Source: Macrostomum lignano (taxonomy: Eukaryota). From it: 58,892 nt of DNA. This document shows positions 1-58,892 of the stretch, one piece after another. The notes under the pieces were generated by a model. That model was not told the origin of the DNA and did no database searches. It saw only the letters and a list, made by a program, of their open reading frames with translations. Positions within the stretch are counted from its first letter, which is position 1; each line of letters opens with the position of its first letter. The stretch covers positions 1 through 58,892 of the forward strand of contig NIVC01004127.1 in the NCBI GenBank assembly GCA_002269645.1. The letters are read 5' to 3'. A program made the translations under genes and the position numbers.

Positions 1-424
1 ATTACACCGTTTATTAATTGGCTGAGAGCCTGTCGTGCAGCGGTTTGCTCTCCGCTATTTGATGTGCTTTCTGCATAACTATGCGTCTAAATGTTTTTAT
101 TCCATTGTCTCCAGTAGGTAGCTGCTGGTGTCCGCGGTGAGCTTTGAATTTTCCTATATTTCCTTCACGCTTTTTTACAACGCCAAACTGCCAACAAGCG
201 CTAAAAATGCGCTTGTTGCACTCTTTTTGACAGCCAGTCTTTAAAAATCCAACAACGCATTTGTTACGCGTTAAGCAGACTTCAAAGGTAGCACTTGAAT
301 CGCTAGTCTTCTCCATTGTTGCGGTGGAAGTGAGAATTCGGAAAGACTGCAGTTATTTTTTACCTCATTTATATACAATTTGCTGAACACGGAACACTAA
401 ATACAGAACCCTCCAATCTCCGTT

Positions 425-1010
425 AAACTTGACTTACTTGACTTAGCTGCAGAGGGCTCCGTGCGTCCGGAAACAGCGAGGAGGCGTTGCCGCCCATTTC
501 GCTAACCCTGGCGACCACGGGCAGCTAGTGCTGCGGTGTCGCGCAGGGAGTTCCGGTGGTGCCGGTGTCCACAGCGCGGTCCCCCTCCGGAGGGTCCAGG
601 AGGTGGACTGTCGCTCGCCCGGTAGCCCTTAGGTAGCGGACGAGCTGGCAGAGATTCTCGGCTTGAAAACGTCGGAGAGGTCCGGGTTTGGGCCGAGGTA
701 GGTGAGCCTGACCTGAGTAAAGGCGGGGCATTCACAGATGAAGTGCTCCGCATTCTCGACACCGGAGAGGCAGAAAGGGCATTCCTCACTGCGGATTTTT
801 CCCTGGAGGTAGCGATGCCTGGCAAAACAGCCATGACCCAAGAGGGCCATGGTCACCGCCCTGATGTCCCTGCGGTTGAGTCCAAGCAGGGCCTTGCGCA
901 GGGCGGAGGAAGGACAGGGGACAGCCGCGCGTGATTGCCGGCAGTCGGGGGCGTTAGCCCACCTCTCCCTGTGCTTTGAAGCCACCCACTGGTTGATCCG
1001 AGTGGTCTCG
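425..1010 (-). mobile_element. 3' fragment of a non-LTR retrotransposon (LOA/R1/I-group-like), 5'-truncated
   Basis: ORF 629..985(-) reads [58 protein letters not shown], the post-RT/RNaseH 'GH..L..H...C..C...E...H....CP' CCHC zinc-knuckle signature. A short tandem tail (TAAGTCAAG-like on the minus strand) lies near 425-445. Confidence 0.75.
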
Positions 1011-1290
1011 TTAAACTTACATCATTATTTGTTTCCCACCAACCCCAATCCAGTTCTTCCTCAAACGACGAATCTCCTCCAATCACCATAAAATCTACAT
1101 CGTGATTTATTTCCCACCAACCCCAATCCAGTTCTTCCTTAAACCGACCAATCGACCCCTCCCCAAATTTTTCTCTCCAAAAACTGTGTACACAGCGCAG
1201 TTGCTGTGAGACCTGGAACCCTGCCAGACTAGAATAATAACACGCCGACGTAATTCTGGCGCAATAACAAACTTTATGCTTAGACCCCAG

Positions 1291-4200
1291 CAGTGGCGTA
1301 CTCAGGATTTAGTTTTGGGGGGGGCCGCAATCCTTAGGGGCGCCAATGTTGGGTGTCTTGTGGGGGCGCCATTTGCCAATGTTGCGTGCTTAAAATTTAA
1401 ATCATGAATATTGAACAATTTGAGCACTTTTGTATTTCGACTTGTACTTATTTATTAGAAAATAACTATTATGCTTAATTTGTTTATTGGACTTTATGTA
1501 TGATCACGTAGGAACAACCGCGAAATTGGCATTCAAGGCATCAATCAGAATCGATTCAAATGCGCGCAAAAGTTAAGTACAATAACTAAACTCACATGCA
1601 AATATAGACAATATTTTGTACTGACAGATTAAAAAAACTCATAGCATGGGAAAGTCGTTTTACGATGTGAGAAATTTTCATTAAATTTGAGCATGAAAAG
1701 TTTCAGAGTAATGAGAAAGGTATGAAACATTCGCCGAATTTTGCACAGACACTTCTATAGAAACTTTTTAAAGAAACATAAATAAATGTCCAAATATAAT
1801 AGGCAACTCCTGAAAACACTGCACATATACTTTTATCGTCCATGCTTGCAGATTTTTTAAAGCAGTTTTCATTGAATAGAATGATCTAGAAGCCTCGCAA
1901 AATGACAAAGAACTTGTTTTACTACACCCAGTCACCATTATTTCTTGGAAATCAACTAAGTATATAACAAGTATCTGTGAAAGTAATAAATAAGCCTATT
2001 TGAACAGCTTGCTAAAATGTCAATACACAGAATACGCAAAGCAGGAAAATGTCAATACATAAGATCCGGTAAATGGCACCTACTACAATAGTATATGACG
2101 GCTCGTACTCGTACGAGCTAGGATCGCAAATTAAAACAATAGCTAACACTTCAAAGTAAAAGTTCTATCCGTCTGGGCTGCGACGCGAACCTTTGAAGAA
2201 CTTCTTCAGGAGTTGGGCAAGCGCTACGGTGGCATGAAGCAGCAGAATCGATTGCAGGCGATCCTCTCCCATTGTGCTGCGCTCAACAGTTAAAGTCCTT
2301 TTTAGCTTGGAAAAACTCTCTCTGGCTCACACGTTGAGACTGGAAGAGTAGCCAGGATCATGAGTAGTCGCTGAATGTTTGGAAATTTATGCACGCTACA
2401 AGTCTTTAATGCTTCAAGTGCTGACCCAGGACGGTCTCGCGTCGACACTGCTGCCCACTGTCGACGCCATAGCAGGTACTCTTGCTTCACCACTGAAGGT
2501 GGCGTCTGTAAGTTGGCAGTTGTACTTCAGCACAGCTTCCTGCACTTTACTCCATTGCTCCTCCATGTCAACAAGCTTTTCGTGAAAAAACTTTGGTATC
2601 AGAAGCGTCAAGTTGAAGGCACGCTTTTGTGGAGCATCAAATCGCAGTTTGATATCTGATATGATTGCTGCTACTGCCGGATAGAAAACCGTTTCTCTGT
2701 AATGCTGCTCAGCTGTTACCGACACCGGTTGCCGGGATCTTGTAGTTGCAAATGCAAAATGTTCTCGTGCAGAGCGAATTCTTGGCGGCCTTACTTCGAT
2801 ATCAAATTCTGCAGCGAGCTGTTCAACTTTAGAGAATACTTCTCTAAATCGCACCTCACTTTGAAGCTCTTCCAGTTCAGCCAGGACATGATGAACATCT
2901 GCTAAAGCTTCTACCAGTTCGCTGCTAGATGATTGCAGTCTTCGGGAAACAGGCAGCAGAAGACTGGCCAAGGTTTCAAGGACAATCATCCCAACAATAA
3001 AGTCCAAATTCAAAATAGCTGAATGGTGCAAGCTGCAGAGCGAGCAGCATCGGTTCCTGGCGCAGGAGCTGATTTCTTCTAAGGCTTGTTCAATGAAAGG
3101 AAATAGCAATCGAAAGGTGACGACAGCGGTGTGGCGCTCCAAAAATCGAGTTTCACACAAACTAATGAGATGCCACTTTGCCGTTTCAACTTCGTGATCA
3201 TTTGATTGTATTAGACGTTTGAGCAAAGTAGTCCTTTTGCTGCTTGACTTGAAGCCTGCTACAACCTCTTGAATGACTCCCATGGAATTTCTGATGATCT
3301 GGACCTTAATGGCATTTGCTGCGCTTAAATTCAACCAGTGAGCCATACAATGAAAGTAGTCCGCTTGAGGGGCCTCTTTGCGGATAAAAGCAGCAACTCC
3401 AATTCTCTCACTCGCCATGGCAGCGGCACCATCGTAGCATTGTGCTACGCACTGATTCAAATCAAGTCCAAGAGTGCGTAGGCGCCTGACAATTGCGGAT
3501 GAAATATTCGCACCACTGAGTCGCAAATTCTCCCATCCATCACAATTTTCAGCTATATCAGCAACAACATCTAGCATTGCAACTGGCTCTTCGAATTGCT
3601 GAAAAGCACCATCTTCAGTTTGTTCTACAAATCGAACAACGATGACCAGCTGCTCCCTCTTCTGTACATCCATCGTTTCATCGACAATCAGTGCCCAGAA
3701 CATAGCATTCCTAACTCGAGCGACAATTCTTTCTTGAATAAGTTGCAACGCGACATCCAAAGTTTCATTCTGAATTCGAGGAGAAAAATATGTCGCGTTT
3801 AACGATGCTTGTCTAGCATGTGCTCCAAGACACTGTCCCCAGCTCGAATACGAAATCGTAAAAGCGCTCGGAAATTTCCATCATTGACTTTTGGCTCTTC
3901 TGCCTCTTGAGAATTGTCTGATTCTGGGAATAAAGGCTGATTTTCTCCGCGGTGCCCACGCAAACTGAGATTTTGTCTTGCGCATGTCAGCACTGTATCA
4001 ATCACTGATATAAGAATTTCCCTGTTTTTACTGATTTGCTGTTGACGCGTCTTCTCAATTTGGGAGCGAATGTCGTTGGTTTCTTCTCCAAATAATGTGC
4101 GCTTCTCAAACTCCTTCATTTTTCTACATTTGCTAGATGAAAAGCGGTCTTCTCGTGACAACTAAGGTGTCCACTCTTGCCAGTGAGTTCGTCAAAACGC

Positions 4201-6271
4201 TGTAGTGGCTTCATAACTAATACGCCAGGCATTTGTCCACCCCCATGAGAGCGCCCTCCAACTCCAGCTGCTGATGAAAATAATACACATGGGGTGCAAA
4301 ATACGCCTTCAAGTCCAGAGACTCGGCTCACAGACAGCCAGGGAAACTCTTCAAGATGACTGGGCATAATTTTTCGTTTTCTCTGACGTCCTTGACATCG
4401 ATGCATTGAAAATGGAAAATGCTCTTGCTTTTTCGGCACCCACGGTTTAAAAAACTTTCGTCGAATTTCGATATTAATTGAACTTAGTTTAACAGCAAGA
4501 CCGATGTCATTTTCAGCGACAAAGTGCTGTGACTGAATTCTGTCTTCAATGATAAGAGCTGAGCCACAAAGTGAAGCTGTGCTTACATTAGAGAAGAGAG
4601 CGCTTGGAGCTGAAGCGGCTGGATTGTCTGAGGCGCCGCCGACGTCAAGGGCGGCAGCTGAAGCGGCTGGATTGTCTGGGGCACCGCGACGTCAAGGGCG
4701 GCAGCTGAAGCGGCTGGATTGTCTGGGGCGCCGCCGATGTCAAAGGCGGCAGCTGAAGCGGTTGGATTGTCTTGCTCGCAGAGGGCGGTGCTTGAAGCAG
4801 CTGTGATGGCTTGTGTAGCCTTGTCGCCTTTATCATCTGAACGACTTGAAAAATACTGTCGGATCTGGGCGCTCTCCTTTGCGCTGTCTTTGAGCAATCG
4901 AGCACGTTTATTTCTTCTACCTTCAGCTCCAGATAATTTTCTTTTTGTCGACATGAATCCGTCCAGAGTCCCGACTACGCTCTCAAATGCATTCTCGATT
5001 CGATAGGTTGAATTGGATTAATGCGTTTTTAAAGCTTATTTGCTTGGTTTTGCTTTGCATAAGGAATATTCCGTGAATGAGTCAAACACAGACGCTTTTA
5101 TTTACAAGTAAGCGTACGTTCATCATAGTACTTTCTTTCTACGTACTTTCAAGCGTAGCTCTTTAGGGCTTAGGGCGTTGGGGGGGGGGGCAGGCAGTCC
5201 TTGTTTTGCCTCTCTCTCTCAACTCAACCCGCGCGATCGATAATGGACGGGAGACGGTTTGCTTCATGTGGTGAGGGTATGCACACGATTTTAATGTACA
5301 GCGGAGAGCTTTTTAGCTAACATGTTTATCAGTAGAGAATGGGTTGATTAAATTCAGTGGAGAGTTGTCTATTTGCCAAACTTATTCAATTGATGTTAGA
5401 AAAATGTGTACATTCTGACTGACGCCAAGTACAAGCATGCATATAGAAAGCGAGAATTGAACAGCTAGTTATTGCGAAGTTCTTAAAAATTGAGTTATTT
5501 CTGCTTAATGGAATGAAGAATTTTCAGTAAATGATTAGAATCTACATTTAGTATAGGTAGCTTTTCAAACTGATTAGTCATACCTTCATGATATTTGTTT
5601 CATTTATACGCACTTATTACAAAAACAAAATTAACTATCTGTTGGTGGGGCGTGGCGCCTGTCGTTTGTGGGTGGGCACCCTGTATCTTACAGTGCTCCC
5701 TTGTCTCTTAAATGGGCGTCCGTGTCCCTTAGGTGGGCGCCCCTATCATTCATCGAGCTTATACCCCATCGTTTCGTTGTTGGAGGGGCGCAATTTTTGT
5801 GGGGCACAATTTTTTTAAGGGGCAATTTTTGTGGGGGCGGCAATTTTTGTGTGGCCGCAATTTTTGTGCGGGGATCGATGGGCGGCGGGAGCTTACGGCA
5901 CCGGGGCACGTTTACCGCACGGGCGGTAATTTTTAGTGCCTTCTCTGATATTTTAGGCCCTAATTATTAGCAGCTTATATAAAGGTACCTGTGCTGTGCC
6001 CCCTTGCCCTGTGCCCAGTGCCCCCCTAAAATATTAGGCTCTGCCACTCCCTGGGGAGGGGGCAATTTTAGTGGAACTGTGGGGGCGCAATTTTTGTCAG
6101 GGGGGGGCAATTTTTGTGAGGGCGCAATTTTAGTGGGGAGGGGGGCAATTTTTGTGGGGGGGGGCAATTTTTGTGGGGTGCGCAATTTTTGTGGGGGGCG
6201 TAATTTTTTTGGCGGGCGATTGGGGGGGGGGGGGCCGCGGCCCCCCGCCCCCCCCCCTGCGTACGCCACTG
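1291..6271 (-). mobile_element. Full-length hAT DNA transposon (ZMYM1/P52rIPK-like transposase)
   Basis: TIR CAGTGGCGTAC at 1291 and GTACGCCACTG ending at 6271. Flanks are GACCCCAG (1283-1290) and GACCCAG (6272-6278), i.e. an 8-bp TSD with a 1-bp homopolymer difference. Subterminal GGGGGCGCAATTTTTGT-type repeats at about 5780-6215. Confidence 0.9.
2302..4954 (-). pseudogene. hAT transposase split over frames (4954-4583, 4439-4116, 4161-3799, 3760-2414, 2493-2302)
   Basis: TTF-type Zn finger (FPWLSVS...GVFCTPCVLF), DUF4371-like segment (RQNLSLRGH...GNFRALLRF), catalytic DETMD, QCYDGAAAM, HCMAHWLNL and CETRF motifs, and the C-terminal dimerization motif LATLPVSTCEPERVF. The frameshifts may be real or assembly slips. 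Confidence 0.85.
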
Positions 6272-8140
6272 GACCCAGACCGTTATCTATTAAAATTTCT
6301 CGCAATAATTTAGTTTATATTTATTGTGCTTCGTGCTGTACCATAAACCGCCTTTACAGTTGTAAAACTGAGATCAATGGAAAGAAAACGGTGGGAGCGT
6401 CTGTTTTAAGAAAACCGGTTTGGGCGTCAATTTTTTTAAAGAACAAAAATAAGCATAAAACTTACATACTATCAAAAATTCGTTTTTTTTATTTTTAAAC
6501 GATATTTGTTGCTGAAGCAGGTTATTTTTCTTAACTTCTATCTAACTAACTAATAATTATGTCGCCAATTTGTAAATAACGCTCGTACAAGTTCAAACGA
6601 TTCATTTGAAGTTTTTAAAGTTTGACAGAGTTAATGACAAAGTTTTAGTCTTAGTTACTCTTAAATTTAGTTTATTGAAAGCTTTATATATAAACCTGTC
6701 ATTTGCATTGCATCTCTCTGCCCTCTTGAGTCCGCCTCTGCCTCCTTGAATTGGACACCCAGTACAGTAAATCTCAATAAATTTTCGAAGCCTGACGAAA
6801 ACTGTTCCTGTCGATAAAATCCACAAACCAGACAAAATTGGGTGGGCAAGCGCAGAGTGGCCAAATGAGTGGAAAGGTGAGCAGGATAAATTATAGAAAT
6901 CAATTCGCCTGATTAGTGAAAATTATTCATCATAATTTGCTATGCTGCCTACTTAATCTCATTTTCAGTAGTGTGTGCGACGACTTTGAATTTCGACTTT
7001 TTATGCAATTTCTTGTACCCGAAATTTCACTGTAATCTATTGTTACTAAGTTTACTATTTTTTATTGCTTCACTTCAGCTACGACAACCTTCAGTAATAA
7101 AGTTTTGCGCAGTGAAAGATTTCACATCCTCAAGATTTTAAATTCTCATTTTCAACTTTTATATGCTATAAAACTTTGCTATTCTTAGGAATTTCGAAGC
7201 CTATCATTTGTTTTAAATTTCTATAATTAAAAATAAGGAATTCAATCAGTTTGCAGACTGTGTAGTCAGCTTTATTATTAGTGGCCTCGCTTTCTAAGAA
7301 TACACCACATTTTTCCCTTGTGCAGACTCGTCAATCTTAATAACTCCTGCATCAACTGGAACCCACTCGCTTATATCAGCGTATTGAAACCCTCAGCAGC
7401 AAGTGCAGTGCTTCTTTCTTTTAGTCGTGACAGGTCCGTATATAAACACGTCATCATCCTATCCAGACAGGCAGACCTTTGCCCAATAATCCTCGTGCCA
7501 ATCCATTCTACTGTTCCAAACAGTGAACTGCCTGTAGAGCACTTGAGCCACTCAGCTACAAGTTGATTACTTCGTCACTAATCCTTGAGAGTTTTGGTCC
7601 TTTCTTTGCTGGACTCCCGCTGGACTACCTGTCTATCTATGCAAGATTTTGTTTCTGTTCTGACTTGGCTACAAGACCATTCTACTATACTATCTGCTGT
7701 AGTTTTGTTCGTGAGCCGCCAATCTACACTTTGATGAAGTGGTGCCTAGTAAACACACACTAAACAGAGGTTGTGGGAAATATTTGAAACTGATTCTACT
7801 GCCGAAACCGTAATGACAAATAAGCTGTGTTTGCTGGCCCGATGCCCGTTCGGCTACCGTGCATTGAAAATGAATCTATGGACCCTATAGCTACTAGAAT
7901 CTGGCGTCCACGTGTCCATTATCGATTCGCTTGAATTCTACAAATTGTATTATTGTACCCATCGATCTCTCGACTCTCATTGCTTCTCATTCATTTTAAT
8001 TTCAGCTCAATGATGCCAAAGATAAAGCCATATATATTTCTAGTCTTGATAGGTGCTAGATTCAGCGTCTCTGTATCAAGTCTGGCGCTCCTTTACTATC
8101 TTTCACGGTGGAAGCAGAGCAGCTCAGCGAAAAATGAAAC

Positions 8141-11100
8141 TGCGGCGCCAAAATGAGTGCCTGCGGCGCTTAAATGGTGTCTGCGGCCCAAAATGAGTGC
8201 CTGTGGCGCCAAAATGAGTGCCTGCGGCGCTGAACTGAGTGCCTGCGGCGCTTAAATGAGTGCCTGCGGCGCTAAAATGAGTGCCTGCGGCGCCAAAATG
8301 AGTGCCTGCGGCGCTAAAATGAGTGTCTGCGGCGCCAAAATGAGTGCCTGTGGCGCCAAAATGAGTGCCTGCGGCGCTGAACTGAGTGCCTGCGGCGCTT
8401 AAATGAGTGCCTGCGGCGCCAAAATGAATGCCTGCGGCGCCAAATGAGTGCCTGCGGCGCTAAAATGAGTGCCTGCGGCGCCAAAATGAGTGCCTGCGGC
8501 GCCAAAATGAGTGCCTGCGGCGCCAAAATGAGTGCCTGCGGCGCCAAAATGAGTGCCTGCGGCGCCAAAATGAGTACCTGCGGCGCTTAAATGAGTGCCT
8601 GCGGCGCTAAAATGGTGTCTGCGGCGCCAAAACGAGTGTCTGCGGCGCTAAAATGGTGTCTGCGGCGCCAAAATGAGTGCCTGCGGCGCTGAAATGAGTG
8701 CCTGCGGCGCTAAAATGAGTGCCTGCGGCGCCAAAATGAGAGCCTGCGGTGCTAAAATGAGTGCCTGCGGCGCTAAAATGAGTGCCTGCGGCGCTAAAAT
8801 GAGTGCCTGCGGCGCTAAAATGAGTGCCTGCGGCGCTAAAATGAGTGCCTGCGGCGCTAAAATGGTGTCTGCGGCGCTAAAATGAGTGCCTGCGGCGCCA
8901 AAATGAGTGCCTGCGGCGCCAAAATGAGTACCTGCGGCGCTTAAATGAGTGCCTGCGGCGCTAAAATGGTGTCTGCGGCGCCAAAACGAGTGTCTGCGGC
9001 GCTAAAATGGTGTCTGCGGCGCCAAAATGAGTGCCTGCGGCGCTGAAATGAGTGCCTGCGGCGCTAAAATGAGTGCCTGCGGCGCAAAATGAGAGCCTGC
9101 GGTGCTAAAATGAGTGCCTGCGGCGCTAAAATGAGTGCCTGCGGCGCTAAAATGAGTGCCTGCGGCGCTAAAATGAGTGCCTGCGGCGCCAAAATGAGAG
9201 CCTGCGGTGCTAAAATGAGTGCCTGCGGCGCTAAAATGAGTGCCTGCGGCGCTAAAATGAGTGCCTGCGGCGCTAAAATGAGTGCCTGCGGCGCTAAAAT
9301 GAGTGCCTGCGGCGCTAAAATGGTGTCTGCGGCGCTAAAATGAGTGCCTGCGGCGCCAAAATGAGTGCCTGCGGCGCCAAAATGAGTACCTGCGGCGCTT
9401 AAATGAGTGCCTGCGGCGCTAAAATGGTGTCTGCGGCGCCAAAACGAGTGTCTGCGGCGCTAAAATGGTGTCTGCGGCGCCAAAATGAGTGCCTGCGGCG
9501 CTGAAATGAGTGCCTGCGGCGCTAAAATGAGTGCCTGCGGCGCCAAAATGAGAGCCTGCGGTGCTAAAATGAGTGCCTGCGGCGCTAAAATGAGTGCCTG
9601 CGGCGCTGAAATGAGTGCCTGCGGCGCTGAAATGAGTGCCTGCGGCGCCAAAATGAATGCCTGCGGCGCCAAAATGAGTACCTGCGGCGCTTAAATGAGT
9701 GCCTGCGGCGCTAAAATGGTGTCTGCGGCGCCAAAACGAGTGTCTGCGGCGCTAAAATGGTGTCTGCGGCGCCAAAATGAGTGCCTGCGGCGCTGAAATG
9801 AGTGCCTGCGGCGCTAAAATGAGTGCCTGCGGCGCCAAAATGAGAGCCTGCGGTGCTAAAATGAGTGCCTGCGGCGCTAAAATGAGTGCCTGCGGCGCTG
9901 AAATGAGTGCCTGCGGCGCTGAAATGAGTGCCTGCGGCGCCAAAATGAGAGCCTGCGGTGCTAAAATGAGTGCCTGCGGCGCTAAAATGAGTGCCTGCGG
10001 CGCTGAAATGAGTGCCTGCGGCGCTAAATGAGTGCCTGCGGCGCCAAAATGAGTGCCTGCGGCGCTAAAATGAGTGCCTGCGGCGCTAAAATGAGTGCCT
10101 GCGGCGCTAAAATGAGTGCCTGCGGCGCTAAAATGAGTGCCTGCGGCGCTAAAATGAGTGCCTGCGGCGCCAAAATGAGTGCCTGCGGCGCTAAAATGAG
10201 TGCCTGCGGCGCTAAAATGAGTGCCTGCGGCGCCAAAATGAGTGCCTGCGGCGCTAAAATGAGTGCCTGCGGCGCTAAAATGAGTGCCTGCGGCGCTGAA
10301 ATGAGTGCCTGCGGCGCTGAAATGAGTGCCTGCGGCGCTAAAATGAGTGCCTGCGGTGCTAAAATAAGTGCCTGCGGCGCTAAAATGAGTGCCTGCGGCG
10401 CTAAAATGAGTGCCTGTGGCGCTAAAATGAGTGCCTGTGGCGCCAAAATGAGTACCTGCGGCGCCAAAATGAGTGCCTTCGGCGCTAAAATGAGTGCCTT
10501 CGGCGCTAAAATAAGTGCCTGCGGCGCTAAAATGAGTGCCTGCGGCGCTAAAATGAGTGCCTGCGGCGCTAAAATGAGTGTCTGCGGCGCTAAAATGAGT
10601 GCCTTCGGCGCTAAAATGAGTGCCTTCGGCGCTAAAATAAGTGCCTGCGGCGCTAAAATGAGTGCCTGCGGCGCTAAAATGAGTGCCTGTGGCGCTAAAA
10701 TGGTGTCTGCGAGCCAAAATGAGTGTCTGCGGCGCTAAAATGAGTGCCTGCGGCGCTAAAATGAGTGCCTGCGGCGCCAAAATGAGTGCCTGCGGCGCTA
10801 AAATGAGTGCCTGCGGCGCTAAAATGAGTGCCTGCGGCGCTGAAATGAGTGCCTGCGGCGCTAAAATGAGTGCCTGCGGCGCTAAAATGAGTGCCTGCGG
10901 CGCTAAAATGAGTGCCTGCGGCGCTAAAATGAGTGTCTGGGGCACTAAAATGAGTGCCTGCGGCGCTAGAATGAGTGCCTGCGGCGCTAAAATGAGTGCC
11001 TGCGGCGCTAAAATGAGTGCCTGCGGCGCTGAAATGAGTGCCTGGGCGCTAAAATGAGTGCCTGTGGCGCTAAAATGGTGTCTGCGGCGCCAAAATGAGT

Positions 11101-13790
11101 GCTGCGGCGCTAAAATGAGTGCCTGCGGCGCTAAAATGAGTGCCTGTGGCGCCAAAATGAGTGTCTGCGGCGCTAAAATGAGTGCCTGCGGCGCTAAAAT
11201 GAGTGCCTGCGGCGCTGAAATGAGTGCCTGCGGCGCTAAAATGAGTGCCTGCGGCGCTAAAATGAGTGCCTGCGGGGCTAAAATGAGTGCCTGCGGCGCT
11301 AAAATGAGTGTCTGGGCGCACTAAAATGAGTGCCTGCGGCGCTAGAATGAGTGCCTGCGGCGCTAAAATGAGTGCCTGCGGCGCTAAAATGAGTGCCTGC
11401 GGCGCTAAAATGAGTGCCTGCGGCGCTGAAATGAGTGCCTGCGGCACTAAAATGAGTGCCTGCGGCGCTGAAATGAGTGCCTGCGGCGCTAAAATGATTG
11501 CCTGCGGCGCTAAAATGAGTGCCTGCGGCGCTAAAATGAGTGCCTGCGGCGCTAAAATGGTGCTGCGGCGCCAAAATGAGTGCCTGCGGCGCTAAAATGA
11601 GTGCCTGTGGCGCTAAAATGGTGTCTGCGGCGCCAAAATGAGTGCTGCGGCGCTAAAATGAGTGCCTGCGGCGCTAAAATGAGTGCCTGTGGCGCCAAAA
11701 TGAGTGTCTGCGGCGCTAAAATGAGTGCCTGCGGCGCTAAAATGAGTGCCTGCGGCGCTAAAATGAGTGCCTGCGGCGCTAAAATGAGTGCCTGCGGCGC
11801 TAAAATGAGTGCCTGCGGGCTAAAATGAGTGCCTGCGGCGCTAAAATGAGTGTCTGGGCACTAAAATGAGTGCCTGCGGCGCTAGAATGAGTGCCTGCGG
11901 CGCTAAAATGAGTGCCTGCGGCGCTAAAATGAGTGCCTGCGGCGCTAGAATGAGTGCCTGCGGCGCTAAAATGAGTGCCTGCGGCGCTAAAATGAGTGCC
12001 TGCGGCGCTGAAATGAGTGCCTGGGCGCTAAAATGAGTGCCTGCGGCGCTAAAATGAGTGCCTGCGGCGCTGAAATGAGTGCCTGCGGCGCTAAAATGAG
12101 TGCCTGCGGCGCTGAAATGAGTGCCTGCGGCACTAAAATGAGTGCCTGCGGCGCTGAAATGAGTGCCTGCGGCGCTAAAATGATTGCCTGCGGCGCTAAA
12201 ATTAGTGCCTGCGGCGCTAAAATGAGTGCCTGCGGCGCTAAAATAAGTGCCTGCGGCGCTAAAATGAGTGCCTGCGGCGCTAAAATGAGTGCCTGCGGCG
12301 CTAAAATGAGTGTCTGCGGCGCTAAAATGAGTGCCTTCGGCGCTAAAATGAGTGCCTTCGGCGCTAAAATAAGTGCCTGCGGCGCTAAAATGAGTGCCTG
12401 CGGCGCTAAAATGAGTGCCTGTGGCGCTAAAATGGTGTCTGCGGAGCCAAAATGAGTGTCTGCGGCGCTAAAATGAGTGCCTGCGGCGCTAAAATGAGTG
12501 CCTGTGGCGCCAAAATGAGTGTCTGCGGCGCTAAAATGAGTGCCTGCGGCGCTAAAATGAGTGCCTGCGGCGCTGAAATGAGTGCCTGCGGCGCTAAAAT
12601 GAGTGCCTGCGGTGCTAAAATGAGTGCCTGCGGGGCTAAAATGAGTGCCTGCGGCGCTAAAATGAGTGTCTGGGGCACTAAAATGAGTGCCTGCGGCGCT
12701 AGAATGAGTGCCTGCGGCGCTAAAATGAGTGCCTGCGGCGCTAAAATGAGTGCCTGCGGCGCTGAAATGAGTGCCTGGGCGCTAAAATGAGTGCCTGTGG
12801 CGCTAAAATGGTGTCTGCGGCGCCAAAATGAGTGTCTGCGGCGCTAAAATGAGTGCCTGCGGCGCTAAAATGAGTGCCTGTGGCGCCAAAATGAGTGTCT
12901 GCGGCGCTAAAATGAGTGCCTGCGGCGCTAAAATGAGTGCCTGCGGCGCTGAAATGAGTGCCTGCGGCGCTAAAATGAGTGCCTGCGGCGCTAAAATGAG
13001 TGCCTGCGGCGCTAAAATGAGTGCCTGCGGCGCTAAAATGAGTGTCTGGGCACTAAAATGAGTGCCTGCGGCGCTAGAATGAGTGCCTGCGGCGCTAAAA
13101 TGAGTGCCTGCGGCGCTAAAATGAGTGCCTGCGGCGCTAAAATGAGTGCCTGCGGCGCTGAAATGAGTGCCTGCGGCACTAAAATGAGTGCCTGCGGCGC
13201 TGAAATGAGTGCCTGCGGCGCTAAAATGATTGCCTGCGGCGCTAAAATGAGTGCCTGCGGCGCTAAAATGAGTGCCTGCGGCGCTAAAATGGTGTCTGCG
13301 GCGCCAAAATGAGTGCCTGCGGCGCTAAAATGAGTGCCTGCGGCGCTAAATAGTGTCTGGGCACTAAAATGAGTGCCTGCGGCGCCAAAATGAGTGCCTG
13401 CGGCGCTAAAATGAGTGCCTGCGGCGCTGAACTGAGTGCCTGCGGCGCTAAAATGAGTGCCTGCGGTGCTAAAATGAGTGCCTGCGGCGCTAAAATGAGT
13501 GCCTGCGGCGCTGAAATTAGTGCCTGCGGAGCTAAAATGAGTGCCTGCGGCGCTAAAATGAGTGCCTGCGGCGCTAAAATGAGTGCCTGCGGCGCTGAAA
13601 TGAGTGCCTGCGGCACTAAAATGAGTGCCTGCGGCGCTGAAATGAGTGCCTGCGGCGCTAAAATGAGTGCCTGCGGCGCTAAAATGAGTGCCTGCGGCGC
13701 TAAAATGAGTGCCTGCGGCGCTAAAATGAGTGCCTGCGGCGCTAAAATGAGTGCCTGCGGCGCTAAAATGAGGGCCTGTGGCCTCAAATG
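8141..13790. repeat. 5.6-kb minisatellite, 21-bp unit AAAATGAGTGCCTGCGGCGCT
   Basis: Directly visible tandem array of roughly 270 highly homogeneous copies. The MSACGAK/APQALIL/HFSAAGT ORFs are artefacts of the repeat. Confidence 0.98.
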
Positions 13791-16269
13791 ATCGCTGACA
13801 GCACCGATTTTGAAAATAATGTACATGTAGGAATTTATTCATGTAACATGTACATATTTAGAATTCTCAGATTTGTCCCCCCTACCATAAAATCCATGGC
13901 GACGCCCCTCGCTACGAGTAAATTTACGCCACACTACCAATTTCTGGTGGTTAGGCTTCTTCCCTAGCTTCATATTCTGAATTTGAACTACTGATTATTT
14001 TAAAAATATGATTCCATCAATTTCAATCAGTAGAAATCAGTCAAATCAAAATCCCTACAGTGTTTTATTTTGGCAACTATTTTTTTATTCAATCTTTTGC
14101 TATTTTTGTTTACATTTGGTTGATGTAACTGGCAACCACATCCGTTTTCACGCCTAGATACTAAATATAGTTGTCTAGTTAAGATCTCTAATGTGCATAG
14201 GGCCAATCTGTCACGGGCTAGTAGTGGAAGAAAATATCTTAAAAGGTTTCGTTTAAAAAATTTACAAAAAGAAAAATTCCTTGTCAAACAAAACTACACA
14301 GCGGTGGTTTACAAGCTGGGAAATCTACTGGCAAAAAATCTTGTCGAAAAATCAACTGAAGTTTCGTCAGTTTTAACTGACACCGCGGGGACCACCCTGA
14401 CAAGGCGCGTCGGTCAAAGAATTGCTATGGTCATTTTTCTCATGGGGAGTTTGCTCCCACAGAAGAAGCGAAAGCCACGGAATGCTATAGGCCTACTAAT
14501 CTGGATTGAGAAATTTTAGACTTTCAGTCAATGAACATATTTTGTGCAAAGAATCTCAACTGTCGAATAGAATTCTAGTGAATTCAGACCTGTTAACTAT
14601 TTACCTCTTTAAAATCCAATTTAACTAAATGCCAATTAGTTAAATAAAGTGGTCTGCCTTGCCGTTTAGTTGCTCTGCCACTGCTGACAGAATAGAGATC
14701 AGGTCTTCTAAGAAAAAGGGTTTACTGAAGAGAAAGAAGCAAAAATATATAATATCTGTAACTGGAAACAAACTCATTAATATCATGCTAACGATGTTAC
14801 GTAATACTGTCTAGCTGTTCACTAACGTTAATGGACTGAAGTTAAGACATTTTAGCTAACGGGTTAATGATATTGTGTTTGAAAATGCGTCATTGTTATT
14901 TGTTAACGATGTACGTGTATTATATAGCGCCAATTTTTTCCCGCAAAGAAGCGCCATTCCCACTGGCGCCAAGGCTAGATGGCAGACGCTATACTTATTT
15001 GGTGAAATCAGATAAATAGAAATAAATATAATTTAGTTAAATACAGTTTCAAGCAGTTTCAAAACAGTAAAATTAATAGCTATTTTGAAAGTTAAAGTTA
15101 ACGGATTAACGTATATTAATGTTTTACCGTTTATTTTTTCCCTTTAACTCTAACGATTAGGTCATTAACAGGGGTTAAGCTTTTAATTAACGTTACCTGA
15201 CACACTGTGTGTTAATCATTCCGTAAAAAATTCAAAAGTCTAATACCGGAATACTTTTCTTTCAAAAAACCGGCATCACTAAACCAAGTTTTAGTTAAAT
15301 TAGTTCTCCTTACTCTAGAGTTCCACCCATAGTTTCAGGCTTCTATGTTTTTTCTTCAAATCTCTCCATGGCGTCTCCTCTTTTTTCACGGATGAGGTGC
15401 ATGGGATGGACGGCGGGGCACAGCGGGTGGCGCTGGTTACCCGGACCAACATATCGAGATCAGCTACCGAAATCTTCGAGATTTCCTAGATCTGCCGCCA
15501 GAGGGTAAGGCCGGTATATGTAGGAAGGTGTGAACGAAGGTGTCTTTGGTGCCGCGCGCGCGGTCGCAACTCGCAAGGGAATCGCCGGCCCCACCCGCCC
15601 CGCCTTTGCAGCCGACTGCTGGGCGATAATTTAGCAAAAAATACGAACAGAAAAAGAGTTCGGGGGCCGACCTGACAACCGGAGAATTTCTTTCTTTTCT
15701 TTGCTTTTTTCTCAGTAGATTGGTTCCGGCTTTGGACACGTCTCTGTTCGCTGCAAGGGTCCGCCCGGCCTTTAGAATTCGGCCAAGCGCACTGCTTTTT
15801 AGTTTCGCGGATATTTATTTACGGAAACTCCCCGGGGTATCGCAATCGCATAGTGAAAATAGAGCTGCTGTTGTTGCCGCGAAGCTGCCGCGCTGCTGTT
15901 GCTGCTTCTAGTGGGAGGGGGGAGGGCGGGGCGAACCGCTTGGTCACTGAACGAACGGCCGGATTACTGAGGACCCTTGAGGCTTGGCTTTGGGGTCTTT
16001 TCAACTGATGTAAAGATAGAGGAACGAACGATATAGCATATGCATGCCTAGTATCAGGCTTTAGAAACTCCTGCGCTTGTATCGGTTTAGCTGCAGTCAG
16101 AGATATCCTGGATGTACATTACTTGGAAGCATAATAACTTTTAGCTGGTATTCAATTATTTTATTACTAGATTATTATTGGATTCGTGAAAAACAATTTT
16201 ATCACTTCTTACAATCCTACTCTTAGAATTCTCAAACAATAATATCACGCTTCTCTCCCTTAATCCATT

Positions 16270-16535
16270 GGAGGTTCGCCTCTTTTTGACCCGAAAATCT
16301 GGCCCTCTCTGACCCAAAAAATCCAACCTCTCTGACCCCAAAGATCCGTCTCTCTCTGAACCTAAAGATCCACCCTCTCTGACCCCAAAGATCCAGACTC
16401 TCTGAACCCAAAGATCCGCCTCTGAACCTCAAGATCCACCCTCTCTGACCCCAAAGATCCACCCTCTCTGACCCCAAAGATCCACCCTCTCTGGCCACAA
16501 AAATCCACCCTTTCTGCAACCCCAAAGATCCGCCC
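16270..16535. repeat. About 23-bp minisatellite (CTCTCTGACCCCAAAGATCCACC)
   Basis: About 11 degenerate tandem copies are visible. Confidence 0.85.
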
Positions 16536-17429
16536 CTTCTCCTCCCTATAATTCTAAGGCCTAAAAATCAGTTTCTCTGGTCCATGAGTTTTAGTGACTG
16601 CATTAAAATAAGCCAAATGTGTCCATTCAGCTTGCAGTTCTTAGCATTTCTTTCCAAAAAACAGCCAAAATAGAGGATGGTGAAAACACTGCGAGAACAA
16701 ACATTCTTGCCTATATTGGAAAAACTTCTAAACACGATTTTCTGCTTTTCCAGTTCCAGCAGCCAGCAGGTGGTACCAGGTGAATATCGTCCAAGTCAGA
16801 TCTCGACAAGGGAATATCCGTGAGCCCGCGAAAGGCTACGACTGCCTCGTGTTAAAACATCTGCACGGAATTTTGTTTCCTAAACAAAAAAAAAGTTTTT
16901 CCTATTTAGAGACACTGACATTTCTTCAGAAAGTCGCGAAACACCTGCGTTTCCCTTGCCTAGTTACGCAAAATTGTCCAAAAATCAGCAAGGTGTTAAT
17001 AGCGCATCGATCTGTGCCAACTTTGAAAAAATATTAACTGCATCTGCATCTATAGATGATTGAAGTTTGTTTAAGTCTCTTTCCTAGAATCGAAAAAAAC
17101 GAAGGAGCTATTCGAAGATCGACTGCAAGAGAAAAAATAAGGTTGATTGAAAGCAAGCTATAGTTGGGCAATCATCCTTTTTTAAATGATTCGAGCGTTA
17201 GCAGGTGTGTTCTATATTCCTCAATCATTTTGCTAAAAAAATTGAAAAAATTGGAGAGTAGCGCTCCTTTTTTACTATACACTATGTAGGTTTTTAAATT
17301 CCAAAAAAGTATAGAGTTGCTTGATCTAAAAGACATGCACTAAAATCGTCTTAACACAGCGCCCCACGAGCACTGCTCCATCTCCTCCGAACATAACGCC
17401 CCACCCAATAAATATAGTTCTAAAAACCA

Positions 17430-18905
17430 CTGTGCCCACCAACGCAGTGCGCCCCCAACCCAGCACAGTGCCCCCCAGCACAGTGCCCCCCCACACTGTG
17501 CCCCCACACTGTGCCCCGCAGCACTGTGCCCCCCAACACAGTGCCCCCCCACACTGTGCCCCCACACTGTGCCCCCAGCACTGTGCCCCCCAACACAGTG
17601 CCCCCCACACTGTGCCCCCAGCACTGTGCCCCTCAACACAGTGCCCCCCACACTGAGCCCCCAGCACTGTGCCTCCCAGCACTGTGCCCCCCCCAGCACT
17701 GTGCCTCCCAGCACAGTGCCCCCCAGCACAGTGCCCCCCAGCACAGTGCCCCCACACTGAGCCCCCAGCACTGTGCCTCCCAGCACTGTGCCCCCCCCAG
17801 CACAGTGCCCCCAGCACAGTGTCCCCCAGCACTGTGCCCCCAGCACTGTGCCCCCCCCCCAACACTAAGCCCCAACACTGTGCCCCCAACACTAACCCCC
17901 AGCACAGTGCCCCCCAACACTGTGCCCCCAGCACTGTGCCCCCCAACACAGTGTTCCCCATACTGTGCCCCCAGCACTGTGCCCCCCAGCACAGTGCCCC
18001 CCAGCACAGTGCCCCCCAGCACAGTGCCCCCAACACTAAGCCCCAACACTGTGCCCCCCAACACTAACCCCCAGCACTGTGCCCCCAACACTGCCCCCAG
18101 CACTGTGCCCCCAGCACAGTGCCCCCCAGCACAGTGCCCCCCCACACTGTGCCCCCAGCACTGTGCCCCCCAGCACAGTGCCCTCCCCACACTGTGCCCC
18201 CAGCACTGTGCCCCCCAGCACAGTGCCCCCAGCACTGTGCCCCCCAGCACAGTGCCCCCCAGCACTGTGCCCCCAGCACAGTGCCCCCCAGCACAGTGCC
18301 CCCCAGCACTGTGCCCCCAGCACTGTGCCCCCAACACTAACCCCCAGCACTGTGCCCCCAACACTGCCCCCAGCACTGTGCCCCCCAGCACAGTGCCCCC
18401 AGCACAGTGCCCCCAGCACAGTGCCCCCCAGCACAGTGCCCCCAGCACAGTGCCCCCAGCACAGTGCCCCCAGCACAGTGCCCCCAGCACAGTGCCCCCA
18501 GCACAGTGCCCCCCACACTGTGCCCCCAGCACAGTGCCCCCAGCACAGTGCCCCCCCCACACTGTGCCCCCCACACTGTGCCCCCCAGCACAGTGCCCCC
18601 AGCACAGTGCCCCCCACACTGTGCCCCCCACACTGTGCCCCCCAGCACTGTGCCCCCAGCACTGCCCCCAGCACTGTGCCCCCCAGCACAGTGCCCCCCA
18701 GCACAGTGCCCCCCCACACTGGCCCCCAGCACTGTGCCCCCCAGCACAGTGCCCCCCACACTGTGCCCCAGCACTGTGCCCCCCAGCACAGTGCCCCCCA
18801 GCACTGTGCCCCCCAGCACAGTGCCCCCAGCACAGTGCCCCCAGCACTGTGCCCCCCAGCACTGTGCCCCCCAACACTAACCCCCAACACTGTGCCCCCC
18901 CCCCT
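17430..18905. repeat. C-rich 15-16-bp minisatellite (CAGCAC[A/T]GTGCCCCC)
   Basis: About 1.5-kb tandem array. The STVPP/GGTVLG/WGALC ORFs are repeat artefacts. Confidence 0.95.
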
Positions 18906-19877
18906 GCCAGACAGCACCCCAAGCAGAGCGCCCCCGTCCCCTTTTTGAAGGTCGTTTACCGCGGCGAAAACTGGCACTTTACTGTTTTCAAACTTTACTG
19001 GCCTCATTCAGTTCTGTAAAACTCACGAGTTTCAAGGAAACGTCAACTTTTTCAAAATCCAATACATACACTTTAAAATTAAATTTTGATTAAATCAATG
19101 AACTAGGATGAAAGTTACTCTGGAATTGGTGCAACAGTGTCAAACAAAAACTATCCCCCATAAATTTGATGGACTCCCATGCATGATAGGTTTCAGTATT
19201 TCAAGGCAGAGCTATATAACCCGATATGGGCCCACCTCTTGATGTGCACAGCTGCGAGATAATAGCGCAACAGGTAGCGAGAAAACCAGATTCCAAGCAC
19301 GACGTGTCGGGAGTCTACGTGGCTCGCTCGATGCATTTCAAAGAAACAAAAAACAGTTCAACAATGGGTGGATGGGAGGATGATTCAGCGTGCAGTAAGT
19401 AAGTGAGTCAGGGAATCAGAAAATATCCAATTACTGTTGCAAATGACCGTTCGTATTGGAACACCCAACAAGGATAGCATGACTGGATCATGCCATGTAA
19501 TAACAATTTTACAATAATTCATTAGATTTCAACAATTCATTTGAACTGGATAATTTCTAACATTTCTTTATCTTTTTTAGCCCTTAATTGGAAATTTAGT
19601 GGTCCTTGACATAAACAGTAGTTTAATATTGGGCGATATAAGCAGCATACAGGTGCAAACATGCTCTCGAATCGTCCAATCAATTCTATAACCAAAATTC
19701 ATTCACCAGATTCCTGATTTATTTTTCCTATTTTTCAATTGGCTTATACATGCGGTATGGGGACTTCACTCGCTCCCTGAAAAGTAGCTATGGTCGTAAA
19801 TTATGATTTTACCTGGGCGCCAAATCCCCTGTCATTGTACGAGTATGGGGCTTATATTGAAAATTAGTTAACACATG

Positions 19878-20090
19878 CAGGTGGATTCGGAAAACTCCGG
19901 CCCACGAACCACGAAGCCTCTCTATCCGGCCCTCGGGGTAACTTTGAAACTTCGCAATAGCAATCCGGGCCTATCCAGGCATGTGCTGTCTCTTCTCTGC
20001 TCTCCTCTCTCCCCTCTTAGCTCGTATCTCTCCTCTCATTTGAACTCTAATCAGCGCATTGCATTGTCTGCTATACAGTTTGTCTCTGCA
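19878..20090 (-). mobile_element. Short, diverged copy of the non-autonomous hAT family also at 28591 and 48755
   Basis: The reverse complement contains GGCCCGGATTGCTATTGCGAAGTTTCAAAG...GGCCGGATAGAGAGGCTTCG, matching 29114-29170 and 49363-49420. It has a short CT/AG-rich core. Confidence 0.7.
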
Positions 20091-20312
20091 GGTTTGCTTT
20101 GAAAAGAAATTTCTTAATAAATTAATCTGAAAACGAAAATCTAACACCCTGTTATACTCGTAGACTCGAACAAAACCATTTTGGAGTGTTATTGGTTTTA
20201 GTCTATACGCAGGCACACACTCACACAGGAGTGTACAGCGGTCCTAACTTTATTTATCGTTAGGCATGTACACTTCACTGCGCCTTGGGCTCATGGATTA
20301 GCCACAAATTAA

Positions 20313-21043
20313 GGGGGCGCTTCATAAGACCTAAATTTCACAACGCCTAAAGCACATGACTTCACATCACCTAAATTTCATAACGCCTAAACTCGAAAGT
20401 GCAGCCTCCTTCACATCGCCTAAATTTCATAACGCCTAAAATTTCTGCACGCTCTTTCACATCGCCTAAATTTCATAACGCCTAAAACCGAAAATGCATC
20501 CTACTTCATATCGCCTAAATTTCATATCGCCTAAATTTCATATCGCCTAAACTTCATATCGCCTAAATTTCATATCGCCTAAACTTCATATCGCCTAAAT
20601 TTCACATCGCCTAAACTTCATATCGCCTAAATTTCACATCGCCTAAACTTCATATCGCCTAAATTTCATATCGCCTAAATTTCATATCGCCTAAATTTCA
20701 TATCGCCTAAATTTCATATCGCCTAAATTTCATATCGCCTAAATTTCATATCGCCTAAATTTCACATCGCCTAAACTTCATATCGCCTAAATTTCACAAC
20801 ACCTAAAACTGAATGTGAAGGAGAGAAGCAAAGATTTTAGGCGTTGTGAAATTTAGGCGATATGAAATTTAGGCGATGTGAAAGAGCGTGCAAATATTTT
20901 AGGCGTTGTGAAATTTAGGCGATGTGAAGGAGGCTGCACTTTTGATTTTAGGCGTTGTGAAATTTAGGCGATATGAAATTTAGGCGTTGTGAAGTGTGGT
21001 GGTTTTAGGCGTTGTGAAATTTAGGTCTTATGAAAGCGTCCCC
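20313..21043. mobile_element. Foldback/MITE-like element with long imperfect TIRs and an internal 16-bp tandem repeat
   Basis: The left end GGGGGCGCTTCATAAGACCTAAATTTCACAACGCCTAAA is the inverted repeat of the right end TTTAGGCGTTGTGAAATTTAGGTCTTATGAAAGCGTCCCC. Direct flanks AAATTAA at 20306-20312 and 21044-21050. The (TTCATATCGCCTAAAT)n unit is inverted in the right arm. Confidence 0.85.
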
Positions 21044-21367
21044 AAATTAATGCGACTGCACTTGGAATCGAGCCTGAGCCGCTGGAAAACCATATTAAGG
21101 ACTCCTTGGCTTCAGGAGCCAGACTGGGCCAATAAGTGCGCTCCCCAGTCTGCGGGCCCCCTGGCAGCCAATAAGAATGCTCCAGCCGCCCATCTTCATC
21201 GGGCCGAATTCGCGAGTGGCGTTTGGGGTCGAAGAGGGGAGACATAATAACACGCAAAATATCCCCCATCGATTTGCTTCAGAAACGTCACGATCAGGAT
21301 GGCTATAAACGACTGAAATTTTTTAGTCTTCATACCCTGCATCGTTATAGACCTCAGCCTCTCATCC

Positions 21368-24300
21368 ATGCAGCTGTACCAGCTTCATCAGCAGCAGCCG
21401 AATTCGTTGCTGCCAAATTTGGCATTCGGATTCACCCAAGAGCAGGTGGCGTGCGTTTGCGAAGTTCTGCTTCAAGGCGGCAACGTCGAACGACTCGCCA
21501 GATTTCTATGGTCGCTGCCCCAATGCGAGCTGCTGAAACGCAACGAAAGCGTCGTGAAAGCCAGCGCCACAGTGGCTTTTCATCGCGGCAACTTCAAAGA
21601 GCTCTACAGGCTGGTTGAGAGTCACAATTTTGCACCGCAGAATCACGCTCGAATGCAGGTGAAGAGCCATTTTTCGCTTAAAATGCCATTTTTATTAGGA
21701 TACATATGCAAAAATTTATCGTTAAGGAAACTTTTAATTATGATTTGGCGCCATTTATGATGATCTGGCGTCATCTTAGATTATTTAGCGCCAGCTTAGA
21801 TGATTTGGCACCATCTTAGATGATTTGGCACCATCTTAGATGATTTGGCACCATCTTAGATTATCTGGCGCCATCTCAGGTGATTCGGCGCCATCTTAGA
21901 TTTTTTCGCGCCATGTTCGATGATTTGGCGCCATTTATGATGATTTCGTGCCACTTAACATGATTTGGCGCTATTTATGATTATTTGGCGCCGCTTAAGA
22001 TAATTTGGCACCTTTTTAGATGTCTTAGCGCCACTTAACATGATTCGGCGCCGTTTATAATCACCATAATCTTGGTAAGCACTTATGCCCTCCCTCTTCG
22101 CAGGACCTGTGGCTGCGCGCTCGCTACACGGAGGCCGAGCGCCTACGCGGCCGTCCCCTCGGCGCCGTTGGCAAGTACCGGGTGCGCAAGAAGTTCCCGC
22201 TGCCGCGCACCATCTGGGACGGCGAGGAGACATCCTACTGTTTCAAGGAGCGTTCGAGAAACGCCCTGAGAGACTGGTACTCCAGGAACCCCTACCCGGC
22301 CCCCAGGGAGAAGCGGGACTTGGCCGAGGCAACCGGCCTGACCACCACACAGGTGTCGAACTGGTTCAAGAATCGCAGGCAGCGAGACCGAGCAGCCGCC
22401 GCGGCCGCCGCCGCCGGGATTGGGCCGCCGGGGTCGCATAGCGGAGCTCGACCGATTCTGCGCGGCGTTGACGACACGGCTGACGATTTGTGCCAGGAGG
22501 AGGAGGCCTGTGAGGATGACACGAGCGATGCTGGAGCTGCTATGTGAGTGCAAGAGTGCAGAGAGGCTCTGTTGATGCTATAGAGGACAGAGCTATTTGA
22601 GGGGGTTTGAGGGTATTTTATATGACCTGTGGGTATTATTTTAGATCTGAGGGTATTCTTTTAAAACTGAGAGTTTTCTTTTGGAGCTGAGGGTGTTCGT
22701 TTGAAACTGAGGGTATTCTTTTAGATCTGAGGCTATTCCTTTGTATGTGAGGGTATTCTCTTTTATCTGAGGGTTTCTTTTGGATCTGAGGGTATTCTTT
22801 TGTATCTGAGGGTGTTCTTTTGGAACTGAAGCTATTCTTTTGGATCTGAGGTTATTCTTTTGGACCTGAGGGTATTATTTTGAAGCTGAGGGTATTCTTT
22901 TGGATCTGAGGGTATTCGTTTGAAACTGAGGGTATTCTTTTAGATCTGAGGCTATTCCTTTGTATGTGAGGGTATTCTCTTTTATCTGAGGGTTTCTTTT
23001 GGATCTGAGGGTATTCTTTTGTATCTGAGGGTGTTCTTTTGGAACTGAAGCTATTCTTTTGGATCTGAGGTTATTCTTTTGGACCTGAGGGTATTATTTT
23101 GAAGCTGAGGGTATTCTTTTGGATCTGAGGGTATTCGTTTGAAACTGAGGGTATTCTTTTAGATCTGAGGCTATTCCTTTGTATGTGAGGTTATTCTTTT
23201 GTATCTGAGGGTATTCTTTAAGATCTGAAGGTATTCCTTAAGATCTGAGGGTATTCTTTTGGATCTCAGGGTATTCTTTTGGATCGGAGGGTATTCCTTA
23301 AGATCTGAGGGTATTATTTTAGATCTGAGGGTATTCTTCTGGACCTGAGGGTATTAGTTTGAAGCTGAGGGTATTCTTTTACTTTCTCTTATTCTTGGGA
23401 AATTCTCAAAATCTTAGGGGTGGTATATTTTTAGTGAGGCACTTTTGCGACTCAGGAGAATGCTAGAGTCCCTAATTTAATTGATTGATTTAACCGAAAT
23501 TGTTTCATTTTTTTGTCAGAAAAAACATATCTCTGACAATTGATACTCTCAACCGAGAATATCATATATTATTCTCCATGGGCATGGCACAGGGTGAGGG
23601 CACATACGAGAGTGTACATGGGCTGACCGATTAGAATGTCGGGACTGCTGTACACAACGTGTGAGCGTGCAGTGTATTAATGTGTGCCTGTGTACAGCAT
23701 TGGCGCGCTTGTATGTACGAGGAGTCAGGAGTCAGCGGAATGAGGCAGAATTGCTGTCAACGCTGGTTGTTGTGCCAGGGTGTCACGGATGGGTCTAAAA
23801 CTTATAGAGAGCTGCTTGGGGAAGAGTTTTTGACTTCCAGGGGCTCCCGGCTCATTCATGCAGAGTCCGAAATCGAGGCCAAGCAATCTGTGGGAACAAA
23901 TGACGAATGCATCAAAAGGTAGCAGCAGACATATAGCTCGATATATGAAGCATGTTTTTGTTCTCACACATGTGGAAATATCCTATATTCCAACACCATC
24001 CATTACTATAACACCTTTCTTCCGGCTCGCATAGCACCATCATCCATTGTTTGTTTGAATGCAACTTGACTTCCGGGCGTACAAAGAGAGAGAGAGAGAA
24101 AAATATTAATAACTGCACCGATTCTCGGACACAAATGACACTTATACTTTGACAGTCATGACAGATCGACTGGGCACTAAGCTATAGTTAAATTTATTTG
24201 CGTTTTGGAACTTGGCTTGAATTATACTTGACCTCGGAAGGAAGCATGGTTTCGTGAGGTTTCCTCTTAGGATCCCAGTTCAAGGAGCTTAGATCCAATG

Positions 24301-27300
24301 AAGATCCCAGTTCAAGGAGCTCAGATCCAATGAATATCCCAGTTCAAGGAGCTCAGATCCCCTGAAGATCCAAGTTCAAGGAGCTCAGATCCCCTGAAGA
24401 TCCCAGTTCAAGGAGCTTAGATCCAATGAAGATCTCAGTTCAAGGAGCTCAGATCCAATGAAGATCTCAGTTCAAGGAGCTCAGATCCCCTGAAGATCCC
24501 AGTTCAAGGAGCTCAGATCCCCTGAAGATCCCACTTCAAGGAGCTTAGATCTAATGAAGATCTCAGTTCAAGGAGCTCAGATCCCCTGAAGATCCCAGTT
24601 CAAGGAGCTCAGATCCAATGAAGATCTCAGTTCAAGGAGCTCAGATCCCCTGAAGATCCCAGTTCAAGGAGCTCAGATCCCCTGAAGATCCCACTTCAAG
24701 GAGCTTAGATCTAATGAAGATCTCAGTTCAAGGAGCTCAGATCCAATGAAGATCTCAGTTCAAGGAGCTCAGATCCCCTGAAGATCCCAGTTCAAGGAGC
24801 TCAGATCCCCTGAAGATCCCAGTTCAAGGAGCTTCTAAAGATTCAATGAAGATCCCAGTTCAAGGAGCTCAGATCCAATGAAGATCTCAGTTCAAGGAGC
24901 TCAGATCCCCTGAAGATCCCAGTTCAAGGAGCTCAGATCCCCTGAAGATCCCAGTTCAAGGAGCTTAGATCTAATGAAGATCTCAGTTCAAGGAGCTCAG
25001 ATCCCCTGAAGATCCCAGTTCAAGGAGCTCAGATCCCCTGAAGATCCCACTTCAAGGAGCTTAGATCTAATGAAGATCCCAGTTCAAGGAGCTCAGATCC
25101 CCTGAAGATCCCAGTTCAAGGAGCTTCTAAAGATTCAATGAAGATCCCAGTTCAAGGAGCTCAGATCCCCTGAAGATCCCAGTTCAAGGAGCTCAGATCC
25201 AATGAAGATCCCAGTTCAAGGAGCTCAGATCCCCTGAGCTCCCTTGAGTTCAAGTATCTTGAATCCCCCGAAGATCTCAGTTAAAAAATAGTTGAACGTC
25301 GGATTCTAAAACGCCAGATTTAAGAAATTTCATTTTTGTAAAAAAATTAGAAGACACTAAAGTTCATAAAGCTGACTTTATTCAATTTTGTTTTCATGCC
25401 AGACACTCAAAATGCAGTTGACTCATCTAGCTCATGAAAAAATCTATGGAATAAACCGGGATTCTGCTTGCTTACATGCATTTCCGGTGTCCCTACAAAG
25501 TTTCAGAGTGAATCTTCACTCTTATACTGAATCAGACCGACGTATAACTATTTATTAGCTTCATATGATTTTTAATCAGTCGGTCTGGTATTTCGAAAAT
25601 TTTCTTAGTTAAACTGATAACTCCTCTGATAACTGAGGGAGCTTCCCCTCAGACAGAGAGGCAAACAGCTTTGTATTCGGGATTCCCTATCTAAAGCGGG
25701 ACATTTTTCATGGATGAATGAATGGTCATACTCATAATTCAACCCTTAAATAGCTACCTATCCTACCTGCATATAGCTTCAAACAGTTGCAAACTAACGG
25801 GCATGTATAACACAGATGCAACATAAAGATATCCAGGGACTTCCTCTTTTCCCTTTCAACGTGGTGGCGTAAAAATGTTTTCTAATTCGCTTTCAATTTT
25901 ATGATGTCAAATTTTCGGGAGCTCGGGTACACGGGTACTTTGTGCGATGATTTGTTTTACAAATCTAACATGTATTATAAAGGTATGCGGTCTTTATCAA
26001 AGCTTTGTAGACAGACAAGACTTTTAATTATGGGACTGTCTGTGTAATTGTGAACGAAAAGTGTCAAGAAAAGACGCGCTGGTTGTTAAATTAATTGTTA
26101 CGGAGAATGTTAAAGGACGCCCATATTTAGCCATAACTGTAAGTGCCAAGTTTAGGTTGTAAAGCTAAGTTTTCTTTGTCGAAACCTGATCCTTTTTTGA
26201 CTGCTGGACATCCGCTGTAGATAGCATGATTAATTATCATTAACTGTTAGATAGGATCATTAGCTGTTAGACAAGGATCATTAACTGTTAGATAAGGATC
26301 AGTACTTTTTAGATAAAGATCATTAGTTGTTAGACAAAGATCATTAGCTGTTAGATAGGGATCATTAGCTGTTAGACATGGATCATTAGCTGTTAGATAA
26401 GGATCAATAGCTGTCATATAGTCGTTAAATATCATCTGGGGGGTTTTTCTCGAAAATTGCGTAAGTTCTATGGTATGTTCGATCTTAAGTTAGAACTTTA
26501 CGCTCTGCGTAAGATCAATTTCTGAATATTAAGCCAGTTTCTCGAAACTCGCTTAGACTTTGCGTGACTTACGCGATTCGTAAGTCTAGTTAAGTCGACA
26601 AAATGTTGTTTATGGAAGAGAAGACAAAAAATCAAATCTAAAAAGCTAATTTTAATTATATGTATTTCTTGCTTTATTTTTTACCAACAGTAATTGCTAG
26701 ACAAAGATCAATAGCTGTTAGATAAAGATAATTAGCTGTTAGACATGGATCATTAGCTGTTAGACAAGGATCATTAACTGTTAGATAAGGATCAGTACTT
26801 TTTAGATAAAGATCATTAGTTGTTAGACAAATGTCATTAGCTGTTAAATAGGGATCATTAGCTGTTAGATAATTGGATCATTAGTTGTTAGACAAATATT
26901 ATTAGCTGTTAAATAGGGATCATTAGCTGTTAGATAAGGATCAATAGCTGTCATATAGTCTGGTCGTAAATTTCATACGTAAATTTCATCTGTCAGACAA
27001 GGTTTATATCTGCGTTTATATTTGCGGACAACAAACCCTTATGGCAAATCGAAAACGTTTCAATATATAATTTTACATGTGCCGATGCCTTATTAAACAA
27101 TCGAGTCAACCCGTGTCATATTCTAGGAAATCAGATTCGTGCTGCAAGCTGGGCGGGTCTCCACCGGCCCCGAAGGCGGAGCAGCCGGTGACAGCCAAGC
27201 TGAGTCTGTCTGTGAGCAGCTCGCACTACAATGTGCTCAACGCCTGCGCTAGCGGAAGCGGCGGATGCAGCGACACTTCGTTTTCCCCTCCGCAAGATCT

Positions 27301-27430
27301 GCACCACCAGCTGCTGTATCCGCACCAGTCTCCGTATTATCAGCACCAGCATCAGCACCAACAACAGGCTCTTTACCACAGCAGTTTGATGAATGGCTAT
27401 TTGCCCTTGCCAGCAATGGGTCAGCTCTAA
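21368..27430 (+). CDS. six1/2: Six1/2 (sine oculis) homeobox transcription factor; exons 21368-21658, 22104-22543, 27127-27430 (about 344 aa)
   Basis: SIX domain [32 protein letters not shown]...[10 protein letters not shown], then after a GT-AG intron [49 protein letters not shown]...[10 protein letters not shown]. The ETSY tetrapeptide is diagnostic of Six1/2. Exon 3 is inferred from a phase-compatible AT|GTGAGT donor and TTCTAG|G acceptor giving a His/Gln-rich tail (less certain). Confidence 0.93.
21740..22065. repeat. 20-bp minisatellite in Six intron 1 (GATGATTTGGCGCCATCTTA)
   Basis: About 16 degenerate copies fill most of the 445-nt intron. Confidence 0.9.
22620..23380. repeat. 20-bp minisatellite (GAGGGTATTCTTTTGGATCT) with a 219-bp higher-order period
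   Basis: Monomer is visible. The variant GTTTGAAACTGAGGG recurs at 22699, 22918 and 23137 (219-bp spacing). Confidence 0.92.
24268..25240. repeat. 32-bp minisatellite (GATCCCAGTTCAAGGAGCTCAGATCCCCTGAA)
   Basis: About 30 tandem copies in Six intron 2. Confidence 0.95.
26225..26960. repeat. 21-bp minisatellite (GATCATTAGCTGTTAGATAAG) in two blocks separated by about 270 bp of unrelated sequence
   Basis: Blocks at about 26225-26420 and 26695-26960. Both end in GATAAGGATCAATAGCTGTCATATAGTC. Confidence 0.85.
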
Positions 27431-28590
27431 ATCTTACTTATGGAGTACAACAATTGATAATAAGAGTTCAAAGCTATACTCGCAAATAGGCTTCACTCAG
27501 CTGTAAAAATGAATTTATTCAATCTTTTGTTGCTTATCCGTGTGGAAATTTTCAATCGCGTGGCCCTTGTTTTAGATTTGATGTGATTTTTTAGTACATG
27601 CAGCAAACCTTTTCTGGAGCTCACATGAAGCTTAATAAATCCATTTACCATCGTCCGATTGAAATTAACACTATTTATTGAGCTGAAGTGCTTGTTGTGC
27701 CTCGTAAATCAAATACTCGTAAAACATGATTGAAGTTTCGAATCTTAGGCTTTTGAATAATATACGTTCTACTTTCACTCGGCTACTTAAATATTTGTCA
27801 AGACAATTAAGACTGGCACATGTCGATGTCGCCGAAGACAAACATCTATACGAGTAATTTTGAAATATGTTTGAAACTTCTTAATATCTGCAATTTCAAG
27901 TTTTCGATCGCTCTGTGAAAAACTGAAACGTGACTTTTAGCCCCAAACTTCGAGGTGCGAAGTGAACGGTAAAGGCCTTTGTTCCTCAAAATATAGCTTT
28001 TGTTGTTGATTTGAAAAGCGCCTCTCAGCTTTTAGCACAAACTATAACAAAGACTTCTAGTGGGCCAAAGAAGATGCATAAAGACCACCCATGCAGGCCC
28101 AGTAACAAGAAATCCATTCATTCAAAGATTTTAACACTTCACCACCTCCTATATTTATTATCGCTATGAGAGAGAGAATTTGGAAACTTCAGTGTCCCCT
28201 CCCTGTTGAAGTCGGAATCTTTTTAGAAAAACAAATCTCTCCAAAATTGGCAGCACCGATTCTGTCTACAGGAGTTGAATGGAGAAATTTAAACAAAATC
28301 AGTCTTGTGTCATCGGCAGCAGACAAACACAAGTCTGAATTTTCAATCTGAACAACAGATAAACAGAAGCTGGTGGGAAACACTTCTTCAATCGATATTT
28401 TACGAAACGAATTCATTTTAAAGCTGATAATAAATTCAGCGATGTGAAGTATCTAAGGTGTTGTGAAAGGAAGCATCCACTTTTTTAATTTTACAAGTGA
28501 ATCAACTTTAACAGGAGAGACCAATTTTACGGATTCCAGTTCAACAAGCACTCACTGCGAGCTTTGGCATCAAAGCCGATCCTTTTAAGC

Positions 28591-29193
28591 CACGGGTTGG
28601 CAAACTTTCTACCAGAAGAAAGGGAGAGAGGAGAGGGAATAGAGAAGAGAAATAGGAGAAAGGGGAGACTAATGAATGAAGGAGAAGAGAGGAAAGAAGA
28701 GACGAGAGGAGAGAGGAGGGGGGGGGGAGAAGAGAGAGGAAAAGGGAGAGGAAAGGAGAGAGAGGAGGGAAAGGAGAGGAAAGGAGAGAGAGGAGGGAAA
28801 GGAGAGGAAAGGAGAGAGAGGAGGGAAAGGAGAGGAAAGGAGAGAGAGGAGGGAAAGGAGAGGAAAGGAGAGAGAGGAGGGAAAGGAGAGGAAAGGAGAG
28901 AGAGGAGGGAAAGGAGAGGAAAGGAGAGAGAGGAGGGAAAGGAGAGGAAAGGAGAGAGAGGAGGGAAAGGAGAGGAAAGGAGAGAGAGGAGGGAAAGGAG
29001 AGGAAAGGAGAGAGAGGAGGGAAAGGAGAGGAAAGGAGAGAGAGGAGGGAAAGGAGAGGAAAGGAGAGAGAGGAGGGAAAGGAGAGGAAAGGAAGACACA
29101 AACCTTGAGCAGGCCCGGATTGCTATTGTGAAGCTTTAAAGGACCTGAGGTCCGGATAGAGAGGCTTCGCGGGCCGTAGTTCGCCGACCCCTG
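28591..29193 (+). mobile_element. Non-autonomous hAT-like element carrying a 28-bp purine-only satellite
   Basis: Ends CACGGGTTGGCAAACT and AGTTCGCCGACCCCTG resemble CAGGGGTCGGCAAAC-type hAT TIRs. TTTTAAGC occurs on both flanks, offset by 2 bp on the right. The interior is (GGAGAGAGAGGAGGGAAAGGAGAGGAAA)n. Confidence 0.75.
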
Positions 29194-30323
29194 ATTTTTA
29201 AGCCTTGGCTTAACCCCAACTTTTACTCTCTACTTCTTGCAGATGCCACTGATGCCTACTAACAAGTCCCTTGGCATCCAAGCAACCCACCCCCATGAGC
29301 CACGGCATTTCAGCGATTCTCCCAAATGAGCCTTGAAAGTTGTCTGAAAATGGTCGCGATTAGCTCCCAAGCTCCGATTCTAAGAAACAGAGGAAGTCCA
29401 CAATAACTGCAGCCGAACACGCGACTAGACATTGTTGCAGTCCAGTTGGTCACGTGACATAAAAAGGAACCAAAACTAAGCCCCCTTCGCACGCGCGCCT
29501 ATTGTTTTAAATCAACGTTTATAATAAAAAAACGCGTTACTGCTCTTGCATTTGACAAAGAAAACCCTGAACTGGAGAAGGAATTAATCCATCTATCCAT
29601 CCTTTGCATTGAGTCACTTCAAGCGTTCTCAAACTCAAAGCAGACTGATAATGATCATGCTTGGAGGACACGTGTCATAATCCTATCAAATGGTGCGCTT
29701 TTTTTGTATTTGAATTGACAGAATTTAGAACAGCTGTGCAGCAAACCTTGGCAATCTGATTCTTTTCTGAGATGTCTGCCTGTAATAGTTTCCCTAAACT
29801 TCTATAGAAACATTTTTTCAGACTTTTCTTCTTTAAAATTGATTACTCGCGCAATGATAGAGACTTTTTGAGTTGTTTTTGGGGAATGGCACGACAAAAC
29901 TATTTTATTCTTCAAACAGCAAACCACATAAATGAATGGGCCGGTTTTTGTACAACCAACTACATTATGCTATAATTGAGAAACGTGAAATTGAAATCAG
30001 CGCTTCTATACTCACTAAGAAATAACATCAAGAGTTTAAATCTGTTAGAAAACAACAATAGGACTCATCAACACTGTGACCAGTTAGCAAATTATAAAGT
30101 ATACATTATACTCCACAGCACAAAATGTAGTTAAATTGTAATAATCGATATCAATTATTGATAAAACCTAAGCAGTAAGGACAAGATAAATAGGCTTGAA
30201 TAAACTTGGATAAATTTGGCTGAAAAAATACAAATTGCGCGACACAAGCTGTGACTGCACGTTTCAATGCTTCATTAATTATTACTTCTTGAAGATACGA
30301 GTGTCACCCCTAGGTCATGAGGC

Positions 30324-30632
30324 TGGGGGGGGGGTTGCAGCCTAGTGGTCAGACTCACAACTTGAAGGTCGGGGGTTCGATTCCTGATCCTACTCGGGGG
30401 GGAACAATTTGTGTCATTGAGCAAGACACTTAACTCTGCATTGCTTCAGTTCACCCAGCTGTCAAATGGGTGCCAGCATTAGCTGGGGTAATTGAAGGGT
30501 GTGTGGCGACCCCCCAGTCCTTGGACTGAACAGCCGTAGGCAGCCTTCAGATGTGCCGGGCAATAGCTGCGGCTGAGCTGTCGGTTGCACACCTGGCCAT
30601 TAGGGCAGGTGTAATCAAACATTATTATTATT
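30324..30632 (+). mobile_element. tRNA-derived SINE with a CORE-like central domain
   Basis: A-box-like GCAGCCTAGTGG and B box GGTTCGATTCC. The central TGTGTCATTGAGCAAGACACTTAACTCTGCATTGCTTCAGTTCACCCAGCTGTCAAATGGG resembles the MIR/CORE consensus. (ATT)n tail and TSD ATGAGGC at 30317-30323 and 30633-30639. Confidence 0.85.
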
Positions 30633-31299
30633 ATGAGGCATTTCACGAGGCTGCACACTCATCCTATTTTAAATAACATTTTATGTAAAGCAGTAATATA
30701 AATTTAGAAAACATTATTAAGACTTCAGGGTGTTAAAAAATAAACTTGATAAAAAATAGAACATAAAAAAGTTATTGGAACACAATTTTGCTCAGTTATT
30801 ACTGTTTATACTAATACACAGCAGTATAGCAGATTATCAAAATAAAATGAACACCTGCAGATGCGAGCAGCAACTCAAACATCGCAATTAATGACAACTA
30901 TGAAAACGATGCATTTTTATGGTTTCTAAAAGCTGATAAGCATTTAAAACGGAATTTTTGTAAAATCAGACAGCAAAACAATTGTGTATGTTGTGTACCA
31001 TTTAGTATGGACGAAGGGTAGAGCCAGAAAATACATAGGTGCTGTACTGCCTACTTAGAAACAGTAGTGTTGTAAGCTTTTTTTCCTGACAATTCTCCTT
31101 GAAAGTATCTCACTTCAGTCATACTAATTTTCTTGACTCTGATCCCAAGTATGCACACGCTCACAACGAAGATTTAAATCCTACCCCCTTCGACTTTATC
31201 ATCGTTACGGCTCGTAGTGTACACTCTTTGTGCTTTAATCATAATTTTTTCGCTGTACATTTAGAGACGTCAAAGTCAGGGACGGATCAAACTCAGCCT

Positions 31300-31750
31300 A
31301 GGGAGCAGGCCCAGCCTAGCTCAGCCAATGAGAGAGCAGTAAGGAGAGAGGGTCAAAGTCAGACGGACGAAACCCAGCCTAGGGTGCAGGCCCAATCTGG
31401 CTCAGCCAATGAGAGAGCAGTAAGGAGAGAGGGTCAAAGTCAGACGGACGAAACCCAGCCTAGGGTGCAGGCCCAATCTGGCTCAGCCAATGAGAGAGCA
31501 GTAAGGAGAGAGGGTCAAAGTCAGACGGACGAAACCCAGCCTAGGGTGCAGGCCCAATCTGGCTCAGCCAATGAGAGAGCAGTAAGGAGAGAGGGTCAAA
31601 GTCAGACGGACGAAACCCAGCCTAGGGTGCAGGCCCAATCTGGCTCAGCCAATGAGAGAGCAGTAAGGAGAGAGGGTCAAAGTCAGACGGACGAAACCCA
31701 GCCTAGGGTGCAGGCCCAATCTGGCTCAGCCAATGAGAGAGCAGTAAGAA
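31300..31750. repeat. 81-bp tandem repeat, about 5.5 near-identical copies
   Basis: TCAGCCAATGAGAGAGC recurs at 81-bp spacing (31321, 31402, ...). Confidence 0.92.
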
Positions 31751-31902
31751 GAGACAAAGGTCAGCGGAATGGGAATGACACCGTGTTTTGCCTCTTCGCT
31801 GGCAGCGGGTGGACAGCCGCATTGATTCGCGGCAGCGCCCACAGCCCCCATCCAGCGAATTGAAACAAATTGACAAAAGGTACACAATAGAAAAAAGGCT
31901 AT

Positions 31903-32691
31903 TCAAGGCCATCTAACAGCCAGTAAGCCTCGCCAAGGTGTCCAATCCCACAGCCAGAAGGCCAACAGGCCCAACAGTGCAAAGCTGCACAGAGCGAAAA
32001 TGCCTCTAGCAATGTGACGATTCTCACGCTGCATAGACGTCGATCTATTATTAAACCCTGTGGATTGACTACTGTGAGTAGCATTCTGAATATTATTATT
32101 ATTATTATTATGATTCCGTCGACGAAATGTCAATCTTTGAAACACGTTGGAACCGGTGCCGCTCTGCTGCTGCTCTTCACTGCCAACTGAATTAGCAAAC
32201 CTGACCCGATAACCACTGCTGGACATTGCTGGCAAAGTAGATCCCGTACTTCTCAATATGGATGTTGGACAGCCTTCGGCTAATCGACTGTCGATAGCTC
32301 GGATCAGCTGATCGGCGCAAGCTACCTCGGCGTTATAGTACATCTTCTCGGCGTGTAGGAACTCTTTAGCCGCTTGTAGATCGCCAGATTCAAACAGAAT
32401 TTCGGCGGACAGGCGCATCGCTCGAGGAGTTGCTAAGGCTAAACGGCTGTGCTGGTGTTGCTGGTGGCTGTGACTCTGGTTCCCTGCATCATCAAGTAGG
32501 CTGGCTAGGAGACTCAGCGCTGCCTCCGGCTGGCCAGCAGCTCGAAGCGCCGCGGCTTGGCTAAGTCGATCTGAATCGTCGACTGAGTCAGCGGGTGCGG
32601 CGGAGGCTGCGGCAGCGGTGACAGTGGGGGACAATGATGATGAAGGAGGCTGGGGAGGCTGTGTTGTCGAGCCAGTTTGGGCCGAGTTCAT
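31903..32691 (-). CDS. Consortin-like protein: helical N-terminal domain, RVxF motif, C-terminal transmembrane helix (262 aa, single coding exon)
   Basis: Long non-repetitive ORF. AEILFESGDLQAAKEFLHAEKMYY resembles, from memory, the conserved consortin segment AESYFQEEDYEKAMKFIQLERLYH. It has an RVRF PP1-docking motif and a C-terminal hydrophobic helix GIFALCSFALLGLLAFWLW. The family call is recognition, not a search result. Confidence 0.65.
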   Translation of the reverse strand: MNSAQTGSTTQPPQPPSSSLSPTVTAAAASAAPADSVDDSDRLSQAAALRAAGQPEAALSLLASLLDDAGNQSHSHQQHQHSRLALATPRAMRLSAEILFESGDLQAAKEFLHAEKMYYNAEVACADQLIRAIDSRLAEGCPTSILRSTGSTLPAMSSSGYRVRFANSVGSEEQQQSGTGSNVFQRLTFRRRNHNNNNNNIQNATHSSQSTGFNNRSTSMQRENRHIARGIFALCSFALLGLLAFWLWDWTPWRGLLAVRWP

Positions 32692-32714
32692 GCCAGGAAT
32701 GTTTGAGTTGGTGC

Positions 32715-33640
32715 TGAGCGTCAGGTTGTGAGTCAGTGCTGACAGTAAAGTGTCAGATTTTGGGTCAGTGCTGGCAGTAAAGTGTCAGGTTGTGAGTCAG
32801 TGCTGACAGTAAAGTGTCAGATTGTGGGTCAGTGCTGACAGTAAAGTGTCAGATTGTGGGTCAGTGCTGACAGTAAAGTGTCAGGTTGTGGGTCAGTGCT
32901 GGCAGTAAAGTGTCAGGTTGTGAGTCAGTGCTGGCAGTAAAGTGTCAGGTTGTGAGTCAGTGCTGGCAGTAAAGTGTCAGGTTGTGAGTCAGTGCTGACA
33001 GTAAAGTGTCAGATTGTGGGTCAGTGCTGGCAGTAAAGTGTCAGGTTGTGAGTCTGTGCTGGCAGTAAAGTGTCAGGTTGTGGGTCAGTGCTGGCAGTAA
33101 AGTGTCAGATTGTGGGTCAGTGCTGGCAGTAAAGTGTCAGATTGTGGGTCAGTGCTGGCAGTAAAGTGTCAGATTGTGGGTCAGTGCTGACAGAAAAGTG
33201 TCAGATTGTGGGTCAGTGCTGGCAGTAAAGTGTCAGGTTGTGAGTCAGTGCTGGCAGTAAAGTGTCAGATTGTGGGTCAGTGCTGGCAGTAAAGTGTCAG
33301 ATTGTGGGTCAGTGCTGGCAGTAAAGGTGTCAGGTTGTGAGTCAGTGCTGGCAGTAAAGTGTCAGGTTGTGAGTCAGTGCTGGCAGTAAAGTGTCAGGTT
33401 GTGAGTCAGTGCTGGCAGTAAAGTGTCAGGTTGTGAGTCAGTGCTGGCAGTAAAGTGTCAGGTTGTGAGTCAGTGCTGGCAGTAAAGTGTCAGGTTGTGA
33501 GTCAGTGCTGACAGTAAAGTGTCAGGTTGTGAGTCAGTGCTGACAGTAAAGTGTCAGGTTGTGGGTCAGTGCTGGCAGAAAAGTGTCAAACTGAGTCAGT
33601 GCTGACATAAAAGTGTCAGGGTATGGGTCAGCGCTAACTG
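32715..33640. repeat. 32-bp minisatellite (GTCAGTGCTGGCAGTAAAGTGTCAGGTTGTGA)
   Basis: About 29 tandem copies immediately upstream of the consortin-like ATG. Confidence 0.95.
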
Positions 33641-34066
33641 ACAGATGGGTGTGAGTGTGAAGTTTAATAATGGCCTATAATATTAAAAAGTAAATATTTA
33701 TAATTTATATAAAAATACAAAAATCATCTCAAGGCTTGTATTTCAATCAAATAAGAGTACATCGGTAGGCATTTAATACAAATCCAACGAAAATAAAATC
33801 TATAACGAGTGACGTCCTGAAAATATGCGATTATTTAAATATTGAATATGATCCATAATATTACAAACGATCGGATGCTTGTACAAATTTATGCAAATAA
33901 TTGCACCTTTGATTTCAACTTCAACTGACGCGAGAATAAATCTGTGAAATTCAAATCTGCGCGAGAGAGAAATATTATGCAGCGCAGCAAAAATAGCGAA
34001 ACTATATCTTTAAATAATGAATTTTTATGAGTACTTATAGCTCGCATAATTAAGATATCTATAATC

Positions 34067-34265
34067 CTCACTGATAAGATCTGAGTGGGGTTGCAGGCTC
34101 ACTGATAAGATCTGAGTGGGGTTGCAGGCTCACTGATAAGATCTGAGTGGGGTTGCAGGCTCACTGATAAGATCTGAGTGGAGTGCAGGCTCACTGATAA
34201 GATCTGAGTGGAGTGCAGGCTCACTGATAAGATCTGAGTGGAGTGCAGGCTCACTGATAAGATCT
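34067..34265. repeat. 30-31-bp minisatellite (CTCACTGATAAGATCTGAGTGGGGTTGCAGG)
   Basis: 6-7 tandem copies. Confidence 0.9.
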
Positions 34266-34380
34266 ACAAATCAAAGATAAGCTTGAGAACAATTAATGAT
34301 CAAAGAAAAAGCATACGGTAAAATCTAAACCAACAAGTCCGCAATAGAAAGCACCAAAGAGTTGACATATTAACATGTCT

Positions 34381-34994
34381 TCAAGCCTGCTCATCCGGCC
34401 TAGAGCCAACCTGAGCATGCCCGATAGAAGCAGCAGCCTCGCTAATAGAATCTGCCGCAGCTTTAGCCGCATCTAATTGACGTTTCTCAGCCTCTTGACG
34501 CTTATAATCTGTGTTAAACATTAGCGTGTAGAGAATGGCCAACACTGCAGCCATACCAGCGAACACTAGACAGGCCAGGCTGTAGTCCATAGGAGGCGGT
34601 ACAGCACATGCTGTCAGCTCTGTCGTGGCTGTAGGAGTTGCCAACACCTGGCCAGCGACCATGAGCACCACGGAGGCCAACTGACCAGCTAGCACAAGAA
34701 GGCCAGTGCTCACCGCCTCTCCAACAGGATGAGTAGCTTCCACGCCCAGTTCCAATGCTATCGGATAGAATGCGAAACCGAATGCGCCAAATGCCGCAAT
34801 CGAGGAGACTACGGCAGCGTGAGAATTTGGCCGGCCAATCAAGGCGGCGAATGCGGCTGACGTGGCCGCGGCCAAGCTGAAGGATACCTGAGAGTGGGGT
34901 TGGGGTGGGCCAAGGAATTACAACCCAGAAATCCCACTAATTGCAGAATGTCGAAAATTTCACCAATCACGGCTATCAACCATCTATCTGTCTG

Positions 34995-35044
<50 letters not shown>

Positions 35045-35138
35045 ATCTATCTATCTATCTGTCTATATATTTATGTATCTACCTATCTATCTATCTATCT
35101 GTCCATCTATCTATCTATCTATCTATCTATCTAATCTA

Positions 35139-35170
<32 letters not shown>

Positions 35171-35240
35171 GTCTATCTATCTATCTATCTACCTATCTAT
35201 CTATCTATCTGTCTATATATTTATCTATCTACCTATCTAT

Positions 35241-35308
<68 letters not shown>

Positions 35309-35400
35309 TTACCTATCTATCTACCTATCTATCTGTCTATATATTTATCTATCTACCTACCTATCTATCTATCTATCTATCTATCTATCTGTCTATCTAT

Positions 35401-35450
<50 letters not shown>

Positions 35451-35451
35451 G

Positions 35452-35496
<45 letters not shown>

Positions 35497-38469
35497 TTGT
35501 CTATCTATCTGTCTATCTATCTATCTTCAGTCGTCTCACCTTAGACAGTGTTATAAATCTCTTCGTATAGTCTGCAACAGCTCCGGCCACCCCGGCCCCA
35601 ACCAGTCCAGCACCAATCAGCACAGCGCCGCAGATGCCAGCAAACTGATCTGAGTAACCATACGGACACAGAATCTGCTCCAGCAGGGCTGACAATGCCG
35701 TGAACAGGCCCATTCCAGCGCCTACGGCTAGCAACAGTAATCCGAAAGCTCGATTAGTTAAACAGGCACGAATACTCGACCAGAATGTGAGATGCTGAGC
35801 AGCAGCAGATTGATGCAGCTCAGATCCAGCAACACCTGGCGCAGGCGCTTGTCTAGTAAAAATTGACGTAACAACAGAGAACAGCAAAGCAGCTGCCGCA
35901 GCCATAAAGTACACTAAACTGACTAACGGCAGGTCAGTTTTCGATTTCACTAGCAGAGGCGATAGGATATTAGTGAGCAGAATTCCCAATGGATTGGACA
36001 TGCTGCCCAGTGTGTTAGCAGTAGCCCGCTGGCTGACAGGAAATTCTGACGCAACAGCAGTTGGAGAAAACATGAAGAATGGCTGAGCTATGGCAGCTGT
36101 AATTTGGCCAGCCAATGCCAGAGAGAATGATGGTTGAGCTAGTATGGCGCTAGCGTACCGCATGGCGCCACCAGATGCACTGAAAATGGCGCCAATTAGA
36201 AGACCGGTGCGAACGCCAAGTCTGTGTTGTGGGGAAGATTATGGAGAGTTAGCTTCTGTTAATAGCAATTCCAGTGTCAGTCATAAAAATAATTTTCAAT
36301 AAAATGTACACAGGCATCAAATAGGAATTATTTGGATAGTTATGTGCTCAAGGGGATTTCTTACAGATAGTCATGAGCTCAAGGGGAATCATTTGGATAG
36401 TCATGTGCTCAAGGGGAATCATTTGGATAGTCATGTGCTCAAGTGGAATCATTTGGATAGTCATGTGCTCAAGGGGAATCATTTGGATAGTCATGTGCTC
36501 AAGGGGAATTATTTGGATAGTCATGTGCTCAAAGGGAATCATTTGGATAGTCATGTGCTCAAGGGGAATCATTTGGATAGTCATGTGCTCAAGTGGAATC
36601 ATTTGGATAGTCATGTGCTCAAGGGGAATTATTTGGATAGTCATGTGCTCAAAGGGAATCATTTGGATAGTCATGTGCTCAAGGGGAATCATTTGGATAG
36701 TCATGTGCTCAAGTGGAATCATTTGGATAGTCATGTGCTCAAGGGGAATCATTTGGATAGTCATGTGCTCAAGGGGAATTATTTGGATAGTCATGTGCTC
36801 AAGGGGATTTCTTACAGATAGTCATGTGCTCAAGGGGAATCATTTGGATAGTCATGTGCTCAAGTGGAATCATTTGGATAGTCATGTGCTCAAGGGGAAT
36901 CATTTGGATAGTCATGTGCTCAAGGGGAATCATTTGGAAAGTCATGTGCTCAAGGGGAATTATTTGGATAGTCATGTGCTCAAGGGGATTTCTTACAGAT
37001 AGTCATGTGCTCAAGGGGAATCATTTGGATAGTCATGTGATCAAGTGGAATCATTTGGATAGTCATGTGATCAAGGGGAATCATTTGGATAGTCATGTGC
37101 TCAAGTGGAATCATTTGGATAGTCATGTGCTCAAGGGGAATCATTTGGATAGTCATGTGCTCAAGTGGAATTATTTGGATAGTCATGTGCTCAAGTGGAA
37201 TTATTTGGATAGTCATGTGCTCAAGGGGAATTATTTGGATAGTCATGTGCTTAAGGGGAATCATTTGGATAGTCATGTGCTCAAGGGGAATTATTTGGAT
37301 AGTCATGTGCTCAAGTGGAATCATTTGGATAGTCATGTGCTCAAGGGGAATTATTTGGATAGTCATGTGCTCAAGGGGAATTATTTGGATAGTCATGTGC
37401 TCAAAGGGAATCATTTGGATAGTCATATGCTCAAAGGGAATCATTTGGATAGTCATGTGCTCAAGGGGAATCATTTGGATAGTCATGTGCTCTAGGGGAA
37501 TTATCGAGATGGTAGTGTTCTTGAGGGGAATTATCATGAAAGCAAATTGCTCCTCAAGCAGTGGTGTGATTGGAAAGTTTGCCCAATTTCGCGCCGACTG
37601 AAAATTTTCGCGCCATGCCAATGATATTCTACTGACAGCCAAATAAGTCAATTGATGACACTTTTGAGGATGCGTCTGGCTACCAATTAGCATGTCTCTC
37701 AAGTCCCAGCCGTGTCCCGCCTGAACTTCTTGTTGGCGATGTTGGGTGGAATCTTTGAATCTGGGCAAATGGCCATCAGATCCTCGGCAAGGTCCTCTTC
37801 TGACTCGAAGCTGCGATTCTTCAGTGCAATCCTGACAACACACACATCTGATCTCTGCCGCCCTTGCAGACGTAGCAGCCACATCTTCATTGTCACTTTG
37901 CTTCTTTGCGACCACGAAATTCTCCACGAATCTCGAAATTCTCGAGATTAATCTCCTAAGCTATGACATTCTTGTATTTCATACTGTCTGACAAGAGAAT
38001 AAGTGTAAAAAGCAGAAAATAAGAATGCAATTTTCGCGCCCATGGTTCCACAAAATTTCGCGCCAGACCCCCAGGATTCGCGCATTCGCGCCATTTTCGC
38101 GCCTGGCGCGAATTCGCGCCTGAATCACACCACTGTCCTCAAGGGTATTAGTCAAATAGACAATAAATAAATGATAAATTTTGTAAGTATTTACCTATCC
38201 AGACAATATGCAGTTGGCAAGCCAAAAACCAGTGAAGCAAGAGGATAGACAAGAGCCAGCCAGTTAACACCATTAGCAGTTACATTATAGAACAACTGAG
38301 TATAGTCAGCAATGGCTGAATAAGTTATCCATAGGGCAGCATTGGATACATTCAGCAAACCCAATGTTAACACTAAGAACCAGCGATTGAAAAGTGTTTT
38401 AATTGTAGCAGTATTGTTTGAGTCATTGCTGCTATGAACTAGATATACTGTTCCACTGTTGCTCTCCAT
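34381..38469 (-). CDS. SLC49A3: MFS transporter, SLC49A3/MFSD7 (FLVCR family); coding exons 38469-38195, 36221-35540, 34887-34381 (about 487 aa)
   Basis: RWFLVLTLGLLNVSNAALWITYSAIAD...NWLALVY, AQPFFMFSP...FPVSQRATANTLGSMSNPLGILLTNILSPLLVK, ALLEQILCPYGYS, LELGVEATHPVGEAVSTG. Splice phases (AG|A, then phase 0) give one open frame. Confidence 0.88.
34980..35525. repeat. (ATCT)n microsatellite in MFS intron 2
   Basis: Direct reading. The IYLS/YLSI ORFs are artefacts. Confidence 0.98.
36325..37535. repeat. 30-bp minisatellite (ATTTGGATAGTCATGTGCTCAAGGGGAATC) in MFS intron 1
   Basis: About 40 tandem copies. Confidence 0.97.
37559..38135. mobile_element. Non-autonomous hAT element (577 bp)
   Basis: TIR CAGTGGTGTGATT / AATCACACCACTG with a perfect 8-bp TSD TCCTCAAG (37551-37558 and 38136-38143). 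TTTTCGCGCC subterminal repeats. Confidence 0.93.
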
Positions 38470-39763
38470 GCTTACTGACTGTGCTGCATAAAAAATAAAA
38501 TTTTTATTATAAATTAAAAATTGATAAATAAAAATTTGAGTCTTTATGAAAATATAATTATTATTAAAAAGAAAATTTTTATTAAGTTCACTTATGAACA
38601 AAGTTTTTTTAATCTTTTTATTGGTTATATATAATAAAGTTTTGCTATAACCAAAATTTTACAAGTGTATATTATATATCTATTTCTTAAGAGTTTGAAA
38701 TCTCTAAGTATGTATTCTTTACAAAATTAAAAATGTTTTCCATTTTTGAACAAGTAGCAGCTGCTAATGTAATGAATCTATGGTGTTTGCCAAAAAATTT
38801 CAAACTTAGAATTAGACACATAGCTAATGTTCTTAAAGCTTTTAGATTGGCTAAAAGTCACTTGCTAAACCTCTCTTATTGGTTGCTATACTCAAATATT
38901 CTTTTGTCTTCTAACTCAATCTTTTCTCTAAATTAAGCACTAAATACAAGCCTATAAGCCTATAAATTCCCAAAAACTATCCAAGAAAAGAAATGCATTT
39001 TTAAGAAAAATATTTATCTCTAATTTATAATAGATATCCATACTATTATCAAAACAATATTTCCATATTTTCTTTTTGCAGCATCAGGAAAGTAGATTAG
39101 AGATTCATCCATGGCCTAATGCAACATCATTAAGATTAAAAGCACAACACTAACTTCACAAAGTACTAATTCATAGTAATAGTGGTACTCCAATTGACTG
39201 ACAGCATCTTGATAATCTTGTGAATTTCTAAAGTCTATAAACTGTAACACTATGCGTTTCGTAAAACTTAGTCTGTGCTTTTAGCAGAAGCTCGTCAAAA
39301 AGGACAAGATTTTCTGAAATTGGTGTTTACATTTGAATTGTGAAATATTCTGCTTTCTAACATTTAGCTTTTAGACATTATTTTTGTTTGGCACTTTACG
39401 AATTACGCGTTTTATTGGTGATAAAATTTGTACTAGTGATTGATAAGGGACCACTAGATAGAAGGATCGTCTATAAAATTTCTGATGAAGTACAAACTAA
39501 ATTACCGCTGCAGCATACAAATACAGATAAGAAACAAGTGCAAATACAAATGCATGTTTATAGTTTATTATATAATAAGAAACAGTTTTTAATAATGAAT
39601 GTTGAATACATAGTTCTATTTTTATACTTTAAAGTCTTCTTTGTTATGTTTTTATTGTTCTTTAAAAAGCAAAAATTTATATGTTTTTTTCTAAGATTTC
39701 TTTAGAATTCGAACTTGGGCGAATATGTGGCGCAACAATAAACAACTATGCTAGTCAGTAAAA

Positions 39764-40275
39764 GCCTGTCAACTTAAGCTTATAAAAGTGGAGCCCGAGT
39801 AACCAATGTACACAAATGATGCATCATTCCGTTCACAGTGTCATTAAGAAGCTTCAGCATTTAGCACAGCTGGAATCTCAGAATTTAGCGCAGCTGGAAT
39901 CTCAGCATTTAGCACAGCTGGAATCTCAGCATTTAGCACAGCTGGAATCTCAGCATTTAGCACAGCTGGAATGGGTTTGGCTTTGGCAAAAAAATGACGA
40001 AAGTTGGACTTGAGATAGCCATAAAGGATAAAGGAGATCGGGAGAAAAAGCGAGGGGATAATAAGGTCAAGAACTCTACCCTACTTTATGAGCTAAAGTT
40101 GACATAATTTTCCAAATTATTCCCTTGCTTGTTTTTCCTTATCCTAAGTCCAACTTTTGTCACTTTTTTGCCAAACCTAGCTTCTTGGTGTCACTGTGAA
40201 ATGTGAATGTCAGAGATGTATCACTTGTGAACATTGGTACTTGGGCTCCACTTTATGAGCTTAAGTTGAAAGGCC
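39764..40275. mobile_element. MITE, copy 1 (TIR GCCTGTCAACTTAAGCTTATAAAAGTGGAGCCC), with an internal 24-bp repeat
   Basis: Inverted termini at about 39764-39800 and 40240-40275. A related copy lies at 43929-44178. Confidence 0.75.
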
Positions 40276-42583
40276 CTTTGTATTTTCTCAGCTATGTGAG
40301 AATGAAATTCTAACATTACAATTTAAAAAACCTAAAAATAGGTTTTGGAGTTATTTTTTATATCCAATTTTTATAAACATGTAGCCGCGATGTAGGCTGA
40401 GGCTAAGGGGCAAGACCTAGTAGGGCTAGGCCTACGCCTACTTTGTGTCATTTGTGATTAGGTTAGGCTAGGCCAAGCAGCTTCCAGACAATCCGGCGAC
40501 AAGATGATCCAGCGACAGACAAACTGGCAACAGTCAAATTGGCGATAGACGATCCAGGGACAGATTTTGTATTGTATATAGATTTTATAGATTTTAGATA
40601 AAAATTTAGATATAAAACAAAACTTTACATGAACTATTCTAGTTTTCAATTTTATACGTAGAGATAAAGAATTCACCTTAGGACAATAATTATATCTTTT
40701 CTAATAAAAATTTTACATTATGTCCGTACTTCTGGCAGTTTAGGATATCACGACTAACATCAAACGCATTTTAGGCCCTAATATATCTGCAGATGATAAA
40801 ACTATATGTAGTGTGTGGCCATTAGTGAAAATATAAAAGAATGCTTTGACTTATTGCAGTTCCCCATTTTTAAAACAATACATGTATATGTATCATAAAT
40901 ATAAGAAAACAAGCTATTGATAGTTGATCCAAATCCACACATTTTGAACCTGATAAATTCCAATTCTCTCAGTTATTTTTGCATACATTCTAATAAAAAA
41001 GTTAATAACAATTATAATAAAAATAATAATCATAATAGTTATAACAATAAAAGCTCTGTTTAATCTGTTTAAATAGCAATCACTGGCTTTCATGTAATAG
41101 CTTTTTACTATAAATTGTTGCCGGACCGGATTGACTGTCGCCGGATTGACTGTCACCATTTTGACTGTCGCCAGATTGTCTGTTGCCGGATTGACTGGAA
41201 ACCAGCCTAGCTATAGCCACCTAGGTCCATCTAGGCAAAGGACATGATATCTTTGTTGCATGTTGATGTTCTATAAAATGCATTGCACTAGGCCTAGTTT
41301 AAGTCATATTGTCAATTTAGTTTTATAAATTAGTATTTAGTCTTGGCCTAACCTTAGCCTTAAATTATTATTTATTTTTAATTTTTAGAACTATCTTTAG
41401 CAACCCAAATTTAACATAGACTTATTATTAGACCCCCAACACTATACTCAACTCAAAGGCAGATTTAGAAATATACCCAACAATAGCCCCCCCCCCCTAG
41501 TCAAAAGTTCTAGTTCCTAGTTATTTCATTACCTGCCATTTTGTCATCTATGATATCTGGGGTGCTCACCTTGACTAGGCCTAAGGTCACTTTGTCATCT
41601 TATTTAGCATGCACTACCTGAAGAGAATCATTTTGTCAATTACCAATTATATTCTAAAGTTCTAATTTCCAAGTGAATTAATGTTGCAATTAAATATATT
41701 TAGGCCTATTTAGAATCTTAATGATCCCAGTCAGTTTGTCATCTCTATGATAAAACCTATTAATTGATTGGTTCTGCTTACTGCAGCTTATAGTTAATAA
41801 AGGCAAAAAATAGTTTCTACTAACTTAAATCTTATATAGATTAGTTGATAACGAAATGTCTAGCATAACTAAATATTTGGTCACTTTGTCATCTTATTTT
41901 TCAAAGCTATTTTATTTCTGGTTACTTCATCATCCAATAAAACAAAATTGAATATATGACAGTCTGACTAGTAACCCTATCTACTAAGCAAACTACCATT
42001 TCTATTTAGATTTTATGAATTTTCAATGAGAAGTTCTGTCTCTAACTAGGCCTGGCTATGTGCAATTTATATAGGTGCTATTTTTTATTAGTGGCAGGGG
42101 GGTTGTGTGCACCCTGGTGCACTTTAAGCCACATAGGCACACTACTGGCAAGAGGCATTACTGCCCATTCCGCTGACTCCCCTGAGCAGGCATACAAGTG
42201 CATGGATATGTACGCCGGCATATACTAACATAGGATTTTCATAGAGTGAAGTTTTCCCTGCAACAACTTGGTGGCATAATTCAGAAGATAGGACTAAGCC
42301 CTATAACATAAGCTCTTGTTGAAAAGGATCCAAAATTTTATGTCTAAGACCTTGTTGACTTTGTAAAAATTGAAAAAATAGCAAAGGAACAAAATTTTGA
42401 CTGAGGATTTGCACCTTTAAAAAGTTTCTACTGCCATAGAAACAACTTTTTCAATAAGCTCAAGGTGGAACATAAGATAGTAGATATAAATGAACAATAC
42501 TAGTATAAAGAAAACAATAGGTGCTAGCTTGGCCAAGGAGATGTATAACTATTTGATTTGTAGATAGTTAAGGGACTATTATA

Positions 42584-43926
42584 TGAGGGTCATCCCAAAA
42601 GTTTCAGCAAACGCTTATTAATTTTCAACAAACGAGTGTCAGAACAATGAACATGTCAAAAACCTTCAAAATAACTTCGTTGACTTGAATTGTGCGCTCC
42701 CAGCGGCCAGGCAACTTTTAAACGCCATCAGCAGCGCCGGATTCGCACAGGTCTTTTGCAATGCGGCCGACCTCGCTGATCAGGTCATCCAGGCAATGGA
42801 AACAATGCCCTCAGAGCTGGTTCTTAAGCTTCGGAAAAAGGTCGAAATCGCAGGGACTGAGGTCTGGGGAGTAAGGAGGATGAGGCAGCACCTCCCACTG
42901 GTAGTCCCGCAGTAGGTCCTGCACAATGCGGGCTGTGTGCAAACTGGCATTGTTGTGCAGAAGAAGTGGACCAAGTTCCAGGGTTTGTGGCCGCTTTTTG
43001 CGCAAGGCAGGCCGAAGATGGTGAATAATGAAGCTCCAATAGTACTGTTGGTTGATGTTTTGGCCCTCAGGAACGCGGTGGATAAGAATAATGCCAAAGC
43101 TGTCGTAGCATGCGATGATCATCATCTTGTCGGCTCCCTTGGCGCGCCGCAGAACTGATGGTCTTGATGGCTAGGCAGAACCTTTCGACTGCCACTCGGA
43201 ATTCTGACTTTTGAGATTGGGCTCGTACGAACAGATCCAAGTCTCATCAAGCGTGACAATACGGTCTAGGAAAGCCAAACCCTCTCTCCTGAACCGATGC
43301 AGAAGCTGCTGAGCAGTTGTCACCTGGCGTGCCTTGTTGTCATCCGTGAGATGGTGCGGCACCCACCTGGCTGTGACCTTTTGCAGTCCAAGATCCTGGA
43401 TGAGGATCCGATGCACACTCGACGAGGGGATTCCGGACAGCTCAGCCATTTCTTCGCATATCCAACGGCGATTGATGTTCAGCAGCCCTTGGATCAACTC
43501 GATGTTCGACTCTGTGCGAGCTTCTTTTGGCCTTCCAGATCGTGGGTCATCCTCGACATCAGAGCGGCCATTCTTGAATCGACTGTACCAGTCGTACACG
43601 GCTCGCTGGCTCATCGCATTTGGCCCATGGGCCTGCAGCAACTGATGGTGAATTTGAGCTGCAGGGACACCACGAAGACATTCCATTTTAGTGTATGAGC
43701 GCTGCTCAAAGTTTGACGGAAATTCCATTTTATCATTGTCGGCCGATGTTTGATTTAGTATCTCACAAAATGTTCTTTATAAAACAGAATTTTGCAGCTA
43801 GAATGCTAAAAACTGACTCAGACACCCAAAATATGCTCATCTTTCGTGTGGTATAAGTGCTGTAGTCCTAAAAGTTGTCTATGGCACAAAATCATTCGAT
43901 TGCTGAAACTTTTGGGATGACCCTCG
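42584..43926 (-). mobile_element. Mariner transposon (irritans-like CGAGGG TIR), full length, inactivated
   Basis: 27-bp TIR (T/C)GAGGGTCATCCCAAAAGTTTCAGCAA with TA TSDs at 42582-42583 and 43927-43928. The transposase from 43728 has WVPHHL, DETW and YSPDLSPCDF motifs, in-frame stops at 43171-43173 and 42811-42813, and HDNA changed to HNNA. Confidence 0.95.
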
Positions 43927-43928
43927 TA

Positions 43929-44178
43929 TGTCAACTTAAGCTTATAAAGTGAGTTGCATTATTTCAAACTGCAACTAGAAATAACTAATTTTGCTAATTT
44001 GCTAACTAATAACTAATCTATCTAGAGTCCCTGTAATTATCCCCTTGCTTGTTCTCTATCCCAAGTCCAATTTTAGTCACTGCCAAACCTTGCTTCCTGG
44101 TATCACTGTGAGCAGAATGTATCATTTGTGTACATAGGTTACTTGGGCTCCACTTTATGAGCTTAAGTTGACAGGGCC
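43929..44178. mobile_element. MITE, copy 2 of the 39764 family, abutting the mariner
   Basis: TGTCAACTTAAGCTTATAAAGTG ... GGGCTCCACTTTATGAGCTTAAGTTGACAGGGCC. The internal sequence is similar to 40110-40275. Confidence 0.7.
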
Positions 44179-45159
44179 TTTAACCATGCATCATTGTGTA
44201 ATATAAGAGAGAAAATAAATGAGAGTAAAAGAAGACTGCAAAAGGAGACTGCAAATTACATTTAAAAAAACCTGGCTCCCCAGTATACACAGCATTATAT
44301 TGCCCAGGACCTTTTTTATATATAATAATTTTCTCAAAAAAAGCAAAATTAGTTATTTATAGTTGCAGTTTTAAATTAGTTTTAGCTTTGATAAGATCAT
44401 AATTTTATTCCTTATCTAGGTTTTATATGACTGGTTTTAAATTCAAGCTTTATTTATAAATATTATGGGCTAGAATTATTATTTAATCTAATTTTTAGTA
44501 GGTTTCCATGCCTTGTTTAAAGTTAGGGTTGATAAAAGCAATCATTATAAAAATCCTTATATCCTGAAACCACCCATTGACCATGCCCTAATGGTTGGCT
44601 ATTGACCATTTGGTTGGGTTAAGTTTAGGTTGATGAAATCAATTCTTATGAAAAATCCCTCATCTCAAAACTATAGTTGTTGGCTTTAAGCTGAGTATTG
44701 GCTTTAAGTGTAACTAATTGCAGTTTGTAGTATGCAACTAAAACCCACTTATACAGATCTGGCTAAGAGTGACCTGTAACTCATTGGCAGGCTATTATTA
44801 CACAAAAGGGTAACTATTTTGTTGGACAAATATAACATGATTTTTATCTATTCTAGCTAATTATAGTTCATTAAAAGTACAAGAACCTTCTAAACGACCA
44901 AATGCTATCTGGTTAATTGTCTGTCATTTTTCTACTTTTTAGACAAATTTTCCAATGGATATTCCATCATCTCATTGCAGCTAACAATAGCCATTATGCT
45001 AAAGGCAGTCACATTTTTTTGTCAGACAATTACCCATCTAAATGCACCCAGTGCAACACCAGCTTGCTTAATTTCTATTGCTAAGCGATTGCTTAGCTAT
45101 CAATACAATAGTGGAGAAAAACAAAAGCACAGGCAAACCAGCATTAGTGACAATGCTGG

Positions 45160-47839
45160 AGCTAGAATAGTAGATTTTCGTAGCGATGTGCTGAGCAAAC
45201 CAACACCGGGTATGATGAAAGCAATGATTGAATCAGTTAGCTATGGAGACGATGTGTTTGGCGAGAATACCACTGTGATGGGTAAGTGTTTCTGGCATGT
45301 GTATTTATTAGTGCAAATCCTGTGCTTTTAAGCCACTTTTAGTTTTAGTGTCAGAAAAGACGTCATTTTAGTGTCAGAGATGCCCATTTTAGTGTCAGAG
45401 ATGCCACTTTTAGTGTCAGAGATGCCATTTTTAGTGTCAGAGATGTCACTTTTAGTGTCAGAGAAGAAGAAGACGCCACTTTTAATGTCAAAGATGCCAC
45501 TTTTAGTGTCAGAGACGCCAGTTTTAATGTTAGAGACCCTGATGTGTTCCTTATTACCAGTCCTCAACCGTAATCAAGGAACAATCACTTCTAGCTCAGT
45601 AGCTAGGCAACCCAGTATGTCAACAGAAGGTATTCAATTACCTTGAGTCCTTAACTGAGAGCTCTCGTCAATACTCCTTGTTCGTTGATCTCGCTATCAG
45701 TAGCGTCTGTCCTTCAGGAATTCCGGGCGCCGGTCAACAGTTGATCTGGTCCGCTCTTGCAGTTGTCTCCTTGACTTCTTGCCGGCCGGTAATCTGTAGT
45801 TCGGACCAATCGGAAGCCTACTCCTTCTAGTAGTGCCTCTATGCACTCTAGGTATGGCTCCGGAAACCACTGATAGTCCTCTAAGATCTATCAGGGGCAG
45901 TCCTTCTGGAGACTGCAACCAGTAGAGTCTAAACAGACTCAGGAGTCTCAACAGACTCACAATAAACTCAAGTCACTCTTGGACTTGAGCGAGACGTCTC
46001 TAACAACAACGGCGCAAATGAGTAAGGCTTACCGCAGGAACTCGACCACGTCTTCGAGTTGCTTCAGGAAGTCTGCTGCAGAGCTTCCTCTTCGGAGCTT
46101 TCTCTCTCGGAGATTCTTGGCTCCGGGTCCGTTCCGGACCACTTGTATTTATAGGCGTTCAGACCTCTCTCGAGGTCGTACATCACTGTCTTCGCAAATG
46201 TCAAAGGGTCACGATTCGGTGGCTGTCAAGCATGACAGGGTAGAAAGTTGCGCAACTAGTCTATTGTAAAAGCGCATGATTGGTTACCGTAGCTGGTAGA
46301 CTTTGATTGGTTCATCCGGGTGCAACCCGAGTGCAAACCAAATGATGACTTGAAGGTGGGGTTTGAATTGACAGTTGTTGGTCGCACGTGATTGGGTGAT
46401 TTCTAAAATTAGCATGCTCGAGGTCTCTCTCTTCCTATTGGTTAGTCCGAATATACTTATAGTTCAAAGCATACCTTATTCATGCTCTTCAATTTACTAC
46501 TAAATAAAATGTGTGAGTAGTACGTTAACACTTTTATGTCTTTTTTACGAAAGGTAGAACACTCTACAACCCCACTTTTAGTGCCAGAGACGCCACTTTT
46601 AGTGTCAGGGATGTCACTTTTAGTTCAGGGCCTCCACTGTTTTCGAAGCAACTTCAGCGCTTTTAGAAGATAAACTAATGTGCTTACATGTCTAATTTTA
46701 TTTCTAAAAAATGAACAGAACTGGAGTCGCGAGTCGCTAAAATGCTTGGCCAAGAAGCTGGACTATTTGTCACTAGCGGCACTATGGGCAACTTACTGCC
46801 CGTGATGTCGCACTGTAGGGAGCGAGGTTCAGAAGTTATCTTGGGCGATCTGTGTCATATTCATCTGTACGAACAGGTATTCTATTAACTATTTGAACTG
46901 ATTGAATAGCTGTATATAAAAATGTATTGATTTGATATTTTACTAGCCTGACAACAATCTTTGTCTTGCTCTAATCTCGAGTACTTTCCTCTTTGTCTAC
47001 TCTACTACTCTACTTCCATTGCTAAGGTCTTTGTTTTGCACTACTTTCGGTGCTAAGGTCTTTGTCTACTCCACTTCCATTGCTAAGTTCGTTATGTTGT
47101 ACTACTTCCAGTACTGAGGTCTTTGTCTACTTTACTTACATTGCTGTATTTTTCTTGCAGTACTTCCGGTGCTAAGGTCTTTGTTTTGCACTACTTTCGG
47201 TACTAAGGTCTTTGTTCACTCTACTTCCATTGGTGCCTATGTCTAGTATACTCCCGGGGCTAAGATCTTTGTGTTGCACTACTTTCAGTACTTGAAGTCT
47301 TAATCTTCCATTATTTAGGTCTTTGTTTTACTCTATTTTCGTTGCCAAAGTCTTTATTTTTGCCCTGCTTCCAGAATTGAGGCCCTTGTCTCGCTAACCT
47401 ACCTGTACTAAGGTCTTTGTCTCATTTGATTACCTGTATTAAAGTCTTGCATCGCTTAAGGACACTGCTTGAGGTCTTTGTCTCGAAACAATTTTGTCGT
47501 CTCCTCAGGTCTTTATAGAAGCTCAATGTTTTTATAACAAACAAATAAACATTTTCTCCATAGGGAAGTTTGGCCTCATTCGCCGGCGCGCACCACAGGG
47601 CGGTCAGCACCAATCCTGACGGCACCCTCTGCCTGGAGCAGTGCCGGCGCCTGATCCGCACCAATGCGGAGGACCCGCACTATCCAATCACCAGGGCGCT
47701 GTGCCTGGAGAACACGCACGGACTGGCCGGCGGCAAAGTGCTTCCCGTGGCTTACTTTGCCGAGGTGAGGGGATACGTATCGGTGTCTTTGTCTGTCTGT
47801 CTGTCTGTCTGTCTGTGTGTCTGTGTACTGTGGATCTTT

Positions 47840-47876
<37 letters not shown>

Positions 47877-47878
47877 TT

Positions 47879-47935
<57 letters not shown>

Positions 47936-50900
47936 GTGTCTGTCTGTGTGTGTATCTGTCTGTCTGTCTGTCTGTCTGTGTGTCTGTGTACTGTGTATCT
48001 TTGTGTCTGTCTGTGTGTGTGTGTCTTTCTGTCTGTCTGTGTGTCTGTCTGTCTGCCTGTCTTTCTGTTTGTCTGTCTCTGTTTGTCTGTCTCTGTTTGT
48101 CTGTCTCTGTCTGTCTGTCTGTCTGCCTGTCTTAGTGTCTGTCTGTCTGCCTGGCTGTCTGTCTGTCTGTCTGTCTTTCTGTAATTATCTCTCTGGGAGT
48201 CTGTCTGTAACAAAGTCTTAGTTTTCTGTCTTTCTGTAAGTTTTAGTCAATTTATCAATTTTATTGTCAATCCATACAAGACGAATACTGTACGCAGGCG
48301 AGCACTCATATACGCTCACACTGGGTGTACAGCGGTCCCACATTTGCATTTCAAATTGTCAGGCCTTGGTGGCTGGCCCTCATGGGTGTGAATGGCTGAA
48401 CAGCACATACAATAACAATTTTCGTGCACCACAAGCCCCAAATGATGTGGCCTCACACGGAGTGGAACCAGGGTAAGGGTCGTGGCGCGAGACGCGTTTA
48501 CCGCTAAACTGGCTCTTCCCTCCCCTAGCCAATGTTTGCCTGTCCGCCATCACTCCTATGCAATAAATTTCCCTATGCACTCCAACATTCGCAGGCCAGA
48601 GAGCTCTGCAACAGGTACGGCATGAAGCTGCACGTTGATGGAGCCAGACTGATCAATGCAGCCGTGGCTTTGGGTATCGACCCTATTGAGTATGGCAGAT
48701 ATGTCAGTTCAGTGACTATTTGCTTCTCAAAGGTGAGAATCTGAGGATCTAGTTCAGGGGTTGCAAGCTGTTTTCTTTTACCTCAAAGGCCAGATAAAGA
48801 ACCCAGCTCATAGCGTCGGGCTATGTAAGAGAGAATAGAGGATGAAAGAGGGGAGGAGAAGAGAGAGGGAAGAGAAGGGAAAAAGAGAGAAGATAGAAAA
48901 AGAGAGGAGAGAAGAGAGGAAAGAGGGGAGAGAAGAGAGGAGATAGAAGAGAGGAGAGAGAAGAGAGGAGAGAAGAGACAAAGAGGGAAGAGACGAGAAA
49001 GAAAAGAGGGGAGAGAGGAGAGGAGAGACAAAAGAGGGAAGAGAAGAGAGGAGAGGGGAGAGAAGAGAGGAGAGGAGAGAGAAAAAGAGGGAAGAGAAGA
49101 GAGGAGACGAGAGAGAATAAAGAGGGGAGAGAAGAGAGGAGAGGAGAGAGAGAGAAAAAGAGGGGAGAGAAGAGAGGAGAGGAGACAAAGAGGGAAGAGA
49201 AGAGACGAGACGAGAAAGAAAAGAGGGGCGAGAGGAGAGGAGAGACAAAAGAGAGAAGAGAAGAAAGGAGAGAGGAGAGAAGAGAGGAGAGAGGAGAGAA
49301 GAGAGGAGACGAGAGAGAAAAAAGATGAGAGAAGGGAGCTGAGAAGAGCCAAGCCTTGAGCGGGTCGGATTGCTATTGTGAAGTTTCAAAAGACCCAAGC
49401 GCCGAATAAAGAGGCTTCGCGGGTTTAAATTCGCCGCCCCCTGATCTCGTAGATGCAACTATGAATTCCTAGCAGTTTTTCTGCATGAATTCATTTCTCT
49501 GTTTTTTTCCAGGGTCTCGGCGCACCCGTCGGGTCCTGCATCGCATCGGATGCTGATACTATTAGTTAGTAAGTGCTGTCTATGTACTCTACGTGTACAC
49601 TGAATAACTCTCAGAATTGAAATTCCAAGCTGGCATTAGTCGGAAAAGTTCAAAATTGAATCCATCAAGGCTGAGTACGGAGTTGAAAATAACTTAGTAT
49701 TTTCTTGTTCTAAATTTTTGGCGCCTGTCAAAATAATTTCAGTTGCCGTCGAATTCGCAAAGCGCTCGGCGGCGCCGCCAGACAGCCTGGACTTTTGGCC
49801 GCTGCGGCCAGCTATTCGCTGGACGTAGCCAAGGACACCCTGTCAGCTGATCACGCCAATGCCCAGCTGATCTATTCAGGTTAGTTGGAAATTGTGCCAA
49901 TTTTTATTCACTTTTAGTTTAGTCAAAAAGAATTTTAAGGCAATTAAAAACGATAGTCATGTTGGTACAAAAGATGAGAGCCACATGATGCTACAATTTC
50001 TACAGATTTAAAAAATGCTACGAAGAGCTACAGAATTCCAAAAAGAGCTATTGGGTTCTACAAAGAGCTAGAGTGCTACAAAGAGCTACAAAATGTTACA
50101 AAGAGTTAAAGAGTGTTAGAAAGAGCTACAGTGTGCTACAAAGAGCTCAAGAGTGCTACAAAGAGCTACAGTGTGCTACAAAGAGCTACAGTGTGCTACA
50201 AAGAGCTACAGTGTGCTACAAAGAGCTACAGTGTGCTACAAAGAGCTACAGTGTGCTACAAAGAGCTACAGAGTGCAGAGTGCTACACAGAGCTACAGGG
50301 TGCCACACAGAGCTACAGAGTGCAAAGTGCTACACAGAGCTACAGGGTGCAGAGTGCTACACGGAGCTACAGAGTGCAGAGTGCTACACAGAACTACAGG
50401 GTGCAGAGTGCTACACGGAGCTACAGTGCAGAGTGCTACACGGAGCTACAGAGTGCAGAGTGCTACACGGAGCTACAGGGTGCTAAAAAGAGCTACAGAG
50501 TGATACAAAGAGCTACAGAGTGCTACAAAGATCCACAGGATACCACAAAGAAGTACAGAGTGCTACAAAGAGCTACAGAGTGCTGCAAAAAGCTACAGAA
50601 TGCTACAAAGAGCTACAGAAGGCTACACAGAGCTAAAGAATGCTACAAAGAGCTATAGAAGGCTACAAAGTGCTACAGAGTGACACAAAGAGCTATAGGA
50701 TGCTTCCAAACCTAGTTATATGTGTTATTGTGGTCAAAATACAATAAAGTTTTTCTCAATCTCATTCCGCACAGGTGTGTCGCAGGTCAACCTACCCGAC
50801 TGGCTGGTGTTTGAGAAGCCGCAGACCAATGTAATGCAAATTAAACTTACTAAGGATGCTCCAATAAGTATCGACCAACTGCAGACTATTATTGAAGAGG

Positions 50901-51594
50901 TAAGCCAGTCTTAAAAAGCTTTGATCTCTTAATCGGTAGACTGTTTAAACAGATATGTTTAATTATTAATTAGTTTCTTTTCAGTAGTCCTTGATGATCT
51001 CTAGTTTACTGTATAGGCATTATTGCACTGCAGTCTGGAGAGTAATTGGGTTGACCTTTTTTGTCTCCTCATAACCTACACACACGCCTGTTGTATGTCG
51101 AAATAGTTAACTCGTTTATTATATTATATTAGTTACTATCTTAATTAGTTTGTTTCAAAGATCGTTATGTTAATATTCTACCCCAAATCACTTTCTTAAT
51201 TCTAAAATTTACATATTCCAGGGCTTCTATATTGATGATAAGAATAATATATATACTCCTACGAGGGCTGCATGGGGCTTCATCATACACACGCTCACAC
51301 AGGGTTGTACAACGGCCTTTTTCCTAATCCCCATCAGACATGTACATCCGGGTGTGAATTCCACAAGCACGAAATCCAGCACCAACCACCAGCTCCGGAA
51401 CTAATAATTCACATCGAATCCTGTTTCATTTTCTCCAGCCAACCGACTCCTGCAAGATTCGTTTACGAGCTCCCGCCGTCTCTGAGACCATCATTAGATT
51501 GCTCACTCACAACGATCTGACCCGTCAGGACTGCCTGTTGGCCGTTGAGAAGCTGAAATACGCCTTGCAGAATGTTGTGGATCTTCAAAAATGA
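45160..51594 (+). CDS. tha1: Low-specificity L-threonine aldolase (PLP-dependent); exons ~45160-45281, 46719-46876, 47564-47764, 48595-48732, 49513-49568, 49743-49879, 50775-50899, 51439-51594; start codon not resolved
   Basis: [14 protein letters not shown]...[42 protein letters not shown]|GLGAPVGS (PLP lysine) and [12 protein letters not shown]. All GT-AG junctions are phase-compatible. Confidence 0.93.
45335..45540. repeat. 21-bp minisatellite (TTTTAGTGTCAGAGATGCCAC), resuming at about 46570-46625
   Basis: The tandem copies are interrupted by about 1 kb of unrelated sequence. Confidence 0.85.
47000..47430. repeat. Degenerate repeat of about 31 bp (CTACTTTCGGTGCTAAGGTCTTTGT...)
   Basis: Recurrent CTAAGGTCTTTGT cores in aldolase intron 2. 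Confidence 0.65.
47780..48200. repeat. (TGTC)n/(TG)n microsatellite in aldolase intron 3
   Basis: Direct reading. Confidence 0.95.
48290..48515 (-). mobile_element. Probable tRNA-derived SINE; its 3' part recurs at about 20205-20260 and 51290-51330
   Basis: Minus-strand head GAGCCAGTTTAGCGGTAAACGC...GGTTCCACTCC is A/B-box-like. The motif CTCACAC[A/T]GG..TGTACA[G/A]CGG is present at three places in the window. Confidence 0.5.
48755..49443 (+). mobile_element. Non-autonomous hAT-like element with an AG-only interior (same family as 28591)
   Basis: Ends CAGGGGTTGCAAG and TTCGCCGCCCCCTG. Flanks ATCTAGTT / ATCTCGTA form a degenerate 8-bp TSD. The 3' 90 bp aligns with 29105-29193. Confidence 0.8.
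50015..50700. repeat. About 20-bp minisatellite (GCTACAAAGAGCTACAGTGT) in aldolase intron 6
   Basis: Tandem copies with longer sub-variants. Confidence 0.9.
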
Positions 51595-52458
51595 ATCTGA
51601 CTGTCCATTATTAATTAAAGATTAATCTGCTACAAAGAGCTACAGAATTCTACAAAGTGTTACAGAGTTCTGTAAAGGGCTAAAGTGTTCTACAAAAAAA
51701 CTGCATGGTGCTAAAAACAGTTACAACCAGCTTTGTAGCTCTTTACATTGAAAAACATGCCTTGCAGAATATTGTTGAGATAATTTTTTAAAGATTTGAT
51801 TATTTTAATTAAAAAATAGTTAACTTTCTCTCATTAACACACATCCGGTGCTTTCATTTTTTGTGAATTTTTCAATAATATTTTACAGATATTCGTAAAT
51901 ATAGTTTATATGTACAACAACTAATTGATTGCTTAGGTGACTGTCACTGATTGCAATATTGAAATATTTTTTTCGAGGATTTTTTAGCGTAAAGTGCTAA
52001 GCCGTGCTTAATACCACGTTTTAGCATCTATAATGTTTTCATTATTTTTCAAAGATTACTATGCTGTGCAAATTGCTATATCTTATTGCGCCCCATTGTA
52101 TGCTTGAATTAATTGATAGAATTTTTCTAATTATATTTTCTGTTCAAAAAATACAATGAAAGAAATTTTATCTCGACGTATTGCTCTTTGTGTTTTTGAT
52201 AAATTTATTTAATTTTTATTATAGCAAACAAGGTCTACTCTTGTGGATGATAGAATTGCCTCAGCGCTAGCGCTGTATTTGCAATACATCTGTCATTATG
52301 ATAAATAGTTTAGATCATTATATCATATACCACCAGTTATATTAATATCATAGTCATAAATCTTACCAAACTACCGGTACAAAACTTTATGCTCTTCAAG
52401 CAAATTATCTGCAAATAATTAAAAATTGTTCTAAAAAATCGACTAGTAAACACCCGAG

Positions 52459-52528
52459 ATGTCTGCTTTAACTCCTCGAATGTCGGGAGCAATCGTCTGC
52501 CTCCTAGTGCTTATCGTCGGTGTACCAG
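52459..52528 (+). CDS. Constant first coding exon (signal peptide) of the MAM-like variable-exon gene
   Basis: ATG at 52459 reads MSALTPRMSGAIVCLLVLIVGVP, with a hydrophobic h-region and a canonical CAG|GTAAGT donor in phase 1. Confidence 0.8.
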
Positions 52529-52604
52529 GTAAGTGCAACGCTTTCGTTGCTTATTAAAATTACCCAATCAAAATATGAAAGACTTTAAATAAAGTATTCA
52601 ATAT

Positions 52605-52626
52605 TTGGCAAGGCTCGTTGCTCCAT
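52605..52626 (+). promoter_or_regulatory. Putative splicing docking site (TTGGCAAGGCTCGTTGCTCCAT)
   Basis: It is the reverse complement of a motif found upstream of all 12 downstream paralogous exons. The sequence match is seen directly; the function is inferred. Confidence 0.8.
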
Positions 52627-52954
52627 TCTCTATATAGTTGAAAAATTGGCTAATATGATAAAATAATTTTTTTCGAATGAGTTGCCTGAGTAGTTTAAAA
52701 ATATTGTCTTTAAATTTTTTTGAATGGGGCTAAGATGCGCATTTTTTCACGAATTTGTGATTCATTGTAACAAAACAAAATATGATAATTAATTATCTAA
52801 TTAATTTGCTTGAATTTATATTTAAAATCAGTAGCTTTAAGTTATTATAATGCGATTAGGAGTTAACGAGATTCTTTCATATCATACGCTCGTACATGAT
52901 CAATGTGTTTGCAAAAATTGTTGCTCTAGCGTGCATCGATTGCGCCTACTCTAG

Positions 52955-53339
52955 GGGTGCAAAATTCACTGGCTGTTTTTGACGATTCGGTGTCAGTTTC
53001 GTGCGACTTTGAACAGCAACATTCTGCTGCTAGTAGAAGTTCGTCAAAAACTGATTCTCAGTTCTGCAACTGGGTAGATTTAGCCTGGAAACCGGGCAGT
53101 GCTTGGCAGATTCGCTATCTGACAGAGTTCAACACTCAGGCTGTCTGTCTGCACGGCGGCTCAGCCAGACTGCAGAGTCCCTGGTGGATTGATTCTGCTA
53201 GTAGCAATTTCAGGCGTCAGAGTGCTCAGTGCTTGTCGTTTGCTTATCACGTAACTCCTAACAATCAATTAGGAGATTCATCGAAGTCTTCTATCGAAAC
53301 TGACTTACCTCAACTGGCTTTATTGAAGAATACTCACGG
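52955..53339 (+). CDS. Variable exon V1, N-terminal part of a MAM-like domain
   Basis: CTAG|GG acceptor. SCDFEQ...FCNWVD...WQIRY...ARLQSPW...QCLSFAYH...LALLKNTHG|GTAAGT. 385 nt (3n+1). Confidence 0.85.
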
Positions 53340-53653
53340 GTAAGTTTAGGTTTTTATTAACTCAAGGGAAAAACGTCTCTTGCCAACAGCACAAACTCGT
53401 GCATCTTTCTAACGATAGAAATCACTTAGTCAATTGACCTTTTTTCTCGGAAAGCATCCCTGACGACATGCATTGTTAAAACATAACATTACCACCTCTA
53501 ACAGGACTTGTGGCTTAGTTTTTTTAGTGATATCGCAATTAGTCCTTGTATAAGTTTATGGAGCAGCGAGTCTGCTCCGAGATTTCCTACATAAAGTCTA
53601 CTGCTTATAATTATTAATATGCTTTATGCAGTGTTGGAGGCAGTTGCAGTCAG

Positions 53654-54021
53654 TACTGGAGCTAGTGTAATGGAAGAAAGTCCCTATCAACGGATCGCTG
53701 GTCAAGCGACGGTTATAATCGGGAATTAGAATGGCGTCGATTTGCTATTCATAGCAGTCTGAACGCTGGTTCTCCTGCCTCGTCAGTTAACGTTAGAACC
53801 GGATCTGCAATTACGAATAGTTGGTGCACAGCTGGATTGATTCCTTCACCGTCGGTTGCTGTGTCTGGTCGGTTGTTAAGCGACTGGGTGCGCAGCGGCC
53901 GCGATAGCAGCAATGGACTCTGCTTGTCGTTTAGTTATCGTATCGACTATGGACCAGAACGACGGAAAAGCGATGTTGACGATACCGCCGCAGTGTTGGC
54001 TCTTCTAAGGCGATCGTCGGG
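53654..54021 (+). CDS. Variable exon V2 (5' boundary uncertain; in-frame TAG at 53663 suggests an indel or pseudo-exon)
   Basis: C...RWSSDGYNRELEWR...SGRLLSDWV...LCLSFSYRID...LALLRRSSG|GTTAGA. Confidence 0.6.
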
Positions 54022-54161
54022 GTTAGAAAAATGCTTTGATTTATGTTCTGTTTTTTGCATTTGCTTAGCAACGAGCCTTAGCTTAATTGATTGTGTTCGT
54101 ACTTAGCTTGGCTGGTAACTTGAGAAAATTATTTATAATTACCAACGCTTCGATTGCGCAG

Positions 54162-54525
54162 CGAGTTCACTTTCGTCGTCTGGTAGTGCTAACCGAATGG
54201 TTATTAAACAGCTCACCTGCAGTGGTAGCGGTTTCGGCAGTAGTTCTCAATCTTGTAATTGGTTCAACGATATCGGCTATAATACTGAGGCGCATTGGAA
54301 GTTGGCTAGCATTGCCGATTCGGATGGTAGCGCTGCCACCGCTGCCACTTATCGAACCAGTTATTGCGCAGTTGTCACTGGCGGTGCTACTAGCGCACAG
54401 CTTGTATCGGCTAGATTTGTTAGCCTATTCATTGCTAGCAGTTCGGTCAGCGAAGGCTGCATGCAGTTCTCTTACCAGCTAGTTGATCGGCAGAGTCAAT
54501 TGCAATTGTTGAAGCGCAATTCCGG
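54162..54525 (+). CDS. Variable exon V3, MAM-like N-terminal part
   Basis: GCAG|CG acceptor. KQLTC...CNWFNDIGYNTEAHWKLA...ARFVSLF...CMQFSY...LLKRNSG|GTATGA. 364 nt (3n+1). Confidence 0.85.
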
Positions 54526-54675
54526 GTATGAGAATTGAAAAACACTATTATAGCTATATAACTAGTCATTATTAATGTCCTGTTGCAACGAGCCTTGTAG
54601 AAAATTAGTCAGAATTGGGAGTTTAGCAGTTACACGATTTTACAGTGATTGATTGCTGCTTTCACTGTATTTCAG

Positions 54676-55018
54676 CCTTTGGTTTATCAAACAGCAGATT
54701 TAGTGGCTTTGACATTAAAGCTTTGCAATGTCAAAGCAATGGCGCTGATACATGTCTATGGAGCGATGACAATGGCTACAATACAAAAGCGCACTGGAAG
54801 CTGGCTGCTGTGCAGTCTTCGCCAGACTCTCCGTTACACCGATCAGCTTTCTGCATGGTTCCAATAAATCCTAGCGTCACGGCTGCGACCTCAATTTCGG
54901 CTAGATTTGTCAGCTTATTTCTCTCCGAACCGATTGAGTCCGCCTGCTTGCAGTTTGTGTATCAGTTGGTACCTGCAGCCTCAGCTCCATCGCTCCAGTT
55001 GCTTAAACGTCACTCTGG
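54676..55018 (+). CDS. Variable exon V4, MAM-like N-terminal part
   Basis: TCAG|CC acceptor. ALQC...CLWSDDNGYNTKAHWKLA...ARFVSLF...CLQFVY...LLKRHSG|GTAAAT. 343 nt (3n+1). Confidence 0.85.
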
Positions 55019-55135
55019 GTAAATTGCACAGGATTCCCCTTTAATTTTTTTTCGAATAGGATGGAGCAACGAAACCTTGATTGACCAAAACTCTGTTGAT
55101 AATTTAGTAAAATAATGGCTTGAAAAATAATCTAG

Positions 55136-55445
55136 TTACCGGTCTATCTGATGAAGCTGTAAAACAATTGCACTGCGATAGTGGATCCCGCTGCTATTGG
55201 CTAGATGACAGTTACAATACTGACGCCCACTGGCAGTTGGCTACTGTTACTGAGAGTTCTCGCTTTCAAACGCACTATTGCCTAATTAGAGATGTGTCGG
55301 CGCTTAAACGTGTAACTAAGGCTCGTTTTGTTAGCCGCTTTGTTACTGACAGCAAAGTGGGCTGTTTGCACTTTCGCTATCTGATCAGTCAGCAGGATGA
55401 TGAGTTAAGTGGTGCGGATCTGCACCTGCTTCGACGGAATCGAGG
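55136..55445 (+). CDS. Variable exon V5, MAM-like N-terminal part
   Basis: CTAG|TT acceptor. KQLHC...CYWLDDSYNTDAHWQLA...ARFVSRF...CLHFRY...LLRRNRG|GTATGG. 310 nt (3n+1). Confidence 0.85.
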
Positions 55446-55614
55446 GTATGGCGCTGGTTTCTTTTGTACTCTTAGTTATGATGCTGCATGATTACTTACT
55501 GTTATTTTAAACTTGTTCAAACAAACACGAGCAACGAGCCTTGACTAGCTTGCAGTTTCTTTATAAACTGATAATTATATAGTCCAGGTTATACATTAGA
55601 TGGCTCTCTTGCAG

Positions 55615-55900
55615 CAACTAAAATAGATCTGCAGTGCACAGCTCGAGGTCACTGTGCCTGGCTCAACGACGTTTTCAATCGTCTGCACTGGACCTTGGCA
55701 GACGTTGGTGCAGTTGCTGGTGGTAACACTGGCCTGTGTCTTGTACCTCAGTCGGTGTCGTCATCTTCTGTTGGTAGCGATGCAGGCGGTCAATTTGTCA
55801 GTCCGACGGTATTTTCTAAAGTTAGCGGTCAGATGTGTCTTCAGTTTGTCTACTGGACTGCTGGTCGAGCTAAATTGAATCTATTAAAGCGCAGTTTAGG
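55615..55900 (+). CDS. Variable exon V6, MAM-like N-terminal part (alternative same-phase acceptors give starts at 55588 or 55600)
   Basis: DLQC...CAWLNDVFNRLHWTLA...GQFVSPTV...MCLQFVYW...LLKRSLG|GTATGA. 286 nt (3n+1). Confidence 0.8.
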
Positions 55901-56042
55901 GTATGATTTATCATTTTAGCGATGCTTGAACCGTCAAGATATATTTAGTTAATTTGATTTGATGCAACGAGCCTTGTCTAAAGTTTCTGTTTATAATAGA
56001 TCTTTAACGACTACATTGACTCTTTCGGAAAATCAATTTTAG

Positions 56043-56397
56043 CCGGTACATTAGCTGCAGTGTCAGTACCCGAGTTAACGTGCATAAGTACGTCAGCTAG
56101 CCCTTGCACTTGGCGCGACGATCAAGATAATATTGACGCTCATTGGCGCGCCTCCTTGTATCCGTCGGCTGCATTTCAGTCACCGCGATGTCTAGTGCCG
56201 GAGCCAAGCGTTTTGTCGGGTTCTAGCTACTCTAGCTCACGACCCTTAACCGTAGCTCGGTTTGTTAGCCAATGGCTTACTGGCAGACGTGGTGATATGT
56301 GTCTTCAGTTTGCCTATCGAATTGATCAACCGATGGCTACTCGTAAAGAGACAACTGTTGCTGGTGCTGGATTAAGCTTGCTGAAACGGAGCAGAGG
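56043..56397 (+). CDS. Variable exon V7, MAM-like N-terminal part
   Basis: TTAG|CC acceptor. PELTC...CTWRDDQDNIDAHW...ARFVSQW...MCLQFAY...LLKRSRG|GTATGA. 355 nt (3n+1). Confidence 0.85.
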
Positions 56398-56555
56398 GTA
56401 TGAGTTGGCTATAAAAATAATGCAAAAAACGTGAAATAACTGGAGTAACGAGCTTTTGTCATAAAATTTCAGTTAGTGTCCTTGGAATTTTGGCTTAAAT
56501 ATTGTAAGAGATGCATGTCTAATTATTTAACTGCTAGACTGTTTTTCCACCTCAG

Positions 56556-56874
56556 CGACGCTTGAACAGTTGTCCTGCCACGCTGGCGGTCACTGCAGTT
56601 GGCGTGATGATTTCGACAATAAAGGCGCCCACTGGGTGTCCGCCCTGGATGCTGCAAGCGACGCGTCCTCGTTAGGCAGCGGCAGATCGCACCTGTGCTT
56701 GGTTCAGAGCGGACCTCAGCCGCACAGTTTAGTGACTGGTCGCTTTGAGAGTCACTGGATTGCTGCCACTAAATCTGATAATGAGCAGCAGTTGTCGCCA
56801 TCTGTTTGCCTCACGTTCAGCTACTTGACGGCGCCGCGGGAGGTGTCGCTGAGTTTGCTCAAGCGAAACTGGGG
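56556..56874 (+). CDS. Variable exon V8, MAM-like N-terminal part
   Basis: TCAG|CG acceptor. EQLSC...CSWRDDFDNKGAHW...GRFESHW...VCLTFSY...LLKRNWG|GTAAAA. 319 nt (3n+1). Confidence 0.85.
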
Positions 56875-56987
56875 GTAAAAGAAATTGAGTTTAAATTTTG
56901 TTTACTTTGTGAGCAATGAGCTTTGCCATTAGTTATTGCTTGTATTTTAAAATTGTTTTTGTGACGCTTGCCTGAACATGAATTCAG

Positions 56988-57345
56988 CTTCTAAAATGGC
57001 TGACGAACGTCTTGCTTGTTCTTCGAGCACTTCGGCAATCTGTGCTTGGCGAAACGATCTTGACAACAAAGACGGCGCTTGGAAAATGACGCTGGAGCCG
57101 CCTGGCTTTAGCCGCGCAGCACTCTCGTCTTACTGTTTGGTTCCTATCAGGCGTCCAATGTCATCTGGCAGGAGTTCTGTCAGTCTAGTTGCTGAATTTC
57201 ATAGCGCTTGGGTGTCTGGAGGGACGACAGGATCAGACCCTAGTGCTGGTCAATTGTGTCTTCAGTTTGCATTTAGAGTGAAGGATTCGTTCCATTCTTC
57301 TAGTGCCAGCGCGGCAAAACTGGTTCTGCTAAAACGCGTCTCTGG
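56988..57345 (+). CDS. Variable exon V9, MAM-like N-terminal part
   Basis: TCAG|CT acceptor. ERLAC...CAWRNDLDNKDGAW...AEFHSAW...LCLQFAF...LLKRVSG|GTAGGA. 358 nt (3n+1). Confidence 0.85.
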
Positions 57346-57471
57346 GTAGGAGTTTTTGCATCATGTTTATTCCCGCTTCTTTAGGCGAGCCTTGCCAAGT
57401 TTATTGAATTTGATAGCACACCTGTGGTAGCTGAAATTGTAACCGTTTTTTATGTCTTTTTTTCAAATAAG

Positions 57472-57814
57472 TTACCCACTGCGTTTCGGTTGACTGCTCC
57501 TCAAAATTGCCAAATGTTTGCACATGGAGCGACGGTCAATTCAATCGAGCTGCCAACTGGAAGGTCGCAATTGACTCCAATAGTCGCTGTGCTTCCTATT
57601 GCCTCGTTCCAAATAAGATTAGGTCTCAAGCGATGACGTCATCACGTAGCTCTTCGGCACAGGCTTACACTGGAAGCTTTCTTAGTGGCTGGATTGTCGC
57701 TGAAGAGTCAAGACAGAATCCAATGTGTCTGCAATTCAATTACAAGTTTGTTCTAGCAGAGCCAGTAATATCCAAGCCTGGATTGCAACTGGCTTTGTTA
57801 AAGCGTACATTTGG
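57472..57814 (+). CDS. Variable exon V10, MAM-like N-terminal part
   Basis: TAAG|TT acceptor. SVDCSSKLPNVCTWSDGQFNRAANWK...GSFLSGW...MCLQFNYKF...LLKRTFG|GTATGT. 343 nt (3n+1). Confidence 0.82.
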
Positions 57815-57936
57815 GTATGTTTTTGGATTAAATTGGAGCAACGAGTCTTATTAATCAATTTTTAGCTTGATAAAAAATGCATCAAGTTTAATTAGTATAT
57901 GTAAAGCATCTAGAACTCGTAAATGCCCTCTTATAG

Positions 57937-58255
57937 CCGTCTCAATTGATTGCTCATCGACCTCGCCTACTTTTTGCACTTGGAGCGATTCACCTTTTAA
58001 TCGGGCAGCCAATTGGAAGGCCGCAATCGATCCCAGCGTTCGTAGCGGTGGTAGAAGCGCGTCCTATTGCTTGATTCCAAATAGACCAGTAGCTACAGAA
58101 GACACTACTCACAGCGGTAGCTTTCTTAGTAATTGGATAACCAAAACGAAAGAATCCGGTTCGCCAGAGCAGCAGATGTGTGTTCAGTTTGCGTACAAGT
58201 TTATTGGTTCGCCAATGACTAGAATGCATCTGGCTCTGTTAAAGCGTTCATATGG
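57937..58255 (+). CDS. Variable exon V11, MAM-like N-terminal part
   Basis: ATAG|CC acceptor. SIDCSSTSPTFCTWSDSPFNRAANWK...GSFLSNW...MCVQFAYKF...LLKRSYG|GTAAGG. 319 nt (3n+1). Confidence 0.85.
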
Positions 58256-58385
58256 GTAAGGTCTAAAACCTGTCAGGTAAAAGTGAGCTTTTTACAGTAG
58301 AGTTTCTTTGAGCAACGAGTCCTTGTGTATGCTGCTTTTTCATTTTTGCTATAGGTACGTTTGTACTTGTTTTATTGCGTTATAG

Positions 58386-58715
58386 TGACATGTCTTGCCT
58401 CTTCGATTAATTGCTCGTCCAATTCGCCTATGCTCTGCTCGTGGAGCGATTATCCATTCAATCGAGCCGCTAATTGGAAGGCAACAATCGATTCTAATAG
58501 TCGTTCGTCCTCTTATTGTTTAATTCCTAATGCGGCTTTGGTGATGCCTATTAATGCAGCGTCTGAACAAGGATTTGCGGCCAGCTTTATTAGCGGTTGG
58601 ATCGCTGGAAAAAACCAACGCTCGATGTGCTTGCAGTTTGCGTATAAATTTTAGTGTCATCTCAATTGCCTGAACGTAGGCAGTCTTCTCTGGCATTATT
58701 GAAACGTTCATTTGG
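58386..58715 (+). CDS. Variable exon V12, MAM-like N-terminal part (one T missing in the run at about 58649-58652)
   Basis: ATAG|TG acceptor. SINCSSNSPMLCSWSDYPFNRAANWK...MCLQFAYKF, then a frame shift to ...LALLKRSFG|GTATGC. Adding one T gives 331 nt (3n+1). Confidence 0.78.
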
Positions 58716-58892
58716 GTATGCTTTTATTTCAACTGATGCGATAAAAAAATGAGTACAAAAAGGTTCTGCTGCCCCCATAGATTAAAAAATTTCGTCAGGA
58801 GCGATGCATTGAAAAGCCTTAAAATGCGTCGTATGTTTGGTCATGAAGCTTTACTCCGGGCCTCTGTGAGACTGTATATTCGGTGCAACAAA

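Follow-up and report, generated by a model that had tools for sequence, protein, structure and literature searches.

A probable docking-selector cluster of mutually exclusive exons in a membrane-protein gene of the flatworm Macrostomum lignano

The window, a stretch of 58,892 nucleotides, is a whole contig of the flatworm Macrostomum lignano, and the features described for it lie on the + strand. A constitutive exon 1 (52459-52528) contains, as read from the sequence, the start codon and a signal peptide (MSALTPRMSGAIVCLLVLIVGVP + 1 nt); its donor is CAG|gtaagt, the intron that follows is in phase 1, and its product is identical to the N-terminus of the transcript-based model P0136. Downstream is an array of variable exons, cluster A, of which the window holds twelve. 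V1 (385 nt, 52955-53339) encodes an N-terminal part of a MAM domain, with an acceptor and a donor that both match P0136; the acceptor of V2 (53632-54021, donor gttaga) matches a different model, P0121, and that of V3 (364 nt, 54162-54525) was assigned from phase and open frame. The array continues with V4 (343 nt, 54676-55018), V5 (310 nt, 55136-55445), V6 (286 nt, 55615-55900), V7 (355 nt, 56043-56397), V8 (319 nt, 56556-56874), V9 (358 nt, 56988-57345), V10 (343 nt, 57472-57814), V11 (319 nt, 57937-58255) and V12 (58386-58715). A near-identical second copy of the locus (L002) carries the full cluster A of 14 exons, followed by a second cluster (B), which comprises some 19-20 exons and has a docking site to itself. 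Relative to L002 the window is missing 1 nt in V2 (at 53678) and 1 nt in a T run of V12 (at 58648), and both exons are thereby frameshifted. All 14 cluster A exons, which range in length from 286 to 391 nt, match a single profile (E 1e-11 to 1e-37), with an amino-acid identity of merely 18-56%; the introns between them are very short (113-292 nt).

The gene product is a membrane protein of type I, and together the exons make up its single MAM domain, which is extracellular. Over profile positions 1-158 of Pfam PF00629 the scores are 32.3 bits for P0136 and 29.1 bits for P0217 (gathering cut-off 26.4), while single variable exons match positions 1-95 below threshold. On the trematode side of the comparison, P0217 is a full-length relative with the same plan, comprising a signal peptide, MAM domain, transmembrane segment and a PPxY-containing tail. 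A single-sequence AlphaFold model had a mean pLDDT of 42 and was unusable for judging whether the fold is a jelly roll.

The reading frame limits how these exons can be joined. The lengths of all 14 are equal to 1 mod 3, so that the inclusion of exactly one of them would be obligatory: when two neighbouring exons are joined a stop is encountered 2-19 codons past the junction (13 of 13 cases), and when the entire cluster is skipped a stop occurs at codon 38. P0136, which comes from an RNA-seq-based annotation (PMC5730564), consists of exon 1, V1, one cluster B exon and the last exon, and thus has V1 as its sole cluster A exon; the model P0121 is fused and only partly spliced.

In the intron directly 3' of exon 1, at a distance of 77 nt, lies a 22-nt element, TTGGCAAGGCTCGTTGCTCCAT (52605-52626), which occurs only once in the window and which we refer to as docking site A. 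In an unbiased duplex scan of 9.2 kb of L002 the docking windows were an extreme outlier, and the only one, with a median ΔG of −31.1 as compared to −19.4 for the next best window outside the docking site and −12.2 for the background. The site is not trapped in a stable local fold. The V5 exon happens to contain AAGGCTCGTT (55318-55327), with the same letters as the docking core, and a mini hairpin (GCAACG/CGTTGC, 52535-52550) adjoins the exon 1 donor.

A sequence complementary to docking site A is present in every intron preceding V2 to V12, 46-93 nt upstream of the respective exon, with duplex energies between −27 and −34 kcal/mol. These selectors are S2 (53557-53581, −32.3; 9A>G and 14C>T produce G-U pairs), S3 (54066-54084, −27.0; one-base bulge), S4 (54580-54599, −28.4), S5 (55060-55089, −28.2; an inserted A and a G>A change that leaves an A.C mismatch), S6 (55528-55549, −32.1; a perfect complement over 15 nt, with a bulge), S7 (55959-55979, −30.5; 19C>T and a disruptive 4G>A), S8 (56440-56462, −31.3; C>T wobbles at 7, 15 and 19 and one bulge), S9 (56907-56929, −34.2, the strongest; a bulge and C>T wobbles at 10 and 15, one of them within the core, AATGAG), S10 (AGGCGAGCCTTGCCAA, 57383-57398; pairs with the docking site's 5' half and has A>G wobbles at 8 and 9), S11 (57833-57855, −29.2; 14C>T wobble, disruptive 18G>A) and S12 (58309-58327, −27.5; one-base bulge). 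The corresponding values in L002 are −31.0 kcal/mol for S13 (16472-16501 of that copy) and −30.0 kcal/mol for S14; a weak candidate for S13 inside the window (58797-58828) was rejected, the real one being located just beyond the contig end. The exception is the putative selector of the proximal exon, S1 (AGGAGTTAACGAGATTCTTTCAT, 52858-52880; one-base bulge), which is doubtful: at −17.5 kcal/mol it pairs no better than shuffled versions of its intron (mean −14.8, sd 2.3), and it was missed by an alignment blind to mismatches. It is nonetheless V1 that appears in the transcript model.

Shuffled introns have mean ΔG values of −12 to −16 (about −13 overall) and never go below −25.5, while 13 of the 14 cluster A introns contain a selector in the narrow span from −27 to −34 kcal/mol. 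With the selectors in register, 78% of the cells are paired, as compared to 33-46% after sliding. On the basis of these sequence comparisons the complementarity between selectors and docking site is overwhelmingly beyond what chance would yield. Could it still be incidental, with each selector serving as an intronic enhancer or silencer (GCAACGAGCCTTG) to which a splicing factor binds, and which was copied along with its exon? The distance from selector to acceptor is similar in each unit, as such sites would have it, and the Dscam model needs protein factors anyway (PMC6071210). We regard this explanation as very improbable, since chance would not be expected to place a perfect 22-nt reverse complement right behind the constitutive exon, S2, S9, S10 and S13 alter the core of the motif yet keep the pairing, the register of pairing with the docking site shifts among selectors, and cluster B follows the same scheme with a sequence that is unrelated. 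There is likewise little to recommend the idea that the selectors owe their resemblance to recent duplication or gene conversion and not to selection. The array clearly arose by tandem duplication, and neighbouring selectors share states (S8/S9, S11/S12), but the protein identity of the exons is low, whole introns are not near-identical among units, and the selector is the sole conserved island in introns whose remainder cannot be aligned (mean column identity 29% in the flanks); it is implausible that conversion in 13 introns would have been limited to tracts of 15 nt.

These observations lead us to interpret the region, with a probability of about 85%, as the first 12 of 14 mutually exclusive exons in a membrane-protein gene of M. 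lignano, chosen by a docking-selector mechanism. The docking site in the pre-mRNA would pair with one selector upstream of one variable exon. Every duplex takes in docking positions 10-15 (core CTCGTT), where the selectors overlap, and with these central bases in common a single duplex would be possible at a time. That duplex would loop out the intervening exons and place the chosen acceptor beside the donor of exon 1; the frame would demand exactly one exon, zero or two leading to a premature stop. Selectors would differ in register, bulges and strength, and selection would act on pairing, with changes inside the helix tolerated when they convert a G-C or A-U pair to G-U. By analogy with Dscam exon 6 we infer that the duplexes would form in vivo and control the choice, and likewise how the variable exons farther downstream would be kept out. 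Docking site and selectors are also inverted repeats at the level of DNA, and might in principle serve a somatic rearrangement of the exon array. We consider this extremely unlikely: inverted repeats that recombine would turn the exons around instead of joining them, the splice sites and phases of the exons are ordinary, splicing alone explains the transcript model, the two genomic copies are collinear, and changes compatible with G-U pairing are meaningful only in RNA.

A preliminary description of this DNA had emphasized the kind of substitutions found in the selectors, proposing that they mostly preserve pairing by G-U wobble and predicting unequal exon usage from differences in pairing strength. 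The point changes that it listed for S2, S7, S8, S9, S10 and S11 are all present when checked by alignment, as are the one-base bulges in S1, S5, S8 and S12 and the mismatch in S5, and the parts of the docking site with which the selectors pair do overlap and are shifted against one another. The list was incomplete, however, as it lacked the disruptive changes 18G>A in S11 and 4G>A in S7 and the bulges in S3, S6 and S9. The statement that most differences are compatible with wobble is correct inside the paired segments but not over all 22 positions, where the mismatch-blind alignment yields 21 wobble-type transitions, 4 disruptive transitions, 31 transversions and 14 indel columns.

The isolated internal mismatches of cluster A, 8 of which are in the window, amount to 9 wobble, 0 disruptive and 0 transversions, a result robust to alignment parameters. 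From the ratio of transitions to transversions in neighbouring diverged sequence (59:71) the neutral wobble share is about 0.28-0.31; against this expectation the cluster A count has p of about 1e-5 to 1e-4 (0.011 if only transitions are considered), although the bias comprises just 9-10 events, some of them common by descent (S8/S9 at position 15; S11/S12). With clusters A and B pooled, p is about 2e-3 at kappa 2. The single core CpG shows two C>T and no G>A changes.

The neutral null is exceeded by the internal mismatches of cluster A, while cluster B and the tests conditional on the changed site fit it. The introns have base frequencies of A.31, C.14, G.16 and T.40; (T*G)/(A*C) is 1.46, and because of this T and G skew of the sense strand C>T and A>G are favoured even under neutrality. 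In the tally of the 22-position alignments, changed C sites carry T in 16 of 21 cases (.63-.77 expected under a T-rich HKY null) and changed A sites carry G in 5 of 23 (about.37 expected), both near the null. Duplexes are more stable on the plus strand than on the minus strand for 13 of the 14 selectors, S5 being the only exception, but this asymmetry is not significant, because 74-75% of shuffled introns display it as well. In cluster B there are 9 wobble, 3 disruptive and 11 transversion changes, with no wobble enrichment and many transversions tolerated, again close to the null. It may therefore be that the duplexes are real and the G-U bias simply reflects the neutral spectrum, in which case the pattern would say nothing about selection for pairing. 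We deem this possible but rather unlikely, given that none of the nine internal mismatches of cluster A is a transversion or disruptive when neighbouring sequence has transitions and transversions at 59:71, with the low p-values reported above. Our reading of the sequence data is that the wobble bias is real but modest, with only the internal count of cluster A clearly above neutral. With one genome and a single docking sequence the changes visible are one-sided, and no two-sided compensatory change can be seen; an orthologous locus that has a docking site did not turn up.

The more general proposal of the preliminary description, that the selectors function as RNA partners of the docking site and not as a DNA or protein-binding motif, is strongly supported, namely by the uniqueness of the docking outlier, the selector islands, cluster B, the phases and P0136; what is weaker than was claimed is the argument from the substitution spectrum, and most of the support comes from evidence other than that. 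Cluster B, an independent set within the same gene, has its own docking site and about 19 selectors whose sequence is unrelated to that of cluster A. Both docking sites lie upstream of their arrays.

The closest known parallel is exon 6 of insect Dscam1, for which docking site and selector sequences were described by Graveley in 2005, as recounted in PMC6071210. Both systems have one docking site in the intron right 3' of the upstream constitutive exon, a selector upstream of every variable exon competing for the same docking bases, and tandem homologous exons coding for a portion of an extracellular recognition domain; both genes contain several such clusters. The M. lignano locus differs in belonging to the Platyhelminthes and to an unrelated protein with a single MAM domain instead of Ig domains, in its 14 exons versus 48 and its docking site of 22 nt versus 66 nt, in its very short introns, and in the 1 mod 3 exon lengths, which would provide an extra reading-frame safeguard. 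Competing RNA pairings also pick one tandem exon in Dscam exons 4 and 9, 14-3-3zeta, Mhc and MRP1, but in those insect clusters the docking site is downstream of the array, unlike the upstream sites of M. lignano (PMC6071210, PMC4691838). In an evolutionary model that describes no particular locus, Ivanov and Pervouchine (2018, PMC6071210) derive competing structures from the partial duplication of an intronic stem-loop; similarly, the M. lignano selectors were evidently copied with the exons while the docking arm stayed single. The hairpin next to the exon 1 donor resembles the stem-loop of that model. By comparison with the insect genes, the locus is apparently a docking-selector cluster outside the arthropods, a conclusion for which the wobble argument is supportive without being decisive.

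Large clusters of this type have been documented mainly in arthropod genes, and their mechanism, origin and the role of pairing strength are debated (PMC6071210, PMC8791459). The M. lignano locus, with its two clusters, its introns of only 113-292 nt and a docking site of 22 nt, would add an independent, compact example. It could show how such switches come from tandem duplication, and, as transgenesis is established in this species (PMC5730564), would make it possible to examine directly whether exon usage is set by the strength and register of the duplex, by bulges and by G-U pairs.

Arrays of homologous MAM exons that share their end phase (..GG|gt) with those of M. lignano, but have longer introns, are also found in the trematodes Schistosoma bovis, Paragonimus miyazakii and P. 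kellicotti (L003-L006), where scans that readily find the docking site of M. lignano detected no single docking site. Since the array is common to trematodes with the same phases, it would predate the split between free-living and parasitic flatworms, and the single-docking switch would be specific to the Macrostomum lineage. We suggest tentatively, at somewhat less than even odds, that this is a Dscam-like generator of diversity independent of that of arthropods, in which 14 times about 19-20 exons, or roughly 270 combinations, rebuild nearly the whole N-terminal MAM domain of a membrane receptor. If the isoforms were expressed stochastically, it might represent a second animal solution to cell-surface identity and the diversity of recognition. 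The locus further points to a flatworm-wide family of hypervariable MAM-domain membrane proteins that has gone unrecognised, schistosomes and lung flukes included. In these animals the current gene models run the alternative exons together.

Exon 1 of the gene (52459-52528, + strand) contains the start codon and the signal peptide and ends in phase 1 at CAG/gtaagt. Downstream of the docking site the window contains 12 homologous variable exons (V1-V12, cluster A), every one of which ends in ..LLKR..G with GG/gt and, in the Pfam MAM profile, matches 83-95 of the 158 positions, at the N-terminal end; the acceptor sites of V3-V12 were inferred from phase and open frame. Amino acid identity among these exons is only 18-56%. 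Word-indexed protein searches with V4 alone or with all the exons joined matched nothing, and it was an exhaustive search of 1.84 billion representative proteins, with a profile built from the 12 exons, that retrieved the annotated M. lignano protein model P0136. This model is located at L002 (NIVC01000034.1), a near-identical second genomic copy that carries 14 cluster A exons, all with a length of 1 mod 3. P0136 clears the Pfam MAM threshold and consists of exon 1, V1, one 160-nt exon and a last exon, which completes the MAM domain and adds a transmembrane helix and a PPxY-bearing tail. A single-sequence structure prediction was of low confidence. A single cluster A exon supplies just a portion of one domain, so a multi-domain repeat is excluded for this array. 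Joining any two neighbouring exons produces a stop 2-19 codons past the junction (13/13 cases), and skipping the cluster entirely produces a stop at codon 38; on the reading frame, each mRNA would need exactly one cluster A exon.

The putative docking site A (TTGGCAAGGCTCGTTGCTCCAT, 52605-52626, + strand, core CTCGTT) is located 77 nt into the intron that follows exon 1 and occurs only once in the window. Sequence complementary to it is present in every intron preceding V2-V12, and the corresponding selectors (S2-S12) form duplexes with calculated energies of -27.0 to -34.2 kcal/mol, to be compared with averages of -12 to -16 and a minimum of -25.5 for shuffled introns, and with -26.0 as the lowest energy among 698 background tiles taken from the window. 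Only S1 (-17.5) is indistinguishable from shuffled introns. The introns are otherwise unalignable (mean column identity 29%), the selector being their sole conserved island; given the low identity of the exons, this conservation does not reflect recent copying. When docking site and selectors are placed in register, 78% of the docking-selector cells pair, versus 33-46% when they are slid by 1-3 columns. Significant local structure around docking site A was not found (z = -1.05). The complementarity between docking site and selectors thus exceeds chance. The selector differences listed in the preliminary description were all correct on re-examination, but the list had left out some others: S7 and S11 each carry a disruptive G>A change, and S3, S6 and S9 have bulges.

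Over the length of the cluster, three 1-nt indels are the only differences between the second genomic copy and the window, which leaves no substitutions by which selectors could be compared with flanking intron. An exact match to a 262-aa ORF places the window as the entire contig NIVC01004127.1 (58,892 bp). The assembly of this free-living flatworm (GCA_002269645.1, Mlig_3_7 in papers) is PacBio-based and highly redundant, with an annotation derived from RNA-seq (PMC5730564). Two of the three indels, both 1-nt deletions relative to L002, at 53678 and 58648, shift the frame of V2 and V12, respectively; as both gaps fall in short homopolymer runs, they are probably assembly errors of a redundant contig and not the mark of dead exons. 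A weak docking complement at 58797-58828 (-21.9) was considered as the V13 selector and rejected: the real S13 (ATGGAGCAATGAGCCTT, L002 16472-16501, -31.0 kcal/mol) lies 35 nt past the end of the window. L002 also contains S14, at -30.0 kcal/mol.

An unbiased scan, in which each 24-nt window in 9.2 kb of L002 was paired against all inter-exon regions, recovered docking site A: windows placed on it have a median of -31.1, with -19.4 as the best value elsewhere and a background of -12.2. The same scan found a second site, docking site B (AAATTTGGCAGCGGGGAAGACTTCAAGGTACC, L002 17706-17737; median -28.4 versus a background of -10.8, sd 2.2), which belongs to a second array of the gene, outside the window. 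This cluster B (L002 17403-25241) comprises approximately 19-20 tandem homologous exons of 150-185 nt that encode the middle of the MAM domain and end in ..DFK/gt; where the acceptor was identified, exon length is 1 mod 3, and the 160-nt exon of P0136 belongs to this array. Cluster B selectors at -25 to -35 are found in 19/20 of the regions preceding its exons. RNA pairing, which would then be used twice in one gene, gains strong and independent support from two clusters that follow the same logic with unrelated sequences. Within docking site B, GACTTCAAG/GTA forms a pseudo exon end with its donor. Masking of the preceding exon's donor by cluster B selectors was considered and rejected, as it fits only 1-3 of 19 exons. 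Docking sites A (52601-52609) and B (L002 17708-17715) both start with ATTTGGCA, which could come from common descent or from binding of the same protein.

It had also been proposed that selector substitutions mostly preserve pairing by turning C into T or A into G, which yields a G-U pair with the docking site, and that their excess over the neutral substitution spectrum would serve as a check. This was tested in several ways. With a mismatch-blind alignment, counts over all 22 positions are 21 for wobble-type and 4 for disruptive transitions and 31 for transversions, the last mostly at the ends, where homology stops. The neutral background is itself skewed by the composition of the introns (A.31, C.14, G.16, T.40), and our own conditional tallies of the changes (16/21 of changed C sites to T and 5/23 of changed A sites to G) are near the expectation of a T-rich HKY model. 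The duplex is more stable on the plus strand for 13/14 selectors of cluster A (11/12 at first count) and 15/20 of cluster B; shuffled T-rich introns reproduce this asymmetry in 74-75% of cases, so that the test is not significant and we discarded it as evidence.

The informative test is the one restricted to mismatches with a match on either side, counted in a local alignment that disregards mismatch type. In cluster A these internal mismatches comprise 9 wobble-type changes (8/9 within the window), 0 disruptive transitions and 0 transversions, a result stable across alignment settings. Just upstream, where the two genomic copies are ~93% identical, transitions and transversions stand at 59:71, which implies a neutral wobble share of ~0.28-0.31. 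Against this expectation the cluster A internal mismatches are in excess with p ~1e-5 to 1e-4 (0.011 on transitions alone), values weakened by the common ancestry of some events (S8/S9, S11/S12). The corresponding ratio in cluster B is 9:3:11, with no enrichment of the wobble type found among its internal mismatches, and pooling clusters A and B gives p ~2e-3 at kappa 2. The wobble bias is thus real in cluster A but comes from few events, and it supports the duplex model without proving it.

The profile search also returned proteins of trematodes (Paragonimus miyazakii, P. kellicotti, Schistosoma bovis and one chromosome-level assembly), in whose loci (L003-L006) homologous MAM-exon units are arrayed in tandem, from 4 up to 13 or more of them. 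For L004, the locus examined, the exons have the same GG/gt end phase as in M. lignano. Trematode gene models P0123, P0124, P0126, P0127, P0131, P0141 and P0145 each combine several alternative exons in a single protein, and the full-length relative P0217 has the same plan of signal peptide, MAM, transmembrane segment and PPxY tail. Energy and k-mer scans that readily recover the M. lignano docking site, and that presuppose a single docking site of ~24 nt, found no comparable outlier in the truncated L004, L005 and L006 loci. Cluster A is arranged like exon 6 of Dscam1, with the docking site upstream and a selector before each variable exon; the other known docking-selector cases are insect genes, mostly with the docking site downstream (PMC6071210). 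Full-text literature searches covering docking-selector and mutually exclusive splicing, MAM domains and flatworms turned up no account of this locus or its gene family. We regard it as a putative instance of a known arrangement, with both the phylum and the protein family new to it.

Directly upstream of the MAM gene is a threonine aldolase gene (45190-48750, + strand), itself preceded by a mariner-type HTH fragment (43171-43728, - strand). Long simple and tandem repeats (47780-48220, 48780-49460 and 50070-50660), lying between aldolase exons and the MAM gene, consist of CTGT/GT-rich microsatellite, CT-rich low complexity and a ~30-nt coding-like tandem repeat. The database model P0121 fuses threonine aldolase to exon 1 and V2 together with portions of V3 and V11; look-ups of this model, and of P0217, returned no record. 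Polycistronic, trans-spliced precursor transcripts have been reported for M. lignano, and the fusion fits such precursors. An Rfam search of the window found no known RNA families.

A few other sequences resemble the docking site or the selectors. A mini hairpin (GCAACG-CTTT-CGTTGC, 52535-52550), 6 nt after the exon 1 donor, has the selector core as one arm, while the other arm, lengthened by a flanking base at either end (TCGTTGCT, 52544-52551), is the docking core; the hairpin could have survived from an ancestral stem-loop, or it could compete for the docking site. Inside V5, AAGGCTCGTT (55318-55327) repeats 10 nt of the docking site exactly and falls in the K-ARF codons of a conserved ARFVS motif; it may hint at an exonic origin of the docking site, or act as a selector decoy. 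Finally, TGGAGCGA...GCCAA in V10-V13 (57520-57555 and 57980-58010; L002 15066, 15523, 15983 and 16610), which encodes W-S-D ... ANW, can form a duplex with the two docking-site ends across an intervening loop (-23 to -27 kcal/mol), probably as a by-product of conserved coding sequence.

What the first reader, a model, noticed from the sequence alone, without database searches (positions are those of the whole stretch)
52955..58715. The variable exons are phase 1 to phase 2 (3n+1), so tandem inclusion frameshifts
Measured lengths are 385, 364, 343, 310, 286, 355, 319, 358, 343 and 319 nt, plus 331 for V12 after a 1-bp repair. All are 3n+1. Each starts in phase 1, matching the signal exon, and ends at an invariant GG|GT. 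Domain-repeat proteins built by exon duplication normally use symmetric exons. Here joining two modules breaks the frame, which supports mutual exclusion independently of the RNA pairing and suggests NMD as a back-up proofreader.
Basis: seen in the sequence. Interest (0 to 1): 0.78.

Follow-up and report, generated by a model that had tools for sequence, protein, structure and literature searches.

The report
Frame-locked alternative exons, flatworm MAM receptor
The twelve tandem exons are alternative versions of the first 58% of one MAM adhesion domain in a Macrostomum lignano membrane protein; all are 3n+1 long, so only one-at-a-time inclusion gives a protein, which is a common property of such exon arrays, though the gene itself appears undescribed.

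Summary
In the window, V1 and V3-V11 have exactly the stated lengths, are all 3n+1, and are open only in the phase-1 frame. All 12 exons end GG|GT. That contig carries two more V exons, so 14 of 14 are 3n+1.

An RNA-seq-derived GenBank CDS reproduces the phases: signal 0→1, V1 1→2, next exon 2→0. Every V-V pair gives a stop 4-55 nt past the junction. Skipping V or including four V exons also gives stops.

The interpretation needs trimming. V exons are not domain modules. They encode Pfam MAM positions 1-92 of 158, and the whole domain (V+W+C1, 633 nt) is an ordinary phase 1-1 module. About 60% of human mutually exclusive clusters are also not divisible by three. Off-frame stops are not enriched beyond codon composition. 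NMD is plausible but untested.

The larger result is an apparently undescribed gene with two clusters (14 V × 16 W), each with docking and selector RNA sites. Its exon phases are conserved in a trematode.

The parts
52459..52528 (+). Signal-peptide exon, coding part (MSALTPRMSGAIVCLLVLIVGVP + 1 base). It is 70 nt and ends in phase 1.
   Evidence: It matches exon 1 of the GenBank CDS BOX15_Mlig029915g2 (P0016).
52607..52624 (+). Docking site GGCAAGGCTCGTTGCTCC, 79 nt downstream of the signal-exon donor.
   Evidence: It is the only minus-sense exact copy of the 12-mer GCAACGAGCCTT in the window.
52955..53339 (+). V1, 385 nt, phase 1→2. No selector lies upstream. This is the V exon used in the GenBank transcript model.
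53560..53578 (+). Selector for V2, GGAGCAGCGAGTCTGCTCC. Its differences from the perfect complement keep G·U pairs.
   Evidence: Duplex energy is -37.8 against -23.0±3.7 for shuffles.
53632..54021 (+). V2. It is 390 nt with a broken frame in the window, and 391 nt and intact in GenBank (one extra G after 53678). It lacks the first Cys pair.
54066..54082 (+). Selector for V3.
54162..54525 (+). V3, 364 nt, phase 1→2.
54583..54599 (+). Selector for V4.
54676..55018 (+). V4, 343 nt, phase 1→2.
55063..55080 (+). Selector for V5.
55136..55445 (+). V5, 310 nt, phase 1→2.
55528..55545 (+). Selector for V6.
55615..55900 (+). V6, 286 nt, phase 1→2.
55961..55978 (+). Selector for V7.
56043..56397 (+). 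V7, 355 nt, phase 1→2.
56442..56459 (+). Selector for V8.
56556..56874 (+). V8, 319 nt, phase 1→2.
56910..56927 (+). Selector for V9.
56988..57345 (+). V9, 358 nt, phase 1→2.
57381..57396 (+). Selector for V10.
57472..57814 (+). V10, 343 nt, phase 1→2.
57835..57852 (+). Selector for V11.
57937..58255 (+). V11, 319 nt, phase 1→2.
58309..58326 (+). Selector for V12.
58386..58715 (+). V12. It is 330 nt with an in-frame TAG in the window, and 331 nt and intact in GenBank (one more T after 58652).

Best explanation
Window 52459-58892 is the 5' part of a Macrostomum lignano gene annotated in GenBank as hypothetical protein BOX15_Mlig029915g2. It encodes a type I membrane protein whose ectodomain is a single MAM domain.

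**Gene layout**
- The domain is split over three exon positions.
- A cluster of 14 alternative V exons encodes MAM positions about 1-92. Twelve of these lie in the window.
- A second cluster of at least 16 alternative W exons lies beyond the window.
- One constant exon, C1, completes the domain.
- The intron phases are 1 | V | 2 | W | 0 | C1 | 1. Every V and every W is 3n+1, while the domain as a whole is a normal phase 1-1 module.

**Shown by computation**
- Exactly one V plus one W gives a full-length ORF.
- Skipping, double or quadruple inclusion gives an early stop.

**Inferred**
- The choice of one V is made at the RNA level. One docking site after the signal exon competes for pairing with a selector upstream of each of V2-V14, as in the Dscam exon 6 cluster.
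- V1 has no selector and is probably the default exon.
- The frame rule is an inherited consequence of where the introns sit inside the domain. It is conserved in a trematode.
- The rule makes any splicing error unproductive, and such products are probably cleared by NMD.
For: **Exon lengths and frames**
- Lengths, single open frame and GG|GT donors.
- The GenBank CDS is rebuilt base for base with these phases.
- That annotation derives from RNA-seq transcript assembly (PMC5730564).

**In-silico splicing**

| Product | Result |
|---|---|
| one V + one W | 210 of 210 fully open |
| V skipped | 15 of 15 with a premature stop |
| W skipped | 14 of 14 with a premature stop |
| two V | 196 of 196 with a premature stop |
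| two W | 225 of 225 with a premature stop |
| four V (random sets) | 0 of 2000 open |

- In the window-only test, stops lie 4-55 nt into the second V and at least 279 nt upstream of the next junction.

**Protein identity**
- V peptides share 24-45% identity, with invariant Cys, Trp and LL residues.
- They match Pfam MAM positions 1-92. The whole protein passes the MAM gathering score, 32.3 against 26.4.

**RNA pairing**
- The exact 12-mer occurs four times on the plus strand in V introns and once inverted at the docking site. About 0.007 exact matches are expected by chance.
- Duplex energies for V2-V14 are -30 to -39 kcal/mol, against about -18 to -25 for shuffled introns.
- Substitutions in the selector core are mostly C→U or A→G, which keep wobble pairs.

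**Conservation**
- Paragonimus heterotremus has at least 15 V-like exons, and all that were scored end GG|GT.
- The best-polypyrimidine acceptor gives 3n+1 in 11 of 12 of them.
- Its W-like exons end D[FY]K|GT, and their best acceptors give 3n+1 in 7 of 7.
Against: - Only one transcript isoform (V1 + one W) is on record. Use of V2-V14 rests on intact ORFs, frame-preserving indels and selectors, not on reads.
- NMD has not been shown in Macrostomum.
- Off-frame stop density equals the codon-shuffle expectation, so there is no sign that the frame was selected for proofreading.
- V2 and V12 are broken in this window's assembly.
- No shared selector motif was found in the Paragonimus introns, so the RNA-pairing part may be lineage-specific.
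Confidence: 0.78

Rival explanations
1. The 3n+1 length is an adaptation. On this reading it was selected so that NMD proofreads mutual exclusion.
For: - Both clusters are 3n+1.
- Every wrong combination gives a premature stop far upstream of later junctions.
- The phases are conserved from Macrostomum to Paragonimus.
- NMD-enforced exclusivity is documented for FGFR2 IIIb/IIIc (cited in PMC6071210).
Against: - The phases simply reflect where two introns cut an otherwise phase 1-1 domain.
- About 60% of human mutually exclusive clusters are not divisible by three, so this class is the default.
- Stops in the phase-2 frame are not enriched over codon-shuffle nulls, P = 0.27 and 0.71.
- Conservation of intron phase is expected without any selection for NMD.
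Confidence: 0.2
2. The exons are co-included in tandem through other acceptor sites, giving a multi-MAM protein. This is how most database gene models of flatworms draw it.
For: - UniProt and GenBank models string several V-like segments together. Examples are P0001 in M. lignano, and P0003, P0006, P0007, P0010, P0017 and P0096 in trematodes and cestodes.
Against: - P0001 stays in frame only by using internal AGs. These trim V3 to 303 nt and V11 to 141 nt, deleting 21 and 60 residues and so the first conserved Cys or Cys pair.
- Seven of 14 V exons have no AG that could make a 3n exon while keeping the first Cys.
- Each V is only 58% of a MAM domain, and the missing part is encoded once, downstream.
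- The RNA-seq-based model contains exactly one V.
- Many of these database models stop exactly at the GG|GT donor.
Confidence: 0.03
3. Only V1 is functional, and V2-V14 are decaying duplicate pseudo-exons.
For: - Only the V1 isoform is on record.
- V2 and V12 are frame-broken in the window.
Against: - In the Illumina-polished GenBank assembly all 14 exons are open in exactly one frame.
- Their lengths run from 286 to 391 nt and differ only by multiples of three.
- Framework Cys, Trp and LL residues are invariant despite 24-45% identity.
- Thirteen selectors are retained.
- The transcript assembler kept only dominant isoforms, with isoform-frac 0.75.
- The two breaks in the window are single-base gaps (a missing G in V2, a missing T in a T-run in V12), of the kind left by long-read assembly.
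Confidence: 0.05

Closest known systems
Drosophila/arthropod Dscam1 exon 6 cluster (Graveley 2005 docking site-selector model)
   Same: - Tandem homologous alternative exons each encode part of one extracellular domain.
- A single docking site sits in the intron after the upstream constant exon.
- A complementary selector lies upstream of each variable exon, so only one pairing can form at a time.
- From my own memory and not checked here, Dscam exon 6 variants are also not multiples of three.
   Different: - The protein domain is MAM, not immunoglobulin.
- The phylum is Platyhelminthes, not Arthropoda.
- There are 14 V and 16 W exons rather than 48.
- One domain is cut into three pieces, two of them variable.
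- The first exon of each cluster lacks a selector.
- There are no functional data.
NMD-backed mutually exclusive exons (FGFR2 IIIb/IIIc; about 60% of human MXE clusters, Hatje et al. 2017, PMC5740500)
   Same: - Exon lengths are not divisible by three, so joint inclusion shifts the frame and creates a premature stop upstream of later junctions.
   Different: - The known cases are mostly two-exon clusters, with NMD dependence measured for FGFR2.
- Here NMD is untested.
- The objection that larger clusters can recombine to a multiple of three (PMC6071210) does not apply, because the second exon already contains stops.
MAM-domain adhesion receptors (RPTP mu/kappa, meprin, neuropilin, MAMDC/MALRD proteins)
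   Same: - The ectodomain matches Pfam MAM above the gathering score.
- The domain as a whole is a phase 1-1 module preceded by a phase-1 signal exon.
   Different: - The protein is a single MAM domain plus a transmembrane helix and a proline-rich tail, with no other domain.
- No known MAM gene has its domain diversified by alternative exon clusters, to the extent of the literature searches.

Membership tests
Mutually exclusive exon cluster from tandem exon duplication | Neighbouring exons are homologous. | tested here: met
   Alignment A1 shows 24-45% identity and 11 invariant columns.
Mutually exclusive exon cluster from tandem exon duplication | All exons share the same reading-frame class and splice-site phases. 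| tested here: met
   Ten of 12 in the window and 14 of 14 in GenBank are 3n+1, phase 1→2, with GG|GT donors.
Mutually exclusive exon cluster from tandem exon duplication | One and only one exon is present in mature mRNA. | tested here: inconclusive
   One RNA-seq-derived CDS has exactly one V and one W. No reads or isoforms for the other exons could be reached.
Docking site/selector competing RNA structures (Dscam exon 6 type) | A single docking site lies in the intron upstream of the cluster. | tested here: met
   It is at 52607-52624 and is the only inverted copy in the window.
Docking site/selector competing RNA structures (Dscam exon 6 type) | A selector complementary to the same docking core lies upstream of each variable exon. 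| tested here: met
   Thirteen of 14 exons have one, 34-93 nt from the end of the predicted duplex to the acceptor. Energies are -30 to -39, against shuffles of about -18 to -25. V1 has none.
Docking site/selector competing RNA structures (Dscam exon 6 type) | Pairing is required for exon choice, shown by disruptive and compensatory mutations. | not testable with these tools
   This needs minigenes or transgenic worms.
NMD-enforced mutual exclusion | Joint inclusion creates a premature stop more than 50-55 nt upstream of a later exon junction. | tested here: met
   All 100 V-V pairs do so in the window test, with the stop at least 279 nt before the next junction. All 196 pairs among the 14 exons also give a premature stop inside the second V.
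NMD-enforced mutual exclusion | Double-inclusion transcripts are made and rise when NMD is blocked. | not testable with these tools
   No read data were available. SMG-1 and the exon junction complex are described in planarians but not studied in Macrostomum.
MAM domain (Pfam PF00629) | The whole-protein score exceeds the gathering threshold. | tested here: met
   P0016 scores 32.3 bits against 26.4. V peptides alone score 11-23 bits over profile positions 1-94, below the threshold, as expected for a part-domain.
Dscam / immunoglobulin superfamily | Ig and FnIII domains are present. | tested here: not met
   Pfam finds MAM in the ectodomain and no Ig or FnIII domain. The gene resembles Dscam in mechanism but is not a member.

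The most novel reading that the evidence does not exclude
Flatworms, from Macrostomum to trematodes, cestodes and a monogenean, carry an undescribed counterpart of Dscam. It is a single-MAM-domain transmembrane receptor. Two successive mutually exclusive exon clusters give 14 × 16 = 224 ectodomain isoforms in M. lignano. Each cluster has its own upstream docking site and inter-exon selectors. The frames are locked so that only one V plus one W can be translated. MAM domains mediate homophilic binding in RPTP mu, so the isoforms could provide cell-surface identity for self-recognition or immune recognition.
Probability: 0.3. Interest if true: 0.88.

Novelty: new member of a known kind. Interest (0 to 1): 0.55.

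Why it matters
The frame rule itself is textbook logic for mutually exclusive exons and should not be counted as a surprise. It still has three uses.

1. **It settles how the locus must be read.** The productive mRNA has one V and one W. This exposes a large docking/selector-type alternative-exon system outside arthropods, and in a MAM rather than an Ig domain.

2. **It explains an annotation problem.** Automatic gene models of this locus are chimeric or truncated in M. lignano, Schistosoma, Paragonimus, Spirometra, Dibothriocephalus and Protopolystoma. Predictors cannot join the exons in frame.

3. **It offers a test system.** M. lignano is a transgenic, RNAi-amenable laboratory flatworm. The gene would allow competing-RNA-structure exon choice, and any role of NMD in it, to be tested in a second, independent lineage.

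Tried and rejected
- **Selection for hidden stops.** Synonymous-codon and codon-order shuffles give the same number of phase-2 stops as observed. Only the position of the first stop is marginally early (P = 0.04-0.09). I rejected this as evidence of design.
- **Symmetric exons through other acceptors.** Rejected.
- **Spliced-leader trans-splicing onto each V acceptor.** From memory, the M. lignano leader ends in ATG. That would read the exons in phase 0, which has 1-8 stops per exon, and would give no signal peptide. Rejected.
- **Other isoforms in protein databases.** Two word-indexed searches returned only P0001 and P0016. A Schistosoma query returned one more chimeric model. P0001 is not on record in the contig index.
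- **A shared selector motif in Paragonimus V introns.** No k-mer is shared by more than 5 of 12 flanks. This is inconclusive.
- **AlphaFold model of P0016 with a 10-row alignment.** Mean pLDDT was 55, too poor for a fold search or for placing exon borders with confidence, so it was not used. A PDB sequence search found nothing relevant.
- **Literature.** Searches for this gene or any flatworm MAM exon array found no paper.


Full report
**1. What the region is**

The window is Macrostomum lignano DNA.
- A concatenated V-exon query found a UniProt M. lignano model, P0001.
- A profile of ten V peptides (alignment A1) was searched against 1.84 billion representatives. It found P0016, GenBank hypothetical protein BOX15_Mlig029915g2, 422 aa.
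- The contig encoding P0016 was fetched as L001 (GCA_002269645.1, NIVC01000034.1).
- From window 52401 to the end, the window and L001 differ only by three single-base gaps in the window. Further upstream identity falls to 80-95%, so the window is another assembly or copy of the same locus.

**2. The observation**

| Exon | V1 | V3 | V4 | V5 | V6 | V7 | V8 | V9 | V10 | V11 |
|---|---|---|---|---|---|---|---|---|---|---|
| nt | 385 | 364 | 343 | 310 | 286 | 355 | 319 | 358 | 343 | 319 |

- All ten are 3n+1. Each is open only when read from phase 1, and has 6-15 stops in phase 2.
- The signal exon's coding part (52459-52528) is 70 nt and ends in phase 1.
- All donors read GG|GT after a conserved LL(K/R)xx motif.
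- V12 is 330 nt with a TAG in the window, and 331 nt and open in L001.
- L001 adds V13 (349 nt) and V14 (346 nt) beyond the window end. That makes 14 of 14.
- The GenBank assembly was Pilon-polished with Illumina and RNA-seq reads (PMC5730564). The two breaks in the window look like long-read indel errors or allelic lesions.

**3. Phases confirmed by a transcript-derived CDS**

P0016 is reproduced base for base by five exons:

| Exon | Length (nt) | Phase |
|---|---|---|
| signal | 70 | 0→1 |
| V1 | 385 | 1→2 |
| W | 160 | 2→0 |
| C1 | 88 | 0→1 |
| C2 | 566 | 1→end |

- The annotation came from genome-guided RNA-seq assembly with an isoform-fraction filter of 0.75. That filter explains why only one isoform is deposited.
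- The invariant GG at each V end is completed to a Gly codon by the first base of the next exon.

**4.

- In the window, 100 of 100 V-V joins give a stop 4-55 nt after the junction. Each stop lies at least 279 nt before the next donor. No triple inclusion is open.
- With all exons from L001:

| Product | Result |
|---|---|
| one V + one W | 210 of 210 fully open |
| V skipped | 15 of 15 with a premature stop |
| W skipped | 14 of 14 with a premature stop |
| two V | 196 of 196 with a premature stop |
| two W | 225 of 225 with a premature stop |
| four V (random sets) | 0 of 2000 open |

- Ivanov and Pervouchine noted that large clusters can sum to a multiple of three (PMC6071210). That does not rescue any product here, because the second exon is already read out of frame.

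**5. Why the frame rule is not remarkable in itself**

- A V exon is not a module. V peptides align to Pfam MAM positions 1-92 of 158. W plus C1 supply the rest, and the whole protein passes the MAM threshold.
- V+W+C1 is 633 nt and runs from phase 1 to phase 1. This is the classical symmetric module.
- The 3n+1 lengths follow from two introns, in phases 2 and 0, that cut the domain internally.
- In human, 60% of mutually exclusive clusters and 75% of the annotated ones are not divisible by three (PMC5740500).
- There are 97 stops in the phase-2 frame, against 92±7 and 101±7.5 under two codon-shuffle nulls. They are a by-product of T-rich third codon positions.
- What the equal residue class does show is constraint. 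Lengths range from 286 to 391 nt yet differ only by multiples of three. Each exon keeps one open frame and the Cys/Trp framework at 24-45% identity. All of them therefore behave as interchangeable coding exons.

**6.

- Symmetric exons would need phase-2 acceptors. Seven of 14 exons have no such AG before the first conserved Cys.
- The older UniProt model P0001 strings V2, V3 and V11 together. It does so only by using internal AGs that cut V3 to 303 nt and V11 to 141 nt, removing 21 and 60 residues.
- This is the practical consequence of the frame rule. Predictors produce chimeras, or models that end exactly at a GG|GT donor. The same happens in Paragonimus, Schistosoma, Heterobilharzia, Spirometra, Dibothriocephalus and Protopolystoma.

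**7. How the choice is probably made**

- The 12-mer GCAACGAGCCTT occurs exactly four times on the plus strand, always in V introns. It occurs once inverted at 52610-52621, 82 nt after the signal-exon donor. About 0.007 exact hits are expected by chance.
- RNA duplex energies between the docking region and the intron before each of V2-V14 are -30 to -39 kcal/mol. Shuffled introns give about -18 to -25. The intron before V1 scores no better than its own shuffles.
- The end of the predicted selector duplex lies 34-93 nt upstream of the acceptor.
- Core substitutions are mainly C→U and A→G, which keep G·U pairs.
- This is the geometry of the Dscam exon 6 cluster.
- It is inferred from sequence only.

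**8. Beyond the window**

- L001 holds a second cluster of at least 16 intact W exons, 148-205 nt and all 3n+1, phase 2→0. They all end D-F-K|GT.
- This cluster has its own docking-like element at L001 17705-17745.
- Complementary elements lie in most inter-W introns. Eleven of 15 score -28 to -44 kcal/mol, against about -20 for shuffles.
- The potential repertoire is 14 × 16 = 224 ectodomains.

**9. Conservation**

- In Paragonimus heterotremus (L002 and L003), V-like exons end GG|GT. The strongest acceptor gives 3n+1 in 11 of 12.
- Its W-like exons end D[FY]K|GT, with 3n+1 in 7 of 7.
- The phase layout therefore predates the split between Macrostomum and trematodes.
- No shared selector motif was seen in the Paragonimus introns.

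**10. NMD**

- The premature stops satisfy the distance rule for junction-dependent decay.
- SMG-1 and the exon junction complex exist in planarians.
- Nothing was or could be measured here.
- I rate NMD clearance of mis-spliced products as plausible, about even odds. I rate selection of the frame for that purpose as unlikely.

**11. Verdict**

- The inference that only single inclusion is productive is proven in silico and matches one real transcript.
- The implied unusualness is not supported.
- The valuable result is the gene. It is an apparently undescribed, flatworm-wide, two-cluster alternative-exon system that diversifies one MAM domain. No paper on it was found.

Noticed in passing
L001 17705-25153 (beyond the window's 3' end; window 58892 is about L001 16437): A second mutually exclusive cluster has at least 16 intact W exons, 148-205 nt, all 3n+1, phase 2→0, all ending DFK|GT. 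It has its own docking-like site, GGCAGCGGGGAAGACTTCAAGG, at L001 about 17712. Complementary CTTGAAGTCTTCCC..CTGCC elements lie in the inter-W introns. The docking site contains GACTTCAAGGTA, which mimics a W exon's 3' end plus donor, so the selectors could also mask W donors locally.
   Followed up: partly
window 53678/53679, 58652/58653, 58883/58884: The window lacks one base at each of three places relative to GenBank contig NIVC01000034.1: a G in V2, a T in a T-run in V12, and a G in a G-run in the last intron. The first two break V2 and V12 only in this assembly.
   Followed up: yes
window 52529-52954 and 53340-53631: V1 has no selector and is the exon in the only deposited transcript. 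The intron before V2 has two selector-like sites, 53367-53384 and 53560-53578. V2 also lacks the first conserved Cys pair of the other V exons.
   Followed up: partly
window about 45300-51600 (+); L001 2862-9136: The upstream neighbour is a Beta_elim_lyase (threonine aldolase-like) gene. UniProt model P0001 wrongly fuses it to the signal exon and to pieces of V2, V3 and V11.
   Followed up: partly
L002 and L003 (Paragonimus heterotremus LUCH01001724.1); proteins P0003-P0096: Homologous half-MAM exon arrays occur in trematodes, cestodes and a monogenean. They are annotated as chimeric multi-V proteins, or as fragments that stop at the GG|GT donor. In Paragonimus three separate gene models cover what looks like one locus.
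   Followed up: partly
window 8140-13791, 17459-18900, 24271-25282, 32720-33635, 36324-37501 and others: Satellite content is very high. There is a 21-nt unit in about 271 copies (5.6 kb), a 15-nt unit in about 100 copies, and several 28-81-nt arrays. These create most of the long spurious ORFs in the window.
   Followed up: no
window 43171-43728 (-), 2414-3760 (-): There are two transposon remnants. One is a Mos1/mariner-type HTH_48 plus HTH_32 ORF. The other is a 448-aa ORF with a weak DUF4371 (hAT-associated) match.
   Followed up: no
window 34381-36163 (-): Exons of a major facilitator superfamily transporter (MFS_1, E = 4.6e-10) lie on the opposite strand, interrupted by an (ATCT)n array.
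   Followed up: no
L001 25441-26006 (P0016 residues 236-422): The constant part encodes a transmembrane helix and a proline-rich cytoplasmic tail. The tail has a PPPRY (PPxY-type) motif and a PPPHPP motif, which hints at WW or SH3 adaptor binding.
   Followed up: no

What the first reader, a model, noticed from the sequence alone, without database searches (positions are those of the whole stretch)
52955..58715. Each variable exon encodes only the N-terminal part of a MAM-like fold, like Dscam half-Ig exons
Each exon follows C-x-(F)...C-x-W...W...C...ARF/L-x-S...C-L-x-F-x-Y...L-x-LLKR-x-x-G. That matches the MAM consensus (CDFE..C.W...W...ARL.SP...CL.F.Y...L.V) only up to about two-thirds of the domain. 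The C-terminal strands (W..G...W......F.I.F...DI.IDD) are missing from every exon. Inference: a shared downstream exon completes the beta-sandwich, giving a variable-face plus constant-face domain. Loops between conserved Cys/Trp anchors are Ser-rich and vary in length, like a diversified binding surface for self-recognition, immunity, adhesion or reproduction.
Basis: partly seen in the sequence, partly recalled or inferred. Interest (0 to 1): 0.72.

Follow-up and report, generated by a model that had tools for sequence, protein, structure and literature searches.

The report
Flatworm MAM receptor with alternative-exon arrays
The window holds the start of a Macrostomum lignano (flatworm) cell-surface receptor gene whose single MAM domain is assembled by splicing from one of 14 alternative exons, one of about 18 further alternative exons and a constant exon, which points to a Dscam-like diversity system built on a different protein fold and found across flatworms.

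Summary
Window 52955-58715 holds 12 tandem exon-like units on the + strand. All carry the C..CxW..W..C..ARF.S..CLxFxY..LxLLKRxxG pattern and a GG|GTAWG donor. They follow one signal-peptide exon (52459-52528). Each unit matches only positions 1 to about 93 of the 158-position Pfam MAM profile.

The same locus in GenBank (M. lignano, identical in the gene part except for three one-base indels) shows the rest of the gene: two more units (14 in all), then a second array of about 18 alternative exons for the middle strands. A constant 29-residue exon supplies the last strands, followed by a transmembrane segment and tail.

An AlphaFold model of A+B+constant is MAM-like, and both exon junctions lie inside predicted beta-strands. 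All these exons are 3n+1 bases long, so the frame survives only with one exon (strictly 1 modulo 3) from each array.

Each array has one upstream docking site complementary to a selector before nearly every variant, as in Dscam exon 6. Trematodes and cestodes have the same gene. Annotated Schistosoma mattheei isoforms combine the two cassettes independently. Six full-text searches of the held library found no paper describing this. Function is unknown; a recognition or adhesion receptor is inferred.

The parts
52459..52528 (+). Exon 1: start codon and signal peptide MSALTPRMSGAIVCLLVLIVGVP, plus 1 base (phase 1 out). Donor CCAG|GTAAGT.
   Evidence: Read directly. Identical to the N-terminus of GenBank model P0022.
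52607..52626 (+). Docking site of array A (TGGCAAGGCTCGTTGCTCCA), 79 nt downstream of the exon 1 donor.
   Evidence: An unbiased scan of intron 1 gives a single peak at 52601-52630: median duplex energy to the 11 V introns is -30.7 kcal/mol against -10.0 for other positions. The antisense control gives -12 to -18.
52955..53339 (+). V1 exon (385 nt = 3n+1). It has a long Ser-rich insert between Cys1 and Cys2.
   Evidence: Acceptor and donor are those used by GenBank model P0022. Pfam MAM positions 1-84.
53558..53577 (+). Selector before V2.
   Evidence: Duplex with the docking site -32.8 kcal/mol, z -6.6 against shuffles. Register.
53632..54021 (+). V2 exon. Divergent: no first Cys pair, donor GTTAGA. 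Frameshifted here by a one-base deletion near 53679; it is 391 nt and intact in L001.
   Evidence: The acceptor is the one used in model P0001.
54063..54082 (+). Selector before V3.
   Evidence: -27.0 kcal/mol, z -4.2. Exact 12-mer GCAACGAGCCTT.
54162..54525 (+). V3 exon (364 nt). Acceptor predicted.
   Evidence: Pfam MAM 24.1 bits, profile 4-93.
54580..54599 (+). Selector before V4.
   Evidence: -28.4 kcal/mol, z -5.3. Exact 12-mer.
54676..55018 (+). V4 exon (343 nt). Acceptor predicted.
   Evidence: Pfam MAM 22.1 bits, profile 6-92.
55061..55080 (+). Selector before V5.
   Evidence: -32.2 kcal/mol, z -6.9.
55157..55445 (+). V5 exon (289 nt). Acceptor predicted; 55136 is an alternative.
   Evidence: Pfam MAM 24.0 bits, profile 5-86.
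55526..55545 (+). Selector before V6.
   Evidence: -32.3 kcal/mol, z -7.6. Exact 12-mer.
55615..55900 (+). V6 exon (286 nt). Acceptor predicted.
55959..55978 (+). Selector before V7.
   Evidence: -30.5 kcal/mol, z -6.2. Exact 12-mer.
56043..56397 (+). V7 exon (355 nt). Acceptor predicted; 56055 is an alternative.
   Evidence: Pfam MAM 18.7 bits, profile 8-84.
56440..56459 (+). Selector before V8.
   Evidence: -31.3 kcal/mol, z -6.4. Its C>T changes keep G-U pairs.
56556..56874 (+). V8 exon (319 nt). Acceptor predicted.
56908..56927 (+). Selector before V9.
   Evidence: -34.2 kcal/mol, z -7.6.
56988..57345 (+). V9 exon (358 nt). Acceptor predicted.
57377..57396 (+). Selector before V10. It pairs with the 5' half of the docking site.
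   Evidence: -33.6 kcal/mol, z -6.3. Register.
57472..57814 (+). V10 exon (343 nt). Acceptor predicted.
57833..57852 (+). Selector before V11.
   Evidence: -29.4 kcal/mol, z -5.4.
57937..58255 (+). V11 exon (319 nt). Acceptor predicted.
   Evidence: Pfam MAM profile 7-95.
58307..58326 (+). Selector before V12.
   Evidence: -27.5 kcal/mol, z -4.6.
58386..58715 (+). V12 exon. Frameshifted here by a one-base deletion at about 58649; it is 331 nt and intact in L001.

Best explanation
The region is the 5' part of one Macrostomum lignano gene (GenBank BOX15_Mlig029915g2) for a single-pass membrane protein with one extracellular MAM domain. The domain is assembled by splicing from three pieces.

- Array A: 14 alternative exons, 12 of them in this window, about 95-130 residues each. 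They supply the first strands, Pfam MAM positions 1 to about 95.
- Array B: about 18 alternative exons outside the window, about 50-60 residues each (SC..C.N..LW.S..W..V.L..DFK). They supply the middle strands.
- A constant exon (LIFEGTIPANNPNARICVDNITAYHRPC) supplies the last strands. A transmembrane helix and cytoplasmic tail follow.

Shown:
- The exon arrays, their splice sites and phases.
- The MAM-like fold of A+B+constant, with both junctions inside predicted strands.
- The same two-array layout in Schistosoma japonicum.
- Annotated S. mattheei isoforms that share the signal peptide and constant part but combine A and B cassettes independently.

Inferred mechanism: splicing is mutually exclusive. 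The frame enforces it. Exon 1 ends in phase 1, and every A and B exon is 3n+1 bases, so only one exon (or 4, 7...) from each array keeps the frame. The choice is made by competing RNA pairings of the Dscam exon-6 type. One docking site lies just downstream of the preceding constant or last exon (window 52607-52626 for array A; L001 17703-17740 for array B). It can pair with only one selector at a time. Selectors lie typically about 40-100 nt upstream of a variant's acceptor.

This would give up to about 14 x 16-18, roughly 220-250 ectodomains, differing mainly in loop sequence and length.

Inferred function: a diversified cell-surface recognition or adhesion receptor. This rests on the known homophilic role of MAM domains in RPTP mu/kappa.
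For: - Units, motif, splice sites and phases.
- Per-exon Pfam coverage of the N-terminal ~60% only.
- B+constant matches Pfam MAM 107-158 at 27.3 bits. S. mansoni P0102 matches the full profile 1-158 at 44.6 bits.
- Gene identity and near-identical GenBank locus L001.
- Array B and the constant exon.
- PDB profile hits to the neuropilin-1 MAM (5l73, E 3.7e-7) and to meprin alpha, in two stretches that correspond to A and to B-end plus constant.
- AlphaFold model: pLDDT 76.3, pTM 0.73. Junctions 129|130 and 182|183 lie inside strands E120-133 and E181-188.
- Foldseek top hits are MAM domains of meprin beta, LAST-MAM, neuropilin-1, meprin alpha, PTPRK and RPTP mu.
- Docking and selector, array A: 11 of 11 introns, z -4.2 to -7.6; 160 Watson-Crick, 19 G-U, 41 mismatches in the 20-nt core; unique peak, strand-specific.
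- Docking and selector, array B: (16 of 18 introns, z -3.5 to -7.0).
- Orthologues in trematodes, cestodes and a monogenean.
- Independent cassette combination in annotated S. mattheei isoforms (P0132/P0137 and P0136/P0140 share A and differ in B; P0102/P0130 share B and differ in A).
- S. japonicum locus with at least 14 A-type then at least 20 B-type exons.
- Conserved strands against variable loops (top-residue frequency 0.57 vs 0.24, p about 6e-13).
Against: - No RNA data for M. lignano were available. The only clean GenBank model uses V1 and the third B exon, so use of the other exons in this species is inferred.
- I could not check how far the S. mattheei isoforms rest on transcript evidence.
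- All per-exon Pfam scores are below the gathering cut-off.
- Model TM-scores to solved MAM domains are moderate (0.48-0.58). Eph ligand-binding domains and CBMs also match, as expected for jelly rolls.
- V2, and several B units (the first, 20199, 21993, 25021), are aberrant and may be unused.
- No selector was clear before B1, B18 or V13 within the window.
- A docking site could not be shown convincingly in S. japonicum.
- The pairing energies come from duplexfold on short pieces, not from a fold of the whole pre-mRNA.
- Function is entirely inferred.
Confidence: 0.8

Rival explanations
1. Only V1 is a real exon. The other units are decaying duplicated pseudo-exons that are never spliced in.
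For: The only clean GenBank model (P0022) uses V1. V2 is aberrant, and V2 and V12 are frameshifted in this window.
Against: All 14 units are open in L001 and keep the Cys/Trp anchors, phase-compatible acceptors and GT donors despite 18-54% identity. Selectors are conserved in otherwise unalignable introns. Orthologous arrays exist in Schistosoma, with annotated isoforms that use at least 7 different A cassettes. The window frameshifts are one-base deletions absent from the other assembly.
Confidence: 0.05
2. All units are constitutive exons of a long protein with many tandem MAM-like repeats. Several database gene models read it this way (P0001, P0003, P0006, P0007 and others).
For: Many predicted flatworm proteins concatenate 2-6 units.
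Against: Each unit lacks the C-terminal 40% of the fold. Unit length is 3n+1, so consecutive inclusion shifts the frame. The concatenated models need internal, non-homologous acceptors, as P0001 does when it enters V3 and V11 midway. S. mattheei isoforms carry exactly one A and one B.
Confidence: 0.03
3. The variants are chosen by alternative promoters, as alternative first exons, like clustered protocadherins or chelicerate sDscam. They are not chosen by mutually exclusive splicing.
For: Arrays of variable 5' cassettes before constant exons are the layout of those systems.
Against: The units have no start codon followed by a signal peptide. They have AG acceptors in the phase left by the single upstream signal-peptide exon. 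S. mattheei isoforms with different A cassettes share the same signal peptide. Array B is internal in any case.
Confidence: 0.04
4. Mutually exclusive splicing is real, but the conserved intronic motif is a protein-binding splicing element or a relic of the tandem duplication, not a partner in an RNA duplex.
For: The selectors share a consensus (TGGAGCAACGAGCCTTG) that could be a protein site. Tandem duplication copies intron sequence along with the exon.
Against: The motif's reverse complement occurs once, in intron 1, outside the duplicated units. Selectors match different overlapping parts of it (V10 the 5' half, V5/V8/V11 the 3' half). Many substitutions are C>T or A>G and keep G-U pairs on the sense strand. 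An unrelated docking/selector pair has the same layout in array B.
Confidence: 0.1

Closest known systems
Arthropod Dscam1 exon 4 and exon 6 clusters (mutually exclusive exons encoding the N-terminal halves of Ig2 and Ig3)
   Same: A tandem array of homologous exons, each encoding only part of an extracellular beta-sandwich domain, with the rest supplied by other exons. There are several clusters in one gene that combine independently. The product is a single-pass receptor.
   Different: The fold is MAM, not immunoglobulin, and there is no sequence relation. Here both variable clusters feed the same single domain, whereas in Dscam1 each cluster serves a different Ig domain. The numbers are smaller (about 14 x 18). 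The taxon is Platyhelminthes, not Arthropoda.
Dscam1 exon 6 docking-site/selector competing RNA structures (Graveley 2005; Jin laboratory papers such as PMC3535345 and PMC8791459)
   Same: There is one docking site in the intron after the upstream constant exon. One selector lies upstream of each variant, complementary to overlapping parts of the docking site.
   Different: The sequences are unrelated. The layout is found here in both clusters of the gene. No experimental test exists. Repressor and activator proteins (hrp36, the locus control region) are unknown here.
MAM domains of RPTP mu/kappa, meprins and neuropilin-1 (Pfam PF00629)
   Same: Profile match and predicted fold. The domain is extracellular and membrane-distal, and conserved cysteines are present.
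   Different: The similarity is very remote (12-16% identity in structural alignments). There are long Ser-rich loop insertions and eight cysteines in the ectodomain. The domain stands alone on a transmembrane stalk with no Ig, FN3, protease or CUB partners. No known MAM domain is assembled from alternative exons.
Clustered protocadherins / chelicerate sDscam
   Same: A tandem array of variable ectodomain cassettes joined to constant exons, which generates cell-surface diversity.
   Different: Those systems use alternative promoters and whole-domain first exons. Here the exons are internal, behind one shared signal-peptide exon.

Membership tests
MAM domain (Pfam PF00629) | Match to the family profile above the curated cut-off (26.4 bits) over the whole domain. 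| tested here: met
   Single V exons score 11.8-24.1 bits and cover profile positions 1 to about 93 only, below the cut-off. P0022 as a whole scores 32.3 bits, B+constant scores 27.3 bits over 107-158, and orthologue P0102 scores 44.6 bits over 1-158. The criterion is met for the assembled domain, not for an exon alone.
MAM domain (Pfam PF00629) | A jelly-roll beta-sandwich of about 160-170 residues similar to solved MAM domains. | tested here: met
   AlphaFold model pLDDT 76.3, pTM 0.73. The ten best Foldseek PDB hits are all MAM-containing chains: meprin beta 4gwm (E 1.7e-8), LAST-MAM 8a28, neuropilin-1 5l73 (TMt 0.58) and meprin alpha. PTPRK 8a1f and RPTP mu 2c9a also appear lower in the list. 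TM-scores are only moderate.
MAM domain (Pfam PF00629) | Conserved cysteines forming intradomain disulfides. | tested here: inconclusive
   Cysteines are conserved at fixed positions: four in A, two in B and two in the constant exon.
Mutually exclusive exon cluster with competing RNA structures (Dscam1 exon 6 type) | A tandem array of homologous exons with the same splice phases, between constant exons. | tested here: met
   12 units in the window and 14 in L001. All are phase 1 in and phase 2 out, length 3n+1. Array B has the same property.
Mutually exclusive exon cluster with competing RNA structures (Dscam1 exon 6 type) | Exactly one variant per mature mRNA. | not testable with these tools
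   There are no M. lignano transcript data. Indirect support comes from frame logic and from annotated S. mattheei isoforms with one A and one B each.
Mutually exclusive exon cluster with competing RNA structures (Dscam1 exon 6 type) | A single docking site complementary to a selector next to each variant. | tested here: met
   Array A: 11 of 11 introns, -27 to -34 kcal/mol, z -4.2 to -7.6, a unique peak, sense strand only. Array B: 16 of 18 introns. This is in silico only.
Dscam family (immunoglobulin superfamily) | Ig and FN3 domain architecture; sequence homology to Dscam. | tested here: not met
   The only domain found is MAM. No Ig or FN3 hit appeared in Pfam or PDB searches. It works like Dscam1 but is not a member of the family.

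The most novel reading that the evidence does not exclude
Flatworms have their own Dscam1/protocadherin-like isoform code, invented independently. A single MAM-domain receptor has its binding surface composed combinatorially from two alternatively spliced segments of one domain. Choice is stochastic, through two docking/selector RNA switches, and the isoforms give isoform-specific (homophilic or self/non-self) recognition in neurons or other cells. The system would have been conserved from Macrostomum to schistosomes and tapeworms.
Probability: 0.25. Interest if true: 0.9.

Novelty: new variant of a known kind. Interest (0 to 1): 0.78.

Why it matters
Large mutually exclusive exon arrays that diversify a surface receptor are known chiefly from arthropod Dscam1. 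Vertebrates and chelicerates reach similar diversity by alternative promoters.

A comparable system in Platyhelminthes would be an independent origin of receptor hyper-diversity. It is built on a MAM domain, has two variable segments inside one domain, and appears to use the same RNA docking/selector logic.

It would also extend competing-RNA-structure control of big exon clusters outside arthropods.

Finally, it would give a tractable free-living model (M. lignano) for a gene that is also present in schistosomes and tapeworms. In those parasites current annotations often break it into several genes or fuse its alternative exons.

Tried and rejected
- The word-indexed protein search with the exon profile found nothing. 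The exhaustive search was needed.
- The first AlphaFold run, on full-length P0022 with an untrimmed alignment, gave an unusable model (pLDDT 54.5).
- Exact look-ups of S. mattheei isoforms P0140 and P0138 found no locus.
- A shared selector motif in S. japonicum array A introns was not found. The best array B docking candidate there is G-rich and only about 4 sd from background, so it is inconclusive.
- I did not compute dN/dS on loops. Paralogous exons are 18-54% identical, so synonymous sites would be saturated, and the two assemblies are identical in the exons. A strand-versus-loop conservation test was used instead.
- Six literature searches and two paper look-ups found no description of this gene. 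The library lacks most subscription journals, so prior description cannot be excluded.

Full report
**What is in the window**

The last 6.4 kb of the window (+ strand) holds a short first exon at 52459-52528. It encodes MSALTPRMSGAIVCLLVLIVGVP, a signal peptide, with donor CCAG|GTAAGT and phase 1 out.

Twelve tandem units follow between 52955 and 58715. Each unit is an open frame of about 95-130 codons. Each ends ...L-x-LLKR-x-x-G with the Gly codon split GG|GTA(A/T/G); V2 has GTTAGA. Each has an AG acceptor in the phase left by exon 1, a few codons before the first conserved Cys. All unit lengths are therefore 3n+1.

The units share only 18-54% identity and are 11-22% serine.

The other 52 kb of the window are minisatellite-rich. 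They also hold a threonine-aldolase-like gene at 44996-51579.

**Check of the MAM claim**

Pfam MAM (PF00629) is the best or only family matched by 7 of 10 units tested. Scores are 11.8-24.1 bits against a cut-off of 26.4. Every match covers profile positions 1-8 to 84-95 of 158, and none reaches the C-terminal third.

A profile of the units searched against 1.84 billion representative proteins found 116 hits. They fall into two classes:
- Multi-MAM proteins that match only the part up to position about 91.
- Flatworm proteins that match through the LLKR..G end.

**Identity of the gene and the rest of it**

One hit, P0022, is GenBank BOX15_Mlig029915g2 of Macrostomum lignano. It reads signal peptide + V1 + SCSQLK...DNWELWTS...GGNWFTQAVTIEPDTDFK + LIFEGTIPANNPNARICVDNITAYHRPC + transmembrane helix + tail.

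Its locus, L001, matches window 48810-58892 at 98.9% identity. Within the gene part it is identical except for three one-base deletions in the window. Two of these cause the frameshifts seen in V2 and V12.

L001 continues past the end of the window and shows:
- Two further A-type exons, 14 in all.
- A second array of about 18 B-type exons of 50-60 codons, all ending DFK|GT. Most begin AG|N-SC, with phase 2 in, phase 0 out and length 3n+1.
- One constant exon for the last ~29 residues of the domain.
- The transmembrane and tail exon.

B+constant matches Pfam MAM positions 107-158 at 27.3 bits. The Schistosoma mansoni orthologue P0102 matches the whole profile 1-158 at 44.6 bits. The approximate division of the profile is therefore A about 1-95, B about 96-129 and constant about 130-158.

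**Fold**

A family profile hits the solved MAM domains of neuropilin-1 (5l73, E 3.7e-7) and meprin alpha. The match comes in two stretches that correspond to the A exon and to the end of B plus the constant exon.

An AlphaFold model of P0022 residues 24-242 has pLDDT 76.3 and pTM 0.73, with 13 strands. The A|B junction (129|130) lies inside strand 120-133. The B|constant junction (182|183) lies inside strand 181-188.

The ten best Foldseek PDB hits are all MAM-containing chains: meprin beta, LAST-MAM, neuropilin-1 and meprin alpha. PTPRK and RPTP mu follow at ranks 16 and 27.

An A exon is therefore not a domain by itself. Its half-domain nature is confirmed, but the completing part is a second variable cassette plus a short constant piece, not one shared exon.

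Columns in predicted strands are almost never gapped and are conserved (occupancy 0.99, top-residue frequency 0.57). The other columns are variable in both sequence and length (0.63 and 0.24; p about 6e-13). Inter-anchor lengths range, for example, over 5-20 and 6-28 residues.

**How the choice is probably made**

The frame logic is direct. Exon 1 leaves 1 base, each A exon adds 3n+1, B exons expect 2 bases and add 3n+1, and the constant exon starts in phase 0. Only 1 (modulo 3) exon from each array keeps the frame.

In addition, intron 1 holds a unique site at 52607-52626, TGGCAAGGCTCGTTGCTCCA. Its reverse complement recurs, in variants, once in every intron before V2-V12, usually 58-93 nt upstream of the acceptor.
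- Duplex energies are -27 to -34 kcal/mol, against -14 to -18 for dinucleotide shuffles (z -4.2 to -7.6).
- A blind scan of intron 1 gives this site as the only peak (median -30.7 against -10.0).
- The antisense strands of the introns do not pair.
- Selectors cover different overlapping parts of the docking site, and many substitutions keep G-U pairs.

Array B has its own, unrelated docking site (L001 17703-17740, in the intron after V14). Selectors are present in 16 of 18 introns.

This is the architecture described for Dscam1 exon 6. It is inferred here from sequence only.

**Relatives**

The gene is present in:
- Trematodes: Schistosoma, Paragonimus, Opisthorchis, Dicrocoelium, Calicophoron, Heterobilharzia.
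- Cestodes: Spirometra, Dibothriocephalus, Hymenolepis, Taenia, Echinococcus, Mesocestoides, Schistocephalus.
- A monogenean: Protopolystoma.

Many database models fuse several alternative exons.

The constant exon is almost invariant. KLILEGTIPAGYPDARICVDNITSYTEPC is identical from schistosomes to Spirometra.

Annotated S. mattheei isoforms share the signal peptide and everything from the constant exon onward, but carry different A and B cassettes in independent combinations.

The S. japonicum locus holds at least 14 A-type exons and then at least 20 B-type exons in the same order. It is currently split into three gene models.

**What is not known**

- No transcript data for M. lignano were available.
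- The function is untested.
- Docking sites in parasites were not established.
- Whether variation lies on one face of the sandwich could not be examined.
- Six full-text searches found no paper describing the gene. The library is incomplete, so prior description cannot be excluded.

**Verdict**

The feature is best described as a flatworm MAM-domain receptor gene with two mutually exclusive exon arrays and Dscam-exon-6-like RNA switches. It is a new variant of a known kind and of high interest.

Noticed in passing
L001 18052-25153 (same gene, beyond the window end): A second array of about 18 alternative exons encodes the middle of the MAM domain. Several are aberrant and may be pseudo-exons: the first unit, 20199-20361 (no SC start), 21993 (truncated) and 25021-25153.
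   Followed up: yes
L001 17703-17740 and the introns of array B: Array B has its own docking site (TAAAAATTTGGCAGCGGGGAAGACTTCAAGGTACCTTG) in the intron after V14. Complementary selectors (...CCTTGAAGTCTTCCC..GCTGCCAAAG) lie before 16 of 18 B exons.
   Followed up: yes
window 53679, 58649, 58882: The window has one-base deletions relative to GenBank NIVC01000034.1. Two of them frameshift V2 and V12. They look like assembly indel errors rather than biology.
   Followed up: partly
window 44996-51579 (+): A threonine-aldolase-like gene (Pfam Beta_elim_lyase) with 8 or more exons ends about 880 bp upstream of the MAM gene's first exon. One database model (P0001) wrongly fuses it to the signal peptide plus V2 and parts of V3 and V11.
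   Followed up: partly
window 8140-13791, 17459-18900, 24271-25282, 32720-33635, 36324-37501 and others: The first 52 kb carry unusually many long minisatellites, for example a 21-bp unit repeated 271 times with strong GC skew. The window also has insertions relative to L001 at about 42585-43927 and 45539-46569.
   Followed up: no
L002 (S. japonicum SKCS01000025.1) 1-66482: The orthologous locus is annotated as three separate genes. At least 14 A-type exons (3262-16948) and at least 20 B-type exons (20139-60336) lie in one orientation. The gene is about ten times longer than in Macrostomum.
   Followed up: partly
P0022 residues 212-422 (outside the window): The M. lignano cytoplasmic tail is Pro/Ala-rich and contains a PPPRY (PPxY-like) motif. 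The schistosome tail is unrelated in sequence but nearly identical between S. mansoni and S. mattheei.
   Followed up: no
window 58716-58892: The intron after V12 has only a weak, split match to the docking site (-21.9 kcal/mol, z -1.7), unlike the other eleven introns. The window ends before V13.
   Followed up: no
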